NCBI GenBank assembly: GCA_036385045.1
Contig: DASVLC010000050.1
Location: 1,916-65,915 of the forward strand
Reading direction: 5' to 3'
From: Thermoanaerobaculia bacterium
Lineage (GTDB): Bacteria; Acidobacteriota; Thermoanaerobaculia; Gp7-AA8
Length of the DNA: 64,000 nt
The notes beneath the pieces are model-generated. The model was not told the origin of the DNA. It did no database searches and saw only the letters and a list, made by a program, of their open reading frames with translations. Shown piece by piece: positions 1 to 64,000 of this stretch (positions are counted from its first letter, which is position 1; each line of letters opens with the position of its first letter). Position numbers and translations under genes: made by a program.

Positions 1-1145
1 TGCGCCCGACCTGGGTCGAGATCGACCTCGAGGCTTTCGACGCAAACACGGCGACACTCGCTTCTCTGCTTCCGAGGAATGCGTCGACGATTGCGGTGCT
101 CAAGGCGGATGCGTATGGCCACGGCGCGGTCGAGCTCGCACGCCGCTGCGAACGGAACGGAATTGCGATGATCGCGGTGGCGCTGATCGAGGAAGGACTC
201 GAGCTGCGACGGGCCGGCATCTCACTTCCGGTTCTGGTCCTCGGCCCTCTCAACGAACAGCAGATTCGGATCGCCGTCGACGAGCGCCTCACGCTGGGGA
301 TTCCTGGACCGGAGGAGCTCGAACTCGCGGCTCGCGTCGCACAGGAGCGGGAAGTCGTCATTCACCTCAAGATCGATAGCGGGATGGGCCGGATGGGCTG
401 CGTCGAAACCGAGTTCCCGCGAATCGCTGAGCTTCTTCAGTCGGCCCCCAACCTCCACCTGGAGGCGATCTATACTCATTTTGCGAACGCGAGCGATCCG
501 GACGATCCGATGACGAGTGATCAACTCGCTCGCTTCGACACGCTGCTCGCCACACTACGCCAGGCGGGCATCAGCGCGCCGCGACAGCACGCGGCCAACA
601 GCGCGGCCGTGCTCCGTGGCGTGGTCAGCCCGGGCGACTTCGTTCGGATCGGACTTGCTCTGGTTGGTGGCGATCCACTCGACCACCCCCTGCCCGAAGG
701 CCATCCGCCGTTACGCCCCGTCATGCGCTGGCGCACCGAGATCGCTCGGCTGAAGGAGCTTCCGGCCGGGCATGTCGTCGGCTACGGAGCAACATTCAGG
801 ACAGCACGCCCGAGCCGGATCGCAACCCTCCCGGTCGGCTATGCCGATGGCTACGGCCGGCGTCTCTCCAACCGCGGAGAGGTACTGGTGCGCGGCCAGA
901 GGGTGCCGGTCGTCGGCCGTGTGTCAATGGACCTGGTGACGATCGACGTGACGGACGTGCCGGAAGCAGCAGTCGGCGACGAAGTGATTCTGATGGGAGG
1001 GCAGGGGGAGGAGCGGATCACGGTCGAAGAGCTGGCGGTGAAACTTGATACGATCTCGCACGAGGTGTTCTGCGCCGTCGGCTCGCGGGTCCCGCGGATT
1101 TATGCCGAAACCGGCAGAGCACGCATCCGGTCTCGATTTCAATGA
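1..1145 (+). CDS. alr: alanine racemase, 5' end cut by window edge
   Basis: Frame is open from nt 3 (RPTWVEIDLEAF...). It has the PLP-lysine motif VLKADAYGHG and later PVGYADGY and SMDLV motifs typical of Alr. Confidence 0.9.
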   Translation, partial: RPTWVEIDLEAFDANTATLASLLPRNASTIAVLKADAYGHGAVELARRCERNGIAMIAVALIEEGLELRRAGISLPVLVLGPLNEQQIRIAVDERLTLGIPGPEELELAARVAQEREVVIHLKIDSGMGRMGCVETEFPRIAELLQSAPNLHLEAIYTHFANASDPDDPMTSDQLARFDTLLATLRQAGISAPRQHAANSAAVLRGVVSPGDFVRIGLALVGGDPLDHPLPEGHPPLRPVMRWRTEIARLKELPAGHVVGYGATFRTARPSRIATLPVGYADGYGRRLSNRGEVLVRGQRVPVVGRVSMDLVTIDVTDVPEAAVGDEVILMGGQGEERITVEELAVKLDTISHEVFCAVGSRVPRIYAETGRARIRSRFQ

Positions 1146-1912
1146 CGACGCTCCTCGAGCGCATTGGATTGCGCTTCATTTCGCTGTTCGAACAGACCGG
1201 CATCTGGTTCACTGCCGTCTGGAGCACGTTCAAGTGGACCTTCCGTCCGCCATACGACGTCCGCGAGTGGTTCCGGCAGATGGTGCGCGTCGGCGTCGAC
1301 TCGATCCCTGTCGTCTTTCTGACGACGATGTTCACCGGCATGGTGCTGGCGCTGCAGACCTTCGCCGGCTTCCAGCGCGTGCATGCCGAGCAGTTCGTCG
1401 CGAGCGTCGTGGCGCTTGCGATGTTGCGCGAGCTCTCTCCCGTGCTGGTCGGCCTGATGGTTGCGGGCAGAGTCGGTTCATCGATGGCGGCAGAAATCGG
1501 CACGATGAGAGTCACCGAACAGATCGACGCACTCAAAGCTCTCGCGACCGAGCCGGTGCAGTACCTTTTCGTCCCGCGCGTGATTGCCGGCATCGTCATG
1601 CTCCCCTTTCTCGTCGTTCTGGGTGACGCGCTCGGAATCTGGGGTGGCTATCTGGTCGCGGTGAAGCTTCTGGGGACGAATCCAGTCGTGTACAAGCAGA
1701 ACACCTTTCAGTTTCTCGAGATCTCCGACGTGACGAGCGGGTTGATCAAAGCCGCCTTCTTTGGCGGCATCCTGACGATTACCGGCTGCGTGCGTGGCTA
1801 CAACGCAACCGGCGGCGCCGAAGGGGTCGGGCAGGCGACTACTCAGGCAGTCGTCTCTGCATCTCTCATCATCCTTCTCGCCGATTTCTTTCTGACCAAG
1901 ATCCTGTTCTGA
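1142..1912 (+). CDS. mlaE: MlaE-like ABC transporter permease (phospholipid/toluene tolerance family)
   Basis: 256 aa, multi-TM, with the MlaE/Ttg2B-type region GRVGSSMAAEIGTMRVTEQIDAL. The start overlaps the alr stop (ATGA). Confidence 0.8.
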   Translation: MTTLLERIGLRFISLFEQTGIWFTAVWSTFKWTFRPPYDVREWFRQMVRVGVDSIPVVFLTTMFTGMVLALQTFAGFQRVHAEQFVASVVALAMLRELSPVLVGLMVAGRVGSSMAAEIGTMRVTEQIDALKALATEPVQYLFVPRVIAGIVMLPFLVVLGDALGIWGGYLVAVKLLGTNPVVYKQNTFQFLEISDVTSGLIKAAFFGGILTITGCVRGYNATGGAEGVGQATTQAVVSASLIILLADFFLTKILF

Positions 1913-1914
1913 CC

Positions 1915-2700
1915 ATGGCTTTCATCGAACTGCAGAAGTTGTCGAAGTCGTTCGGAGAGAAGGAAGTGCTCCGCGACATGTCGCTCGACGTGGAGCGCGG
2001 CGACTCGGTCGTGATCGTCGGCGGGTCGGGGACCGGGAAGAGCGTGACGCTCAAGCACATCATCGGCCTCTTACGGCCCGATAGCGGCCGGGTCATTGTC
2101 GATGGGCACGACGTCACCGCAATGAGCGAGCGTCAGTTGAACGCCTTTCGGCGCCGCTTCGGCATGTCTTTTCAGGAAGGTGCTCTGTTCGACTCGATGT
2201 CGGTGTTCGAGAACATCGCGTTTCCGCTGCGCCGCCATACGAAGATGACGGAAGCGGAAATCCGGAAGCGGGTGGAGGAGTGTCTCGAGGATGTGCACCT
2301 CAGCGGCGTCGAGACCAAGCGGCCTTCCGAGCTCTCCGGGGGCATGCGTCGTCGCGTCGGTTTCGCTCGCGCGATTTCACTCGCCCCGGAGATTCTTCTG
2401 TTCGACGAGCCGACCACCGGACTCGATCCTGTGATCAGCGACGTCGTCGCAGAGCTGATTCGCGAAATGGATCAGAAGCTCAGCACGACGACCATCACGA
2501 TCACGCATGACATGAAGGTCGCGTTCAAGATTGCCGACCAGATCGCGATGCTCTGTGGCGGCCGCATCATAGAGAAGGGGACGGTTGATCAGTTCCGGAA
2601 GTCGAAGAACCCCGTGGTGCAGCAGTTCATCGACGGCAGAGCCGACGGGCCGATGACCGATCCGGGCGAACTGATCCCTCCGTTTCGAGCCCGCTGCTGA
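1915..2700 (+). CDS. mlaF: MlaF-like ABC transporter ATP-binding protein
   Basis: Walker A GGSGTGKS, signature LSGGMRRR, Walker B LLFDEPTTGLD. It lies 2 nt after mlaE. Confidence 0.8.
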   Translation: MAFIELQKLSKSFGEKEVLRDMSLDVERGDSVVIVGGSGTGKSVTLKHIIGLLRPDSGRVIVDGHDVTAMSERQLNAFRRRFGMSFQEGALFDSMSVFENIAFPLRRHTKMTEAEIRKRVEECLEDVHLSGVETKRPSELSGGMRRRVGFARAISLAPEILLFDEPTTGLDPVISDVVAELIREMDQKLSTTTITITHDMKVAFKIADQIAMLCGGRIIEKGTVDQFRKSKNPVVQQFIDGRADGPMTDPGELIPPFRARC

Positions 2701-2722
2701 CCAGTCTTCCGATGAAACGACG

Positions 2723-2749
2723 AACGGCGCCCCATTACGAGGCGCCGTT
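2723..2749. terminator. GC-rich hairpin between convergent mlaF and the lipoprotein gene
   Basis: A 9-bp stem AACGGCGCC / GGCGCCGTT with a 9-nt loop sits midway between the two stop codons. There is no clear U-tract. Confidence 0.35.
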
Positions 2750-2770
2750 GCGCGTAGCGAAAAGAATGCG

Positions 2771-3253
2771 TTAGTCCTTGGAGAGGCGTGTGCGCGTTGG
2801 TGTCGCCGTGGTCGTGGTGGTCGTAGTCTGCGTCGATGAGGTCATCGGAACCGGCGCAGGTGTGACGATCGTCTCACGCTCGGTTATGACTACCGGAGCG
2901 GGTGCCGGAGTCGGTGCCGGAGCGATGTAGGTCGTGTCGGCAGTCGTATCGACTTCCGTCACCGTAACCGTGCTGCTGCTCGGCTGCGCGACGATGTTCA
3001 CGTTGGTGTTCGTGCCGGTGCCCGAAGGATTTCCCTGGCCGGGTGCCGCACTGCTGGAGTAGACGTTGCCGTCGCTGTCGATCTTGGCGGGTCCCGGAGC
3101 CGGCGCGACGCTGCCGCTTTCCGTGACCTGAACGACGCGGTCACTGCGATCCGTATTGTCAGCAACGCTCGGGTTGGAGGCGCACGCGCCGACCAGAAGG
3201 AGCGCCGCGAACCCAGCCGCGACTGCCGTGTTATGCATCATTTTCTTCATCAT
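2771..3253 (-). CDS. Thr/Pro/Ser-rich lipoprotein, function unknown
   Basis: Signal peptide with lipobox LLVGAC; the rest is low complexity (APAPTPAPAP, TTTTTTT). Confidence 0.55.
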   Translation of the reverse strand: MMKKMMHNTAVAAGFAALLLVGACASNPSVADNTDRSDRVVQVTESGSVAPAPGPAKIDSDGNVYSSSAAPGQGNPSGTGTNTNVNIVAQPSSSTVTVTEVDTTADTTYIAPAPTPAPAPVVITERETIVTPAPVPMTSSTQTTTTTTTATPTRTRLSKD

Positions 3254-3414
3254 GATTCCTGACTCCTGAGAGTTGTTGTTTGGTTTGGGGTCTTAAGGCC
3301 ATCGGGTGACCTGACCATTTGTAAGGCAAGGGGAATGCCTGCTGCTCTGCTCAGGCGGCCTGAGCCGGGAATTCAATCGCATGATCATCGAACCGCTTCC
3401 GCTACACTCGCTTC

Positions 3415-4719
3415 GTGGGCGAAGCACGCAACTGGTCCGTTTCCGAGCTGATCCGCCAGGTCAACCTGGATCTCTACCGATACAACGATGTCAGCGTTGA
3501 GGGAGAGGTCACCAACTTCACGAAGTCATCGGCCGGGCACTGCTACTTCACGCTGAAAGACGCCCGCGCGCAGATCCGCGTCGTTCTGTTCGCCGCTCAG
3601 TCGCGCCTGCTTCGCTTCCGGATCGAAAATGGTCTCCAGCTGATCGTCAGGGGACGTCTGGCGATCTACGAGGCGCGTGGCGACTTCCAGCTCAATGCCG
3701 TTTCCGCCGAACCGGCGGGCCTCGGAGCTCTCCAGCTCGCCTTCGAACAAATGAAGAAAAAGCTCGCCGAGGAAGGGCTGTTCGATCAGAGCCGGAAGAA
3801 GCCGATTCCGATGCTTCCTCAGCGGATCGCGGTGGTGACGAGCCCAACCGGCGCCGCTGTACGCGACATCCTCCACGTCCTCGGCCGACGGTTCGAAGGT
3901 CTATCCCTTCAGATTTATCCGGTCCGAGTTCAGGGAGCAACGGCAGGCCGGGAGATTGCCACGGCGATTCGCAATCTTTCCCGCTGGAACCTTCATGACG
4001 TCGTCCTGATCTGTCGCGGCGGAGGCTCGCTGGAGGATCTCTGGGCATTCAACGAGGAGCCGGTCGCCCGCGCGATCTCTGAATGCGAGATCCCGACGAT
4101 CTCCGGAGTCGGGCATGAGACCGACTTCACGATCTGCGATTTCGTCGCCGATCTTCGGGCTCCGACGCCTTCCGCCGCGGCGGAGATCGTGATCCGGGCC
4201 AAGGGTGAGATCTGCGACCAGATCGATCACATGACCCGTCGCGTGCGTCATGTCGTCGAAACGCGGGTGCGTCACTATCGACATGAGCTGAGGCACCTCT
4301 CGTCGTCCGATCGCCTCGGCGTCGCTGTGACACGCGTGAGAAGGATGCGTGAACGTCTCGAACGCCGGCGCCTGACGCTCTACCGCAGCCTCGACGCAAC
4401 CGCAAAGCTGCTACGCCGGAGGTTAGCGTCATGCGACGAGCCGCTGACTCGCTATCCCGCACGCATCGAGCGCGAGCGGCAGAAGCTGGGAGCCGTTGCC
4501 GGAACTCTGCAGGCCGTCTCTCCTCTCTCGGTGCTCTCCCGAGGTTATGCCATCGCATTCTCGCGGACACGTCGCGGACGCAAGCCGATCTTCGACTCCT
4601 CACAAGTGAAGGTCGGCGAGGCGATCGAAGTACAACTTCGCAAAGGACGCCTCGAATGCACGGTCGATTCGCAGACGCTTGGCGTAGAGAGTGTTCTGCC
4701 GGAAATCGGTAACGGGTAG
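3415..4719 (+). CDS. xseA: exodeoxyribonuclease VII large subunit
   Basis: 434 aa. N-terminal OB-fold (VSVEGEVTNF..GHCYFTLKD) and a central region (VVTSPTGAAVRDIL, RGGGSLEDLW) typical of XseA. GTG start. Confidence 0.9.
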   Translation: MGEARNWSVSELIRQVNLDLYRYNDVSVEGEVTNFTKSSAGHCYFTLKDARAQIRVVLFAAQSRLLRFRIENGLQLIVRGRLAIYEARGDFQLNAVSAEPAGLGALQLAFEQMKKKLAEEGLFDQSRKKPIPMLPQRIAVVTSPTGAAVRDILHVLGRRFEGLSLQIYPVRVQGATAGREIATAIRNLSRWNLHDVVLICRGGGSLEDLWAFNEEPVARAISECEIPTISGVGHETDFTICDFVADLRAPTPSAAAEIVIRAKGEICDQIDHMTRRVRHVVETRVRHYRHELRHLSSSDRLGVAVTRVRRMRERLERRRLTLYRSLDATAKLLRRRLASCDEPLTRYPARIERERQKLGAVAGTLQAVSPLSVLSRGYAIAFSRTRRGRKPIFDSSQVKVGEAIEVQLRKGRLECTVDSQTLGVESVLPEIGNG

Positions 4720-4752
4720 GCGGGGTGCACCGTCATCCTGTGACTGGAGAAT

Positions 4753-4819
4753 TGAGAGTCAAAGACCGGGCGCGGGCTCGGGCCCGGGCCCGGGCCCGGG
4801 AAAAAGAGCGTGAGACTCA
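4753..4819. repeat. Family A repeat, copy A1 (TGAGAGTCAAAG-CCGGGC + (GGGCCC)n GC-rich core + degenerate right arm)
   Basis: The left arm TGAGAGTCAAAGACCGGGC matches the copies at 16821 and (inverted) 24932. It is preceded by GGAGAATTGAGAG, which resembles the heptamer element at 60721. Confidence 0.6.
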
Positions 4820-4908
4820 TGCACTTCGATCCTGACGCTCGTGCAGAACCACGAGAAGCTCGACGCCCTTGCATTCCTTGGGGGAGGGAATCGCCGAACA
4901 AGAGACTT

Positions 4909-5069
4909 GTCGCCCCTCTCCCCGCGACTAGCGGGGAGAGGGTGAAAGTGCCTGGTGAGGGGTCGCGCCACACGCCACACACGAGCAAGTTGCGGGTGCG
5001 GGGGGCGAGACGCCCCCTGCGGACGAGGACGTCCGCGGTACGGCAGGCGAGGACGCCTGCGCTACGAAC
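4909..5069 (+). repeat. Family C repeat, copy C1 (long form)
   Basis: Contains the CCCTCTCCCCGC..GCGGGGAGAGGG hairpin, then GGTGAGGGG..CGCCACACGCC..GGTACGGCAGGCGAGGACGCCTGCGCTACGAAC. It is repeated at 5288-5366 and inverted at about 35981-36029. Confidence 0.7.
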
Positions 5070-5184
5070 CCCCGCAAAAAGCGCGGGGGGAGGCGCACGA
5101 GCGTGCGATCCCATGAGCCTCGGCTGCCTCGCTCACGCTCATCCCGCCGTTCACATCGAAGATCAATGCTTCCTTCGCACTCAT
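5062..5184 (-). CDS. possible 40-aa ORF with helix-turn-helix-like segment (MSAKEALIFDVNGGMSVSEAAEAHGIARSCASPRAFCGGS)
   Basis: ATG at 5184 has GGAGG 6 nt upstream (5191-5195). The stop TAG lies inside repeat C1. It is too short for the ORF track and was translated by hand. Confidence 0.25.
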   Translation of the reverse strand: MSAKEALIFDVNGGMSVSEAAEAHGIARSCASPRAFCGGS

Positions 5185-5287
5185 CGAGTTCCTCCACGGC
5201 ATCCCCATCCCTCCCGCTTATCAGGATGCCTCAGGTGTCCTCGATGTCCCCGGTCAGTACCGTGGCCCTGAGCGAAGCCGAAGGGCC

Positions 5288-5366
5288 GGGTGAGGGGCTG
5301 CGCCACACGCCCATGCACGAGCAAGTCGCGGGTGGTACGGCAGGTGAGGACGCCTGCGCTACGAAC
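5288..5366 (+). repeat. Family C repeat, copy C2 (short form)
   Basis: GGTGAGGGGCTGCGCCACACGCC..GGTACGGCAGGTGAGGACGCCTGCGCTACGAAC. It overlaps the stop codon of cobA-hemD (5359-5361). Confidence 0.7.
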
Positions 5367-6918
5367 GTTCAGCAACAGCCATCGACGAACATGCCTCGAC
5401 GACCGCGTCGTGCAGGGCCTGAATCGTCGCCGTCTTCGCGACGACGTCGGGGGGCTTGCCATACTTCCGAACCGCTTCGCTCGTGGTCGCACCGATGCTG
5501 GCGAGGATCGCGCGACCCGTGACCTTCCTGCGCTCCGTCTCGGTCAGTTTGCCGAAGAAGTGATCGACGGTGGAGGCGCTGGTGAACGTCACCACGTCGA
5601 CCGCGTCACCCGCGATCATTTCGCGCAACTCGTCCAGATCGGTGTCGGCAGCCACGGTGCGGTACGCCACTCCAAGATCGACCTCTCCACCGCGCCGTCG
5701 CAACTCGTTGATCAGCTCTTCGCGACCCTCTTCGGCGCGGATGACCGCGGTACGAAGCCCACTCTGATCCTCGGGAAGGAGCGGAAGAAGCTCGGTCGAA
5801 ATGAACCGCTCGGGCACCACGTCGGGCAGAATGCCTCGTGAGCGCAGTTCATCGGCCGTAACCTGACCAACTGCCGCGACCTTCGTTCCGCCGAGCGAGC
5901 GAACGTCACGCCCCTGCTCGTAGAGACGATCGAAGAAGGCGTTGACGCCGTTCACCGAGGTGAAGACCAGCCAGTCATAAGTCGATCCGATGACGCGATC
6001 CAGCGACTCCCACGATTCGGGAGGGACGATCTCGATCGTTGGGAACTGCAGCACGCGGGCTCCGGAGTCCTCTAGGAGGCGCTTCAATTCGGAAGCCTGT
6101 TCACGCGCGCGCGTCACGACGACGCTCTTGCCGAACAGCGGGCGGTTCTCGAACCAGTTGATGGTCTCGTGAAGCTTCACCACATCGCCGACGACGATCA
6201 GCGCCGGCGTCTCCAGCTTCGCCTCCGCGACGCGCGCTTCGATATTGCGGAGCGTGCCGGTGACCGTACGTTGATCGTGCCGCGTCCCCTTCGAGATGAC
6301 CGCACAGCCACGCTCGGCCGGCATGCCGAACTCGATGAGCTTTTTCGCAATGGTCGGGAGGTTGGCGAACCCCATCATGAAGACGATCGTGCCGTCGAGT
6401 TGCGCCAGAGCGGGCCACTTGATGCCGGTCGAGCCGGAGTCGGCTTCGTGCGCCGTCACCAGAGTGACTGATGTCGCGTAGGCGCGATGCGTGACGGGGA
6501 TCCCGGCATAACCGGGACCTGCGATCGCCGAGGAGATTCCGGGAACGATCTCGAATGCAACGCCGGCGGCCGCAAGCTCCTCGGCTTCTTCGCCGCCACG
6601 ACCGAAGACGAAAGGATCTCCTCCTTTGAGGCGAACGACGGTCCTTCCCTTCTTCGCCTCGTCAATCAGGAGCTGGTTGATCTCGCCCTGCGGCAGCGCG
6701 TGCGCGCTCGCACGTTTGCCGACGTAGACGACCTGGGTCGTCGGCGGGATCATCGACGCGATCTCTTTCGATACCAGTGCGTCGAGTGCGATGAGGTCGG
6801 CCTTCCAGATCAACTCGGCCGCACGGAGCGTCAGCAGACGTGCATCCCCCGGCCCGGCTCCGACGAGATAGACCTTGCCCGATCCGCGATCGGTTCCTAC
6901 GGCTTCCTGGTTGCGCAC
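5359..6918 (-). CDS. cobA-hemD: bifunctional uroporphyrinogen-III C-methyltransferase / uroporphyrinogen-III synthase
   Basis: 519 aa. The N-terminal half has SUMT motifs (VYLVGAGPGD, VVRLKGGDPFVFGRGGEE). The C-terminal ~250 aa are HemD-like. GTG start overlaps hemC by 22 nt. Confidence 0.85.
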   Translation of the reverse strand: MRNQEAVGTDRGSGKVYLVGAGPGDARLLTLRAAELIWKADLIALDALVSKEIASMIPPTTQVVYVGKRASAHALPQGEINQLLIDEAKKGRTVVRLKGGDPFVFGRGGEEAEELAAAGVAFEIVPGISSAIAGPGYAGIPVTHRAYATSVTLVTAHEADSGSTGIKWPALAQLDGTIVFMMGFANLPTIAKKLIEFGMPAERGCAVISKGTRHDQRTVTGTLRNIEARVAEAKLETPALIVVGDVVKLHETINWFENRPLFGKSVVVTRAREQASELKRLLEDSGARVLQFPTIEIVPPESWESLDRVIGSTYDWLVFTSVNGVNAFFDRLYEQGRDVRSLGGTKVAAVGQVTADELRSRGILPDVVPERFISTELLPLLPEDQSGLRTAVIRAEEGREELINELRRRGGEVDLGVAYRTVAADTDLDELREMIAGDAVDVVTFTSASTVDHFFGKLTETERRKVTGRAILASIGATTSEAVRKYGKPPDVVAKTATIQALHDAVVEACSSMAVAERS

Positions 6919-7826
6919 AAAAGCTCCTCGGCACCCTGCGCGACGAGCTCGTCGAACACGGCGTTGGTCACTGCGGACGGGTCATGTCCGCGCTGGCTCG
7001 CACGAATGGCGTGCGTGCCTTCGTAGTCGGAGAAAAAGGCCCGGACGTCAATCTGATCTTCATCAATCGTCGCATGGACGGCCACAGCGGAGTAGCAGTC
7101 GAGCTGTTCGCCGAACCTCTGCAGAACGCCTCTCTCACACCGTGCCGCGATCGCGCTGGGCTCATGGCTGATGGCTGCACACGCTTCCCGCGCGGCATCG
7201 TTCGATCCCAGGCACTCGAAGGCGACGATTCCCTGGCCCGCGGCCGGTAGCATCTCGCTGACAGCAAAGTAGGAGGTGATCTCGGCAGCACGGCCGAGTC
7301 TCGTCATTCCGGCGCTCGCCAGAATGATTCCTGCGAACTCCCCCTGCCGCGCCTTATTGATCCGGGTGTCGACGTTGCCTCGTATGTCACGGATGTTCAG
7401 GTGGGGAAAAAGGTTCACGAGCTGCGTACGCCGGCGAGGCGCGCTGGTTCCGATGACCGCTCCTGCCGGCATGTCGGCGATGGAACGTCCCTCGACGTGA
7501 ACCCAGGCATCCCGCGGATCGGCCCGCTCGAGAAATCCGGCGAGGACGAAGCGGTCGGGGATGATCGACGGAACATCCTTGAGGCTGTGAACCGCGAGAT
7601 CGATTTCGCCCTGGTCGAGCGCCTCCTCGAGCTCCTTGATGAAGAGCCCTTTACCGCCGATCGTTGCCAGGGAAACATCATGGCGTTTGTCACCCGTCGT
7701 CCTGATGATCACGAGTTCGGGCTCGTAACCGGCGGCGGTCAGACGCGTCGCCGTTTCGTTGGCCTGCCAGAGTGCGAGCTGACTGCCGCGTGTTCCGATT
7801 CGTAGTTTTCCAGGCATGGGGCTCAT
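6897..7826 (-). CDS. hemC: hydroxymethylbilane synthase (porphobilinogen deaminase)
   Basis: 309 aa, with LRIGTRGSQLALWQA N-terminus and DTR..K motifs. The start overlaps the hemA stop by 4 nt. Confidence 0.9.
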   Translation of the reverse strand: MSPMPGKLRIGTRGSQLALWQANETATRLTAAGYEPELVIIRTTGDKRHDVSLATIGGKGLFIKELEEALDQGEIDLAVHSLKDVPSIIPDRFVLAGFLERADPRDAWVHVEGRSIADMPAGAVIGTSAPRRRTQLVNLFPHLNIRDIRGNVDTRINKARQGEFAGIILASAGMTRLGRAAEITSYFAVSEMLPAAGQGIVAFECLGSNDAAREACAAISHEPSAIAARCERGVLQRFGEQLDCYSAVAVHATIDEDQIDVRAFFSDYEGTHAIRASQRGHDPSAVTNAVFDELVAQGAEELLCATRKP

Positions 7827-9085
7827 CGCAGTCCAAAGATTTTGCGGATCGTGCGGCGGAGCGCGTCAAGCTCCTGCGGCTCGTCGGAGACGTCCTTCAA
7901 CTGAAGGATCGGGTAATGAAGGATCTTGTTCACGAGCTGAGTCGAGAACATCTCGACCGACTGGCGCTGCTCCGGAGTCATGGGACCCATCTTGCGCAGG
8001 CACTTCTCGAGCTCGGCGGTGCGGATCGACTCGAGCCGCTGCTGAAGCTCGAGGATGGTCGGTACGGCGTCCTGGGCGACGAGACGCTTGCGGAAGGTCT
8101 CTACCTCACGCACGACGATCTGCTCGGCGTCGCCGGCCTTCTGCTGGCGCAGCGAAAGGTTTGCGTCGGCAACCTGCTGGAGGTCATCGACGTTGTAGAG
8201 ATAGGCCCCATCGATCCGGCCGACCTCGGGATGGATGTTGCGCGGTACCGACAGGTCGATCAGGAAGAGATTGCGGTTGCGGCGCAGCTCGAGCGCCCGC
8301 GTTACCTGGAACGGCTCGACGACGTAGTGAGGAGCCGCCGTCGAAGCGATGACGATGTCGCACTGCGGCAGGAACTCTTCGAGACGTTCGAACTGGACTG
8401 CCTCGCCATCGAAACGGTTCGAAAGTTCGACCGCGCGCTCGAACGAGCGATTGGCCACGAAGACCTGCTTCACGTCCTGAGCATGCAGATGTTCGGCAGT
8501 CAGCTCTCCCATGTCGCCGGCGCCGAGGAGCAGGACCTGCAGACCACTGAGATCGCCGAAGATCTTCTTCGCCAGCTCGACCGCCGCATAGGGGACTGAG
8601 ACAGCGTGCTCGCCGATCCCGGTGTCGGTACGGACCTTCTTCGACACCCGCATCGTGTTCTCGTAAACCTGCATGAGGAGCGAGTCGAGAGCACCGAGCT
8701 CCAGTGATGCGGCGAAGGCTTTCCTGACCTGTCCGCCGATCTGCGGTTCACCGAGAATCATCGAGTCGAGTCCCGACGCGACACGGAAAAGGTGTTTCAC
8801 CACGTCGCCGTGGCGCAGGATGTAAAGGTGCTTCTCGAGCTCGGAACGCCCGGTCGCGGCGCGGTCGGCCAACCACTCGACGATGCTGGCAATCACGTCC
8901 TCGTCTCTCGTCGAGACGATCGCTTCGACCCGGTTGCACGTGGAAAGAATCGCGACCCCGTCCACCCCTTCGATCGAACGGACAGCGGATGTGGTGTCAG
9001 CGAGTCTGGTGTCCGGCACGCTGAGCCGCTCGCGAACCTCGACCGGCGCGGTTCTGTGATTCAGTCCGACGAGAATCAGAGGCAC
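7823..9085 (-). CDS. hemA: glutamyl-tRNA reductase
   Basis: 420 aa, with LNHRTAPVEVRE, active-site CNRVE and NADPH-binding LLLGAGDMGE. Confidence 0.9.
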   Translation of the reverse strand: MPLILVGLNHRTAPVEVRERLSVPDTRLADTTSAVRSIEGVDGVAILSTCNRVEAIVSTRDEDVIASIVEWLADRAATGRSELEKHLYILRHGDVVKHLFRVASGLDSMILGEPQIGGQVRKAFAASLELGALDSLLMQVYENTMRVSKKVRTDTGIGEHAVSVPYAAVELAKKIFGDLSGLQVLLLGAGDMGELTAEHLHAQDVKQVFVANRSFERAVELSNRFDGEAVQFERLEEFLPQCDIVIASTAAPHYVVEPFQVTRALELRRNRNLFLIDLSVPRNIHPEVGRIDGAYLYNVDDLQQVADANLSLRQQKAGDAEQIVVREVETFRKRLVAQDAVPTILELQQRLESIRTAELEKCLRKMGPMTPEQRQSVEMFSTQLVNKILHYPILQLKDVSDEPQELDALRRTIRKIFGLR

Positions 9086-9158
9086 GGAAGACCTCCGCGC
9101 ATCGCTGCGCTTCCGGACCGATCCGGCTGTGAAGGCAGCACGATCTCTTTCAACGCGC

Positions 9159-9956
9159 TCATCCTTTGATCCCCAGCACGGCGACGACGATCGCGATGAA
9201 CGCGCCCGCCGAGATGAAAAGAGTCCGCCGCCTCCGGTAGGTGTTGCTCACGTACGACTGGAGCAGCACCCCGAACAGGATCCACGCGGTTACGGCGCCG
9301 ATCTGCTTGACTCGAACGTCCATGAATCCTGCGCTCGTGCGGTACGACCAGACCACGCCGGCGAGGAGACCAACGGTGTAGATGCTGAAGCCGATGGCCA
9401 TCGCGCGGTAGCTGACCTTCTTGCATACGTCGAGGCTCGGGATCCACTCCCAGAGACGGCCGCGGGTTTTCGCCTTCAATGCACGATCCTGCAGGAATGC
9501 GAGGAGCCCGAACGCCAGCCCGATCAGCAGGCCGGCGACGCCGACGGCCGAGAACAGCAGATGGGCAGTAAAGAGATTGGACTGAAGCGCCGGATCCAGC
9601 TCGGTAAAGTTCTCACCGACGACCGCCGCCACCGTAAGAAGAAGCAGTACGAGCGGGTAGATGAGAAACGCCGCAGCATAAACGCGATAACGAATCCAGA
9701 GCGCCAGCTCAACGGCGAAGACGGTCCAGGCGATGAAGCTGACCGCCTCGGGCAGATTGGTGATCGGCGGATGGCCCGTCTTCGCGCAGATCGTACCGAT
9801 CCACATCGTGTGAGCGGCGAAGCCGCCGATCATCAGCAGGAGCCCATACTGCTGCAGCCGCTTTCCGGTGTAGAAGAGCGACAGCAGCGCGGCGAGGGTG
9901 CCGAGCCCGTAGAAAAACAGCGCGACGTACAGGGTGTCAGTGGACTCGAAACTCAT
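9159..9956 (-). CDS. polytopic membrane protein, cytochrome c assembly (CcsA/HemX-like)
   Basis: 265 aa with about 8 hydrophobic segments. It sits immediately upstream of hemA, as hemX/ccsA-like genes do in other hem operons. Confidence 0.5.
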   Translation of the reverse strand: MSFESTDTLYVALFFYGLGTLAALLSLFYTGKRLQQYGLLLMIGGFAAHTMWIGTICAKTGHPPITNLPEAVSFIAWTVFAVELALWIRYRVYAAAFLIYPLVLLLLTVAAVVGENFTELDPALQSNLFTAHLLFSAVGVAGLLIGLAFGLLAFLQDRALKAKTRGRLWEWIPSLDVCKKVSYRAMAIGFSIYTVGLLAGVVWSYRTSAGFMDVRVKQIGAVTAWILFGVLLQSYVSNTYRRRRTLFISAGAFIAIVVAVLGIKG

Positions 9957-9995
9957 CGAGCCCTCCTGTCACGCTTACCGGTTGGCTTCATCAGG

Positions 9996-10592
9996 CTATC
10001 GCTCATGGTTGGACAGGTGCTTTGAAAACACCACTTTGTCCTCTTCGATTCTGTAGAAATCCTTGATGCGTGAGATCTCTCTGTACCCAGCGCTCTGGTA
10101 GAAGCGCAGCGTTGGAGCATAGCTCCGTTTCGAGGAGGTCTCGATCAGGAGCATCCGGCCCCCCTGCCGCCTCACCTCGTTCTCGACGTGAAGGAGCAGA
10201 AACCGCCCGAGACCGGAATGCTGTCGATCGGGATCGACCGCAATCCAGTAGAGATCGTACACGCCGTCGGAGAAAGGAGCCGGCGCAAAACAGACGTACC
10301 CCTGCACCTTCCGCCCCGGCCCACTGTCCGGGTCTTCAGCGACGTCGACCACATAGTCGGAGGATCCTCCCTCCGCGACAGCCAGATCGACCAGTTCCAT
10401 CGCCCAGCCGATCTCCTGGCGGGTGAACCGCCCGGTTGCATCGAGGATCTGGAGGATCCTTTCCCGGTCTGTGCTCACCGCAGGTCGGATTTTCATCGTC
10501 GTCGGGCGGACATCATACGGGCGAAGCGAATCGGCAATCACGGCAGACGAAGCGTAGCGGGCGTCCGGGATGGGAGAAGGGTACCCCGTCAC
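9996..10592 (-). CDS. GNAT family N-acetyltransferase
   Basis: Acetyl-CoA motif RQHSGLGRFLL. The likely true start is MKIRPAV at 10496. Confidence 0.7.
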   Translation of the reverse strand: MTGYPSPIPDARYASSAVIADSLRPYDVRPTTMKIRPAVSTDRERILQILDATGRFTRQEIGWAMELVDLAVAEGGSSDYVVDVAEDPDSGPGRKVQGYVCFAPAPFSDGVYDLYWIAVDPDRQHSGLGRFLLLHVENEVRRQGGRMLLIETSSKRSYAPTLRFYQSAGYREISRIKDFYRIEEDKVVFSKHLSNHER

Positions 10593-10649
10593 GAGGGATG
10601 GTGTCCGTCGTCACATGATGACGGCAGTGGCTCGTCCGGCTGAGATCGC

Positions 10650-11936
10650 CTAGTCGCCGGAGACGCGAGCTGCCGGACTCTGCGTCCGCCCCGCGTAAGC
10701 GGCAAAGAGATGGAGGGAGTCGGCAGGAACCCAGGCGGTGACCTGCATGGTTCCGTCGCTCGTCTGCTGTTCACGCACCTCCGCGACCTCGTGAAGACGG
10801 GCGATGAGACGCGACTCGCTGTGCGGAATCTCGAGGTGAAGGAGCTCGCCACCCGTACGTTCCCTCTCACGGATCAGCTCGATCAAATGGTCGATATGGA
10901 GACCGGTGAGCGCGGAGACCGCGGCGGTGTCGCCCCTGCGCAGGTCGAAGTGCTGCTCGATCCGGTCACATTTGTTGAAGACCTCGATCACACGCTCGCG
11001 TTCGACGCCCAGACTGGCGAGAACCTCCTCGCCGACCACCTGCTGATCTTCGTACTGAGGATGGCTGGCGTCGATGACGTGAAGGACGAGATCGGCGGAA
11101 ACCGCCTCCTCCATGGTAGACCGGAAGGACGCAACGAGATGGTGGGGGAGCTTCCGAATGAAACCGACCGTGTCGATGACGACGGTCTCACGGGGCATCT
11201 CGGCCGCTATCTTTTGTGTCCGCGAATCGAGCGTGGCGAAGAGCTGATCCATCGCCACCGCCTCTCCTCGGGTCAACCGGTTGAACAGCGTCGACTTCCC
11301 GGCGTTCGTGTAGCCGACCAGAGCGACGGTGAACACGGCCTCGCGCGACTTGCGCTGCGTCTCGCGCTGCTTTTCGATCCGCTTCAGATCTTCTTTGAGA
11401 CGTGCGATGCGCGTCCGGACGATACGGCGGTCGAGCTCGAGCTGCGTCTCGCCGACGCCACGACGGGCGCCTCCGCCTGCGCCGCCAGTACCACTGCCTC
11501 CCGCCTGACGTTCGAGATGGGTCCAGGCGCGCGTCAGTCGTGGAAGCATGTATTCGAGTTGCGCGAGCTCGACCTGCGTTCGCGCCTCACGGCTCCGAGC
11601 ACGTCTCGAGAAGATGTCGAGGATCAGCGCGCTGCGATCGATCACCCGGATCGAGCCGCCGATGATCTTCTCGAGGTTGCGGGCCTGGGCGGGTGAGAGG
11701 TCATCGTCAAAGACGACCAGCGTTGCCTCGTGGCGCTGCGCGAGACTACGAACCTCTTCGGCCTTCCCTTTTCCGATGTAAGTAGCTGCATCCGGCGCGT
11801 TGCGTTTGCCCAGGATGCGGGCAGCGACTGTCGCCCCTGCAGCCTCGATCAGTTTCGTCAGCTCGTCGAGATGTTCTTCGGCGACGGTGCGCGTGCATTC
11901 GGGGAGGATGAGACCGGCGGCGATGACGTTTTCCAT
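10650..11936 (-). CDS. hflX: GTPase HflX
   Basis: 428 aa, with an HflX N-terminal domain, G1 GYTNAGKST and G3 DTVGF. Confidence 0.9.
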   Translation of the reverse strand: MENVIAAGLILPECTRTVAEEHLDELTKLIEAAGATVAARILGKRNAPDAATYIGKGKAEEVRSLAQRHEATLVVFDDDLSPAQARNLEKIIGGSIRVIDRSALILDIFSRRARSREARTQVELAQLEYMLPRLTRAWTHLERQAGGSGTGGAGGGARRGVGETQLELDRRIVRTRIARLKEDLKRIEKQRETQRKSREAVFTVALVGYTNAGKSTLFNRLTRGEAVAMDQLFATLDSRTQKIAAEMPRETVVIDTVGFIRKLPHHLVASFRSTMEEAVSADLVLHVIDASHPQYEDQQVVGEEVLASLGVERERVIEVFNKCDRIEQHFDLRRGDTAAVSALTGLHIDHLIELIRERERTGGELLHLEIPHSESRLIARLHEVAEVREQQTSDGTMQVTAWVPADSLHLFAAYAGRTQSPAARVSGD

Positions 11937-11996
11937 TCGGCGTCTGTACGAACAATCATACTGCTCCCGCCGTTCCGGGCCGCCGCGTCTGCTTCG

Positions 11997-13025
11997 TCAA
12001 GTCGCCTGCAGTCCGCTCTCTTCCTCGGCACTCCTGGTGGGAAACAGCAACAGTGCCTCGGTGAGAACGTCGTCGACGGTGATCTCGTTCATGCAGCGGT
12101 GGTGACCGAGCGGGCAGACCCTCTCATAACAAGGCTGGCAAGGGAGAGTCCTCCGGACCACTCGGGACGCGCCGGGGATTACGGTGCGGTCAGGATCGGT
12201 GGGACCGAAAACGGAGACCGATGGAACTGCCAGCGCCGTGGCGACGTGGAGCGGCCCGCTGTCATTCGTGATCACGGCCGCACACTGCGACATCGCGGCT
12301 GCCAGTTCGAGCATGTCTCCTTCATGACCGACCATCGGCACACCGTTGCAGATCGTCGCAATCGCCTCGGCCTGGTGGCGCTCGCCGGGGCTCGTCAACA
12401 GAACGACGTCGTACGCCTCACTCCTCAGCCGCCGGATCAACTCGACGTAATGGTCATCTCCCCAGTGCTTCGCGCGACCGTAGAGACCTCCCGCATGGAT
12501 TCCGATGATCGGGCGGTCGAGGTGCAGACCGGCCGTTTCGAGTAGACGGCGCCCGCGCTCGCGAACTGAAGGGCGGAGGCGAATCGTCGGGATGTCGCCC
12601 ACGACGCGAGGGGCGTTGAGCGCGGTCAGTAGAGAGGTGTAGTCGTCGAGTTGATGGCCGCGGTGGTGCGGACGTGCAATCGGATGCGTCAGCAGCAGGC
12701 GGCGGAAGTCGGTCGGATAGCCCCATCGCTCTTCGACACCCGCGAGCAACGTGACGAGTGCAGACCGGAAGGAGTTCGGAAGGATCACTGCGCGGCGGAA
12801 CTGTCCGGCGCGAAGCAGCGCGATTCGCCGACGGCTCGAACGCGGCCAGCCGATGACCTGGCTGAAGATGCCTGTCGCCTCGAACAGCGGCTTGATGTTG
12901 GCGGGGACCGCGATGGCGATTCCCCCCTCACTGCGGAAGCGGTGCTGAAGGGCGCGAAAGGTCGGGAGGGCCAGGACGTTGTCGCCCACCCAGTTGAGGC
13001 CGATCACGACCGTCTCACAGTTCAT
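11997..13025 (-). CDS. glycosyltransferase family 9 (LPS heptosyltransferase-like)
   Basis: 342 aa, with C-terminal NDSGPLHVATALAVPSVSVFGPTDP typical of GT9. The start overlaps the upstream stop (ATGA). Confidence 0.8.
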   Translation of the reverse strand: MNCETVVIGLNWVGDNVLALPTFRALQHRFRSEGGIAIAVPANIKPLFEATGIFSQVIGWPRSSRRRIALLRAGQFRRAVILPNSFRSALVTLLAGVEERWGYPTDFRRLLLTHPIARPHHRGHQLDDYTSLLTALNAPRVVGDIPTIRLRPSVRERGRRLLETAGLHLDRPIIGIHAGGLYGRAKHWGDDHYVELIRRLRSEAYDVVLLTSPGERHQAEAIATICNGVPMVGHEGDMLELAAAMSQCAAVITNDSGPLHVATALAVPSVSVFGPTDPDRTVIPGASRVVRRTLPCQPCYERVCPLGHHRCMNEITVDDVLTEALLLFPTRSAEEESGLQAT

Positions 13026-14782
13026 TCGGCGGCTTCGCTCTCTTCCGTTCCCTTCCAGCGGTCATGCATCCAGAGCCAGAGCTCGGGACGCTCGACGATA
13101 CGCCGCGAGATGACGTCGTTGATCCGTTTCGTCAACTCCACGGGATCTCTCTCGGCTCCGGTCAGGAGATCGGCGCGGATCGGCCCCTCCAGCTCGAACC
13201 GATGCCCGAGACCGTCCGTGATGCAAAAACCGAACACGATGCTGGCTCCCGAGCGAAGTGCGAGCTTCGCAGGTGCGTCAGTCGTCCACGCGGGCCGGCC
13301 GAGAAACGGAACCAGCACACCCTCCCGAGGCTTCACCGCCTGGTCGGGCAGCAGCACAACGACCGCGTTCTCGCTCAGTCCCCTCATCAGCACTCGGGCC
13401 GCTTTTCTGCGATCGACCACGCGAGCGCCAGTATGCGCGCGAAGCCTCTGTAAGTCTTGTTCCATCAACTCGTTGTCGAGAGGACGGGCAACCGTACGGA
13501 TGTTCTTCGCAGCAGCCATGATCGCCAGTCCTGCGATCTCCCATCCGCCCCAGTGTGCGCTGATCAGCACCGTTCCTCTGCCTCGGGCGCTCGACTCGTC
13601 GATCAGATGCGTGTTGCCGACCGGACAACGCAGCGCAACCTCATCCAGCGACAGATTGCGCAGCTGAAGGACCTGTAGCACTTCCCGGCCGAAGTGTCGC
13701 CAGCAGTCGTTGAGGATCCGTCGCAGTTCTCTCCGGTCACGCTGCGGGAATGCTGCCGTCAGGTTCTTCATCGCGAGGCGATCGCGACGGCGGAGTACGT
13801 GGCGGGCGACCGAACCAAGACGCCGCCCCCATCGGACGGCAGTTTCTTCGCTGATCGACTGGACGAGCCGGTTGACGAGCCGGTAAGCGGCATACTCGAG
13901 TTTCTGGACGATGAGATTCTTCCGGCGTCGCTTCTTTCGCCGTTCCGGGTTGGCTGCCAGCTCGGCGACCTGCTCGAGGATTGCCGGATCGATCTCGAAC
14001 TCGGCGGGCACGGCGATCACTGAGCGGTCGTCGATCTTCACCGCATCCTTTTCGGTGGTGACCAGCGTTGCTCCGCGCGCCTCAGCCCGCATCGCCTCGA
14101 GATCAGCAGCCGTATAGCGGTGGTGATCGCGAAATCCCCTCGTCCCGCAAAGCTGCACGCCCGCAGCCCGCAACGATGCGAAGAACTGCTCGTTATCCGC
14201 AAGGGCAGAGAATGCGTAGACCTTCTGGGTCAGCAGTTCCGGGGGAACGAGTGTCCGCAGCCGTCGGGGAATCACATGATCGGCGTACTGCAGCGCAGAG
14301 CGGCCCTCCCGGAAGAAACGTGCGGGAGCATCGATCACGATGTCGAGATCGCGCTGAAGCTGCAGGTGCTGAAACCCGTCATCGAGGACGAATAAGTCGC
14401 AGTCGTTATCGCGTAGATAATGTGTTGCGGCATCGTATCTATTACTACTAACTAATATAGTTGCACCAGTTCTACTTTTAATGAGTACTGGTTCATCGCC
14501 ATATTTATCGACATCAAGGTTCCGGACTTCGCCCGCTTGATGACGCGTCTTCCGGCCATACCCCCTGGTCAGCACGACGACCCGAAGTCCGAGCGCATCG
14601 AGATGGCGGCAGAGGGCAATCACCGCAGGCGTCTTTCCCGTTCCCCCCGCGGCGATATTTCCGATCGAGACCACCGGACGCCGGAGTCTCTTTCCGTCGA
14701 GCAGCCCCGATCGATAGAGCGTCCGCCGCGCCCGGTTGATCGCGCGGTAGAGGAATTCGAAGGGTGCGGTTAATGGATTCAC
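13022..14782 (-). CDS. lpxK: fusion protein: tetraacyldisaccharide 4'-kinase (LpxK) + lipid A lauroyl/Kdo2-lipid IVA acyltransferase family (LpxL-like)
   Basis: The N-terminal ~280 aa have the P-loop GNIAAGGTGKTP and DDGFQH. A basic linker RRKKRRRK follows. The C-terminal ~290 aa have the acyltransferase HX4E motif (SAHWGGWE). Confidence 0.8.
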   Translation of the reverse strand: MNPLTAPFEFLYRAINRARRTLYRSGLLDGKRLRRPVVSIGNIAAGGTGKTPAVIALCRHLDALGLRVVVLTRGYGRKTRHQAGEVRNLDVDKYGDEPVLIKSRTGATILVSSNRYDAATHYLRDNDCDLFVLDDGFQHLQLQRDLDIVIDAPARFFREGRSALQYADHVIPRRLRTLVPPELLTQKVYAFSALADNEQFFASLRAAGVQLCGTRGFRDHHRYTAADLEAMRAEARGATLVTTEKDAVKIDDRSVIAVPAEFEIDPAILEQVAELAANPERRKKRRRKNLIVQKLEYAAYRLVNRLVQSISEETAVRWGRRLGSVARHVLRRRDRLAMKNLTAAFPQRDRRELRRILNDCWRHFGREVLQVLQLRNLSLDEVALRCPVGNTHLIDESSARGRGTVLISAHWGGWEIAGLAIMAAAKNIRTVARPLDNELMEQDLQRLRAHTGARVVDRRKAARVLMRGLSENAVVVLLPDQAVKPREGVLVPFLGRPAWTTDAPAKLALRSGASIVFGFCITDGLGHRFELEGPIRADLLTGAERDPVELTKRINDVISRRIVERPELWLWMHDRWKGTEESEAAE

Positions 14783-16140
14783 GTGAGCAACTCGACGATC
14801 CGACCGGCGGTAAGAGCTGAAGCTCCTCGATTCTCGAGAACGGTCTCACGCGCCTTTTCGCCGAACCGATGCTGAGCCGCGGGGTCGCTGAACATCCGAG
14901 CGGCGAAGTCGGCCACGCCCGCCGCGTCATTCACTTCCAACGCTGCTCCCCGCAGGAGGAAGATCTCGGCGATCTCGCGGAAGTTCGTCATGGAAGGACC
15001 GAAACAGACCGGAACCCCGGCAGCAGCAGGCTCGATCGGGTTGTGTCCTCCAATCGGAACGAGGGTTCCTCCAACGAATGCTGCTGTGGCGTACCTGTAG
15101 ATCTTCGGCAGCTCACCGAAGACATCGAGCAGCAACACGTCAGTCTGTCGTTCTTCGAGTCCGGGAAGATCACTCCTGCGGACCGATCGGAGCCGCGAGC
15201 CCGCCAGGAGGGAGGCGACCGCGTCGAACCGCTCGGGCTTTCGCGGGGCAATCACGGTGAAGACCGGATGTGTTGCGGCGAGACGTTCGATCTCCGGAAG
15301 CAGCGCCTCGTCCTCCCCCTCCATCGTGGAGCCGAGGACCAGAACGGGACGGCCCGCGATCATGCGAAGCAGCAGGGCTTCATAGTCGAGACGTCGTTCA
15401 TCGGGCTCAAAATCGAACTTCACGTTTCCGCTGATCTCGACGATGTCCGGAGGGGCACCGATCGCAATGAAGCGCTCGCGGTCCGTATGCTCGCGCACCA
15501 GGATTCGATCGTATTTCCGCAGCAGCGGTGCGAGAAACATCCGGATGGCTCGATATCGGGGAAACGAGCGGTCGGAGATCCGTCCATTGGCGAGCAGGAT
15601 TCGAAGGCCTCGTGACTTTGCCAGTCGCGTCGCGTTCGGCCAGATTTCGGTTTCCATCGTAGCGAACACGCGCGGCCGGTGATGCTCCAGGAAACGTCTC
15701 ACCGCAAAGGCGAAGTCGAACGGAAAGTACGTCACCGTTGCAGCAGGGTAGAGGCGCTGCGCCTGAGTCTGACCGGTCAGAGTCGTCGTGGTGAAGACGA
15801 TCGAAGTCCCCGGCCTGAGAGCCAGGATCTCTTCGATGAGCGGCCTCGCTGCCAGAGCCTCGCCCACCGACACGGCATGAACCCAGAGGTCGTGCGGTCT
15901 GGCGCCATGCCTGTATGACCCGAGCCTCTGCGGCAGGTTCGAAAGGTACTTGCCGCGCAACCGTCCCGTCAGGAGGAGGTACGGCAACGCAGGCAGCAGT
16001 ACGAGGTACAGCAGCACCTCGTAGAGAATGAACATGGGTCGAATCATAAGACGTGGAGCCACTTCTCCGGGCAACTGTCGGTAAGAGGCCTTTGCCCACG
16101 CCTCACTTGGCCGGTCACAGCGAGCCGTGACCACTCGCAC
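14779..16140 (-). CDS. waaA: 3-deoxy-D-manno-octulosonic acid (Kdo) transferase
   Basis: Membrane anchor followed by the LWVHAVSVGE motif and a GT30 C-terminal half. The true start is probably ATG at 16047 or 16035. Confidence 0.85.
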   Translation of the reverse strand: MRVVTARCDRPSEAWAKASYRQLPGEVAPRLMIRPMFILYEVLLYLVLLPALPYLLLTGRLRGKYLSNLPQRLGSYRHGARPHDLWVHAVSVGEALAARPLIEEILALRPGTSIVFTTTTLTGQTQAQRLYPAATVTYFPFDFAFAVRRFLEHHRPRVFATMETEIWPNATRLAKSRGLRILLANGRISDRSFPRYRAIRMFLAPLLRKYDRILVREHTDRERFIAIGAPPDIVEISGNVKFDFEPDERRLDYEALLLRMIAGRPVLVLGSTMEGEDEALLPEIERLAATHPVFTVIAPRKPERFDAVASLLAGSRLRSVRRSDLPGLEERQTDVLLLDVFGELPKIYRYATAAFVGGTLVPIGGHNPIEPAAAGVPVCFGPSMTNFREIAEIFLLRGAALEVNDAAGVADFAARMFSDPAAQHRFGEKARETVLENRGASALTAGRIVELLT

Positions 16141-16178
16141 GGCCCGCTGTTCGTGGCGGGTGCATCGTCAGGGTTGAG

Positions 16179-16775
16179 GTGAACCCCATGAGTGGCTGGA
16201 CACTGCTTGGTCTGCTGACAATCGGAATCGCGCTTTATCTGCTGCTCAGCGGCTTTTTGAAGACGTGGCGCACGTATCGCGGAGTACGAGTCATTACCTG
16301 CCCTGAGAATATGCAGCCCGCCGCCGTGAAGGTCGCGGCAGTCGACGCGGCGAAGTGGTTCGCGATCTCCGGCGAGACTTCACTTCACCTGCGAACCTGC
16401 ACCCGGTGGCCGGAGATGGCCGGCTGCGACGAGGCATGTCTGAAGCAGGTCGAGGCCTCACCTCATGCCTGCAGCCTCCAGACGATTGTGAGTTCCTGGT
16501 ACGAAGGGAAGAGCTGCTGCTTCTGCCAGCGTGAGATCGGGCCGATCGTCTGGCACGATCGTCCCCCGGCGCTTCGGCTTCCCGACGGGACGACGCGCGA
16601 GTGGAAGGACGTAAGCCCCGACGAGATTCAGTCGCTCTTCGCGACCTCGCTGCCGGTCTGCTGGGCGTGTCACACAGTCGAGGATTTCCGCCACGACCAC
16701 AAGGATCTGGTGATCGAAAGGCCTCGTCCGGCCGAGGAGCACCACGCGCTCGGGCCGACCGACTCGGTGTATTGA
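16179..16775 (+). CDS. membrane-anchored Cys-rich protein, unknown function
   Basis: GTG start, one N-terminal TM helix and 12 Cys including CCFC and CWAC pairs. I recognise no family. Confidence 0.5.
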   Translation: MNPMSGWTLLGLLTIGIALYLLLSGFLKTWRTYRGVRVITCPENMQPAAVKVAAVDAAKWFAISGETSLHLRTCTRWPEMAGCDEACLKQVEASPHACSLQTIVSSWYEGKSCCFCQREIGPIVWHDRPPALRLPDGTTREWKDVSPDEIQSLFATSLPVCWACHTVEDFRHDHKDLVIERPRPAEEHHALGPTDSVY

Positions 16776-16820
16776 GTCGACCGGCCGCAACGCCTGACTC
16801 TACGCAGAGACACTTCAATC

Positions 16821-16876
16821 TGAGAGTCAAAGGCCGGGCCCGAGCCCGCGCCCGAGCCCGGCTCTTGACTCACAAG
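16821..16876. repeat. Family A repeat, copy A2 (complete hairpin)
   Basis: The arms GAGTCAAAGGCCGGGC and GCCCGGCTCTTGACTC (14 of 16 positions pair) flank a (CCGAGCCCG)-type GC core. Confidence 0.65.
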
Positions 16877-16919
16877 ACGCCTAAGGTGCAGCCGGCTCTG
16901 ATCGGCGGTGATCCCGACG

Positions 16920-17663
16920 TCAGAACATGCCGTAGGTCGTGGCGCTGACCAGGGTCAGCGTGTCCTCGAGCCAATGAACGGACTTCTGCACGACGCAGTC
17001 GGTCGCGTGGCACTCGGCTCCGTGGACGATCTCGATACGACGCTCTCCCCGCAACTGTGACAGTGCCTCACGGTTCATCCGGAGCACCGGCATGTCCTTG
17101 ACGAGAAGAAGTGTCGGTGCCTTGACGTCCCTGAGATAGTCGACGGCGAGGTCGGTGCGGCCGTCGATGGAGACCACTGATGAAACAAGATCGGGACGCT
17201 GCGCCGCGGCGACGATCGCACCGGCCGCACCACTGCTCGACCCCAGGTAGGCCAGGGGAAGACCTGCTGTCTCGTGGTTCCGCGTCACCCAGTTCCCGAT
17301 GTCGATGAATCGCTGCGCGAGGAACTCGGCATCATTCCGATAGTGCGAAGTGCTGGCATCGAACTGGATCTCTTCTTCGCTCAGCAGCGGCACGTGCAGC
17401 GTCGCAATGTGTGCTTCGCGCAGGAGCGAGGCGATTGCGGCATCGCGCGTCTCGTCCGGCAGCGTCGGGAATGATGCGAAGACTGCCGCGGCGAGCGGCC
17501 GCGCAGGCATCACGAGGGAGCCCTGCAGCATCACCTTTCCAGTCCAGACGACGGTCGGTCCCGAAATTTCACTGAACGCGTTCATGAGTCGATCTCCCAA
17601 CGCTTTTGTAACTCCGGAGCCACGGATGAGAGGTGACCGGAAGAACCGTACGGTGTGACACAC
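16920..17663 (-). CDS. alpha/beta hydrolase (dienelactone hydrolase-like)
   Basis: Nucleophile elbow GSSSG and a C-terminal His region. An alternative start is MNAFSE at 17585. Confidence 0.6.
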   Translation of the reverse strand: MCHTVRFFRSPLIRGSGVTKALGDRLMNAFSEISGPTVVWTGKVMLQGSLVMPARPLAAAVFASFPTLPDETRDAAIASLLREAHIATLHVPLLSEEEIQFDASTSHYRNDAEFLAQRFIDIGNWVTRNHETAGLPLAYLGSSSGAAGAIVAAAQRPDLVSSVVSIDGRTDLAVDYLRDVKAPTLLLVKDMPVLRMNREALSQLRGERRIEIVHGAECHATDCVVQKSVHWLEDTLTLVSATTYGMF

Positions 17664-17725
17664 TTACGTAAACGTAATGTCTCCCGTCGACGGATGGAGA
17701 TCCATGAGATGCAGCAGTGCCGTCG

Positions 17726-18412
17726 TCAGGCGTGTCCCATGTGCTCGACGACGGTGATCACCGTACCGAGAGTCAGGATGAGACTGCCTGCAATCAGCTC
17801 TCCGTAGCGATCGACCCAGGCGAACCGGATCCTGCGTGCTCCCGCATGCGCCATATAAACGAGGATCACGATCGCGGCGATGGTCGCCACCTCATACACG
17901 GCGATGACCGCCCCGACTGCACCCCAGCTCTGGGTCGAAGCAGCAATGATCATCGGAATGAGCGCGATACATGGGTCAGCACAGAACAGAACGAACAGAG
18001 ACCATTCGGTCAGGCCTTTCTTGTGGTGGTGGTGCGTTCCCTCTCCATGGTCATGCTCGACACCTCGAAGGTGATCGACGTGGTGCATGAGCTTCCCGCG
18101 TGAGAGACGCCACAGTGCCCACAGTGTGTACGTCAGACCGAAGGCGATGAGGAGCAGAGGCGCGGAAGCATGCACGCTGGTGCCGAACTTCTCGACCGCC
18201 TCCCGCCCGATCAGGACGGCCAGGACTCCGAGCATCGCTGAAACCGTCACGTGGCCGAAGCCGCAGAGGATCGCGAGTCTCGCCGTCCGCCGGGGTGTCC
18301 AGTTCCGGGTGCGCGCGAGGGTTGCAAACGGCAGCCAGTGATCCGGTGCAAGCGAGTGCAGCGCACCTACGGTTGCGGCGGTCAACATCAGAGCGACAAG
18401 CCATTCGTTCAT
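17726..18412 (-). CDS. putative nickel/cobalt transporter (HupE/UreJ- or NicO-like) with His-rich loop
   Basis: 228 aa, ~6 TM. It has LHSLAPDHW near the N-terminus and a cytoplasmic loop HHVDHLRGVEHDHGEGTHHHHKK. It lies in the hyp operon. Confidence 0.5.
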   Translation of the reverse strand: MNEWLVALMLTAATVGALHSLAPDHWLPFATLARTRNWTPRRTARLAILCGFGHVTVSAMLGVLAVLIGREAVEKFGTSVHASAPLLLIAFGLTYTLWALWRLSRGKLMHHVDHLRGVEHDHGEGTHHHHKKGLTEWSLFVLFCADPCIALIPMIIAASTQSWGAVGAVIAVYEVATIAAIVILVYMAHAGARRIRFAWVDRYGELIAGSLILTLGTVITVVEHMGHA

Positions 18413-18418
18413 GGGCGT

Positions 18419-19252
18419 CTACCTTTCGGAGAATACGGGCTGACGTTTCGCGAAGAAGGCGTCGATTCCTTCAGCGAAGTTCGGTCCGTCGGCGATGCGT
18501 GCAAGCTCGTCGAGCTCCCGATCGAGATGAAAATCGAGCCGGTCGATTCCGGCTGCCTGGTTCATGAGATCTTTCGCAATTCCGAGCGCCTCGGTTGGTC
18601 CTGCGGCGAGCTGCCGCGCCGTCGCGAGCACCTGCTCGTCGAACGTCTCGACCGGATACACCGCCGTGACGAGTCCCCACTCGAATGCTTTCTTCGCATC
18701 GAGTTTGGGATTGAGGAACAGCATGTCCATCGCGCGCCGCAGGCCGAGAAGTCGCGGGAGGAAGAAGGTCGAGCTCTCCGCGCCGGTCAACCCGGTTTTC
18801 GCGTAGGCCCATTCGAACCACGACCGCTCGGACGCGATCACCAGGTCGCACGACATCGCAAGCCCGAATCCGCCGGCCGCTGCAATCCCGTCGACGGCCG
18901 CGATGAACGGCTTCGGCGCCCGACGGATCTCGGAGATCGTCGAATGGATGTACTCGAGGATCTGCTTGAAGATCTCGCCGTAGCCGGCCGGGATATCGCG
19001 CGCGCCCGGCTGAAGATAGCCGAGGTCGTTCTGCTCGCCACCGGCGCGGATGTACTTCAGATCGGCGCCGCTGCAGAAAACGCCGTTGGAGCCGCGCAGA
19101 ACCACGGCACGAATTTTCGAGTCGCGAGCGAAGAGAATTCCGGCCTTTCGCAGGTCACGAGCGGTGTCCACATCGAGCGAGTTGAAGCGCTCCCGGCGGG
19201 CGATCGTGATGATCCCGACCCCGCCGTCGACATCGGTTGTGATGTAGCTCAT
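18419..19252 (-). CDS. enoyl-CoA hydratase/isomerase (crotonase) family protein, HypX C-domain-like
   Basis: 277 aa from MSYITTDV, with crotonase motifs FCSGADL and DGIAAAGGFGLAMSCDL. The ATG overlaps the upstream stop (ATGA). The longer 490-aa track ORF is an Arg-rich artefactual extension. Confidence 0.8.
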   Translation of the reverse strand: MSYITTDVDGGVGIITIARRERFNSLDVDTARDLRKAGILFARDSKIRAVVLRGSNGVFCSGADLKYIRAGGEQNDLGYLQPGARDIPAGYGEIFKQILEYIHSTISEIRRAPKPFIAAVDGIAAAGGFGLAMSCDLVIASERSWFEWAYAKTGLTGAESSTFFLPRLLGLRRAMDMLFLNPKLDAKKAFEWGLVTAVYPVETFDEQVLATARQLAAGPTEALGIAKDLMNQAAGIDRLDFHLDRELDELARIADGPNFAEGIDAFFAKRQPVFSER

Positions 19253-20001
19253 GTGAGCGATCCTTCCGCGAGCTGCACGCCGGTTGCGATTGCTTCCGCC
19301 GAAGTCATTGGGTGAGGTTCGGAAAGAACGCTTTCGATTGCATGAACCGCCATCGATCCCCAGGCGTCGCGCATCATCCACTCGCGTTGCGCGTAGGCGT
19401 AGGCGCGAACGATGTCGGCATGCCCGGCGTGGGCAGCCGCGCGCGCGAACGGGGCGATCGGATAGGCTCTGCTGCGAATCACGATCGGTCCCGCATCGAG
19501 TTGCGAAGTCACCTTGTGAAGCGTGCTTCGGATCTCCAGTTCTCCGGCGACGATCGCATCCCGCGTCGAATGCAGGCCGACGTACCGCCGTTTGCCCTTC
19601 GAGTTCTCGATCGCCAGATCGCTGTCGTGGATGTTGAAGACCCGTCCGGGGAACGCGTCGAGCAGCACATCGGTGACGACATAGAGGTAACCCAGCAACA
19701 GCACGACATCGACGTCGAACTGCCGCAGGGAATCGACGGTCTGCGCGTCGAACGACGCACGGGCGTCGCGGTCCTTCAGCGAAAAGCTCCGCTCGCGATG
19801 AAACTCTCGGAGGGGGGACGTCAGTAGCGGCACGCCGGCGCGCTCGAAGACCTCCATGTCCTGACAGAACGGCTCCGTCGTGATCGCACAAACGACGTCC
19901 CAGCGGAGCGACCGCTTCGCATGTTCGAGCAGAGCGACGCTACCCGGTGCCCGGTGCGAGCAGAGGACGGCGACGCGAAGCGGTGACCGAAGGCTCAGCA
20001 T
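19249..20001 (-). CDS. PurN-like formyltransferase family protein, HypX N-domain-like
   Basis: 250 aa, aligns by eye to PurN (GRVFNIHDSDL vs GRLLNIHPSLLP; SQLDAGPIV vs DELDGGPVI). The Asn/His/Asp catalytic positions are kept. Confidence 0.7.
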   Translation of the reverse strand: MLSLRSPLRVAVLCSHRAPGSVALLEHAKRSLRWDVVCAITTEPFCQDMEVFERAGVPLLTSPLREFHRERSFSLKDRDARASFDAQTVDSLRQFDVDVVLLLGYLYVVTDVLLDAFPGRVFNIHDSDLAIENSKGKRRYVGLHSTRDAIVAGELEIRSTLHKVTSQLDAGPIVIRSRAYPIAPFARAAAHAGHADIVRAYAYAQREWMMRDAWGSMAVHAIESVLSEPHPMTSAEAIATGVQLAEGSLT

Positions 20002-21038
20002 ATGCGTGGCAGTGGCTCGCCTTCCGGCTCGGCCAGCAGTCTCCTTCCGAAGCCCGTGTCGAGAATGATCGAGCCGGGCCGCTCCGAAATGCAGGTTCCG
20101 ACGATGGCCGCGTTCCGGCCGAGCGGATGCTCGCGCAGAATGGCAACGAGCTTTTCGGCCACGTCAGGTCGCACCCCGATTACCGCTTTTCCTTCGTTCG
20201 CCACGTGCAGCGGATCGATTCCGAGAATCTCGCCGGTCGACCGAACCGCGTCGGTCAGCGGAACACGCTGCTCTTCCAGGACGACACCGACACTGCTCTT
20301 CTGTGCCATCTCATGCAGAGCGCTCGAGAGTCCTCCGCGAGTCGGATCCTTCATCGCCGTGATGCCGTCGCCGATCGAGTCGAGTACCGATGCAATCATC
20401 AGATTGATCGGCGCCACATCCGAGCGGAGATCCCCCTCGAGATCGAGACCATGTCGAGCCGCCATCACCGCGAGGCCGTGGTCGCCCATCGTTCCGGTCA
20501 CCACGATGCGATCTCCGACGCGGAGGCCGTTGTCCCGCACCACCCGCTTCGCCATCCCGATGCCGGTCGTGTTGATTACGATTCCATCGATCTCGCCGCG
20601 CCCCATTACCTTGGTATCGCCGGTGACGACGACCGTTCCCGCTTCCTTGCAGGTATCGACGAGCGAACGCTGAATCGCCTCGAGCTGGTCCATCGGGAAA
20701 CCTTCTTCGAGGATGACGCCGCAGGTGATACCGAGGAGACGCGTCGCTCCCATCATCGTGAGGTCATTGACCGTTCCGGCTACGGAGATGCGCCCGATGT
20801 CGCCGCCGGGGAAGAAGATCGGATGAATCACGTGCGAGTCGGTGGTGATCACGAGCCACTCGTTGCCCATCGGAATGGCGGCGCCGTCATCCATCGCTCC
20901 GAGACCGACGCCGTCGAACGGCATCGCGGCGAACTCGCGCACGAAGAGCTTCTCGATCAGCGCGCGCATCGCGCGCCCTCCGCCACCCTGTTTGAGAGTG
21001 ACACGTCCATAGGTTGGCAATGGCATTGCGGTGCTCAT
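19995..21038 (-). CDS. hypE: hydrogenase expression/formation protein HypE
   Basis: 347 aa with an AIR-synthase-like fold and the C-terminal PRIC motif. Confidence 0.9.
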   Translation of the reverse strand: MSTAMPLPTYGRVTLKQGGGGRAMRALIEKLFVREFAAMPFDGVGLGAMDDGAAIPMGNEWLVITTDSHVIHPIFFPGGDIGRISVAGTVNDLTMMGATRLLGITCGVILEEGFPMDQLEAIQRSLVDTCKEAGTVVVTGDTKVMGRGEIDGIVINTTGIGMAKRVVRDNGLRVGDRIVVTGTMGDHGLAVMAARHGLDLEGDLRSDVAPINLMIASVLDSIGDGITAMKDPTRGGLSSALHEMAQKSSVGVVLEEQRVPLTDAVRSTGEILGIDPLHVANEGKAVIGVRPDVAEKLVAILREHPLGRNAAIVGTCISERPGSIILDTGFGRRLLAEPEGEPLPRIC

Positions 21039-22186
21039 GACGTCACCTCGGCTGTGGGCACGGGTTCTCCGACATCGATGCCGCTGAGATCGGGAACGCC
21101 TCCGTAGAGGTGCCAGATCTTGCAGGTCCCCTCATTCGAGACCATGCAGGCGCCGACCGGCGTTTCCGGCACACACTCCTTGTTGAACAGCTTGCAGTCG
21201 ATCGGGTTGCGGATGCCGGCCATGATGTCGCCGCAGATGCACTGATTCGCGAACTGTGGCGGGGCGTAGTCCCAGAGGCTCTTCACGTCGATCTTGAAGC
21301 GCTTTCTGGCATCGAGGTGTGCGAACTCGTCGCGCAACCGGAGATTGCCGTTCGGAACGTGCGCGATGCCACGCCAGCGGCCACCGATGGGACGGAATAC
21401 GCGCCACAGCTGCTCCTGCGCCGCGAGATTGCCTTCCCGCGACACGCAGCGCGGGAACATGTTGACGACAGCCGGCTTTCCGTCGCGGATCAGCTTTACC
21501 AGCTCGACCACGCCAGCCAGGATGTCGAGCGGTTCGAAGCCTGCGACGACCACCGGAAGCTTATGGCGCTCGACGAACGGCTCGAAGACCGCCGAGCCGG
21601 TGATCGTCGCCGCATGTCCGGCGGCGAGGAAGCCTTCCACCCGCGACTCCGGCATCTCGCTCACGATCTCCATGACGGGTGGGATGTATTTGTGCGCCGA
21701 GAGGATCGAGAGATTCTTCGGGGGATTGTTCAGAATGATCGACGCCGTCGCAACCGCTGTCGTCTCGAAGCCGGTGGCGAAGAAGACGATCTCTTCGTCA
21801 GTGCTCCTTGCGAGCTCCACGACCTGCGAGGGGGAGTAGATGACATCGATCTTCCCTCCGCTCGCCTGAGCGTCGGCGAGCGACTGGACCGTCCCGGGCA
21901 CTTTCAGCATGTCGCCGTAGGTAGCGATCCGGATTCCGTCGCGCGCGAGCACGACCCCCTCGTCGACTTCCGGAACGTCGGTGACGCAGACGGGGCAGCC
22001 GGGCCCCATGATCACATTCAGGCTGCTTGGAAACATCGAACGAAGACCGAATTTTGCGATCGCCTGTTCGTGGCTTCCGCAGACGTGCATGACCGCGACT
22101 GGACGCCCGATCTCGTCCATCAGATGCGCGAGGGTCGCGGCAAGCTGCCTGGCCTTCGCGGGATCGCGGAACTTGAGCTCGCTCAC
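21035..22186 (-). CDS. hypD: hydrogenase formation protein HypD
   Basis: 383 aa, with GPGCPVCV and GFETT motifs. Confidence 0.9.
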   Translation of the reverse strand: MSELKFRDPAKARQLAATLAHLMDEIGRPVAVMHVCGSHEQAIAKFGLRSMFPSSLNVIMGPGCPVCVTDVPEVDEGVVLARDGIRIATYGDMLKVPGTVQSLADAQASGGKIDVIYSPSQVVELARSTDEEIVFFATGFETTAVATASIILNNPPKNLSILSAHKYIPPVMEIVSEMPESRVEGFLAAGHAATITGSAVFEPFVERHKLPVVVAGFEPLDILAGVVELVKLIRDGKPAVVNMFPRCVSREGNLAAQEQLWRVFRPIGGRWRGIAHVPNGNLRLRDEFAHLDARKRFKIDVKSLWDYAPPQFANQCICGDIMAGIRNPIDCKLFNKECVPETPVGACMVSNEGTCKIWHLYGGVPDLSGIDVGEPVPTAEVTS

Positions 22187-22470
22187 GACTTCACCGCTTT
22201 CGCAGCAGCCTCGATCTCGCCGCGGACATCAGCGGCCATGAAGTCGTTCTCGTCCTCCTGCATCAGAGTCTCGTAGAGGGCGAGTGTCTCGGCGATCGTC
22301 TCGGTCGGGATTCTCCGAATTGCGAAGCCGACGTGATTCAGCACGTAGTCGCCGGGGACGACCGGCTCATCGATGATGTCGAGGCAGACCTCTCTCCGCA
22401 CGCCCCAGAAGTCGACAGTGGCCATGCTGCCGTGAATCTCAATCACTTTTCCTGGAACACCTAGACACAT
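22183..22470 (-). CDS. hypC: hydrogenase assembly chaperone HypC/HupF
   Basis: 95 aa starting MCLGVPGKV. Confidence 0.9.
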   Translation of the reverse strand: MCLGVPGKVIEIHGSMATVDFWGVRREVCLDIIDEPVVPGDYVLNHVGFAIRRIPTETIAETLALYETLMQEDENDFMAADVRGEIEAAAKAVKS

Positions 22471-24824
22471 GACAGTTTCTCCCTGTTCGAGGAGCTGGAG
22501 CTCGCCACCTCTTCGGCTATGGCCAGCGTGGCTGTGAGCCCGCCGGTTCGTACGATCGCGTCGGCGACGACAGCCTGCCCGAGAGCAAGCCCTCCGTCGC
22601 CCGGCGGGATCGATTGGTTGAGGAACGTTTCGAAGCGTGATCGAAGCCCTCCGGCGATCCGTTCGGCGAGCATCGCGTTCTGAAAACAGCCTCCGGTGAG
22701 AACGACTGGAATGTCACCTCGCTGCTGGGAGGCGGCGCTCGCCAGCTCAATCGTCACGTCCGAGAGGGTGTTGTGAAAGCGGGCGGAAACCGTCGTCGGC
22801 GACACGCCATTGATGAGATCGACGACCGCACTCCGGACCAGAGGCCGCATGTCGATCTCCCAGGGACTGACCCCCTCACGAACGACCACTTCGTAGTGCC
22901 CCCGCTCCTCCGGGTCGGCAGCCATGTTCCAGAGCATCGCGACCTCGCCCTCGTAGCGGGAGACCGCCATGCCGAGACCGATCGCACCGAGGGCATCGAA
23001 GTACCGGCCGACTCCACGCGCGGGCGGTGAGTTGAAGCCGCGGGTGATCATCTGCCGCACCGAGTCGATGTTTCGCGCTTCGAGATCACGGAAGAGCGGC
23101 AGGTCCTGAAGCGGCGGCGCGCCCTCGAACGCCTCATCGATCAGCGCGAGCGCGACGCGCCACACCTGACGGATCGCCTGGTCTCCACCGGCCAGAGGAA
23201 TGGGCCGGAAGGTCGCGAAGCGCTCATATCCCGTCAAATCTGCGATCAGAATTTCGCCGCCCCACGAGGTCCCGTCAGTGCCGAAGCCGGTGCCGTCGTA
23301 CGCGACTCCGACGACCGGTCCATCGAGACCATGCTCAGCCATCGCGCTCGCGATGTGTGCATGGTGATGCTGCACTCCGATCAGACGGATCTCCTCGCTC
23401 TCGAGCGCCTGTGCGAAGCGTGTCGAGAAGTACTCGGGATGGAGATCGTGGGCGATCAGTTTCGGCTCCACGCCGATGAAGCTCTTCATCTGGGTCACGC
23501 TCGCCTCGAAGGCGCGGAGCGTTTCGTAGGTCTCGAGATCACCGATGTGCGGCCCGAGGAATGCCGACTGTCCCGCCCCGATACAGATGGCGTTCTTCAG
23601 GTGTGCGCCGACGGCGAGCACCGGCTCCTGGAAAGGCCGTGGCAGGTCGATCCCTCGCGGAACGTAGCCACGTGCGCGGCGCATGATCGTCGGGGCGCCG
23701 TTGATGACGCGCACCACCGAGTCGTCGGTCCGCGTCTCGATCATCCGGTCGTGCATCAGGAACATATCCGCGATTTCACTGAGCTGCTCGAGTGCGGCCT
23801 CGTTGGAGATCGCCATCGGCTCGTCGCTGATGTTTCCCGAGGTCATTACCAGAGGCACACTCGCTTCGCGGAGCAGCAGGTGATGCAGAGGTGTGTACGG
23901 GAGAAAGAGCCCGACCAGCGGATTCGCTCCCGAAACCTCGGCAGCGAGCTTCGAGTCAGGACGCCTCGCCACGAGCACGATCGGCCGTTCGACGGAGCGA
24001 AGCAGTGCACGCTCCTGATCATTGAGCTCAGCGAGACGCTCCGCCTCTGCGAGATCGCGGACCATGACCGCGAGCGGTTTCGCCTCGCGGCGCTTCCGCT
24101 CGCGCAGTCTCGTGACGGCGACCGATGAAGTCGCGTCGCAAGCGAGATGAAATCCGCCGAGTCCCTTCACCGCGACGGTGAACTGTGCGCGGAGTGAACG
24201 GCCGGCGAACTGAATTGCATCGTCGGCCGAAACGGGCCGGCCCTCAGAGGTCACCACTTTCACGCGTGGTCCGCAGCGTGGGCAGGCGTTCGGCTGTGCA
24301 TGAAAACGGCGATCGAGCGGATCGTCGTATTCGCGACGGCAGTCGACGCACATCTCGAACGACGCCATCGACGTCTTCGCACGGTCGTAGGGCACGTCGC
24401 GCACGATCGTGTAGCGCGGCCCGCAGTTCGTGCAGTTCGTGAAGGGGTAACGATAACGGCGGTTGGTCGGATCGAAGATTTCGGCAAGGCAGTCGGGACA
24501 GGTCGCGAGGTCCGGCGGAATCGACACGTTCCGCTCGGCTCCGACCTCACTCTCGACGATCCCAAAGCCCTGCACCTCTTCCACCGGAATCGATGTCCAG
24601 CGAATGTCGCGGATCCGCGAGGCCGGTGGTGTGTTCTGGGTCAGGTCGAGGGTGAAGGTCTCCACATCGCCGTCACTGCCGAATGCGTCGATCATCACGC
24701 CGGTGGAATCGTTCCGGACGTGGCCGTCGATCCTGTCGCGAATGGCGAGCTGGTAGACCCAGGGGCGGAACCCGACTCCCTGAACCACGCCGCGAATCTC
24801 AATGTGGCGTCCGATACGAGACAT
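22461..24824 (-). CDS. hypF: carbamoyltransferase HypF
   Basis: Acylphosphatase domain (IEIRGVVQGVGFRPWVY), two CxxC-x18-CxxC zinc fingers, then YrdC-like and Kae1-like domains. Start chosen at MSRIG (24824), not the track start at 24965. Confidence 0.9.
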   Translation of the reverse strand: MSRIGRHIEIRGVVQGVGFRPWVYQLAIRDRIDGHVRNDSTGVMIDAFGSDGDVETFTLDLTQNTPPASRIRDIRWTSIPVEEVQGFGIVESEVGAERNVSIPPDLATCPDCLAEIFDPTNRRYRYPFTNCTNCGPRYTIVRDVPYDRAKTSMASFEMCVDCRREYDDPLDRRFHAQPNACPRCGPRVKVVTSEGRPVSADDAIQFAGRSLRAQFTVAVKGLGGFHLACDATSSVAVTRLRERKRREAKPLAVMVRDLAEAERLAELNDQERALLRSVERPIVLVARRPDSKLAAEVSGANPLVGLFLPYTPLHHLLLREASVPLVMTSGNISDEPMAISNEAALEQLSEIADMFLMHDRMIETRTDDSVVRVINGAPTIMRRARGYVPRGIDLPRPFQEPVLAVGAHLKNAICIGAGQSAFLGPHIGDLETYETLRAFEASVTQMKSFIGVEPKLIAHDLHPEYFSTRFAQALESEEIRLIGVQHHHAHIASAMAEHGLDGPVVGVAYDGTGFGTDGTSWGGEILIADLTGYERFATFRPIPLAGGDQAIRQVWRVALALIDEAFEGAPPLQDLPLFRDLEARNIDSVRQMITRGFNSPPARGVGRYFDALGAIGLGMAVSRYEGEVAMLWNMAADPEERGHYEVVVREGVSPWEIDMRPLVRSAVVDLINGVSPTTVSARFHNTLSDVTIELASAASQQRGDIPVVLTGGCFQNAMLAERIAGGLRSRFETFLNQSIPPGDGGLALGQAVVADAIVRTGGLTATLAIAEEVASSSSSNREKLSCV

Positions 24825-24931
24825 GTATGGCTTTTCCTGACGTGACCAAGGTAGGTGGAGGGGGATGCAGACGCGCTGACTGTGCGCACAAGGGGGCGTG
24901 ATGACTGTCACGTGGTGATGTCTCGCGTGGT

Positions 24932-24974
24932 CTTGTGAGTCAAGAACCGGGCGCGGCGCGGGCACGGAGTCGGG
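24932..24974. repeat. Family A repeat, copy A3 (half element)
   Basis: CTTGTGAGTCAAGAACCGGGC matches the reverse complement of the A2 right arm. Confidence 0.55.
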
Positions 24975-25008
24975 TAAGCCCCTGCCTAACTCCGGCCTGT
25001 CATCCGCC

Positions 25009-25205
25009 TGTCATCCTGAGCCGCCGAAGCCCCGGGGGGGGCGGGTGGGCGGGAGGGGCGGAGGACGGTCGAAGGACCCCCACCTCGGGCGCGAGGGTGG
25101 GAGGGCGGCCGTGCATGCCCGGTCGTCGATGAGGGGATCCCTTTCCGTCCTCCGCCCCTCCCGCCCACGTCCCCACCCACGGCGCTCCGGCGGCTCGGGA
25201 TGACA
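25009..25205. repeat. Family B repeat, copy B1: ~197-nt imperfect palindrome
   Basis: The arms 25009-25068 (TGTCATCCTGAGCCGCCGAAGCC..GGGAGGGGCGGAGGACGG) and 25145-25205 are reverse complements with a few mismatches. The left terminus TGTCATCC is duplicated at 24998. Confidence 0.75.
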
Positions 25206-25264
25206 GGATGCGAAGCTGGATTTCCACCCCGACTCAACGCACCCCTTGCATTCCTTTCGTGGCC

Positions 25265-25293
25265 GTGTATAGTGTGCATAGTGTCTATACACA
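25265..25293. promoter_or_regulatory. candidate operator: nested inverted repeats GTGTATAG-N12-CTATACAC and AGTGT-N4-ACACT
   Basis: An AT-rich palindromic block overlaps the probable GTG start of the GntR/YtrA gene. Regulators of this family commonly autoregulate through palindromic operators. Confidence 0.4.
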
Positions 25294-25691
25294 CTCAGTT
25301 GACCATCTCCCAGGCTGATCGGCGGCCGATGTACCTCCAGATCATGGAGCAGATCCGTCACCGAGTGGCCATCGGGGAGTGGCAGCCGGGCGAGGAGATT
25401 CCGTCGATCCGCGTCCTGGCGGCATCCACGCGGGTCAGCGTGATCACGGTCAAACGGGCCTATCTCGAGCTCGAGCGTGCGGGAGTGATCACGACGAGGC
25501 AGGGGCGGGGGACTTTCGTGGCGAACGATGTCGACCTGAGCCGTCAGCTCCGCGAACAGGAGCTTGACGAGCACCTCGGGAAGGCGGTGGCGGTCGCGCT
25601 CGAGCTTGGGCTCACGAAATCCGAACTCGAGGCGAGGCTCGGTGACGTAGTAGGCCGCAAAGACAGAGAGGACCCGGGGAAAGATCTATGA
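25281..25691 (+). CDS. GntR family transcriptional regulator, YtrA subfamily
   Basis: Short (~136 aa) protein with the winged HTH PSIRVLAASTRVSVITVKRAYLELERAGVITTRQGRGTFV. The start is uncertain (GTG 25272 or 25281). Confidence 0.8.
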   Translation: MSIHTQLTISQADRRPMYLQIMEQIRHRVAIGEWQPGEEIPSIRVLAASTRVSVITVKRAYLELERAGVITTRQGRGTFVANDVDLSRQLREQELDEHLGKAVAVALELGLTKSELEARLGDVVGRKDREDPGKDL

Positions 25692-26584
25692 GCAATGCGG
25701 CGATCGAATTCAACGGTGTATCGAAACGCTATCCCTTCTTCGCGCTCGAGGACATTTCATTTCGTCTCGAGAAAGGCCAGATCATGGGTCTCGTCGGACC
25801 AAATGGCGCGGGAAAGACGACCACGATGCGCATCCTGATGGGGCTGATCAGACAGGACGCGGGCGAGGTCGAGATGCTCGGTCGCGCGATCCCGCACGAT
25901 CAGGTTCGTGCGAAGTGGGACGTCGGATTCGTCTCCGAGGAGATGCGACTGTTCTCCGGAGCAACACTTGCGTGGCACATGAGCTTCGTCCGATCGATCT
26001 ATCCGGACTGGGACGAGCGCTACGCGAACACGCTGCTGAAACGGTTCTTTCTGCGCCCGGAACAGAAGATCAAAGGATTGTCCCGGGGAGAGCATGTGAA
26101 GGCGTTGCTTCTGCTCGTGCTGGCGCGCCGGCCTCGGCTTCTCGTCCTTGATGAGCCGACCGCCGGGCTCGATCCGGTCGCCCGTCACGAAGTGATCGCC
26201 GAACTGATGGAGGTGCTGCTCGACGACGGCCGCTCGATCCTCTTCTCGTCGCACAACACACTCGATGTCGAACAGATCTCGGATGCGATCACCTTCATCG
26301 ATCGCGGACGAATCGTCGAGTCTGACGACAAAGAGTCCTTCGTCGAGCGTTGGCGGAGGATCACGGTCGAGGGCGCTCCAGCCGGTCAGCTCCCCCCCGT
26401 GCCGGGCAACGTGGACATCACGAGAAGCGGGCATCTGGCCGTTATCACGACGAATGCGTGGCAGCCGGGAATGCTCGCGCCGTGGGAACAGGCCGGCGCA
26501 AGAGTGCACGAGATTCATCGCATGACACTCGAAGAGATCTTCGTGGCGAACGTGCTGCACAAACGGAAGGAGCGTGGCGAATGA
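25688..26584 (+). CDS. ABC transporter ATP-binding protein
   Basis: Walker A GPNGAGKTT and Walker B LLVLDEPTAGLD. ATGA overlap with the regulator gene. Confidence 0.85.
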   Translation: MSNAAIEFNGVSKRYPFFALEDISFRLEKGQIMGLVGPNGAGKTTTMRILMGLIRQDAGEVEMLGRAIPHDQVRAKWDVGFVSEEMRLFSGATLAWHMSFVRSIYPDWDERYANTLLKRFFLRPEQKIKGLSRGEHVKALLLLVLARRPRLLVLDEPTAGLDPVARHEVIAELMEVLLDDGRSILFSSHNTLDVEQISDAITFIDRGRIVESDDKESFVERWRRITVEGAPAGQLPPVPGNVDITRSGHLAVITTNAWQPGMLAPWEQAGARVHEIHRMTLEEIFVANVLHKRKERGE

Positions 26585-27264
26585 ACCGCTCGATCTTCGG
26601 CCGTCTGGTCGCGAAGGACCTCTACTTCTATCGCTGGATGTTGGCCATTGCCCTGATCGCGGGAGTGTTCTCGCTCGTGATCGCGAGCTTCAGCGAGGGT
26701 GACGGTGTCCGCACCGGGATGAACCTCGGCATGCTCCTGTTCATCACGACGATCATCACATTCGGAATCTTCATCTCGATGGCGGGCATCCTCAAGGAGA
26801 AGCAGGACAAGTCGCAACTATTCGTGCTGAGCCTTCCGGTGTCGGCGGCGCAGTACTCGGCCGCGAAAGTCTGCGCGGCGCTGATCGCGTTTCTCGGGCC
26901 GTGGCTCGTGTTGACGGGCGGGGTCATCGTGGCGACTGCGGCGACGGGCCGGCCGAGCGGCGGAATCCCGTTCTTCGTCGTGATGATGACGTTCTTCCTG
27001 GTCACTTTCTGCGTACTGCTGGCCATCGTGGCCATCACGATGTCCGAGGTCGGGGCGATCACCGGGATTCTGATCACGAATCTATCGGTAACGCTGTTCT
27101 TCTTCAGCATCGGCCGATCTCCCGATATCGCGGGACGCGCCGATGAAGCGGTGGCGACCTGGAGTCCCGCGATCCTGACGCTGCTGACCGCCGAGATCGC
27201 GCTGATCCTGCTGTCGGTGGCGCTGGCAATCTACCTTCCTTCCCGCAAACGGGACATCACTTGA
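26581..27264 (+). CDS. ABC-2-like integral membrane permease
   Basis: 227 aa from MNRSIFGRL with ~6 TM. ATGA overlap with the upstream ATPase. Confidence 0.6.
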   Translation: MNRSIFGRLVAKDLYFYRWMLAIALIAGVFSLVIASFSEGDGVRTGMNLGMLLFITTIITFGIFISMAGILKEKQDKSQLFVLSLPVSAAQYSAAKVCAALIAFLGPWLVLTGGVIVATAATGRPSGGIPFFVVMMTFFLVTFCVLLAIVAITMSEVGAITGILITNLSVTLFFFSIGRSPDIAGRADEAVATWSPAILTLLTAEIALILLSVALAIYLPSRKRDIT

Positions 27265-29408
27265 GAGGATCTGCAATGAGTTCACAGGAACGCCTTCACT
27301 CGCTCGATGCGGTGCGCGGAATCGCGCTTCTGCTCGGCATCGTGCTCCATGCGACGATGTCCTTCTTTCTCGCAATCCCGGCGCAGGACAGCTCGCAGAG
27401 CACGACGCTCGCGGTCACCTTCTACGTGCTCCACATCTTCCGCATGACGCTGTTCTATGTGATCGCCGGTTTCTTCGCACACATGGTCTTTCATCGTCGC
27501 GGACCGCGCGCGTTCATCAAGGATCGCGCGAAGCGCATCGTTGTGCCGATGATCGCCGGCTGGATGATTCTTGCGCCGGCCACGATCGCTGCGGTGATCT
27601 GGGGGCTCTCGCGTACCTTTCGGGACGGACCGCCTCCGGGCGCGGAAGCTCTCGGGCCGCAGGGGTTCCCGCTGACGCATCTCTGGTTTCTCTACTACCT
27701 CTGTATCTTCTACGCGCTCACGCTGACGTTGCGCGCAGGGTTCGCCGCACTCGACCGGAACGGCGTACTGAGGAAGCGCGTCGATGCCATCGTCGGCGGA
27801 GGGATCACGAGCCATCTCGCGCCGCTGGCACTTGCCGCGCCGACGTTCGCCGTCCTCGCTCTCGACCCGTCCTGGACGGTCTGGTTCGGCATCCCTACTC
27901 CCGATACCGGACTCGCGCCGAAGCTGCCTGCGCTCGTGGCATACGGAACCGCATTCGTCCTCGGATGGTTGCTGCATCGACAGGCGCTGCTGCTCGGTGT
28001 GCTCGAGAGGCGGTGGCGCAGCAGTCTGGCCATCGCCGTGGCGCTCACGGTGGTCTGCCTGTCCATCGTCGGCATGACGCCGAGGATGACGGCTCTGACC
28101 GTCATCGACGGCGGCGACGCAATGCGACTCCTGTACGCTGCCTGCTATGCGCTCTCGATCTGGTTCTGGACGTTCGGCTTCATCGGCGCGGCGATGCGAT
28201 TCTTCTCCGGCGCGAGCGCCGTGATCCGCTATCTCGCCGACTCCTCGTATTTTCTCTATCTCGCGCACGTGCCGATCGTTTTTGCGCTGCAGGTTCTTCT
28301 GATGGACGTGCCGCTGCACTGGACGGCCAAGTTTCCGGCGATTCTCGCGATCACGCTCGCGGTGCTGTTCGCCAGCTATCACTATCTCGTGAGGCCGACG
28401 GTGATCGGCGAGATCCTGAACGGCCGCAGGCACCCACGCCGCAGACGAAGCTCCGTGGTGAGCGCTTCGATTCCGGCGACACCTGCAGAACCTTCACCTG
28501 GTGCTGCGTTGGATGACGGCGCGCCCGAACCGATTGCTGGCCTGGTAAATGTGACCAAGCGCTATGGCGAGGTGCTCGCGCTCGACGACGTGAATCTTGC
28601 CGTGCGGTCGGGCGAGCTGCTTGCCCTGCTGGGACCGAATGGTGCCGGCAAGACCACCGCGATCGGCCTCTGGCTCGGAACTCTCGAGCCCGACGCCGGG
28701 GTCGCTTCCGTCATGGGTGGCTCACCCCTCGACGTAAACAGCCGCCTCGGTATCGGCGTGATGATGCAGGAGGTCGCGCTCGCGCCGACGCTCACCGCGA
28801 AGGAGCTCGTCGCTTTGACGACGAGCTACTATCGCAGTCCGCTCGATGTGGACTCGGTCATCGAGCTCACGGGTATCGAATCAATTGCGAACCGGCGGTA
28901 CGCCAAGCTGTCGGGTGGCCAGAAGCGCCAGGTACAGTTCGCCGTTGCGGTCTGCGGACGTCCGCAGCTCCTGTTCCTCGACGAACCGACCGTCGGTCTC
29001 GACGTGGAAGCGCGCGAGACGATGTGGAGAGCCATCCGTTCGCTGATCGAGGATGGATGCTCGATCGTGCTCACGACGCACTATCTCGAGGAGGCGGAAG
29101 CACTCGCCGATCGCGTTGCGGTCCTCGCGAAGGGGAGAGTGATCGCTGAAGGAAGCGTCGATGAGATGCGATCGCTCGTGACGCGTACACACATCAGCTG
29201 TGCGTCCACGCTTGCGGTGGACGACATTCTGCGCTGGCCAGGTGTCGTCGATGTCGTGCGGAAGGACCAGGTAGTGCACGTCACAGCATCCGACACGGAG
29301 ACCGTCGTGCGCCGGATGCTCGCCGAGGACAGCACGCTCCATCAACTCGAAGTCAGACAGGCGAGTCTCGCCGAGGCGTTCAGTGAGCTCACGAAGGAGG
29401 CAGCATGA
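27261..29408 (+). CDS. fusion protein: acyltransferase family 3 membrane domain + ABC transporter ATPase
   Basis: The N-terminal ~390 aa are polytopic with LDAVRGIALLLGIVLHA, typical of acyltransferase_3. An Arg-rich linker follows. The C-terminal ATPase has GPNGAGKTT, LSGGQKRQ and LLFLDEPTVGLD. The start is TTG 27261 or ATG 27276. Confidence 0.8.
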   Translation: MRGSAMSSQERLHSLDAVRGIALLLGIVLHATMSFFLAIPAQDSSQSTTLAVTFYVLHIFRMTLFYVIAGFFAHMVFHRRGPRAFIKDRAKRIVVPMIAGWMILAPATIAAVIWGLSRTFRDGPPPGAEALGPQGFPLTHLWFLYYLCIFYALTLTLRAGFAALDRNGVLRKRVDAIVGGGITSHLAPLALAAPTFAVLALDPSWTVWFGIPTPDTGLAPKLPALVAYGTAFVLGWLLHRQALLLGVLERRWRSSLAIAVALTVVCLSIVGMTPRMTALTVIDGGDAMRLLYAACYALSIWFWTFGFIGAAMRFFSGASAVIRYLADSSYFLYLAHVPIVFALQVLLMDVPLHWTAKFPAILAITLAVLFASYHYLVRPTVIGEILNGRRHPRRRRSSVVSASIPATPAEPSPGAALDDGAPEPIAGLVNVTKRYGEVLALDDVNLAVRSGELLALLGPNGAGKTTAIGLWLGTLEPDAGVASVMGGSPLDVNSRLGIGVMMQEVALAPTLTAKELVALTTSYYRSPLDVDSVIELTGIESIANRRYAKLSGGQKRQVQFAVAVCGRPQLLFLDEPTVGLDVEARETMWRAIRSLIEDGCSIVLTTHYLEEAEALADRVAVLAKGRVIAEGSVDEMRSLVTRTHISCASTLAVDDILRWPGVVDVVRKDQVVHVTASDTETVVRRMLAEDSTLHQLEVRQASLAEAFSELTKEAA

Positions 29409-30232
29409 ACACAACTACTGTAGAGACTCTGACTCCGGGGAGAGGAGACTTTGCTGTGCATCGCGAGCCCCTGCCTTTCGGTCGGATATTCCGCGCGTAT
29501 CTCACGGAGGCGAAGCTCGAAATGCTCGGAGCGTTGCGCACACCCGGGTTTGCCATCCCGTTCATCGCGGTTCCCGTCGCGATCTACATTTTCTTCGGGA
29601 TCGTGATTGCCGGGAATGCCGGAGCCAGCGGCGAGTACGGCCCGGGCATCGCCAACTATCTCTTCTCCGGCTTTTCGGTGATCGCGGCGATTCTGCCGGG
29701 AATCTTCAGCGGAGTGATTCTCGCGACCGAGCGGGAGGGCAATCTTCTCAAGCTCAAGCGCGCGCTGCCGATGCCTCCGGGTGCCACGCTCGTGGCGAAG
29801 ACGGTCATGTCGATGGGCATCGCAGCGATCGCGGTAACGCTCGTCGCCATCGCGGCGCTCATCGCCGGAAAGATCACGATCTCGCTCGTCCAGGTGGCGG
29901 CCATCTGGACCGTCCTGATCATCGGGACGATTCCCTTCTGCGCGATCGGGCTGCTCATCGGCGCGTACGTGTCGGCGTCCGCGGCACCGGCGTACGGCAA
30001 CCTGGTTTTCCTGCCGATGATGTGGCTCTCCGGGCTCTTCATTCCTCTTCCGGGCTTTCTGGAGAAGTGGGTCGTGATCTGGCCCGCGTTTCACCTGAAC
30101 CAGCTCGCCCTCGGGTTGGCCGGTGTCGAGCAGTTCACCTTCGTCCCTCCCGTGTTCGCGGCAGCCGTCCTGACGGGTGTCACCGTCATCTGCGGAGGTT
30201 TAGCAATCCGAAGGCTCGCGCGCGTGGGGTAG
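29405..30232 (+). CDS. ABC-2 type transporter permease
   Basis: 275 aa, 6 TM. ATGA overlap with the upstream fusion gene. Confidence 0.7.
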   Translation: MNTTTVETLTPGRGDFAVHREPLPFGRIFRAYLTEAKLEMLGALRTPGFAIPFIAVPVAIYIFFGIVIAGNAGASGEYGPGIANYLFSGFSVIAAILPGIFSGVILATEREGNLLKLKRALPMPPGATLVAKTVMSMGIAAIAVTLVAIAALIAGKITISLVQVAAIWTVLIIGTIPFCAIGLLIGAYVSASAAPAYGNLVFLPMMWLSGLFIPLPGFLEKWVVIWPAFHLNQLALGLAGVEQFTFVPPVFAAAVLTGVTVICGGLAIRRLARVG

Positions 30233-30288
30233 TAGGCTAAGCGTCACCCACATGACTGCGGGCGGCGACCTGCATCTGCTTTCTGCCC

Positions 30289-30394
30289 GGTCGCCGATGA
30301 GGGGATCCCTCGACCGTCCTCCGCCCCTCCCGCCACACACGCCCGCCCCCGGGGCTCCGGCGGCTCGGGATGACAGATAAGGAGTTAGGCTCTC
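30289..30394. repeat. Family B repeat, copy B2 (right half of B1 plus outer flank)
   Basis: GGTCGCCGATGAGGGGATCCCT..CTCCGGCGGCTCGGGATGACA aligns to B1 positions 25121-25205. The outer flank GGAGTTAGGC mirrors GCCTAACTCC to the left of B1. Confidence 0.7.
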
Positions 30395-30397
30395 CCC

Positions 30398-30694
30398 CTA
30401 CGGCCGCACGTCGAGGACCGGGTCATTCTCCTGCCCGTTCGCTCGAATCGTGTACTTGTACTGGCCCTCTTTCTCGAAGACGCCCGTGTCGGCCCGATGA
30501 GCGCAGCCCCTGCCGCCCTGCGCATACCTCAGATCGGTGTAGCCTTCGATCTCGATCGTGAATTCGAACTCGGCACACCAGCGCACCCGCTGTTTGCCCC
30601 TCCTGATCGGAACAGGGTCGATGTCGGGAACCGGCAGCCCCGCTGCGTCGAGCGTAAGGGTGACTAGTTTCTCTGCGTTCTGATCGTTCACCAT
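30398..30694 (-). CDS. small hypothetical protein (98 aa from MVNDQN)
   Basis: An ORF immediately downstream of the Ser/Thr kinase on the same strand. I recognise no motif. Confidence 0.4.
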   Translation of the reverse strand: MVNDQNAEKLVTLTLDAAGLPVPDIDPVPIRRGKQRVRWCAEFEFTIEIEGYTDLRYAQGGRGCAHRADTGVFEKEGQYKYTIRANGQENDPVLDVRP

Positions 30695-30747
30695 CGGTCC
30701 CTCTCTCCTGTCGTACTGTTGCCGCGCCGCTCTCGAGATCCCGAGTC

Positions 30748-33324
30748 TCACCGCGCGGTCGTCTGCGTCGCGACCGGGATTATCGTTGCAAGACGACCAT
30801 TCTTTCTCAGATTCGCAAACTCGGGGTCGGCGACGACGTCGTCGGGGTTGAATCCGAGCCTGAGGGCCTGCTCGAGCCGCGCGAGAACTTCCTCTTCGAG
30901 GCCGCTCACGTTCGCGATGACCGCGGCTTCATAGGCATGCGCGGCATTCTGCGGCTCGAGCTCGAGAGCGCGGAGAATGGAATTGCGGGCACGCTTCGCA
31001 TCGCCCAGCTTCGCGGCACAGGTCGCGAGCGTCGCATGTGCAGCCGCATCGGAGGGATTCACGGCGATCGTCTCTTCACAGAGCTCGATCGCACGGCGGT
31101 AGGCGGCACGGGCCCGTTCACGCTTCCCTGGAATCCAACGGTAGGCATCGCCGAGATTGCGCCAGAAGATTACGTAGGTCGGGCTGAGCTCGACCGCCTT
31201 TTCGACGGCTGCAGCCGCCTCCTGGTAGCGACCGAGGAAGTAGTAGCACGTACCGAGATTCGAATACGCCTGTGCCGAAGGGCTGCGTTGAATGGACGTC
31301 GTGAAGACGCGAATTGCGTCGTCGTGACGCCCGAGCCGCTGATACATCGCCCCGAGGTTGTTGTAGCCGCGCAGATTGTCGGGAGAGAGCTCGACGACCT
31401 TGCTGAACATCGGAACGGCGTCCGCCGCCCGTCCGCGGAGAAAATAGAAAACGCCGAGCTTGTTGTAACCGGCCCAGTAGTTCGGCTGCAGCTGGATTGC
31501 ACGTTTATAGGATGACTCCGCGTTCTCGACGTCGCCGGCGAGCCTGTATGTCTCGGCCAGCTCGAGCACCGCATCGGCATGGTTTGGTTGCTGAGAGAGC
31601 ACTCGGAGGAACGCGCTGATCGCCTCCGGATAGCGTCCTGTTTCCCGCCTCAGCTCTCCGAGTGTCACGTTCACATCGAGACTGAGCGGATCGGCTTCCA
31701 GTGCGGCATCCGCGGCGTTTCCGGCCAGCAGGGCGAATCTCGCGTCCTTCGATTCCCGATACTTGATCAGGTAAGCACGTGCGAGTGCTGCCTGGACGGA
31801 GGCAGAGGAACCGAGCCTCTGCAGAATCTCGACGGCCTGCTCGACTGACTCCGGCTCGTGGTACTGCCGCAGATGACCGATCGCCTCGAGGTATCGCCGC
31901 TGCGAGACCGCCGGATCAAGCATAGGGCGCACCGTGGTCGTACCGAGGTCGAGGTTGCGAGCAACGCTCCTGGCAACCGCATCCTGCAGTGCAAAGAGGT
32001 CGTCGACTTTGCCCTCGATGAGATCGCGCCATTCGCGGCCCTCTCTGACGGGTGAGACCGAATAGGTCACGCGCATGCGGTCTCCGCTTCTCATCATTGA
32101 GCCGGTGAGAATGAGATCCGCACCGAGATCGAGGGCCGTCTTCTCCGGAGAAGCATCGTCCGAAGTGGGAGGCGGGCGGATGATCTGAACAGTGGGATAT
32201 CCTGCCAGACGCGTGGTCAGAGTCTCGGCAAATCCGGTGGCGACCAGGTGTCCGGTTGGATCGCCGGTGAGGTCGCGGAACTTCATCACCACGAGCTGGT
32301 GGCGTGGCGCCGACACCTGCGCGGTCGTCTCGGCGGCCGGCGCCGGCTCGGGGCGTCTGGCCAGGTAGGCCATCCCGGCAATGAATGCCCCGAGGACGAT
32401 CGCTGCGATGGCAACTCCTCTTCGCCTTTCCGACCGGAACGAACCGAGCGACGCACCACTCTGAACGGCGTTAATCCGGTCTCGCAACAGGCGCAGTTCG
32501 TTCGCCAGATCGCGCGTGGAGGAGTAACGATCCGACGGAGTCTTTGCCAGAAGTCTTCTGACGATGTCGCCGAGTTGCTCCGGAATGCGCCGGTCGACAC
32601 GCGAGAGCGGAACCGGATCCTTGTGCAGGATCATCGAGAGTGTGTCGATGGCAGTCTCGCCATGAAAAGCCGGTTTCGCCGTCAGCAGTTCGTAGAGGAT
32701 CGTGCCGAATGCGAACTGATCCGAACGGAAGTCGATCCGCTTGCCGGTCGCCTGTTCGGGCGACATGTAACCAACCGTGCCGAGAATCGTCCCCGGATTC
32801 GTCCCTCCCATCTCGAGTTGCACCGTGGTGTCGCCCTCGAGAACCGGAGTGATTACCTTGGCGAGCCCGAAATCGAGGATCTTTATGTAGCCGTCCCGGG
32901 TGACCATGATGTTCTCGGGCTTCAGGTCGCGATGAACGATGCCGCGGTCGTGCGCCGCGGCCAGGCCATCCGCGATCTGAACGGCGAAATCGAGTGTCTT
33001 CGCGGGCGAAAGAGGCCCCTCTGTGATCATGGTCCGCAGATCGCGTCCATCGATGTACTCCATGACGATGAACGGAGAGCCCTCCTCCGCGCCGACTTCG
33101 TGGATTGTCACGATGTTCGGATGATTCAGAGCCGAGGCAGACCGAGACTCCTGGGTAAAGCGGCTCAGAGTGTCGGGATCGGAGGCAAGCCGGGACGGCA
33201 GCATCTTGATCGCGACGCGGCGGCCGAGACTCGGATCGTGGGCGGAGAAGACATCCCCCATCCCTCCCGAGCCGATCTGCCCGAGGATTTCGTAGTGCCC
33301 CAGCCTGTCGCCAGCCATGCTCAT
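30748..33324 (-). CDS. serine/threonine protein kinase with C-terminal TPR repeats
   Basis: Kinase motifs GSGGMGDVF, VAIK, HRDLKPEN, DFG and SPE, one TM segment, then a long TPR array. Confidence 0.9.
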   Translation of the reverse strand: MSMAGDRLGHYEILGQIGSGGMGDVFSAHDPSLGRRVAIKMLPSRLASDPDTLSRFTQESRSASALNHPNIVTIHEVGAEEGSPFIVMEYIDGRDLRTMITEGPLSPAKTLDFAVQIADGLAAAHDRGIVHRDLKPENIMVTRDGYIKILDFGLAKVITPVLEGDTTVQLEMGGTNPGTILGTVGYMSPEQATGKRIDFRSDQFAFGTILYELLTAKPAFHGETAIDTLSMILHKDPVPLSRVDRRIPEQLGDIVRRLLAKTPSDRYSSTRDLANELRLLRDRINAVQSGASLGSFRSERRRGVAIAAIVLGAFIAGMAYLARRPEPAPAAETTAQVSAPRHQLVVMKFRDLTGDPTGHLVATGFAETLTTRLAGYPTVQIIRPPPTSDDASPEKTALDLGADLILTGSMMRSGDRMRVTYSVSPVREGREWRDLIEGKVDDLFALQDAVARSVARNLDLGTTTVRPMLDPAVSQRRYLEAIGHLRQYHEPESVEQAVEILQRLGSSASVQAALARAYLIKYRESKDARFALLAGNAADAALEADPLSLDVNVTLGELRRETGRYPEAISAFLRVLSQQPNHADAVLELAETYRLAGDVENAESSYKRAIQLQPNYWAGYNKLGVFYFLRGRAADAVPMFSKVVELSPDNLRGYNNLGAMYQRLGRHDDAIRVFTTSIQRSPSAQAYSNLGTCYYFLGRYQEAAAAVEKAVELSPTYVIFWRNLGDAYRWIPGKRERARAAYRRAIELCEETIAVNPSDAAAHATLATCAAKLGDAKRARNSILRALELEPQNAAHAYEAAVIANVSGLEEEVLARLEQALRLGFNPDDVVADPEFANLRKNGRLATIIPVATQTTAR

Positions 33325-33421
33325 CGATCAGGTTCGTAACTTCCGGGATTCTACCCTTCCGATCTCTCTCTCCCCGCGCAGGTATAATCGTGCTGCTCCC
33401 CGGAACTGAGGGTCCTGGTTC

Positions 33422-33991
33422 GTGGCACGAGCTCGCAATCTGCTGGCGTTCGTCGTTGTCCTTGCTGCTGCCAGTAGCGCAGCCCGCAACCGACCTGTCC
33501 CGATGGTCGCCTGGAAGATCGTTCCCCCCGGAGCCACTGTTGACGCTCCTCTGGTGCTTTTCTGGGTTCCGTCATCGCCCGACGAGCTGAAGCGGTCACC
33601 GCTGCTCTCTTCGGCCCAACTCGCTCATTTCTCGACTCGCTGCGTCGCCATGAGAATTGTCCGCGTGGACGACGTCCGGCGGGCCGCACAGCTGGAGGTT
33701 GGCCCCCAGCTTCCAGCGGTGATCCTTACCGAAGGGGAGGGTCGCATTCTCGGTCGCATCGACAGTGAAGGTCCCTTGAACGTGCGAGACGTCGAAGATC
33801 TCGTTCGCGGTGCGATCGACCGGCGAACCGAAGAGGCGAACGCGCTACTCGACCTCGCCCGCTCCCACTACGAGGACGGCGATGTCGACTCCGCGACCGA
33901 GATCTACCGCGTGGTGCGAGAGCAGCGTTGCGTCTGTCCTCGGGAAGCCCGCGACGCGGATCGCGCACTCAAGAAGCTGAAGAAGCGGTAG
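33422..33991 (+). CDS. secreted hypothetical protein
   Basis: GTG start and signal peptide LLAFVVVLAAASSA. A possible thioredoxin-like fold lacks CxxC. A TATAAT-like box lies upstream at ~33383. Confidence 0.45.
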   Translation: MARARNLLAFVVVLAAASSAARNRPVPMVAWKIVPPGATVDAPLVLFWVPSSPDELKRSPLLSSAQLAHFSTRCVAMRIVRVDDVRRAAQLEVGPQLPAVILTEGEGRILGRIDSEGPLNVRDVEDLVRGAIDRRTEEANALLDLARSHYEDGDVDSATEIYRVVREQRCVCPREARDADRALKKLKKR

Positions 33992-34008
33992 GACCAACCG
34001 CCCGGAGC

Positions 34009-34037
34009 AAAAAAAAGGGTGGGGATGCTCCCCACCC
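34009..34037 (-). terminator. rho-independent terminator of the desaturase gene
   Basis: On the minus strand, GGGTGGGG-AGCAT-CCCCACCC is followed by T8. It lies 27 nt after the stop. Confidence 0.8.
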
Positions 34038-34063
34038 TCGAACGATCGTTGTGAACGGTGAAT

Positions 34064-35167
34064 CTAAGCCGTCTGCAGGATCCGAACGGCACGTCTCCAG
34101 TGACGTCGGGAGTTCCGCACGTATCGATACGCCATCCGTCGCGTCTTTCGCCAGGCCATTCCCTCGGCCCGTTCCTCCAGCGCACGGCGCCAGAGCGCAA
34201 ACGCCTTCTCGAGTTGAGCCGAGGCAACCTTCAGCCGGCGCCTCGCCTCGTCGGCGAGCGAACCGGTCGCAGACTCGATCTTCATCTCGACGACGCGGAC
34301 CGCTGCACTCATCCGTGCCTGCTCGATCTGCGGGAGCGGCGTCGCCAGCAACCCTTTCGCGAGTCCGATGTAGTGTAAGCCTCCGATCCACCACTTCGCG
34401 GGATCCCACTGGTACCAGCGGATTCCGTTGCGAAAATCGGATGGGAAGCGATGGTGGAACGAGTGATACCCCTCGCCGAGTGTGACGAGCGCAACGAGCC
34501 AGTTGTCACGCGCCGACGCTTCGGCGTTGAACTCCGGTTTTCCGAGAGTGTGAGCGAGTGAATTCACGAAGAACGTCGTGTGGTGAATCACGACGATTCG
34601 GGTGAAGCCGCCCCAAAGCAGTCCGGCGATCGGGTCGCCGAAGGCTGCTCCAATCAGCGTCGGCAGACCGAATCCACCGAGAATGAGAATCTGCTTGTGC
34701 CAGCGGTGCTGCCACATCACGATCCGATTCGCCTTCAGGTCGGGCGAGTTCGCGAACGTGTCGTCGCGCTCATGGTTGCGGAAGAAGATCCAGAACATGT
34801 GCGCCCACCAGAAGCCGCGACGGATGTTGTACGGATCCCAGTCCTTGTCGGCGTACTTGTGATGCACCCGATGGCTCGATGACCACCAGAGAATCGAGTT
34901 CTGCGCCGCCATCGCCCCGAAGAAGGCGTAGAACAACTGGACGATTGGCGAGGCCTCGTAGGTCTTGTGGGAGAAGAAACGGTGGTAGCCGGCGCAGATC
35001 GAGATTCCGACCGCGAGGTACATGCCGACCATCAGAACCAGCATCCACAACTGGAAGCCCGCATACCAGGTGTACGCGGCGGTACCGATGATGCCGATGA
35101 TGGGCGTGAGGGTCAGGAACGCAATATTGACCCAGTCTTTTTCCTGCTGCTGCTGAGCTGCTTTGAT
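34064..35167 (-). CDS. acyl-CoA (delta-9 type) fatty acid desaturase
   Basis: His boxes HRFFSH, HRVHHKYAD and SFHHRFP. The conserved N-terminus (KDWVNIAFLTLTPIIG) extends upstream of the track start at 35050. The proposed start is ATC 35167, with GGAGG at 35175-35179. Confidence 0.8.
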   Translation of the reverse strand: MKAAQQQQEKDWVNIAFLTLTPIIGIIGTAAYTWYAGFQLWMLVLMVGMYLAVGISICAGYHRFFSHKTYEASPIVQLFYAFFGAMAAQNSILWWSSSHRVHHKYADKDWDPYNIRRGFWWAHMFWIFFRNHERDDTFANSPDLKANRIVMWQHRWHKQILILGGFGLPTLIGAAFGDPIAGLLWGGFTRIVVIHHTTFFVNSLAHTLGKPEFNAEASARDNWLVALVTLGEGYHSFHHRFPSDFRNGIRWYQWDPAKWWIGGLHYIGLAKGLLATPLPQIEQARMSAAVRVVEMKIESATGSLADEARRRLKVASAQLEKAFALWRRALEERAEGMAWRKTRRMAYRYVRNSRRHWRRAVRILQTA

Positions 35168-35362
35168 GGCGCCACCTCCGGAGATGCTCTGCGTGGACGC
35201 GATTATCCACGTGTCGAGTGTGGCTGGGAACGTTTCTTTCGCCCGACGTATTCACACCCGTGCGTGGGCAGTGCCAGATCTCTGCCTGCTGACCGGTGCA
35301 ACTGCTGGGCATGCCTGCCCGATTGCGGCACGGTTTGCACGCTTCCTGCTTTAGGCATCGCT

Positions 35363-35791
35363 ATGAGAAAGCAGAGACTTGTACTTCTATTATTGATCGT
35401 CGTCGCTATTCCTCTTTCGCTGGATGCCCAGACCCGCTTCGGTGTACGTGCCGGAATCACGGATGGTGATCCGATGATCGGCACCGACATCATGGTTCCG
35501 CTCAGGAACGGCTTCGTTTTGAATCCGAATGTCGAGTTCACGACCAACCTCTTCATGGCGAATGCGGATGCGCATTACGACATCCGGCTCAACGAACGCA
35601 CCGACATCTGGTTCGGTGCGGGGCTCGCCTTCATCAAACCATCGGGTGACGACTATGAAGGCGGGGTCAGCCTCCTCGCTGGCGCCGGCGCACGCCGCAG
35701 TCGCTGGTATCCCTATGGTCAGGCACGAGTTACGTCCGCGGGCGGCGATCTCGGCACGATTGTGTCTGTGGCGGGCGGGATCCGGTTCTAG
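35363..35791 (+). CDS. small outer-membrane beta-barrel-like protein
   Basis: 142 aa with a signal peptide, alternating hydrophobic pattern and C-terminal aromatic residue (GGIRF). Confidence 0.5.
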   Translation: MRKQRLVLLLLIVVAIPLSLDAQTRFGVRAGITDGDPMIGTDIMVPLRNGFVLNPNVEFTTNLFMANADAHYDIRLNERTDIWFGAGLAFIKPSGDDYEGGVSLLAGAGARRSRWYPYGQARVTSAGGDLGTIVSVAGGIRF

Positions 35792-35899
35792 CCACGACCC
35801 GTGCGAGCGCAAAGGCGCATCAATCACCCCCGCGCTCTAAGTGTGCCGATGGACGAATGCGCGTGCATTCGCGCCTTGCACGGCCCCTCACCCGGCCTT

Positions 35900-36060
35900 C
35901 GGCCACCCTCTCCCCGCCAGAATCGCGGGGAGAGGGGCGGCGAACCCCGCAGGGAGACGGACAACAAATCGCCGGACGGTCGTAGCGCAGGCGTCCTCGC
36001 CTGCCGTACCGCGGATGTCCTCGTCCGCACGCGGACGTCTCGCCAGGCGTCTCGCCCGCC
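35900..36060 (-). repeat. Family C repeat, copy C3 (inverted, rearranged modules)
   Basis: 35981-36029 is the reverse complement of the C1/C2 core (CGTAGCGCAGGCGTCCTCGCCTGCCGTACCGCGGA). The CCCTCTCCCCGC..GCGGGGAGAGG hairpin is at ~35907-35936. Confidence 0.65.
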
Positions 36061-36166
36061 GGGCGCCGAGGGGTGTCCTGCCGCGTCTGTGACAGCCGGC
36101 ACGTTCCGGGCGCTGCCGCTGTTGTTTTGATCTCTGCGATAGACTGCCCCGCCGCAAGGAGATCAC

Positions 36167-38443
36167 ATGGCCGACAACATCCGCGACGAGGCGCTCGACT
36201 ACCATTCGAGCGGCCGCCCCGGCAAAATCGAGGTCGTCCCGTCGAAGCCGACGGCGACGCAGCGCGACCTCTCCCTCGCTTACACCCCGGGGGTTGCCCA
36301 ACCCTGTCTCGAAATTGCTGCCGACCCCTCCGCCGTCTACAAATACACCGCCAAAGGGAACCTGGTTGCCGTCATCAGCAACGGAACGGCAGTGCTCGGG
36401 CTCGGCAACATCGGACCCGCTGCCGGCAAGCCGGTGATGGAAGGCAAGGGGGTGCTCTTCAAGCGCTTCGCCGACATCGACGTCTTCGACATCGAAGTCG
36501 ACACGCGCGATACCGAGGAGTTCATCCGCTGCGTCAAGCTGCTCGAGCCGACCTTCGGCGGGATCAATCTCGAAGATATCGCTGCCCCGGAATGCTTTGA
36601 GATCGAAGATCGCCTGAAGAAGGAGATGAAGATCCCGGTCTTCCACGATGATCAGCATGGGACGGCGATCATCTCGGCCGCAGCCCTGTTGAATGCCCTC
36701 GAGGTCGCCGGAAAGAAGATCGGAGAGGTTCGGATGGTGATCTCCGGCGCCGGCGCCGCCGCAATGGCCTGCCTCCGTCTCTACATCGACCTTGGCCTCA
36801 CCAAGGAGAACGTGCTGCTCGTCGACAGGCACGGCGTGATCTACAAGGGACGCAAGGACGACATGACTCCCTACAAGACGGAGTTTTCGGCGGAGACGGA
36901 TCGGCGCACGCTCGCCGATGCGATGCGCGACGCCGATGTCTTCATCGGCTTGTCGGCTGGCGGTGTCGTCAGCCAGGACATGGTGCGCTCCATGGCGAAG
37001 GATCCGATCGTTTTCGCCATGGCGAATCCCGATCCCGAGATCCCGTATGACCAGGCAGTCGAGGCTCGCGAAGACGTGATCATGGCAACCGGCCGGTCCG
37101 ACTTCCCGAACCAGGTAAATAACGTACTCGGCTTCCCGTTCATCTTCCGTGGAGCTCTCGACTGTCGCGCGACGACGATCAACGACGAGATGAAACTCGC
37201 CGCGTCCCACGCGCTTGCCGATCTCGCAAAACAGGACGTCCCCGATTCCGTTCTGCGCGCCTACGGCAAGGACCGGATCACCTTTGGCCGCGAGTACCTG
37301 ATTCCCAAGCCCTTCGATTACCGCGTCCTGCTGAATGTCCCGGTAGCCGTCGCACGCGCGGCGGCGGAGACGGGAGTCGCGCAGCAGCCGATTCAGGACT
37401 ACGACGCCTACCGCCGGCAGCTCGAGAACCTTCTCGGACGCTCGCGCGGCTTGATGCACGAGATTTACGAACGGGCCCGGCAGAGCCCGAAACGGATCGT
37501 TTTTCCGGAAGGGGAGCAGGAGAAGATCATCCGCGCAGCGAAGATCCTCACGGACGAGAAGCTGGCACACCCGATCCTGCTGGTTCGCCGCGAAGAGATC
37601 GCGACTCTGCTCAAGAAGTACCAGATCGACGAGACGAAGGTGACCATCATCGACATTGCCGAGTCCGACCGGACCGAGGCTTACATCGACCGGCTCCATG
37701 AGTTGCGCAAACGGCATGGTCTTACCCGCGCCGACGCCCAGCGGGTCCTCAACAGCCGGAACTACTACGCGATGATGATGCTCGAAAGCGGGGACGCCGA
37801 TGGCGTGATCTCCGGGCTCGGTGCCTACTACCCCGCGACGCTCCGTCCCGCTCTGCAGATTCTGAAGACACGACCTGGTGTCCGTCACGTGTCGGGCGCC
37901 TATCTGCTGATGTTCAAGAACCGGACGGTTCTTCTCGCGGACACGACCGTGAACATCAACCCTGACAGCGAGACACTCGCCGAGATCGCCGAACAGACGG
38001 CGGAAACTGCGAGACGGTTCAATCTCGAGCCGAAGATCGCGATGATCTCGTTCTCGAACTTCGGCTCGACCAACGATCCCGCGGCCGAGAAGGTTCGCAA
38101 CGCGGTTCGCATTCTGAAACAGCGCCGGCCCGATCTCATCGTCGATGGCGAGATGCAGGCCGACACCGCAATCTCTCCCGAGATCGCCCAGCAGGATTAC
38201 CCCTGGAGCTCCATTCAGGGCGACGCCAACGTACTGGTGTTTTCGAGTCTCGACGCTGCCAACGCCGCTTACAAGCTGCTGTGGCGTCTCGCCGGAGCGG
38301 AGGTCATCGGTCCGATCCTGCAGGGAATCTCGAAACCGGTGCACGTTCTCCAGCGCGGAGTCGATGTGAACGACATCGTCAACATGGCCGCGATTGCGGT
38401 GCTCGACGCGCAGGAGGCCGAACGGAAGGGCAGCGAAGGTTAG
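36167..38443 (+). CDS. maeB: NADP-dependent malic enzyme (malic enzyme + phosphotransacetylase-like domain)
   Basis: 758 aa. The N-terminal malic enzyme region has a Rossmann motif (ISGAGAAA). The C-terminal ~330 aa are PTA-like. Confidence 0.9.
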
Positions 38444-38625
38444 GCTGAGTGCAAGAATTGCACGGGGTCGTCGTGCACGTTCAGCCCGATCAGGACATCG
38501 AGCATGCATTTATGCATGAGCGAGAAATTTCGGGCGCTGCACGTTTTGTGAAAGCGGCGTCTGCGGCCGCCGCACTCCAAAGCGCTTCGCGCGACGACCT
38601 GGGCGGCAGCGGCCGGCGCCCCGCC

Positions 38626-39006
38626 CTATCCCTCAGGTGCCACACACGACTTCACGAGCGCACTCAGCGCTCCGATGTCGAATGGCTTGGGGAGAAAGGC
38701 GCAGATGCCTGAATTGACCGCCGTTGCGACCTCCGGGTCGCGGTTCGCGCTGACCACGATCACCGGGATGCTCGTCAGAAACGGATCGGTCTGGCGCTCC
38801 CGAAGCACGTCCCAGCCCGACAGGACCGGCATCATCAGGTCGAGGACGACGACGTCAGGCTTGCTGCTGCGCATCAGGTCGAGCGCTTCTCGGCCGTTCG
38901 GCGCTTCGAGGAAATCGTAGCCATCCCTCTTGAGCGCGGCGATGATCAAACGCCGGATCGCAGGGTCGTCATCGACGACCAGGACCGAGAAACCTCCGTC
39001 AGGCAC
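38626..39006 (-). CDS. single-domain response regulator (CheY-like receiver)
   Basis: 126 aa, with VLVVDDD, the phospho-acceptor DVVVLDLMMP, and a conserved Lys near the C-terminus. Confidence 0.85.
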   Translation of the reverse strand: MPDGGFSVLVVDDDPAIRRLIIAALKRDGYDFLEAPNGREALDLMRSSKPDVVVLDLMMPVLSGWDVLRERQTDPFLTSIPVIVVSANRDPEVATAVNSGICAFLPKPFDIGALSALVKSCVAPEG

Positions 39007-39081
39007 TGCCGGGAATTATGCATGAAGTTGATCGTTGGCGGGGACATGACCGTCACCCGTGGCGGGCACGACCATAAAGAC

Positions 39082-40164
39082 ATGAAGATTGCCGTAGCGA
39101 TGTCAGGCGGAGTCGATTCATCGACGGCCGCGTTTCTGCTGAAGTCTCAGGGACACGAGGTCATCGGTCTGTCGATGCAGATGTACGACAACCTCGCAAC
39201 CGCCGACTCTCCGTACGGCGGATGCTGCACGATCGATGACCTGACCGATGCGAAGCGCGTCGCCTGGCGCCTCGAGGTTCCGCACTTCACTCTGAACATG
39301 GAGTCGGGATTTCACGAGAAGGTCGTCACGCCGTTCGTACGCGACTACCTCTCTGGCGTCACCCCCAGTCCGTGCGTGCTCTGCAACACGCATGTGAAGT
39401 TCGATCTGTTCCACCGTAAAGCAATCGCGATCGGCGCCGACAGAATCGCTACCGGCCACTACGCGCGCATCACCCGCGACAATGGCCGATTCGAGCTGCG
39501 CAAGGCGCTCGATCTCGCGAAGGATCAGTCGTACTTTCTATTCGAGCTCTCGCAGGAGCAGCTCTCGGAGGCGCTCTTTCCGCTCGGTGATCTGACGAAG
39601 CCCGAGGTGCGCGAGATCGCCGCGGAGGCTGGTCTGTCGGTCGCGCGGAAGAAGGAGTCGTACGAGATCTGCTTCGTCCCGCAGAAGGACGGCTACGCGA
39701 GCGTCGTCGAGAGGGAAGCGGGCCTCGAGCCGGGCGAGGGTGCCGGCGAGATCGTCGATATCGAGGGGCGGGTGATCGGCAATCACGACGGCTACTACCA
39801 CTTCACGATCGGGCAGCGCCGCGGGCTGCAGGCCGGCGGCTCGCCCGAGCGGTCGTATGTGGTCGACGTGAATCCCTTCACGAAGCGAGTCGTCGTCGGA
39901 CCCGCGACAGCGCTCGAGAGGGACTCGCTGCTCGCCGAACGTGTGCACTGGATCTCCGGAGAAGCGCCGTCGCAGCCGATCGAAGTTCAGGCTCGCGTCC
40001 GGTCCCGCATGGCCGATGTAGCAGCGACGGTAACTCCGCTGCCCGACGGCCGCGCGCGCGTCGACTTTGCCCAGAAAATCCGCTCGGTCGCGCCCGGACA
40101 GGCGGTCGTCTTCTATCAGGGCGACCTCTGTCTCGGCGGCGGCTGGATCATGCGCGAAAAGTAA
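39082..40164 (+). CDS. mnmA: tRNA 2-thiouridine(34) synthase
   Basis: PP-loop AMSGGVDSS and catalytic Cys residues. Start chosen at MKIAVAMSGG. Confidence 0.9.
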   Translation: MKIAVAMSGGVDSSTAAFLLKSQGHEVIGLSMQMYDNLATADSPYGGCCTIDDLTDAKRVAWRLEVPHFTLNMESGFHEKVVTPFVRDYLSGVTPSPCVLCNTHVKFDLFHRKAIAIGADRIATGHYARITRDNGRFELRKALDLAKDQSYFLFELSQEQLSEALFPLGDLTKPEVREIAAEAGLSVARKKESYEICFVPQKDGYASVVEREAGLEPGEGAGEIVDIEGRVIGNHDGYYHFTIGQRRGLQAGGSPERSYVVDVNPFTKRVVVGPATALERDSLLAERVHWISGEAPSQPIEVQARVRSRMADVAATVTPLPDGRARVDFAQKIRSVAPGQAVVFYQGDLCLGGGWIMREK

Positions 40165-40183
40165 GGCTGAGCCGCTCGATTGC

Positions 40184-41047
40184 ATGCATGTCTCAACGAG
40201 CACCCTTTCCTATTGCCCACCGTACGACTGGACGGCGCTCACGACGTTTCTGGCCGCGAGGCAGATCGACGGCGTGGAGCGCGTCGGTAACGCCAGGTAC
40301 GAGCGCACGTTTGTGATCGAGGGTTGTGAAGGTCATGTCGAGGCGACGCACGTTCCCGATCGCCATTGCTTCCGGGTTACTGTTCGCGCGGGTGACCGCT
40401 CGGTCTTTTCTGGGGTGTTCTCGCGGTTGCGGCGCCTTCTCGACCTGGACCTCGACCCGGCGCAGGTCGCGGCGCATTTCGGCGGAGACTCGCTTCTCCG
40501 GCCTCTGGTCGCCGCCAGACCGGGCTTGCGCGTTCCCGGCGCGTTCGATCCCTTCGAGATCTCGGTGCGGGCGATTCTCGGGCAGCAGGTGACGGTCGCC
40601 GGAGCGACGCGGTTATGCTCGCGGCTCGTGCATTCGTTCGGCCGGCAATCCATCGCGGCTCCCGTCGCCAGCGGGCTGACACATCTCTTTCCCGAGCCTG
40701 CGGCGCTGGCCGTCGCTTCCGTTGCGAAGATCGGGATGCCGCGAAACCGGGCGACGACCATCAATGCACTCGCGGAAGCTGTCGACGCCGACGCGCAGTT
40801 TTTCGAAGGGGAGCCGACGGCGGTCCGCGCGAGACTGCTCGCCATCAGAGGCATCGGCGACTGGACCGCTCAGTACGTATCGATGCGGGCGCTCGGTGAT
40901 CGAGACGCTTTCCCCAGCGGCGACCTCGGGCTGCAACGCGCTCTGGCGCGGGGCAGGTTGCGGCCTACCACCCGGCAGATGGAGACGCGCAGCGAGCGAT
41001 GGCGGCCCTGGCGCGCTTACGCCGCACTGCACCTCTGGAGCGCGTGA
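40184..41047 (+). CDS. alkA: DNA-3-methyladenine glycosylase II family (HhH-GPD)
   Basis: 287 aa from MHVSTS, with an AlkA N-terminal domain and the HhH-GPD motif LLAIRGIGDWTAQYV..FPSGDLGL. Confidence 0.7.
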   Translation: MHVSTSTLSYCPPYDWTALTTFLAARQIDGVERVGNARYERTFVIEGCEGHVEATHVPDRHCFRVTVRAGDRSVFSGVFSRLRRLLDLDLDPAQVAAHFGGDSLLRPLVAARPGLRVPGAFDPFEISVRAILGQQVTVAGATRLCSRLVHSFGRQSIAAPVASGLTHLFPEPAALAVASVAKIGMPRNRATTINALAEAVDADAQFFEGEPTAVRARLLAIRGIGDWTAQYVSMRALGDRDAFPSGDLGLQRALARGRLRPTTRQMETRSERWRPWRAYAALHLWSA

Positions 41048-41071
41048 GAGCGATGGAATCCGCTCTGGACT

Positions 41072-41824
41072 TCAATTACCGCCGCTGTCAGGTCCGCGCT
41101 CCGGAAGGTAGTCGCCGATGAAGTTCCATTCCATTCCGTTGCCCCATCCGGCGCCGTGATCGCTGGTGATCCTCTCGACGGAGCGGGCGCCGATCTGGTG
41201 TTCGTCGAAGGCGAGCAGCTGGAGGATCCGCCCCGGCCGGAGATGTTCGCTTGCCCAGGTCAGAGGCGACGCTCCGTGCGCATCGCGAGCCGCGCGGTCC
41301 GCTCCGTGCGCGAGCAGATACTCAATGGTCTCCGCGCTGGCATACGCCGCGGCGCGGTGCAGCGGCGTTTCCCCACGGGTGCGGACGTCGCGCATGAAGG
41401 CGCCGGTCTCCTTCCCGGACGTGGTACGGGCATTCACGTCAGCACCCGCCTCCACGAGCCGCCGGATGACGAACAGGAAGTAGGGACGCCCGGCCTTCGC
41501 AAGTGCATTGTGCAGCGGCGTCTCGCCCGTCTCAGGGTGTGCCGCACGGACGTTCGCACCGTTCTGAATGAGGAAATCGCACATCTTCCAGTGGCCGAAG
41601 AAGGCGGCGTTGCCCAGCTCGTCGTCGAGATCGATGCTGGTCAGATCGCCACCCGCTTCCTGCACGGCTTTCATCGCGGTGACATCGCCGTAGTAGACGA
41701 ACCACTGCATTGCCCGAACGCGACCTTCGCGGAGCACGTCGCGCCAGTCCGGGAGCCGGAGGAGCTCGAATACCAGATCGGTGCGGCCACCCTCGATGCG
41801 CTCCAGCAATTCAGCTTTCTCCAT
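41072..41824 (-). CDS. ankyrin repeat protein
   Basis: 250 aa from MEKAELL, with several TPLH..A...G....V..L...GA repeats. Confidence 0.7.
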   Translation of the reverse strand: MEKAELLERIEGGRTDLVFELLRLPDWRDVLREGRVRAMQWFVYYGDVTAMKAVQEAGGDLTSIDLDDELGNAAFFGHWKMCDFLIQNGANVRAAHPETGETPLHNALAKAGRPYFLFVIRRLVEAGADVNARTTSGKETGAFMRDVRTRGETPLHRAAAYASAETIEYLLAHGADRAARDAHGASPLTWASEHLRPGRILQLLAFDEHQIGARSVERITSDHGAGWGNGMEWNFIGDYLPERGPDSGGN

Positions 41825-42012
41825 GAATGACCTCCTCCGGACATCGCTACCGTTCCGACCTAAGCCGGACACTGGCCAGTATCGCAAAGAAGTGAGGGCG
41901 GGTTGCAACTTGCGCGTGTATGCCGGTGGCGCGGCCCCCACCCGGCTTCGGCCAATGACGATCAGGGTGTGACTCAGCGGGAGGTTTCCGATCCGGCTAC
42001 ACTGCGGCTTCG

Positions 42013-44196
42013 ATGCGGAAGCTGGCGATTGCGCTCCTGGCTCTGATTCTCCTCGCCGCGGCGCTCTGGTTCGGCGGGCGCGTATGGCTGGCGCGCTCGG
42101 TGATGGAGTACGACGGATCGGTCGACGTTGGCGTCGAGGCACTGGTAGAGATCACGTTCGACGAGCGCGGCGTTCCTCAGGTCTGGGCGGCGAGTGAAGG
42201 CGATGCCTACTTTGCGCTCGGCTGGCTGCACGCCTCGGAACGGCTCTTTCAGATGGAGTTGCTGCGGCGCCTTTCGTACGGCGAGCTCTCGGAGGTCTTC
42301 GGCGAGGCGGCGTACGAAACGGACGTGGCGCAGCGGCGTATCGGATTCGGACGCCGCGGAAGAGCGGATGCTTCCCGGCTGACCGCGCCGGCGCGCGCGG
42401 CGCTGCAGCGGTACGTCGACGGTGTGAATGAGGCGATCGAACGAGCGCGTCCACTCCCGCCGGAGCTGGTGATCCTGAGGCTCGAACCGCGCCGATGGAC
42501 GGTCGAGGACTGCCTCGTCATCGCCATGTACCAGAGCTGGTTCTCGCACGAGCTGATGGACGCCGACCGGCGCTTTCAGAAGGTGGTCGAGCTGGCTGGA
42601 AGCGATGCGCGCGCACTGACGACGGCGGCCCATCCCTGGTCACCACCGACGGTGCCCGACGAGTTCGTCGAGCGCTTTCTCGGACCGTCGCGGATGCAGA
42701 TCACCGCGGCGTCGAATTCGTGGGCAGTCGCACCGGGACGCTCGAAGAGCGGCGCCGCCCTCCACGCCTCCGATCCTCACCTCGCCATCGACCAGGTTCC
42801 CGGTCTCTGGTATCTCGCAGGACTGCACTCGCAGGACGGATTGAGCGTCGTCGGGGTCACGTCAGTCGGGATGCCGTTCGTGGTGATGGGACACAACGGC
42901 GCGATCGCCTTTTCGTTCACGGTCGCCGCGATCGATCTGATCGACTACTTCGACGACGCGAAGTCGAATGCAGTCCGGACGATTCGCGAGTCGATCGCGG
43001 TGAAGGGAGAGAAGCAGCCGCGCATTCTCGAGGTTTACGAGACGCAGCGAGGCGTAATGATCGACGAGACGACCTCGATGCACTGGGCGGGATTCGACTT
43101 CCCTCCGGCCCCGTCGATCGACGCCGGATTGCTGCTGCACCGCGCGAAGAACTTCGACGACTTCCGTCGCGCGGTGACCCGGTTCGGCGCGCTCGACGCG
43201 AACTGGATCTTTTCCGACCGCGCCGGGAACATCGGATACCAGCTCGGCGCGCCAGTACCGATGCGGAACTACGACAGCTTAGTCAGGCAGCGAGCCACCG
43301 ATCCCGAGGTCACCTGGACCGGGTATCGGCCGCTCGACCAGACGCCGCATGCGCTCAACCCGGCCGACGGCTTCGTGGCGAGCTGCAACAACCAGATCGT
43401 TTCCGCGGGCTCGGAGTATCCGCTCCCGGGATTCTTCGACCCCTGGCGGATCACCCGCGCCCGGGAGCTGCTTTCTTCCTCCGCGCCTCTCGGCGTCGAC
43501 GAGATGTTGCGTTTCCAGCTCGACGAGTCGTCGGGCATCGCTGCCCGCTGGAAACATCTGGCCGGCCTCGGCGCGTGGGACGGGAAGATGACGGCGTCGA
43601 GCCGCGAAGCGACGCTGTTCGCCGCGTGGTGGAAGGTGCTGCCTCGCCACATCTTCGAAGACGAGCTCGGGAAAGAATGGAAGGCAGCCCGCAGCCTGGT
43701 CGACCAGGCGCTGACTACGGAGTCGCCGCTGCTCGACGACCGACGGACCGTGCACGTGGAATCGCGCGAGGAGATCGCCGCTCGTGCTCGGGCCGAGGCG
43801 AAGAAGATCGCTGGCGACCGCACGTGGGGAGAAGCGAGCATGTTGGTGGTCCGGCATCCTCTCGCGCGCATCGAGTTGCTCGACCGCTGGCTGCGTCTGA
43901 ATCGCGGGCCGTTTCCGGCGCCGGGTGACGGAGGTTCGCTCAATGCGAACTTCCACGCCTTCAACGAAGAGACCGGAATGTTCTCGTCGGAGCTCGGCGC
44001 GAGCATGCGCTTCGTACTCGACTGGTCATCGGTCGACTCATTCGTGCTCACCGGCGCGCTGGGCCAGTCGGGCAACCCGTTCAGCCCGCACTACGACGAC
44101 TTCCTGCCGATGCAGCGGAACGGCGAGAGCTGGACGGTGCCGTTCACGCGCGAAGCGGTGTTCGCGCGTGCGACATCGGTTTTGCGGCTGGAGTAG
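42013..44196 (+). CDS. penicillin acylase family protein (Ntn hydrolase)
   Basis: 727 aa with a signal/anchor peptide and the autoprocessing-site nucleophile context AASNSWAV. Confidence 0.85.
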   Translation: MRKLAIALLALILLAAALWFGGRVWLARSVMEYDGSVDVGVEALVEITFDERGVPQVWAASEGDAYFALGWLHASERLFQMELLRRLSYGELSEVFGEAAYETDVAQRRIGFGRRGRADASRLTAPARAALQRYVDGVNEAIERARPLPPELVILRLEPRRWTVEDCLVIAMYQSWFSHELMDADRRFQKVVELAGSDARALTTAAHPWSPPTVPDEFVERFLGPSRMQITAASNSWAVAPGRSKSGAALHASDPHLAIDQVPGLWYLAGLHSQDGLSVVGVTSVGMPFVVMGHNGAIAFSFTVAAIDLIDYFDDAKSNAVRTIRESIAVKGEKQPRILEVYETQRGVMIDETTSMHWAGFDFPPAPSIDAGLLLHRAKNFDDFRRAVTRFGALDANWIFSDRAGNIGYQLGAPVPMRNYDSLVRQRATDPEVTWTGYRPLDQTPHALNPADGFVASCNNQIVSAGSEYPLPGFFDPWRITRARELLSSSAPLGVDEMLRFQLDESSGIAARWKHLAGLGAWDGKMTASSREATLFAAWWKVLPRHIFEDELGKEWKAARSLVDQALTTESPLLDDRRTVHVESREEIAARARAEAKKIAGDRTWGEASMLVVRHPLARIELLDRWLRLNRGPFPAPGDGGSLNANFHAFNEETGMFSSELGASMRFVLDWSSVDSFVLTGALGQSGNPFSPHYDDFLPMQRNGESWTVPFTREAVFARATSVLRLE

Positions 44197-44200
44197 CGCC

Positions 44201-46036
44201 CTACTCGACCGTCACACTCTTCGCCAGGTTTCGCGGCTGATCGACGTCGGCACCGCGCCGCAAGGCGATGTAGTACGCGAGCAGTTGCGTCGGAATGACG
44301 GTCAGGATCGGCTGCAGCGGCTCGATCGTCCAGGGCACCTCGATGACATCGTCCGCCATCTTCTTCATGGCGTCATCGCCTTCATCGCAGATCATGATGA
44401 GCTTTCCGTCGCGCGCCTTCGCCTCCTGCAGGTTCGAGACGACCTTGTCGTAGACAGGCGTGTGCGTCGCGATGGCGACGATCGGCATGTTCTCGTCGAT
44501 CAGAGCGATCGGTCCGTGTTTCATCTCACCCGCGGGATACCCCTCGGCGTGGATGTAAGAGATCTCTTTGAGCTTGAGCGCTCCCTCGAGCGCGATCGGG
44601 TAGTGTACGCCGCGTCCGAGGTAGAGGAAGTCCTGCGCCCGGTGGTACTTGTTCGCCAGCTGCTCGATGTGCTTCTCCTGGGTCTTCAGGAGGTGCTCGA
44701 TCTTGTGCGGAATCGTCGAGAGCTCATGCATCGCGTAGCGGATGTCCTGAGGGTCATCGCCACGCAGCTGCCGTATGTAGAGCGACAGCAGATAGAAGGC
44801 GGTGAGCTGCGTCGTGAACGCCTTGGTCGACGCGACGCCGATCTCCGGCCCCGCATTCGTGTAGATCACGCCGTCCGACATCCGGGTCGCAGCCGCACCG
44901 ATCACGTTGCAGATCGTCACGAGCTTTGCGCCTTTGGCTCTTGCCTCCTGCATCCCGGCGATCGTGTCGGCCGTTTCGCCGGACTGAGTGACGCCGATCA
45001 CCAGCGTGGCCTCGTCGACGATTGGATTCCTGTAGCGATACTCGGAACCGTAGTCGACTTCCACGGGAATCCCCGCGGCACTCTCGAGCAGAAACTTGCC
45101 GACCAGCCCCGCGTGCCACGAAGTGCCGCACGCCACGATGTGAACCTTCCGGAACTTCGACCACTCGTCGGGGGTGAACTGCAGGTCGTTGAAAAAGACT
45201 TCTCCCGACTCCTCGAACATCCGGCCGTTGAAGGTATCTCGAACCGCACGCGGCTGTTCGTGAATCTCCTTGAGCATGTAGTGCCGATAGCCTTCTTTCT
45301 CGGCCATGACGGCATCCCAGAGGATTCGCTTCGGCTCACGCGTGACGGGCGTGTCATCCGCGGCGAAAACATCCACTTTGCTGTCCTGCACGACGGCGTA
45401 CTCGCCATCCTCGAGATAGATGATGTCGCGCGTATAGGCGAGGAGCGGTGCAACGTCGGAAGCGATGAGGTTCTCTCCATCGCCGAGCCCTACGACGAGC
45501 GGCGGACCCTGCTTCGCGGCCACGATGATTCCTGGTTCGTCGGCGGCAATCATCACCAGGGCGTAGTGCCCGTCGAGCTCTTTCAGGGTCTTCTTTACCG
45601 CGTCGACGAACGGCAGACCGCCCTTGCGATGCTCCTCGATCAGATGCGCGACCACTTCGGTGTCGGTCTCACTTCTGAATTCGTGGCCAGCATCGCGCAG
45701 CCTCTGCTTGAGCGGGATGAAGTTTTCGACGATCCCGTTGTGGATCACGACGACGTTACCCGTGCAGTCCCGATGGGGGTGAGCGTTGTTCTCGTTCGGC
45801 TTGCCGTGCGTTGCCCAGCGCGTGTGCCCCATTCCGAAGGTGCCCTTCAGCGGCGACTCGCCCAGCTTCGTCTCGAGATTCGCAAGCTTTCCCTCGGCAC
45901 GTACGACTTCGACGCCCGAATCGTTGACCACCGCCACACCGGCGCTGTCATAGCCGCGATACTCGAGCTTTTTGAGCCCGCCTAGAAGGACCGGCACGAC
46001 TTCACGCGTGCCGACGTAGCCGATGATTCCGCACAT
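44201..46036 (-). CDS. glmS: glutamine--fructose-6-phosphate aminotransferase
   Basis: Starts MCGIIGYVG (Ntn Cys), has two SIS domains and ends VE. GGAGG lies upstream of the ATG at 46036. Confidence 0.95.
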   Translation of the reverse strand: MCGIIGYVGTREVVPVLLGGLKKLEYRGYDSAGVAVVNDSGVEVVRAEGKLANLETKLGESPLKGTFGMGHTRWATHGKPNENNAHPHRDCTGNVVVIHNGIVENFIPLKQRLRDAGHEFRSETDTEVVAHLIEEHRKGGLPFVDAVKKTLKELDGHYALVMIAADEPGIIVAAKQGPPLVVGLGDGENLIASDVAPLLAYTRDIIYLEDGEYAVVQDSKVDVFAADDTPVTREPKRILWDAVMAEKEGYRHYMLKEIHEQPRAVRDTFNGRMFEESGEVFFNDLQFTPDEWSKFRKVHIVACGTSWHAGLVGKFLLESAAGIPVEVDYGSEYRYRNPIVDEATLVIGVTQSGETADTIAGMQEARAKGAKLVTICNVIGAAATRMSDGVIYTNAGPEIGVASTKAFTTQLTAFYLLSLYIRQLRGDDPQDIRYAMHELSTIPHKIEHLLKTQEKHIEQLANKYHRAQDFLYLGRGVHYPIALEGALKLKEISYIHAEGYPAGEMKHGPIALIDENMPIVAIATHTPVYDKVVSNLQEAKARDGKLIMICDEGDDAMKKMADDVIEVPWTIEPLQPILTVIPTQLLAYYIALRRGADVDQPRNLAKSVTVE

Positions 46037-46133
46037 TCTCTTGCCTCCGACTTCCGAGCGGCGATGGTCCATTCCAGGGGACCACCAACTTCAACGCTCG
46101 TTCCTCACTGGTTCATCGTTAGAATTCACGACA

Positions 46134-47276
46134 ATGACGTTCCGAAGCGCTCTCGTCGTCACCGTCCTGCTGGCCCTCGCGTGTGGAAAGCGCGGAGATC
46201 CACGACCACCCGTACCTGTGATCCCGCAGGCGACCAGCGACGTAGTAGTAACACAGCGTGCCGACAAAGTGATCCTGTCCTGGAGTTACCCGTCGCTCAC
46301 GACGACGGGCCGCAGCCTGACCGACATACGGCGGATCTCCGTTTACCGATATAGCGAAGAGCTCCCCGAATCGGCGCTCGATCCGGCTACTCCGGAGACT
46401 CCGGAGCCTGCCGTGCCTCGTGAAGTCACGGCTTTCGGCAGGATCCCGACGCTCCCACGAGCGCAGTTCGAGAAGCTCAGCACCCGGATCGAGAGCATAG
46501 ACAAGGCCAACCTTGCCGCCGTGACTGCAGGCGCGCAGTTGATTTTCGAGGACCGCCCGCCCATCCGTTCAACGGCCGGCAGGCCCGTTCGCCTCACGTA
46601 TGCGGTCGTCACTGAGGCTTCGACCGCCAGAAGCGAGCTCTCCAACATGGTCACACTGGTCCCGCTGGCTGTTGCCATTCCGCCGTCCGGTCTCACCGCT
46701 ACGGCGCAAGCCGAAGGCGTTCTCCTCGAATGGCAACGCCCCGAGCAGTCGGTCGGGGGCGAAGGATCCCCGGTGGTGGTCGGCTATCACGTCTACCGCT
46801 CCGCCGCGGGAGAGACGCCGGGTGAGCTCACTCAGCCCGTCAACGTGGCGCCGGTGACCGGAACAACCTACCGGGACGTTCCACCTTACGGGGAGCACGA
46901 ATACCGGGTCAGCGCCGTCGCCGCTACGTTACCGACGGTGGTGCAGAGCGAGATGTCGACACCGGCCCCAGTGACGTTCCGCGACCTCGTTGCGCCTGAA
47001 GCACCGACGAACGTGACCGCACTTCTGGAAACGAAGCTCGTCCGCCTCCTCTGGGATCCTGTGACTGCCCCCGACCTCGCCGGGTACCTCCTCTATCGGA
47101 TCGAAGGCCCGTACCGGCTCAAGTTGTCACCGCAGCCGTTCCCCCAGACGGCCTTCACCGACATCTCGATCGAGGTCGGCACCCGATATCACTACGAGGT
47201 TACAGCGGTCGACAGGAGCGGCAACGAAAGCGCACCTGCACGATCCGAAGAGGTCCTGGTACCGAGGACGCCCTGA
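46134..47276 (+). CDS. lipoprotein with fibronectin type III-like repeats
   Basis: Lipobox LALACGKRGDP. Two FN3-like segments (GYHVYRS.., GYLLYRI..YHYEVTAVD). Confidence 0.5.
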   Translation: MTFRSALVVTVLLALACGKRGDPRPPVPVIPQATSDVVVTQRADKVILSWSYPSLTTTGRSLTDIRRISVYRYSEELPESALDPATPETPEPAVPREVTAFGRIPTLPRAQFEKLSTRIESIDKANLAAVTAGAQLIFEDRPPIRSTAGRPVRLTYAVVTEASTARSELSNMVTLVPLAVAIPPSGLTATAQAEGVLLEWQRPEQSVGGEGSPVVVGYHVYRSAAGETPGELTQPVNVAPVTGTTYRDVPPYGEHEYRVSAVAATLPTVVQSEMSTPAPVTFRDLVAPEAPTNVTALLETKLVRLLWDPVTAPDLAGYLLYRIEGPYRLKLSPQPFPQTAFTDISIEVGTRYHYEVTAVDRSGNESAPARSEEVLVPRTP

Positions 47277-47285
47277 GGCCGGGTT

Positions 47286-47711
47286 TCATCCAGCGCTGAT
47301 CCGCTGGCCCGCCATCTGGGCGACCGAGCGAGAGACCAGCTCGCGCAATACCACCGCGTCGACATCCGAGAGTCGCTTCAGGTAGAGGCACGACTTGCCG
47401 GTCTTGTGCTTTCCGAGCTTCGCCATCAATTCGTCCTTCCCCTCGAACCCTGACATCAGGTAGAGAGTCAGATCCGACTTCCGCGGAGAAAAGCCTGCGA
47501 CCATCGATTCGCCCTCACGGCCGGATTCGTACTTGTATCGATAGCGGCCGAAGCCAATGATGGCGGGTCCCCACATCACCGGCTCCTCACCGACGATCTC
47601 CCGCATCAGATCGACAAGCGTCAGACAGTCGGCTCGCCGCTTCTCATCCTGCACGCCGTCAATGAACCGCAGCACGTCCCCGCTGGTTGGTTTGGTCTTC
47701 ACCTCGGCCAT
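47286..47711 (-). CDS. DUF1801 (YdhG-like) domain protein
   Basis: 141 aa. The pattern ..VDLMREIVGEEPVMWGPAIIGFG.Y.Y is typical of DUF1801. Confidence 0.6.
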   Translation of the reverse strand: MAEVKTKPTSGDVLRFIDGVQDEKRRADCLTLVDLMREIVGEEPVMWGPAIIGFGRYRYKYESGREGESMVAGFSPRKSDLTLYLMSGFEGKDELMAKLGKHKTGKSCLYLKRLSDVDAVVLRELVSRSVAQMAGQRISAG

Positions 47712-47773
47712 GACTCGCCCTCCGTTGCCCTATTATCGGGCAGGCGAGGCGACCACCGGCAGGGTTCAGTCCA

Positions 47774-49792
47774 TCAACTTCCGGCGCTCTTCAAAAGTGC
47801 CCGCAGCCGTTCCGGATCCGCCGTCGGCTCCTCGCACGCGTAGCCGAAGCAGACGTAGGCCTTCGCCTCACCGGCAGGCCGCCCCTCCATCAGAGGAAGG
47901 TCTGCCGAACCGGCTCCCGCTACGAGCACGTGATGAGGCAGGAACTCACTGCCGACGACCCGGCGTAACGCCTCGAATCCGGGTCCGTCTCCGGTGAGAG
48001 CAACCTCCTTCGGCTGGCCGGTGCGCCACTCTGCAACACCAAGAAGGAAACCGAAACCTGACGGGTACTTGCGCGCTACAGGCCACAGTGCATCGATTGT
48101 CTCCGTCGCGACGCGTGCATACTCCTCGCTCGCGAAGAGCAGCGCGTGTCGCAGCAGCACCTCGCACACGACCGAGTTGCCGCCGGGCGTCGCATTGTCG
48201 AAGAGATCCTTCGGACGCGTGATCAGTTCCTCATGATCGTCCGGGGTGTCATAGAACCCTCCGCTTTCCTGGTCTCTGAAGCGGGCGAGAAGCTGCTCGA
48301 CCAGAGCCCGGGCTGCGTCGAGGTAGCGGCGATCGTGGACCGCCTCATAGGCGCGTGTCAGTCCCCAGGCAACGCCCGCATAGTCCTCGAGCAGGCCATT
48401 GAGACTTGCGTGACGCTTGAGCTTGCCGTGCGTGTCGATGCGGCCGAGAAGAAAATCGGCGTTCTTCCGGACCGTGTCTCGGTACGCCTCTTTGTCGAAC
48501 GCCAGCGACGCCTCGGCGAACGCAGCGAGCATCCAGCCGTTCCATCCCGACAGCAGTTTTTCGTCGCGCGCCGGCCACACTCGTTGTGAGCGAACTCCGT
48601 AAAGCTTGCACTTCCCCCTGACCGACACATCGAACAGCCGATCGAGCGTGATCCCCAGCTCTTCCGCGACACGCTCCGGCGGTCGGGGGACATTCGGGAT
48701 GTTGTGTCCTTCCCAGTTCCCGGCGGCGGTGATGTCATGAAGCGCGCAGAAGATTCTCCCTTCATCGGGGCCGAGAATCTCGACGACCTCTTCCAACGTC
48801 CAGACGTAGAACTTTCCCTCGACCCCTTCCGAGTCGGCGTCGAGCGTGGAGTAGAACGCACCGTCGGGAGACGTCATCTCACGCTGGACGAATCCGAGAA
48901 TCTCGTTCGCGATCTCGGCAAACAGCGGCTCTTTCGTCCACTGCCAGGCGCGCGTGTAGACACGGGCGAGCAGTGCATTGTCGTAGAGCATCTTCTCGAA
49001 ATGCGGCACCAGCCAGCGCTCGTCGACCGAGTAGCGATGGAATCCGCCACCCACCTGGTCGTACATTCCGCCACGCGCCATCTTCGTGAGAGTCGTGACG
49101 ATGATCTCCCGGAATTTCGCATCGCCGTTGCGATCGGCCACCTGCATCAGAAAATCGAGCGCCATCGACGGAGGAAACTTCGGAGCACTGCCGAACCCAC
49201 CGTTCACCTCGTCGTAGGTCGAGACGATTTGCGCGGCGCAGAGATCGAGTCCTGAACGGTCGGGACCTTCACCTTCGGAAGCCGGACGCCCCCGCAGGTG
49301 ACCCGACAGCATCTTCTTCATTTCGAGAGACGCTTCCTCAACGTCTCCTCGACGCGTTCGGTAGACGTTCGCGACGTGCTCGAGCACCTGTCGGAAGGAC
49401 GGCATGCCATGCCGCGGCTCGGGCGGAAAGTAGGTGCCGGAGAAGAAAGGAAGGCCAGCGGGCGTCAAAAACATCGACATTGGCCAGCCGCCGTGTCCCG
49501 TCATCATCTGCACCGCCTGCATGTAGATCGAGTCGACGTCGGGCCGCTCTTCGCGATCGACCTTGATCGAGACGAAGTGTTCGCTGAGCACAGCGGCGAT
49601 GGCCGGATCTTCGAACGACTCCCGCTCCATCACGTGGCACCAGTGACAGGCCGAGTAGCCGATCGAGAGAAAGACCGGCCGGTCTTCGTCCCTCGCCTTC
49701 GTCCATGCCTCCTCACCCCACGGAAACCAGTCGACCGGGTTGTGAGCATGCTGAAGAAGGTAGGGCGAGATCTCGTTCGCAAGGCGGTTCAT
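47774..49792 (-). CDS. thioredoxin-domain protein (DUF255/YyaL family) with six-hairpin glycosidase-like C-terminal region
   Basis: 672 aa. The N-terminal region [22 protein letters not shown] is characteristic of the family. Confidence 0.85.
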
Positions 49793-49885
49793 GCAAGGAG
49801 TCTATCGCTCCTGCAAAGGAACAACCCGTCCACTGCGGCTGAGCACGATGACATGAGGCAAGAGTCTCAAGTGCTGTGGTGCGAG

Positions 49886-50072
49886 GAACAACCAACCGCC
49901 CAACGTCACCCCGAGCGGGCGGGTGGGCGGGCATGCGAGGGGCCTCGCAAGCTAGTACTCCGTAACGCTCAGGCCAGGCGGATGCTCCGACCTCTTACGC
50001 CTCAACGTTATAGGCATCAGGCGAGGCCCCTCGCGTGCCCACCCGCCCGCCCGCTCGGGGTGACGTTGGGCG
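49886..50072. repeat. Family R repeats R1 (49886-49997, +) and R2 (50023-50072, inverted partial)
   Basis: The core is AACGTCACCCCGAGCGGGCGGGTGGGCGGGCATGCGAGGGGCCTCGCAAGC. R1 and R2 together form a ~50-bp-arm inverted repeat. Confidence 0.75.
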
Positions 50073-50143
50073 AAGAGATCGGTTGTGGTGCGATGCCAGG
50101 GTCTACGACGCGTGGGGACTCCGGGCCGAGGTACGCTTGGCCG

Positions 50144-50467
50144 ATGAGACGTCTGTACTTCGCTTACATCATGATGAGCCGAAGCGGGGTGGCGCTCTAT
50201 ACCGGGGTCACGAACGATCTCGCACGACGTGTGAGCGAACATCACGAGGGAACGGGCAATGCCTTCTCCTCGCAGTATCGGACCTGGCGGCTCGTATGGT
50301 TCGAGGCGTATGCGACGCCGACAGAGGCGATTGCAAGGGAAAAGCAGATCAAGAGCTGGCGCCGAGCGCGGAAAGAAGCTCTGATCCGCTCGACGAATCC
50401 TATGCTTCTGGATCTCTCCGAGGAGGCAGCACAGGCTTCGGCCGAAGCCGAGTTTCGCGTCATATGA
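50144..50467 (+). CDS. GIY-YIG nuclease superfamily protein (COG2827-like)
   Basis: 107 aa, with YFAYIM..ALYTGVTNDLARRVSEH and EAIAREKQIKSWRRAKK-type motifs. The long 389-aa track ORF is antisense to the upstream gene and was rejected. Confidence 0.8.
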   Translation: MRRLYFAYIMMSRSGVALYTGVTNDLARRVSEHHEGTGNAFSSQYRTWRLVWFEAYATPTEAIAREKQIKSWRRARKEALIRSTNPMLLDLSEEAAQASAEAEFRVI

Positions 50468-50498
50468 GCCCGACGTCACCGCGGTGGCTACCGCCACG

Positions 50499-50753
50499 AA
50501 CAACCAACCGCCAAAACGTCACCCCGAGCGGGCGGGTGGGCGGGCATGCGAGGGGCCTCGCAAGCTGCGTATTCCGTAACGCTGATGCCAGGCAGAGGCA
50601 TCGACGGTACCGTTTTTCCAGATGTTGGAATGGCGCTACAGGCGATCAACCACCCAAAACGTCACCCCGAGCGGGCGGGTGGGCGGGCATGCGAGGGGCC
50701 TCGCAAGCTAGTACTCCGTAGCCCGCAGGTCAGGCGGATGCACCGTCCTCTTA
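50499..50753 (+). repeat. Family R repeats R3 (50499-50590) and R4 (50646-50753)
   Basis: Same core as R1. R4 also shares the R1 tail GCAAGCTAGTACTCCGTA..CAGG.CAGGCGGATGC.CCG.CCTCTTA. Confidence 0.75.
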
Positions 50754-50798
50754 GGACTCACCGGCGCCGAGCGCGGAAAGAGGCCACGCTCCGCACTC

Positions 50799-52682
50799 CT
50801 ACCCCGCCACCACCGGTTTCTGGATCGCCTCGAGCAGTTGCGGCGGGAAGGCTCGCATCTCGAAGTATTCGCTCTCGAGCTCTTCGACCTGGAAGCGGTC
50901 GAGACCGGAGTTCGAGAGGAAGTCGTTCCGCAGCTTCGTGTCCTGCTCTTCGACAATGCGTGGCAGGAGCTGGTTGATGTAGAAGGCCTCGAGCCGGATC
51001 TTGGTGATGACCTCTTCCAGCAGACCCTCGTTGACCATGTCCTGCAGTTCGTGCAATGCGTGGTCATGCGCGATCTCCGCGCGAATCTCCCGGCGGAAGG
51101 TTTCTCGCCCTTCCACCGTATTGAGTTCGAGATAGAAGTTCGACATCCGGCGCCGGGCGAGGTTGTAAGCCGCAAAGAACGCTCTCTCGTTCCGATTGAT
51201 CGTGGTGATGGCGTCGACGACGTCCGCAATCGAAGCCTCGTTGTTCTCGATCGAGATCATCCCGAGCGTCAGCGCATAAAGCTTCTTCTTCCCGTAAGCG
51301 AGGGCGTATTCATTGTTGACGACCGGATCGATGAAGAGCCGCTGAAAGAGCCCTCGCCGTAGCTTTTCGAACACCTGCATGTTGCCGAGAAGTGACCGCA
51401 CCTGCTCCTGCGAGAGCTCGATGTCGTCCATGAACGCCAGCTTGTTGATCAGCGTCGTCGTGTGGTCGATCCGGTCGAACAGCGTCACGAGCTCGCCGAA
51501 CGATTCGAGACGCTCGAAGTCGTGTTCCTCCCGGCCGATCTCGTCGATCAGCCGTCCGGTCTCGAGCAGGAGCTCCTCGAAGGTCTGGTCGCGGTTGGCT
51601 GCGGCGCGCTGCTTGTTCTCCATCAGCTGCACGAGATCGAGCGAGGAGAGCTTGCGGGTGATGTTGCGCCCGAGGAGGAAGCCTCCGAGGATCTCCCGCG
51701 TCGACTGGATGTAGTCGGGCTCGTCTTTTTTGTGGACGACGGCACGCGGCTCCTGGAGGACGATCTCTTCGAGCGTGTCGAAGATCGAGAGGGGGACCTC
51801 GTTGCGGAGTGAGAGGGTTCTGAGCCGCATCAGTCGTGCGCGAGCCGAGGAGTCGATTGTCGTGCCGGCACACGACGCGAGAATCCGTTTGTACTCGTCA
51901 ATCAACTCCTGGTTGTCGGGATGGTGATAGATGACGTCGATCTGGATCCGCTCGCGCTGGTAGGGCTCGATCGGCAGATCAGCCAGCGCGCCGGCGACTT
52001 CTTCGAGCGAGCGAGTCGAGCGGTAGGCGCCTTCACACAGCTCGGCAAATCGCTGATTGGGCCGGTTCACGATTCGCATGAGAACCAGCGTCGTATCGGG
52101 CTCATTGAGAGCTTCCAGTACCTCGTGAGCCAGCGCGAGAAACTGGCCGGCCCCCACTCTCAGCGACCTTTTGAGGAGCCTCCCGGCGCTCTTCAGCGTC
52201 GCCTCCTGCCGGTCGCCGACGTCCTTGTATCGCTTCCTGTCATCGACGAAAAAGAGATAGTTGGCGATCGCGTTGCCCTGCAGGAACAGGTTGTCCCAGC
52301 GCTCGAACCCCTCGGTTGAGGCGTTGAAGCGCAGCTCGTGAGTCTTCGGATCGGCAGTCGTACCGAACAGCACGAGCCGGTTCACCACCTCTTCGTTCAG
52401 CAGATCTCCGACGGGAAGATGTCCGCCGAACATGTACTCCCCGAAGATCCCGCCGTTGCCGCGAAAACGGACCCCTTCAGGGTTGAGCGCGATCTCCGAG
52501 CTGCCACCGAAGTAGCGGACGATATCGCCGCGCGGCGCAGCGATCTGCTCGAAGAAGAAGCGCCTGTCGACATCAGGACCGGCCACCGCGGCGAAGTACT
52601 CGATGGTATTGCCGACGAATCCGTGGTGGACGATGGCGCGGATCACGCCAGCGATTGTAGACGCGCCACTGCCGCACCGCAC
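50799..52682 (-). CDS. large soluble hypothetical protein (627 aa)
   Basis: A long ORF with normal coding-like composition, no TM segments and no motif I recognise. It starts 21 nt after the recombinase stop. The start is GTG 52682 or GTG 52646. Confidence 0.6.
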   Translation of the reverse strand: MRCGSGASTIAGVIRAIVHHGFVGNTIEYFAAVAGPDVDRRFFFEQIAAPRGDIVRYFGGSSEIALNPEGVRFRGNGGIFGEYMFGGHLPVGDLLNEEVVNRLVLFGTTADPKTHELRFNASTEGFERWDNLFLQGNAIANYLFFVDDRKRYKDVGDRQEATLKSAGRLLKRSLRVGAGQFLALAHEVLEALNEPDTTLVLMRIVNRPNQRFAELCEGAYRSTRSLEEVAGALADLPIEPYQRERIQIDVIYHHPDNQELIDEYKRILASCAGTTIDSSARARLMRLRTLSLRNEVPLSIFDTLEEIVLQEPRAVVHKKDEPDYIQSTREILGGFLLGRNITRKLSSLDLVQLMENKQRAAANRDQTFEELLLETGRLIDEIGREEHDFERLESFGELVTLFDRIDHTTTLINKLAFMDDIELSQEQVRSLLGNMQVFEKLRRGLFQRLFIDPVVNNEYALAYGKKKLYALTLGMISIENNEASIADVVDAITTINRNERAFFAAYNLARRRMSNFYLELNTVEGRETFRREIRAEIAHDHALHELQDMVNEGLLEEVITKIRLEAFYINQLLPRIVEEQDTKLRNDFLSNSGLDRFQVEELESEYFEMRAFPPQLLEAIQKPVVAG

Positions 52683-52703
52683 GGCAACATCCCTGGTAAC
52701 ACC

Positions 52704-53612
52704 TCAGGCGCGAGGGTGGGACTTCTTGTAGACGGCGATCAGCTGCCAGTCGTTCAGGTGCGTGTATTTCTGCGTGGTCGACAGCGAGGCGTGTCCCAGC
52801 AACTCCTGAATTCCTCGCAGGTCCGCGCCGGCATTGAGGAGATGTGTCGCGAACGAATGGCGCATCGTGTGAGGCGAGATTCCGGCCCGGAGCGATGCAC
52901 CACGCAGATAGCCGTCGAACAACCGGCGAATGCTTCGCGTCGTAATTCTCTCTCCCCGGTAGTTGAGAAACACCGCCTGTTCTTCCACGTCCCGCAGGAG
53001 ATCGCCTCGCGTCGCCAGCCAGGCTCGGAGTGCCGTCTCCGCCTTCGATCCGAAGGGCACGATTCGCTCCTTCGATCCCTTCCCCCTCACTTTGACGAGG
53101 CGCGATCGCAACTCCAGATCATCCAGATCCACGCCGACCAGTTCACTGATGCGCAGGCCGGAGGCGTAGAGCAGCTCGAGCCATGCCGCGTCCCGGATTC
53201 CGAGTGGCGTCTCCATGTCGGGCTGCTCGAGCAGCAAAGCGATGTCGGACGTCTGCATCACCGCGGGAAGATGCTTTTCCTTCTTCGGAGTCGTCACCCC
53301 GCGCGCGGGATTGGCGTCGACGACACCCTCGCGAACCAGATAGCGGAAAAAGGTCCGGAGCGCCGACAGATGGCGGGCCACCGAGGCGCGGCTCAACTTC
53401 CGGCGGGCAAGATGCGCCAGGTAGGCACGGACCGAGAGATGGTCGATGCGGGCCAGTTCCAGCTGATCCCGCCCCATCGTGAGGTAGTCCTCGCTGAGGA
53501 AAGCGATGAATGATTCGAGGTCGGTGCGGTACGCACTCACCGTGTTCGGCGATACGTTCCGCTCGAACGTCAGATAGTCGAGAAACTGCCCGATCTCGTT
53601 CGTCACCCGCAC
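52704..53612 (-). CDS. tyrosine recombinase, XerC/XerD family
   Basis: 302 aa, with an SAM-like N-domain and the catalytic region RHSFATHLL..GADLRGIQELLGHASLSTTQKYTH. GTG start. Confidence 0.85.
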   Translation of the reverse strand: MRVTNEIGQFLDYLTFERNVSPNTVSAYRTDLESFIAFLSEDYLTMGRDQLELARIDHLSVRAYLAHLARRKLSRASVARHLSALRTFFRYLVREGVVDANPARGVTTPKKEKHLPAVMQTSDIALLLEQPDMETPLGIRDAAWLELLYASGLRISELVGVDLDDLELRSRLVKVRGKGSKERIVPFGSKAETALRAWLATRGDLLRDVEEQAVFLNYRGERITTRSIRRLFDGYLRGASLRAGISPHTMRHSFATHLLNAGADLRGIQELLGHASLSTTQKYTHLNDWQLIAVYKKSHPRA

Positions 53613-53734
53613 CCTCCGCTCACGCGCCCATGATACAGGGCCGGCCAGAGCCGAAGTGGCCTATCTGCTTTGTTGCACCACGGTTTCCGCCGGGCCTCCT
53701 CCACCACGAACGGCTTTGGCTGAGACACCACGCG

Positions 53735-53959
53735 TGACGCGCGAAGGCGCGTCAGACAATCTAGCCCCGTGCTCTGCACGGGGTAACCGGATGCAATCCA
53801 AAGGTGACCGCGAAGGCGGTCACGACAACGGGAGACCGAGCAGATGCGATCCGGACGCATGGTTTTGTGGCGGCCGCCTTCGCGGCCGCCGGAACACGCT
53901 CGCCGGCGTTCCCCGCGCAGAGCGCGGGGCCAGATTGTGCGACGCGCCTTCGCGCGTCG
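53735..53959. repeat. Family H: inverted pair of ~90-nt units, each with three GC-rich stem-loops
   Basis: The left unit is 53735-53823 and the right unit 53869-53959. The stems are GACGCGC-GAAG-GCGCGTC, CCCCGYGC-TCT-GCRCGGGG and a CCGC-GAAG-GCGG stem. A central hairpin lies at 53844-53860. Confidence 0.75.
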
Positions 53960-54162
53960 ACCGTGCCAGCATCGACTCCATGTGTGACGAGGCCATTCTC
54001 ACGGCCCTTCGTCGCGAGATAGAGATAGTCGAGAGTGGCCTGAATGCGAGGTGGTGGCAATTTCGGCGTCGACGGCTGGGCCGGCAGGCGCCCTCCTCAC
54101 CGCTACTGCAGTCCCGCCCGTGCTTGTGCTACGTTACGCCTCCCCCTGGAGGGCCTCGCACC

Positions 54163-55254
54163 ATGGCTGACGACTCCCTGAAGAAAACACCGCTCAACCA
54201 GCTCGAAAAGGATCTCGGCGGCTCGATGGTCGACTTCGGCGGCTGGGAGTTGCCCGTGCTGTATGACGGCATCCTCAAGGAGCACGACGCCGTACGTACC
54301 TCGGCCGGGATTTTCGACGTCTCTCACATGGGAGAGATCACAGTCCGCGGTCCTCAGGCGCTCGACCTGCTGCAAATGGCCACGAGCAACGATGTTTCGA
54401 AGCTCGATGATGGCCGGGCGCATTACACCGGTCTCCTCTATCCCTCAGGAGGCTTCGTCGACGACATCCTCATCTATCGCATGGCAGCGGACGACTACTT
54501 CCTCGTCGTCAACGCCTCGAATACCGACAAGGACTTCGAGTGGCTCCAGCAGGCGGCTGCAGGGCTCGACGTGGAACTGAAAAACGTCAGCCCCGAGTAC
54601 GCCCAGCTGGCGATTCAGGGTCCCCTGGCCGAAAGGATCCTGCAGCCGTTCGTCGACACCTCGCTGGCAGCGATCAAGTACTACCGGTTTGCCAGTACGA
54701 GCGCCTGTGGTGCGGCGGCGATCGTCTCGCGTACGGGGTACACGGGTGAAGATGGCTTCGAGGTCTACCTGGCCCCGGAGCAGGCGCCCCACCTGATGAA
54801 GTCTCTGGTGGACGCGGGAGCAAAGCCGTGCGGCCTCGGTGCGCGAGACACTCTCCGCCTCGAAGCGAAGATGGCGCTCTACGGGAACGACATTGACGAG
54901 ACCACCACCCCCCTCGAAGCCGACCTCGGCTGGATCGTGAAACTCGATAAAGGCGACTTCACCGGACGCGATGTACTGGCGAAACAGGCCGCGGATGGGC
55001 CACGGCGGAAGCTCGTCGGCTTCGAGATGATCGACCGCGGAATCGCCCGGCACGGCTATCCCATCGTTACGGACGGCGAGGAGACCGGCGTCGTCACCAG
55101 TGGTACCCACTCGCCGTCATTGAAAAAGGCGATCGGTCTCGCTTATCTTCCGCTCGACGAGTCGGCTCACGGGACCGAGATCCGGGTTCTGATTCGCGGC
55201 AAAGAGACCCTGGCTCGTGTCGTCCCGACGCCGTTCTACAAACGCGCCAGATGA
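54163..55254 (+). CDS. gcvT: glycine cleavage system aminomethyltransferase T
   Basis: 363 aa from [11 protein letters not shown], with [16 protein letters not shown] and [12 protein letters not shown]. Confidence 0.9.
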
Positions 55255-55329
55255 TGCGAGGCTCGCCGCTCGCGCGGTCAGGACGCTGAGCCAGGGTAGA
55301 ACTCGATCGCACGCAAGGAGAGAAACAGA

Positions 55330-55722
55330 ATGAGCACGCCGGAAGACAACCGTTACGCCAAGAGCCATGAGTACGTACACCCCGATGGCGACATCGGCAC
55401 CATCGGCATCACCGATTACGCACAGAAAGAACTCGGGGACGTCGTCTTCGTCGAGCTGCCTCAGGTCGGAGCAGAGCTGGAAGCGGGGGATGAGCTCGGC
55501 AGCATCGAGTCGGTGAAAGCGGTTTCGGAGCTCTTCTCACCTGTGTCCGGAACGGTGACCGAGGTGAACGATGCGCTCACCGAGAAGCCGGATCTGATCA
55601 ACACCGATCCATGGGGCGACGGCTGGATGGTGAGGATCAAGCTCAAGGATCCGACCGAAGTCGACGAATTGATGACCGCCGAGGAGTACGACGAGTACCT
55701 GGAGAAGGAATCGGGGCACTGA
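55330..55722 (+). CDS. gcvH: glycine cleavage system protein H
   Basis: 130 aa with the lipoyl-lysine context IESVKAVSELFSPVSG. AAGGAG RBS. Confidence 0.95.
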   Translation: MSTPEDNRYAKSHEYVHPDGDIGTIGITDYAQKELGDVVFVELPQVGAELEAGDELGSIESVKAVSELFSPVSGTVTEVNDALTEKPDLINTDPWGDGWMVRIKLKDPTEVDELMTAEEYDEYLEKESGH

Positions 55723-55784
55723 GGCGCGCGAGCTTCGCTGGCCGGATCGTGGGGCAAAGCACGAGAAAGCTAAGCGATAAATTC

Positions 55785-55800
55785 GAACTATTAATAGTTC
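55785..55800. promoter_or_regulatory. perfect 16-bp palindrome GAACTATTAATAGTTC in an AT-rich spacer
   Basis: It sits in the 127-nt gcvH-gcvPA spacer and is followed by the T-rich tract TGCTTTTCATTTCTTTTATT. Confidence 0.4.
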
Positions 55801-55849
55801 TGCTTTTCATTTCTTTTATTAACTACCGGTATGTTGCGCCAAATCCATC

Positions 55850-57244
55850 ATGAGTAATCTCCCCGATCCCACCGACCCGAAGTCGTCCCATCGCTACATC
55901 CCCAACGCTGGTGAAGACATCCGCGAGATGCTGGCCACCGTCGGAGTCGATTCCATCGATCGGCTTTTCGACTCGATTCCTGATGCCGTCAAGCTCGATC
56001 GGCTGCTCGACATCCCGGGCCCCTGGTCCGAGGTGGAGTCGCGGAACTGGTTCCGCTCGCTCGCTGCCCGGAACATCACGGCAGTCGACCGCGTCTCGTT
56101 CCTCGGCGGCGGAGCCTATGCCCATTACCAGCCGGCGTGCATCGATCAGTTGCTGACGCGTGCCGAGTTTCTGACGGCGTACACACCGTATCAGCCGGAA
56201 GTCTCTCAGGGGACGCTGCAGTCGATCTTCGAGTATCAGACACACCAGTGCCTGCTGACGGGTCTCGACGTTGCCAACGCCTCGCTCTACGACGGCTCGA
56301 CCGCGCTCTGCGAGGCGGTGCTGCTCGCGGAGCGGCTCGCGAAGGGAAAAACCAAGATCGTACTCGCGAAGTCGATTCACCCTCACTACCGCGAGACGGT
56401 TCGGACCTACGTGCAGAACCTCGGGATCGAGATCGTCGAAGTCGGGTGGGGTGCGGACGGCCGTATCGACATCGACGTCCTGCGCACGCAGGTCGACGGC
56501 GCGTTCGCCGTCGCGATCCAGTCGCCGAACTTCTTCGGAGTCGTCGAGGACTACGACGCCATCGCGGCTGCCTCGGGCGAGGCGACGAAGATCTCTGTGA
56601 TTGCCGAAGCGAGCTCTCTCGGCATCCTCTCGCCTCCGGGTGCCCACGGCTTCGACATCTGTGTCGGCGAAGGGCAGGCCTGGGGTATTCCGACGCAGTT
56701 TGGCGGTCCCTATGTCGGCTTCATGGTCGTTCGTGAAGCGCTGAAGCGCCATATGCCAGGCCGGCTCGTTGGTGAGACCGTCGACGTCGATGGTCGCCGC
56801 GCTTACGTACTGACGCTTGCCACGCGCGAGCAACATATCCGCCGCGGAAAGGCGACCTCGAACATCTGCACGAACCAGGCACTCATCGCCCTCGCAGCGA
56901 ACATGTATCTCTCGCTCCTCGGAAAAGAGGGGCTGCGTGAAGTGGCGACCCAGTGCCTGCAGAAGGCGGCATATCTGCGCGGGAAGCTCGGCGAGATCTC
57001 CGACGTCGAGTTGCCGTTCAGCGGTCCCGTCTACAACGAGCTCGTCGTACGAACTCCGTTCCCCGCCGCCGGAATCCTCGAGGATCTCGAACACGAGGGG
57101 ATCCTTGGTGGCATTCCTCTCGGAACCTTCTTCGAGGGACACGACAACGACTTCCTCGTCGCGGTCACCGAACTGAACACCTCCGAACAGATCGACCGTT
57201 ATGCTGCCGTTCTGAGTGCCGCGATCTCCCGGGCACGACGTTGA
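55850..57244 (+). CDS. gcvPA: glycine dehydrogenase (aminomethyl-transferring) subunit 1
   Basis: 464 aa, with HRYIPN near the N-terminus and FLGGGAY, YTPYQPEVSQG motifs. Confidence 0.9.
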   Translation: MSNLPDPTDPKSSHRYIPNAGEDIREMLATVGVDSIDRLFDSIPDAVKLDRLLDIPGPWSEVESRNWFRSLAARNITAVDRVSFLGGGAYAHYQPACIDQLLTRAEFLTAYTPYQPEVSQGTLQSIFEYQTHQCLLTGLDVANASLYDGSTALCEAVLLAERLAKGKTKIVLAKSIHPHYRETVRTYVQNLGIEIVEVGWGADGRIDIDVLRTQVDGAFAVAIQSPNFFGVVEDYDAIAAASGEATKISVIAEASSLGILSPPGAHGFDICVGEGQAWGIPTQFGGPYVGFMVVREALKRHMPGRLVGETVDVDGRRAYVLTLATREQHIRRGKATSNICTNQALIALAANMYLSLLGKEGLREVATQCLQKAAYLRGKLGEISDVELPFSGPVYNELVVRTPFPAAGILEDLEHEGILGGIPLGTFFEGHDNDFLVAVTELNTSEQIDRYAAVLSAAISRARR

Positions 57245-57314
57245 CCATCAACAGTCAGGGCCAGAACGTCCTGAGAGCCTCCGGACCGGGTTGCGCCCGG
57301 CAGATGTGAGACCG

Positions 57315-58826
57315 ATGACGACCACTACGGAAACAGCCGAAACCAGACACGACGCGGTGCAGAAGGCTGCGACGGAACCGCTTATCTTTGATCGCTCGAA
57401 GCCGGGACGTCGCGGCTATCAGCTGCCGGCCCTGGATGTTCCCGAGCAGTCGCTCGACGAAATCCTGCCTTCTGCGTTGCGGCGCAGCGAGATCGCCGAC
57501 GAAGTCGAGGTCTCCGAGGTCGATGTGATCCGTCATTTCACACGCCTCTCGAAACTGAACCTTTCGATCGATGCCGGGCTCTACCCGCTCGGCTCGTGCA
57601 CGATGAAGCACAACCCACGCATCAACGAAGAGATCGCCCGCGTTCCGGGGTTTGCCCATTCGCATCCGATGCAGCCCGAGCATCAGGTTCAGGGCAACCT
57701 CGAGCTTCTCTGGACGCTCGAACAGACGCTGAAAGAAATCTTCGGAATGCCGCGGGTGACCCTGCAGCCGGTCGCCGGCGCGCACGGCGAGCTTACCGGG
57801 ATCCTGATGATCCACAAGGCGCTCTCCAGCAGTGGCAATCCGCGCAAGTACATCCTGATCCCCGACTCCGCCCACGGGACCAACCCGGCATCGGCGGCCT
57901 TCGCCGGATACGAGGTGCGTGAGCTGAAGTCGAACAGCCGCGGCACCGTCGACCTCTCTGCGCTCGAGCAGGCCGTTACCGAGGACGTGGCTGCTCTCAT
58001 GGTCACGGTTCCGAACACGCTCGGGGTGTTCGAGTCGGAGATCCGCCGGATGGCGGACATTCTTCACGCGAAGGGCGCCTATCTCTACTGCGACGGCGCG
58101 AACCTCAACTCTTTCGTCGGCATCGCGAGACCGGGTGACATGGGGATCGATGTCATTCATTCGAACCTGCACAAGACGTTCTCGACACCGCACGGCGGAG
58201 GCGGTCCCGGAGCGGGGCCTGTCGGCGTCAGCGAGAAGCTGATGCCGTTCGTACCGACTCCGATCGTCGAGAAACGTGAAGACGGTACTTTCTATCTCGA
58301 CTTCAACCTTCCGCAGTCGATCGGACGGATGCGTGCGTTCCACGGCAACTTCAACGTTCTCGTGCGCGCGCTGACCTACATGCGCTCGATGGGCCCGACC
58401 GGCCTTCGCCGTGTCGCGCAGCTTGCCGTGTTGAACGCCAACTACATCCGTGCGCGGCTCAAGGGGCACTACCATCTTCCCTACACGGCCCCAACGCTGC
58501 ATGAAGTCGTTTTCTCCGACAAGCTTCAGACTCCCAAAGACGTTCACACGCTGGACATCGCAAAGAGACTCATGGACTACGGCTTCCATCCGCCCACGAT
58601 CTACTTCCCGCTGATCGTCTCGGGTGCTCTGATGATTGAGCCGACCGAGACCGAACCGAAGGAAGAGCTGGACGCTTTCTGCGAGGCGATGATCGCCATC
58701 GCTCGCGAAGCCGCCGAACGCCCCGAGCTGGTCCGGAGCGCGCCGCACACCACCCCCGTCCGGCGTCTCGACGAAGCACGCGCTGCCCGGCAGCCGGTGC
58801 TGTCGTGGCGTCCGCGGAGGGATTGA
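57315..58826 (+). CDS. gcvPB: glycine dehydrogenase (aminomethyl-transferring) subunit 2
   Basis: 503 aa from MTTTTE, with the PLP-lysine context NLHKTFSTPHGGGGPG. Confidence 0.9.
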   Translation: MTTTTETAETRHDAVQKAATEPLIFDRSKPGRRGYQLPALDVPEQSLDEILPSALRRSEIADEVEVSEVDVIRHFTRLSKLNLSIDAGLYPLGSCTMKHNPRINEEIARVPGFAHSHPMQPEHQVQGNLELLWTLEQTLKEIFGMPRVTLQPVAGAHGELTGILMIHKALSSSGNPRKYILIPDSAHGTNPASAAFAGYEVRELKSNSRGTVDLSALEQAVTEDVAALMVTVPNTLGVFESEIRRMADILHAKGAYLYCDGANLNSFVGIARPGDMGIDVIHSNLHKTFSTPHGGGGPGAGPVGVSEKLMPFVPTPIVEKREDGTFYLDFNLPQSIGRMRAFHGNFNVLVRALTYMRSMGPTGLRRVAQLAVLNANYIRARLKGHYHLPYTAPTLHEVVFSDKLQTPKDVHTLDIAKRLMDYGFHPPTIYFPLIVSGALMIEPTETEPKEELDAFCEAMIAIAREAAERPELVRSAPHTTPVRRLDEARAARQPVLSWRPRRD

Positions 58827-58857
58827 GTACGCGCCGGTTGCAGTAGACTCATTCCGA

Positions 58858-60717
58858 GTGAACGACGAGGACGATACCGACAAGTTCGAGCGAACGCTGT
58901 CAATGCGTCGGCACCCTGGTTCCGTGCCGCTGGAACCAGCCATCGATCAGCGTGTCGTCGATCGTCGTCAGTCGACGGCTCGTACGCTGTTCGGGACGAT
59001 CATCGTCATCGCAGTGCTGCATCTCGCGAAGCCGGTCGCTGTGCCGGTTGCGCTTGCAATTCTCTTCGCGTTTCTTCTCACACCGATCGTCATTCGCCTC
59101 GAGCGCACCTTCATTCGCCGCACCGGGGCGATCGTTCTCTCGCTCGGTCTGACGACTGCATTGCTGGCATTCGGCGGCTGGTGGATCTATGAGCAGGTGA
59201 ACGCCGTCGCGCGAGGACTGTCCGAGGCCGCGACCAGCGACAACATCGAGCGGAAGCTTCAGTTTCTACGCGGGACAAGTGGCGGCACATTCGACGTAGT
59301 CACGCAAACGTTGCAGCGGGTGGCCGAGGCGGGAGAGCGCTCGGAGCTCGCCGATCTCAAGGTGCGCGTGATCCCGGAGCGCAAGACTCTCGGTGAGCGT
59401 TATGCCGAGGCCGCGCCTACGGTCGAAGGAGTCGCGGCCGTATTTCTCGTGATCGTCGTGGTCTTCTTTCTTCTGCGAGATCGGGAGCCACTCCGCGACA
59501 AGCTTCTTCGCCTTGCGGGGCGGGCACATCTGACCGTTACGACGCAGGCGATCGGCGAGACCTCGCATCGGATCAGCCGCTACCTGCTGACGATCGCACT
59601 TCTAAACGTCGGATTCGGACTGCTCATAGGTTTGGGACTGTTTCTGCTCCAGGTTCCGCATGCGGGGCTCTGGGGCGTACTGGCCGGGCTGCTCCGCTTC
59701 GTGCCCTATATCGGTGCCGTCCTGAGCGCCGCGGCGCCGACATTCCTCGCGTTCGCCGTGTTTCCTGACTGGTACACGGCGCTCGCCGTGCTCGGGCTCT
59801 TCGTCTTCAGCGATCAACTCGTCGGTGGCTTCATCGAGCCGATCGTCGTCGGACATCGCGTAGGCGTCTCTCCGGTCGCACTGCTGCTCGCGGCCATCTT
59901 CTGGGGCTGGCTCTGGGGTCCCGTCGGGCTGCTGCTCGCGACGCCAATCACGGTCTGTCTAACCGTTGGCGGCGAGTTCATCCCTGCATTGCGCATCTTC
60001 TCGATCATGTTCGGAAGCGAAGATCCGCTCGAGGGATACCTCAGCTTCTACAATCGGCTGCTTCTGCGCGACCGGAGCGGTGCGATCGCGATCGCCGATC
60101 GATATGCCGAGACGGCGCCCATGGAGGAGACGTTCAACAACCTTTTCATCCCGACGCTTACGTTTGCGCAGGAAGAGCTCGACCGGCTGCGGATCACGCC
60201 GGCGCACGATCACTTCATCAAGGACGTCGTGCGCGAGCTGATCATCCGCTTCGGTGACCGCAACGCAGGCACGCCCGACCCGCTGCGTCACATCGTCGCC
60301 GTCTCGGTCGCCGGCGAGCGGCTCTCCCTCGGAACTCTGATGCTCACGCAGCTCCTTCGGAGCGAGGGTTTCACCGCCGACTACTTCACCGATCTCCCCG
60401 AGCAGGAGCTCGTCGCATTCATCAATGAAGTGAAGCCCGAGGCGGTGTTCGTCTCCTGCGCCAACCCCGATCATCTCGAGCAGGGCTACGTGCTGCTTCA
60501 ACTCCTGGCTGCCAACTTCCCGGAGCTCGCGATCGTTGCCGGTGGCTCGGCATTCTCTCGTGACCAGAGTCGCACTCTCCGCTCCGGCGCGACCTACGTG
60601 CCATCGACGCTTCGCGAAGCCAAAGAGGACTTCCTATCCCAGCAGCGCGGCGCACGACGCAAGAGCGGCAAGACGACCTTCTCCGGTACGAGGTTCAGAG
60701 TGCCGCCTCCCGCCTGA
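58858..60717 (+). CDS. AI-2E family transporter (UPF0118/PerM-like) fused to a C-terminal B12-binding-like (CarH/MerR-type) module
   Basis: The N-terminal ~390 aa are polytopic AI-2E-like. The C-terminal ~200 aa resemble a helical bundle plus Rossmann-like B12-binding domain (IVAVSVAGERLSLG..VFVSCANP..IVAGGSAF). The start is GTG 58858 or ATG 58903. Confidence 0.7.
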   Translation: MNDEDDTDKFERTLSMRRHPGSVPLEPAIDQRVVDRRQSTARTLFGTIIVIAVLHLAKPVAVPVALAILFAFLLTPIVIRLERTFIRRTGAIVLSLGLTTALLAFGGWWIYEQVNAVARGLSEAATSDNIERKLQFLRGTSGGTFDVVTQTLQRVAEAGERSELADLKVRVIPERKTLGERYAEAAPTVEGVAAVFLVIVVVFFLLRDREPLRDKLLRLAGRAHLTVTTQAIGETSHRISRYLLTIALLNVGFGLLIGLGLFLLQVPHAGLWGVLAGLLRFVPYIGAVLSAAAPTFLAFAVFPDWYTALAVLGLFVFSDQLVGGFIEPIVVGHRVGVSPVALLLAAIFWGWLWGPVGLLLATPITVCLTVGGEFIPALRIFSIMFGSEDPLEGYLSFYNRLLLRDRSGAIAIADRYAETAPMEETFNNLFIPTLTFAQEELDRLRITPAHDHFIKDVVRELIIRFGDRNAGTPDPLRHIVAVSVAGERLSLGTLMLTQLLRSEGFTADYFTDLPEQELVAFINEVKPEAVFVSCANPDHLEQGYVLLQLLAANFPELAIVAGGSAFSRDQSRTLRSGATYVPSTLREAKEDFLSQQRGARRKSGKTTFSGTRFRVPPPA

Positions 60718-60720
60718 GGC

Positions 60721-60839
60721 GGAATTGAGAATTGGGAATTGAGAATTGAGAACGAAAGTCGCCGGCAGCACTGGCGACTTTCGCGAGCGGGTGAGTGGGC
60801 GGGCAAATTCTCAATTCCCAATTCTCAATTCTCAATTCC
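60721..60839. repeat. composite palindromic element built from GAATTGR heptamers
   Basis: The 32-nt arms 60721-60752 and 60808-60839 pair at 30 of 32 positions. They enclose an 11-bp hairpin (60753-60783) and an R-like core (60785-60805). Confidence 0.8.
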
Positions 60840-60841
60840 GA

Positions 60842-61195
60842 TCACCCCGGCGGCCAGCCTAACGACCTGCCGCCCAGGAGATGGACGTGGATGTGAAACA
60901 CCGTCTGTCCCGCTCCTTCGCCGTTGTTGACGACGAGCCGGTAGCCGTCGGCCTCGAGACGCAGATCGCGAGCGATCTCGGTAGCGCGCAGGATCGTCGT
61001 TCCCATCGTGCCGGCGTCGGAGGCGGCCATCTCCTGCAGGGCGGCGATGTGTCGTCGCGGGATCACCAGCACGTGCGTGGGCGCCTGCGGATTGATGTCG
61101 TGGAAGGCGACGACGTCGCTGTCCTCATGGACTTTCTTCGCCGGGATCTCCCCGTTCGCGATGCGGCAGAACAGGCAGTTCGAGGGGTTAGCCAT
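60842..61195 (-). CDS. HIT family (histidine triad) protein
   Basis: 117 aa with the HIHVHLLGG triad. Confidence 0.85.
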   Translation of the reverse strand: MANPSNCLFCRIANGEIPAKKVHEDSDVVAFHDINPQAPTHVLVIPRRHIAALQEMAASDAGTMGTTILRATEIARDLRLEADGYRLVVNNGEGAGQTVFHIHVHLLGGRSLGWPPG

Positions 61196-62012
61196 GAGCC
61201 GATAATACGACGACCCGCGGAATGGCGGCGAGGTCCGGAATGAATGCCTCGACGTGGAATCCCCTCATCGCGGCGAGTTTGCGGATCGCTTCTTCCTGTC
61301 CGTAGCCGACCTCGATGATCATGCAGCCGGCAGGAGCGAGCAGCGTGAGAGCCTGCTCGAGCATCCGGTCGATCAGCTCCGTCCCCCGTGGTCCTGGTGT
61401 CAACGCCATTCTCGGCTCGTGAATCCGCACTTCGACGGCGAGGGTCTCGTACTCGTCGAGCGGCACGTAGGGAGGGTTCGAGACGATGACGTCCACGCGT
61501 TCTCTGAGGCAGGACAGCAGGTCTGCGGCTGCAAAACGAACCCGCGCGTTCAGACGGCGCCGGTTCACCGTGGCAACCGCGAGTGCGTCGAGCGATCGAT
61601 CGAGTGCCACGACGCGAAGATCCGGCCGCTCTCTTTCGATCGATATTGCGATACAGCCGCTGCCGGTACCGACGTCGACGACCAATCCGCCGTTCGGCGC
61701 GCGCTCGAGCGCCGCCTCGACGACCAGTTCTGTTTCGGGACGCGGGATCAGCACGCGGTCGTCTACGACAAACTCGCGCGAGTAGAACTCAGTAGCACCG
61801 CGGATGTACTGAATCGGTTCGCCCTCGTAGCGACGGCGGAGCAACGCATCGAGAGTCTCCGCATCGAGCAATTCGTCGCCGTGAGCGATGATCCAGCTCA
61901 CTGAACGCTGCGTGACATGGCTCAGCAGCAGGTCTACGTCACGAGGATTGTGTCCCCGCTCCAGCGCCTCTTCTCTCCGCCGGGCGCGCAGATCATCCAG
62001 CCGCATCTTCAC
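61188..62012 (-). CDS. prmC: peptide chain release factor N5-glutamine methyltransferase
   Basis: 274 aa, with the SAM motif VVDVGTGSGCIA and the NPPY motif IVSNPPYV. Confidence 0.85.
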   Translation of the reverse strand: MKMRLDDLRARRREEALERGHNPRDVDLLLSHVTQRSVSWIIAHGDELLDAETLDALLRRRYEGEPIQYIRGATEFYSREFVVDDRVLIPRPETELVVEAALERAPNGGLVVDVGTGSGCIAISIERERPDLRVVALDRSLDALAVATVNRRRLNARVRFAAADLLSCLRERVDVIVSNPPYVPLDEYETLAVEVRIHEPRMALTPGPRGTELIDRMLEQALTLLAPAGCMIIEVGYGQEEAIRKLAAMRGFHVEAFIPDLAAIPRVVVLSAHG

Positions 62013-62718
62013 GATCGTAGGTCAGTTCGAGGAACACATCTTCGAGTGCGCTGTCGCGCCGCAGTTCAGAGGTTTCACCACTCGCTACGATACGGCCGTG
62101 ATTGATGATCGCAATTCTGTCGCAGACCGCTTCGGCGACCGACAGCGTATGCGTCGTCAACAGCACGGTCTTCCCCTCTCCGGCAAGTCTGCGGAACAAC
62201 AGCTTTACCTGTCGCTGCGCGAGGGCATCCAGTCCGACCATCGGCTCGTCGATCACCAGCACCTCCGGGTTGTGCACCAGTGCCGAGACGATGACGAGCT
62301 TCTGTTTCATTCCATGGGAAAGGTTCTCGATCCGGGCATCGATCCAGTCGCCGAGCTCGAAGTAGCGGAGCAGTTCGACCGCCCGCGGCTCACATTCACG
62401 CCAGTCCTTGCGGTAGAGGTCGGCGACGAAGTGGAGCAGCTCGCGGCCGCTGAGCTTCTCGTATAGATAGGGACGATCGGGGACGTATCCGAGGATCGAC
62501 TTCGCGCGCACCGGCTCGTCAACGACGTCAACCCCATTGATGAGGACACGACCCGCGGTGGGAAGTGACAGGCCGGCGATGATCCGGATCGTAGTGGTCT
62601 TGCCGGCACCGTTCGGCCCGAGAAAGCCGAGGATCTCACCCGCATTGGCCCGCAGCGTCAGCCGGTCGACCGCGACGAAATCTCCGTACTTCTTGGTGAG
62701 ATCGTCGATTTCGATCAT
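61993..62718 (-). CDS. ABC transporter ATP-binding protein
   Basis: Walker A GPNGAGKTT, signature LSHGMKQK, Walker B VLVIDEPMVGLD. Confidence 0.85.
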   Translation of the reverse strand: MIEIDDLTKKYGDFVAVDRLTLRANAGEILGFLGPNGAGKTTTIRIIAGLSLPTAGRVLINGVDVVDEPVRAKSILGYVPDRPYLYEKLSGRELLHFVADLYRKDWRECEPRAVELLRYFELGDWIDARIENLSHGMKQKLVIVSALVHNPEVLVIDEPMVGLDALAQRQVKLLFRRLAGEGKTVLLTTHTLSVAEAVCDRIAIINHGRIVASGETSELRRDSALEDVFLELTYDREDAAG

Positions 62719-62837
62719 TGAGCGCAGGGTATCATCTGGGGCAGGGCGACCGTGCTACCGCCCGGAGCGGTGTGGCTCAGCCGCTCCCGGGCGTGGGGGG
62801 CTACCGGGTAGCCGGCAAGGCGACGGCCGGGGCATTT

Positions 62838-62864
62838 TGAACCTTCACCCATCTGAACCGTAAG
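62838..62864 (+). promoter_or_regulatory. candidate ECF-type promoter (TGAACC-N16-CGTAAG)
   Basis: AAC-N16-CGT spacing fits ECF consensus promoters. The -10 element ends 5 nt before the sigma factor ATG at 62870, and there is no Shine-Dalgarno sequence. Confidence 0.4.
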
Positions 62865-62869
62865 AACGA

Positions 62870-63460
62870 ATGGCAGAACGCGACCAGCTCGACGATCGAA
62901 CGCTCGTCGAACGAATCCTCGGTGGCGACCGTGACCTGTTCACCACACTGGTGACTCGTTACGAGAAGCGCGTGATCAACTACGTGTATCGGATCACGCA
63001 TCGTTACGAGGAGGCTCACGATCTCGCCCAGGACATTTTCGTGAAGGTATACCTGGCCCTCGACCGCTACGACCCGAAGTATCAGTTCTCGACCTGGCTC
63101 TTCAGGATCGCGCAGAACAGCGCCATCGACGCCCTGCGGAAGAAGTCGATCTCCGAGGTACCGATCGCGCGCACGGTCGACGATGAGGGCTCGAGCCGGG
63201 AGCGGGAGTTCGCCGACGAAGATGACATCTCCCCGTATCGCGCTTTCAGGAACAAGCAGCTGAGTGCCGCAATCGACGACGCGGTGACCGGCCTCCCGAC
63301 CGATTATCGAGAGCTGATCCAGCTACGGCATTTCGCCGAGCTCTCCTACGAGGAGATCGCCGCGATGAAGAAGCTGCCCCTCGGCACCGTCAAGAACAAA
63401 CTGTTTCGAGCGCGGAACTTGCTAAAAGAGGCGCTCGGCTCGTATATGGATCCATCATGA
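62870..63460 (+). CDS. RNA polymerase ECF sigma factor (sigma-70 family, group 4)
   Basis: 196 aa with region 2 (AQDIFVKVY, FSTWLFRIAQN) and region 4 (LSYEEIAAMKKLPLGTVKNKLFRAR). Confidence 0.85.
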   Translation: MAERDQLDDRTLVERILGGDRDLFTTLVTRYEKRVINYVYRITHRYEEAHDLAQDIFVKVYLALDRYDPKYQFSTWLFRIAQNSAIDALRKKSISEVPIARTVDDEGSSREREFADEDDISPYRAFRNKQLSAAIDDAVTGLPTDYRELIQLRHFAELSYEEIAAMKKLPLGTVKNKLFRARNLLKEALGSYMDPS

Positions 63461-63903
63461 ACTGTGACGACTACCTGCGGGATCCAGAGGCAAACGCGTC
63501 CCATCTCGCGGTCTGCCCGACCTGCCGCGCCATGACTGAAGAGCTCGGCGGGCAGGTCGCGATACGGCAGCGTCCGCTCAATCTCGATGCGCTCCCTCTC
63601 GCCGCCTGGGAAGGAGCCTCTCATCGCACCTGGCCGCTCGTGGCGGCAGGCGCAGCCTCAATCCTGATCCTCGCGGTCGTTCTCTTCATCGGCGCCGGCA
63701 TGCCTCCGCTCGAGGGACTGACCACTGCAGTCGCCTCGGGCTTCACCTCGGTCGAGGCGATGGCCAGGTTCTTCCAACTCCTCGGCAGCGGTCTTCACAG
63801 CGCTCCCGCGGGAGTTCACGTGACCGTTGCGGTCCTCTTCATCATCATCAACGCGATACTCCTGCTCCTGCTCAGGCGGGCCCCGAAAGGAATGGATGTA
63901 TAG
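63457..63903 (+). CDS. anti-sigma factor (zf-HC2-like) with one TM segment
   Basis: ATGA overlap with the sigma gene. It has an N-terminal C..H..C..C pattern (MNCDDYL..HLAVCPTCR) and TM helices. Confidence 0.6.
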   Translation: MNCDDYLRDPEANASHLAVCPTCRAMTEELGGQVAIRQRPLNLDALPLAAWEGASHRTWPLVAAGAASILILAVVLFIGAGMPPLEGLTTAVASGFTSVEAMARFFQLLGSGLHSAPAGVHVTVAVLFIIINAILLLLLRRAPKGMDV

Positions 63904-64000
63904 ACGTCTGCTCCTTCCGCTGATGACCGCCGCGGCCGCGATCGTGCTGGTTCTCGTCCTGATGCCGACCAACGCAACCGGGGCCGAGCGCGTGGGCCGC
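63896..64000 (+). CDS. hypothetical exported/membrane protein, 3' end beyond window
   Basis: The ATG overlaps the anti-sigma stop. It has a hydrophobic N-terminus MYRRLLLPLMTAAAAIVLVLVLM. Only 35 codons are visible. Confidence 0.35.
   Translation, partial: MYRRLLLPLMTAAAAIVLVLVLMPTNATGAERVGR

What the first reader, a model, noticed from the sequence alone, without database searches (positions are those of the whole stretch)
18419..20001. Two-gene HypX-like module (PurN-type formyltransferase + crotonase) coupled to hypE
A 250-aa PurN-like formyltransferase follows hypE with a 7-nt overlap. It keeps the Asn/His/Asp positions but has the atypical loop NIHDSDL. Its stop overlaps (ATGA at 19249-19252) the start of a 277-aa enoyl-CoA hydratase-family protein. 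HypX of aerobic H2 oxidisers is one polypeptide with these two domains in this order. It makes the CO ligand of the [NiFe] site from N10-formyl-THF via formyl-CoA. Here the same domain pair is encoded as separate, translationally coupled genes inside hypFCDE. I am not aware of a described split HypX. This could be a distinct aerobic CO-ligand route.
Basis: partly seen in the sequence, partly recalled or inferred. Interest (0 to 1): 0.7.

Follow-up and report, generated by a model that had tools for sequence, protein, structure and literature searches.

The report
Hyp-linked crotonase and formyltransferase pair
Two small genes fused onto the end of a [NiFe]-hydrogenase maturation operon encode a formyl-carrier enzyme and a CoA-binding enzyme that carries the two catalytic residues of HypX; they probably make the CO ligand of the hydrogenase active site, and no paper in the searched library describes them.

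Summary
On the minus strand, hypF-hypC-hypD-hypE is followed by a 250-aa PurN-type formyltransferase (FT, 19249-20001). FT overlaps hypE by 7 nt. A 277-aa crotonase (ECH, 18419-19252) follows and overlaps FT by 4 nt (ATGA).

The linkage is not chance. 76 FT-seeded genome loci and 68 informative ECH-seeded metagenome loci all sit beside hyp genes. They span Acidobacteriota, Gemmatimonadota, Nitrospiria, Actinomycetes, a deltaproteobacterium and the haloarchaeon Natronomonas, in three gene arrangements.

ECH keeps, in 151 of 151 sequences, a Tyr and a Glu that align with the formyl-CoA decarbonylase residues of HypX.

"Split HypX" is only partly right:
- FT is PurN-derived, not the FMT-type HypX N-domain.
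- ECH is closer overall to PaaG-like crotonases than to HypX.
- No FT-ECH fusion was found.
- About 57% of ECH loci have no adjacent FT, so ECH is the constant partner and FT an optional feeder.
- The neighbouring hydrogenases are ordinary group 1c/1e-like enzymes, so the aerobic link is unsupported.

Best reading: a non-orthologous, two-component analogue of HypX for CO-ligand synthesis. I found no description of it in the searchable literature.

The parts
22461..24965 (-). hypF (carbamoyltransferase), first gene of the operon
   Evidence: TIGR00143, 768 bits against a cutoff of 466. Pfam Acylphosphatase, zf-HYPF, Sua5, HypF_C.
22183..22470 (-). hypC (Fe(CN)2CO scaffold chaperone)
   Evidence: PF01455, 4e-26; TIGR00074, 72.6 bits.
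21035..22186 (-). hypD (Fe-S scaffold protein)
   Evidence: PF01924, 1e-123; TIGR00075, 392 bits.
19995..21038 (-). hypE (carbamoyl dehydratase, cyanide ligand donor)
   Evidence: TIGR02124, 381.5 bits against a cutoff of 251.6.
19249..20001 (-). FT: PurN-derived N10-formyl-THF-dependent formyltransferase, 250 aa. Proposed formyl-CoA-forming feeder.
   Evidence: - PF00551, 9.8e-17. PurN TIGR00639 scores 66.8 bits, below its cutoff of 150.
- N123, H125 and D169 correspond to the PurN catalytic triad.
- The PurN GAR phosphate loop is replaced by S15-x-R17-A-P19-G20, which is conserved in the family.
- An 8-residue insertion follows HDSDL.
- The C-terminal motif AYAYAHREWMMRDxWG is conserved.
- AF2 model pLDDT 93.6, PurN fold.
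- All 76 genome loci lie beside hyp genes.
18419..19252 (-). ECH: crotonase-fold protein, 277 aa. Proposed formyl-CoA decarbonylase (analogue of the HypX C-domain). It is the constant hyp-linked partner.
   Evidence: - PF00378, 7e-46.
- The motif F146-E-W-A-Y150-x-K-T-G-L-T-G-A-E159-S-S-T-F is invariant.
- Tyr150 and Glu159 align with the HypX Tyr and Glu.
- 68 of 68 informative metagenome loci have hypE upstream.
- Identity is 60-80% across phyla.
17726..18412 (-). ORF228: His-rich polytopic membrane protein starting 6 nt after ECH. Probable Ni/Co transporter of the same operon.
   Evidence: - Sequence contains SLAPDHW and HHVDHLRGVEHDHGEGTHHHHKK.
- Weak DsbD_2 hit of 24.6 bits.
- Homologues follow ECH or hypB in most Thermoanaerobaculia-type loci.
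- Function is inferred, not tested.
16920..17663 (-). ORF247: alpha/beta-hydrolase-like protein (GSSSGA elbow) downstream on the same strand. Membership of the module is uncertain.
   Evidence: Weak Abhydrolase/Esterase hits. It is conserved downstream only in the closest relatives, such as L001, L005, L006, L011 and L013.

Best explanation
The two genes are accessory [NiFe]-hydrogenase maturation factors. Together they carry out the chemistry of HypX using unrelated-lineage parts.

- FT is a PurN-derived enzyme. It takes the formyl group of N10-formyl-tetrahydrofolate and transfers it to the thiol of CoA, giving formyl-CoA (inferred).
- ECH is a crotonase-fold enzyme. It binds formyl-CoA and splits it into CO and CoA-SH, using Tyr150 and Glu159 as the base system in the way proposed for HypX Tyr416 and Glu426 (inferred from conserved residues).
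- The CO is handed to the iron held on the HypC-HypD scaffold, which is encoded just upstream (inferred by analogy with the HypC/HypD/HypX complex).
- ECH is the core component. FT is an optional feeder, found in about 40% of ECH loci and tightly coupled to ECH when present. Where FT is absent, formyl-CoA would have to come from an unlinked enzyme or from metabolism.

Shown: gene structure, overlaps, family assignments, conservation of the catalytic residues, and strict hyp linkage across phyla.
Inferred: both substrates, CO as the product, any FT-ECH complex, and delivery to HypCD.
For: Linkage:
- 76 of 76 FT-seeded genome loci have hyp genes adjacent, and 74 of them have ECH directly next to FT.
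- 68 of 68 informative ECH-seeded metagenome loci have hypE immediately upstream.
- Three arrangements occur: hypFCDE-FT-ECH; hypCD-FT-ECH-hypE-hypF (L045, L055, L066, L068, L071); and divergent ECH/FT in Natronomonas (L075). The association therefore survives rearrangement and the bacteria/archaea divide.
- It occupies the same slot as hypX in C. necator, hypFCDE-X.
- In L003 and L086 the module lies between hypE and hypA/hypB, downstream of a hydrogenase large subunit and its protease.

Coupling: the -7 and -4 nt overlaps are conserved.

Chemistry:
- ECH Tyr150 and Glu159 align with the HypX catalytic Tyr and Glu in three independent alignments. They are invariant in 151 sequences.
- The nearest solved crotonases have Phe or Trp at the Tyr position and Cys, Gly or Thr at the Glu position. 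4jfc is the exception, with Tyr at the first position but Gly at the second.
- The spacing from the conserved CD motif to the Tyr is 14 residues in both ECH and Aquifex HypX.
- HypX mutagenesis and structure assign these residues to formyl-CoA decarbonylation (PMC6802093; PMC12134894).
- FT keeps the formyl-transfer triad but has lost the PurN GAR phosphate loop. It scores far below the PurN cutoff.
- No canonical HypX lies within 10 kb of any locus.
Against: - No biochemical data exist.
- Overall, ECH is more similar to PaaG-type isomerases and hydratases than to HypX. The shared Tyr and Glu could be convergent, or could serve a different acid/base reaction. Glu159 lies next to the position of the PaaG catalytic Asp (Ala158 corresponds to TtPaaG D136).
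- 39 of 68 ECH loci have no adjacent FT, so formyl-THF is not demonstrably the universal source.
- FT shows no specific similarity to the HypX N-domain, and its acceptor is unknown.
- No FT-ECH fusion was found to support physical coupling.
- The ECH model has low confidence in the active-site loops, with pLDDT below 50 at residues 151-158.
- The associated hydrogenases are not of the O2-tolerant class for which HypX is known to be needed.
- The window itself holds no hydrogenase structural genes.
Confidence: 0.6

Rival explanations
1. ECH is a hydrogenase maturation factor, but it does not work on formyl-CoA. It might decarboxylate, hydrolyse or isomerise another acyl-CoA. It might also act on a protein-bound thioester or thiocarbamate on HypE or HypC. 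FT would then formylate a different acceptor, such as a protein thiol or amine of the Hyp machinery.
For: - More than half of ECH loci lack FT.
- FT-linked and FT-less ECHs show no distinguishing residues.
- ECH also has invariant Glu147 and Asp136, and its Glu159 lies next to the PaaG catalytic Asp position.
- From my own knowledge: crotonase-fold decarboxylases such as methylmalonyl-CoA decarboxylase use a catalytic Tyr.
- The acceptor of FT is undetermined.
Against: The exact Tyr-Glu pair, with its spacing, matches HypX. When a partner gene is present between hypE and ECH, it is always a formyl-THF-type transferase, which points to formyl chemistry. CO is the only ligand of the site whose donor enzyme is missing from hypA-F (PMC12134894).
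Confidence: 0.22
2. The genes are ordinary metabolic enzymes: a PurN paralogue for purine synthesis and a PaaG/enoyl-CoA hydratase for fatty-acid or phenylacetate catabolism. On this view they merely travel with the hyp operon, as current automatic annotation implies.
For: Source databases name them phosphoribosylglycinamide formyltransferase and 2-(1,2-epoxy-1,2-dihydrophenyl)acetyl-CoA isomerase. Their best PDB matches are PurN and PaaG. hypE is itself a PurM homologue, and from my own knowledge purM-purN adjacency is common.
Against: - Both score far below the curated cutoffs: PurN 66.8 against 150.1, and PaaG 159.8 against 345.
- FT lacks the GAR phosphate loop, and ECH has Ala at the PaaG catalytic Asp position.
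- Neither paa nor pur genes are nearby.
- Linkage to hyp genes holds in every locus across several phyla and three gene orders, with conserved overlapping start and stop codons.
Confidence: 0.04
3. The module is a genuine split (fission) form of HypX: orthologous domains that separated into two genes.
For: The domain types and order match HypX, the position after hypE matches, and the catalytic Tyr and Glu are shared.
Against: - The HypX N-domain is FMT/FDH-type and carries Formyl_trans_C. FT is PurN-type without it.
- Among solved structures, ECH matches PaaG-type and other crotonases far more strongly than HypX aligns with it. The HypX C-domain itself is only remotely like any solved crotonase, with a best E-value of 2e-8.
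- The two short HypX C-domain proteins examined (of about eight on contigs over 9 kb) are truncations, one by a deletion and one by a transposase insertion. They are not natural split genes.
Confidence: 0.08

Closest known systems
HypX (HoxX) of aerobic H2 oxidisers (Cupriavidus necator, Rhizobium leguminosarum, Aquifex aeolicus; PDB 6J0P)
   Same: - Encoded directly after hypE in a hypFCDE cluster.
- Formyltransferase-fold part followed by crotonase-fold part.
- The crotonase part carries the Tyr and Glu assigned to formyl-CoA decarbonylation, with the same spacing from the CD motif.
- The formyltransferase part keeps the catalytic His and Asp.
   Different: - Two polypeptides instead of one; no fusion was found.
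- The formyltransferase is PurN-type (about 250 aa, no Formyl_trans_C domain, motif N-I-H-D-S-D-L, no equivalent of HypX Asp80 identified) rather than FMT/FDH-type.
- The crotonase is only 28% identical to the HypX C-domain and lacks its long C-terminal extension.
- The formyltransferase is dispensable in more than half of the loci.
- The associated hydrogenases are group 1c/1e-like, not the O2-tolerant group 1d.
PurN, glycinamide ribonucleotide transformylase (E. coli 1C2T; TIGR00639)
   Same: Closest fold and sequence relative of FT (Foldseek E 2e-15; profile E 2e-18). The Asn-His-Asp catalytic triad and the formyl-THF binding core are retained.
   Different: - The GAR phosphate loop (S-G-x-G-S-N) is replaced by S-x-R-A-P-G.
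- An 8-residue insertion follows the catalytic His.
- The C-terminal helices are remodelled and carry the family motif AYAYAHREWMMRDxWG.
- It scores 66.8 bits against a cutoff of 150.1.
- It is never in a purine context.
PaaG / oxepin-CoA-type crotonases (E. coli 4FZW_C, T. thermophilus 6SLA)
   Same: Best overall sequence match of ECH (E 4e-37). The crotonase fold has the usual oxyanion-hole motifs (GAD, AAAGGG).
   Different: - The PaaG catalytic Asp position is Ala158.
- The Phe of PaaG is replaced by invariant Tyr150.
- Glu147, Trp148 and Glu159 are additional invariant residues.
- There is no paa gene context.
- Scores are about half the curated cutoffs.

Membership tests
HypX/HoxX | Single polypeptide with an N-terminal formyl-THF domain and a C-terminal crotonase domain | tested here: not met
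   Two separate ORFs with an ATGA overlap. Among the 150 best cluster representatives for the FT profile, all full-length members are 190-335 aa, so there is no FT-ECH fusion.
HypX/HoxX | N-domain of FMT/FDH/ArnA type (Formyl_trans_N plus Formyl_trans_C) with the His74-Asp80-Asp109 triad | tested here: not met
   C. necator HypX hits PF00551 and PF02911. FT hits only PF00551, is PurN-like, and gives an hhalign probability of 6.7% against HypX. Equivalents of the His and the second Asp are present (H125, D169). No Asp at His+6 was found.
HypX/HoxX | C-domain catalytic Tyr416 and Glu426 (Aquifex numbering) | tested here: met
   Tyr150 and Glu159 align in BLASTP, MAFFT and hhalign. Both are invariant in 151 sequences.
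HypX/HoxX | Genetic linkage to hypCDEF | tested here: met
HypX/HoxX | Specific sequence relationship (orthology) to HypX | tested here: not met
   ECH against HypX gives 28% identity and E 3e-12, compared with E 4e-37 against PaaG. HypX is absent from the top 50 Foldseek hits of both models.
HypX/HoxX | Constitutively bound CoA in a continuous cavity joining the two active sites | not testable with these tools
   No multimer prediction or ligand modelling was available. The ECH active-site loops are low-confidence.
HypX/HoxX | CO release from N10-formyl-THF via formyl-CoA; requirement for hydrogenase maturation in air | not testable with these tools
   These need biochemical and genetic assays.
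PurN (GAR transformylase) | Asn106-His108-Asp144 catalytic triad | tested here: met
   N123, H125 and D169 align with them. H125 and D169 are invariant, and N123 is conserved in at least 90% of 120 sequences.
PurN (GAR transformylase) | GAR phosphate-binding loop and a whole-protein score above the TIGR00639 cutoff | tested here: not met
   The loop reads L-C-S-x-R-A-P-G. The score is 66.8 bits against 150.1, and only profile positions 2-152 of 192 are matched.
PaaG (1,2-epoxyphenylacetyl-CoA isomerase) | Catalytic Asp (D136 in T. thermophilus PaaG) and paa operon context | tested here: not met
   Ala158 occupies that position. TIGR02280 scores 159.8 against 345.15. No paa genes are nearby.
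Crotonase superfamily | ECH_1 fold with oxyanion-hole motifs and a CoA-binding N-terminal region | tested here: met
   PF00378, 7e-46. Foldseek TM 0.7-0.85 to crotonases. Conserved motifs are F59-C-S-G-A-D64 and A124-A-A-G-G128.

The most novel reading that the evidence does not exclude
The stand-alone crotonase is a free-living acyl-CoA (formyl-CoA) decarbonylase. It would be a widespread CO-ligand synthase independent of HypX, used by bacteria and at least one archaeon to mature ordinary, non-O2-tolerant group 1 [NiFe]-hydrogenases. The PurN-derived transferase would be an add-on that couples it to the folate C1 pool. If so, a CoA-thioester route to the carbonyl ligand is far more general than the HypX paradigm suggests. 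It would also give the unsolved 'HypX-independent' CO source a concrete, testable enzyme.
Probability: 0.35. Interest if true: 0.9.

Novelty: new variant of a known kind. Interest (0 to 1): 0.75.

Why it matters
The metabolic origin of the CO ligand of [NiFe]-hydrogenases is solved only for organisms that have HypX. A 2025 review lists it as the key open question everywhere else (PMC12134894).

This study identifies a conserved pair of hyp-operon genes, currently mis-annotated as PurN and PaaG, in abundant soil and sediment phyla and in a cultured haloarchaeon. The pair reproduces the HypX catalytic signature with different protein lineages.

If confirmed, the finding would:
- add one or two new members to the Hyp maturation toolbox;
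- show that formyl-THF to formyl-CoA to CO chemistry was assembled at least twice;
- offer smaller, separable parts, including a 277-aa decarbonylase, for enzymology and for heterologous hydrogenase production;
- correct the annotation of the hundreds of database proteins recovered here.

The FT-less version also raises the question of where its acyl-CoA substrate comes from.

Tried and rejected
- **Direct match to HypX.** Neither protein, nor the FT profile, hits Aquifex HypX in PDB sequence searches at the thresholds used. Foldseek of both AF2 models returns only generic PurN and crotonase folds. Fold search therefore could not tell HypX-like from ordinary.
- **Rosetta-stone fusion.** An exhaustive profile search of 1.84 billion representatives found no FT-ECH fusion. 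The next tier of relatives are divergent PurNs fused to 5-formyl-THF cyclo-ligase or PurD.
- **Natural split HypX.** The two short HypX C-domain proteins on long contigs that I checked turned out to be truncations, one by a deletion and one by a transposase.
- **O2-tolerance signature.** I expected supernumerary Cys in the small subunits. None has CTCC. The large subunits resemble Hyd-2 and the A. vinosum enzyme. The aerobic rationale was dropped.
- **Residues distinguishing FT-linked from FT-less ECHs**, as an interface hint: none found.
- **Promoter and terminator scan of the operon:** nothing above the shuffled expectation.
- **Hydrogenase structural genes or hypA/hypB in the window:** none by tblastn or Pfam.
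- **Literature.** Seven full-text searches found no description of a hyp-linked stand-alone crotonase or PurN-type transferase. Subscription-only papers were not searchable.
Full report
**1. The observation**

The region lies on the minus strand. ORF listing and translation with Pfam and NCBIfam scans give this gene order:
- hypF 22461-24965
- hypC 22183-22470
- hypD 21035-22186
- hypE 19995-21038
- a 250-aa Formyl_trans_N protein, FT, at 19249-20001
- a 277-aa ECH_1 crotonase, ECH, at 18419-19252

The FT start codon overlaps the hypE stop by 7 nt. The ECH start overlaps the FT stop as ATGA at 19249-19252. The loop N123-I-H125-D-S-D-L is present, and N123, H125 and D169 align with E. coli PurN N106, H108 and D144. 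The one exception is wording: the pair follows hypE rather than lying inside hypFCDE.

**2. Is the linkage real?**

FT has hundreds of relatives, which source databases annotate as PurN. Three long contigs showed hypFCDE-FT-ECH. In one of them a [NiFe] large subunit and its protease lie upstream, and hypA/hypB follow directly after ECH.

A scan of one genome per GTDB species with the FT profile returned 76 loci. The titles name:
- Thermoanaerobaculia and other Acidobacteriota
- Gemmatimonadota
- a Nitrospiria MAG
- an Actinomycetes MAG
- a deltaproteobacterial MAG
- the isolate Natronomonas sp. LN261, an archaeon

tblastn with the window's proteins shows ECH next to FT in 74 of the 76 loci. 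The two exceptions, L014 and L077, have decayed hyp clusters.

Three arrangements exist:
- hypFCDE-FT-ECH
- hypCD-FT-ECH-hypE-hypF (L045, L055, L066, L068, L071)
- in Natronomonas, hypCDE followed by ECH on the opposite strand, divergent from FT

The 7-nt hypE/FT overlap recurs in 70 of 86 loci, and the 4-nt FT/ECH overlap in 63 of 96. In C. necator pHG1, hypX sits in the same slot, 11 nt after hypE.

**3. The unexpected part: ECH is the constant partner**

ECH homologues are more conserved than FT homologues: 60-80% identity across phyla against 34-59%. They are also more numerous.

Three ECH proteins on long contigs follow hypE directly with no FT. An ECH-seeded metagenome scan gave 80 loci. 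Of the 68 with enough upstream DNA:
- all 68 have hypE upstream;
- 29 have FT between hypE and ECH;
- 39 have no FT.

FT-linked and FT-less ECHs are interleaved in a neighbour-joining tree and have no group-specific residues. FT is therefore an optional insert that was gained or lost repeatedly, or else is encoded elsewhere in the genome.

**4. What the proteins are**

*FT.*
- Best PDB matches are PurN, then PurU, then ArnA/FMT, both by sequence profile and by Foldseek on a confident model with pLDDT 93.6.
- It scores 66.8 bits on TIGR00639, against a cutoff of 150.1.
- Family alignments show invariant H125, D126 and D169, and near-invariant N123.
- The PurN GAR phosphate loop is replaced by conserved S15-x-R17-A-P19-G20.
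- An 8-residue insertion follows HDSDL.
- The C-terminal motif AYAYAHREWMMRDxWG is conserved.
- It has no specific similarity to the HypX N-domain: BLASTP E 0.038 and hhalign probability 6.7%. The HypX N-domain is FMT-type and carries Formyl_trans_C.
- An exhaustive search of 1.84 billion representatives found 89 clusters at E<=1e-30, none fused to a crotonase. The next tier is divergent PurNs, some fused to 5-formyl-THF cyclo-ligase or PurD.

*ECH.*
- The best PDB match is PaaG (4e-37), followed by many other crotonases. All NCBIfam scores are about half their cutoffs.
- Against C. necator HypX it is 28% identical over 191 residues (E 3e-12). hhalign gives a probability of 97%.
- In BLASTP, MAFFT and hhalign alike, ECH Tyr150 aligns with the HypX Tyr (439 in C. 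necator, 416 in Aquifex). ECH Glu159 aligns with the HypX Glu (449 and 426).
- The Tyr lies 14 residues after the conserved CD motif in both proteins.
- These are the residues for which R. eutropha mutants show a HypX-minus phenotype. They sit beside the CoA thiol in the crystal structure (PMC6802093).
- Both are invariant in 151 distinct ECH sequences, within the strictly conserved motif F-E-W-A-Y-x-K-T-G-L-T-G-A-E-S-S-T-F.
- In four of the five best-matching solved crotonases the Tyr position is Phe or Trp, and in all five the Glu position is Cys, Gly or Thr. 4jfc has the Tyr but Gly at the second site.
- The PaaG catalytic Asp position is Ala158.
- The AF2 model of ECH is mediocre (pLDDT 69, active-site loops below 50). 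Foldseek gives only generic crotonases.

**5. Mechanism proposed**

FT transfers the formyl group of N10-formyl-THF to CoA. ECH decarbonylates formyl-CoA using the Tyr150/Glu159 system. The CO goes to the iron on HypC-HypD, by analogy with the HypC/HypD/HypX complex and the demonstrated HypX reaction.

The gene structure, the linkage and the conservation of residues are shown. The substrates, the product and any complex are inferred.

The FT-less loci imply either an unlinked formyl-CoA source or a different acyl-CoA substrate. This is the main uncertainty and the basis of the principal rival explanation.

**6. The aerobic claim**

The neighbouring hydrogenases are:
- Hyd-2-like in Thermoanaerobaculia (E 3e-225 to E. 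coli HybC, with an NrfD-type subunit);
- A. vinosum-like in Gemmatimonadota;
- only distantly related to solved enzymes in Natronomonas.

None of the adjacent small subunits has the CxCC motif of the six-Cys proximal cluster. The module is therefore tied to the Hyp machinery and not to a recognised O2-tolerant hydrogenase class. Whether it is needed specifically in air cannot be said from sequence.

**7. Context of the window**

The operon continues 6 nt after ECH with a His-rich membrane protein that is a likely Ni transporter, and then an alpha/beta-hydrolase-like ORF. The surrounding genes are housekeeping: KdtA, an LpxK-LpxL fusion, a heptosyltransferase, HflX, HemA/C/D, ABC transporters, MnmA and AlkA.

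No hydrogenase structural genes or hypA/hypB occur in the 64 kb. The same is true of the closest relatives examined, such as L001, L005, L006, L007 and L011.

The closest proteins are from Thermoanaerobaculia MAGs.

**8. Comparison and novelty**

The module works like HypX but fails several membership tests. It is not one polypeptide, its transferase is not FMT-type, and it is not orthologous by similarity rank. It is equally not PurN or PaaG, since the GAR loop is absent, the catalytic Asp is absent, the scores are below cutoff and the genomic context is wrong.

The two short HypX C-domain proteins I examined in public data are truncation artefacts. Seven full-text literature searches found no description of this system, although subscription-only papers could not be searched.

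I rate it a new variant of a known kind: a non-orthologous, modular analogue of HypX. The stand-alone crotonase is the more important and more surprising component.

Noticed in passing
window 17726-18412 (-): A 228-aa polytopic membrane protein with a His-rich loop (HHVDHLRGVEHDHGEGTHHHHKK) and an SLAPDHW motif starts 6 nt after ECH. Homologues follow ECH or hypB in most Thermoanaerobaculia-type loci. It is a likely nickel or cobalt transporter and is not captured above the cutoff by Pfam or NCBIfam.
   Followed up: partly
window 1-64000: The window has hypFCDE but no hydrogenase structural genes, maturation protease or hypA/hypB. More distant relatives such as L003, L008 and L012 carry them next to the same operon. 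The hydrogenase is either elsewhere in the genome or lost.
   Followed up: partly
L014:9700-10700 and L077:7600-11400: In two Acidobacteriota loci FT is retained but ECH and most of hypCDE are missing. L014 keeps only short hypC and hypE remnants, and L077 has hypF directly followed by FT. These look like decaying hyp clusters.
   Followed up: no
L066, L068, L130, L153 (small subunit, motif C-A-G-N-T-E-S); L008 (C-T-G-D): Some adjacent hydrogenase small subunits replace the second canonical Cys of the proximal cluster motif CxxC with Asn or Asp. From my own knowledge, this resembles the Asp-ligated proximal cluster of group 1h enzymes.
   Followed up: no
P0312, P0341, P0342, P0368 (about 400-440 aa); P0384 (697 aa): The nearest relatives of FT outside the hyp-linked family are divergent PurN-like proteins fused to 5-formyl-THF cyclo-ligase (MTHFS), plus one fused to PurD. 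All score below the TIGR00639 cutoff.
   Followed up: partly
L083:6615-8990: In this locus a called gene joins the N-terminal part of a [NiFe] large subunit to hypD and hypE remnants, which looks like an internal deletion or misassembly. An intact ECH still follows.
   Followed up: no
L167:4131-6146 and L168:214-2712: These are truncated hypX genes in betaproteobacterial-type clusters. One lies next to a DDE transposase, and one lies after a garbled hypE region. They appear in databases as stand-alone 'enoyl-CoA hydratase-related' proteins.
   Followed up: yes
window 13022-14782 (-): A single 586-aa ORF combines LpxK (tetraacyldisaccharide 4'-kinase) with a lipid A acyltransferase domain. L001 has the same fusion, whereas L003 and L005 encode the two as separate genes.
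   Followed up: no
window 27261-29408 (+): A 715-aa protein fuses an Acyl_transf_3 membrane acyltransferase domain to an ABC-transporter ATPase domain, within a cluster of ABC-2 transporter genes.
   Followed up: no
window 34064-35050 (-): A membrane fatty-acid desaturase (PF00487) is encoded here. From my own knowledge this is an O2-dependent enzyme class, so it is a weak hint that the organism encounters oxygen.
   Followed up: no
window 35888-38509 (-), 43925-45985 (+), 50799-52682 (-), 57255-58943 (-): Several long ORFs (560-870 aa) have no Pfam match at E<=1e-4. Some may be overlapping-frame artefacts of the high-GC sequence.
   Followed up: no
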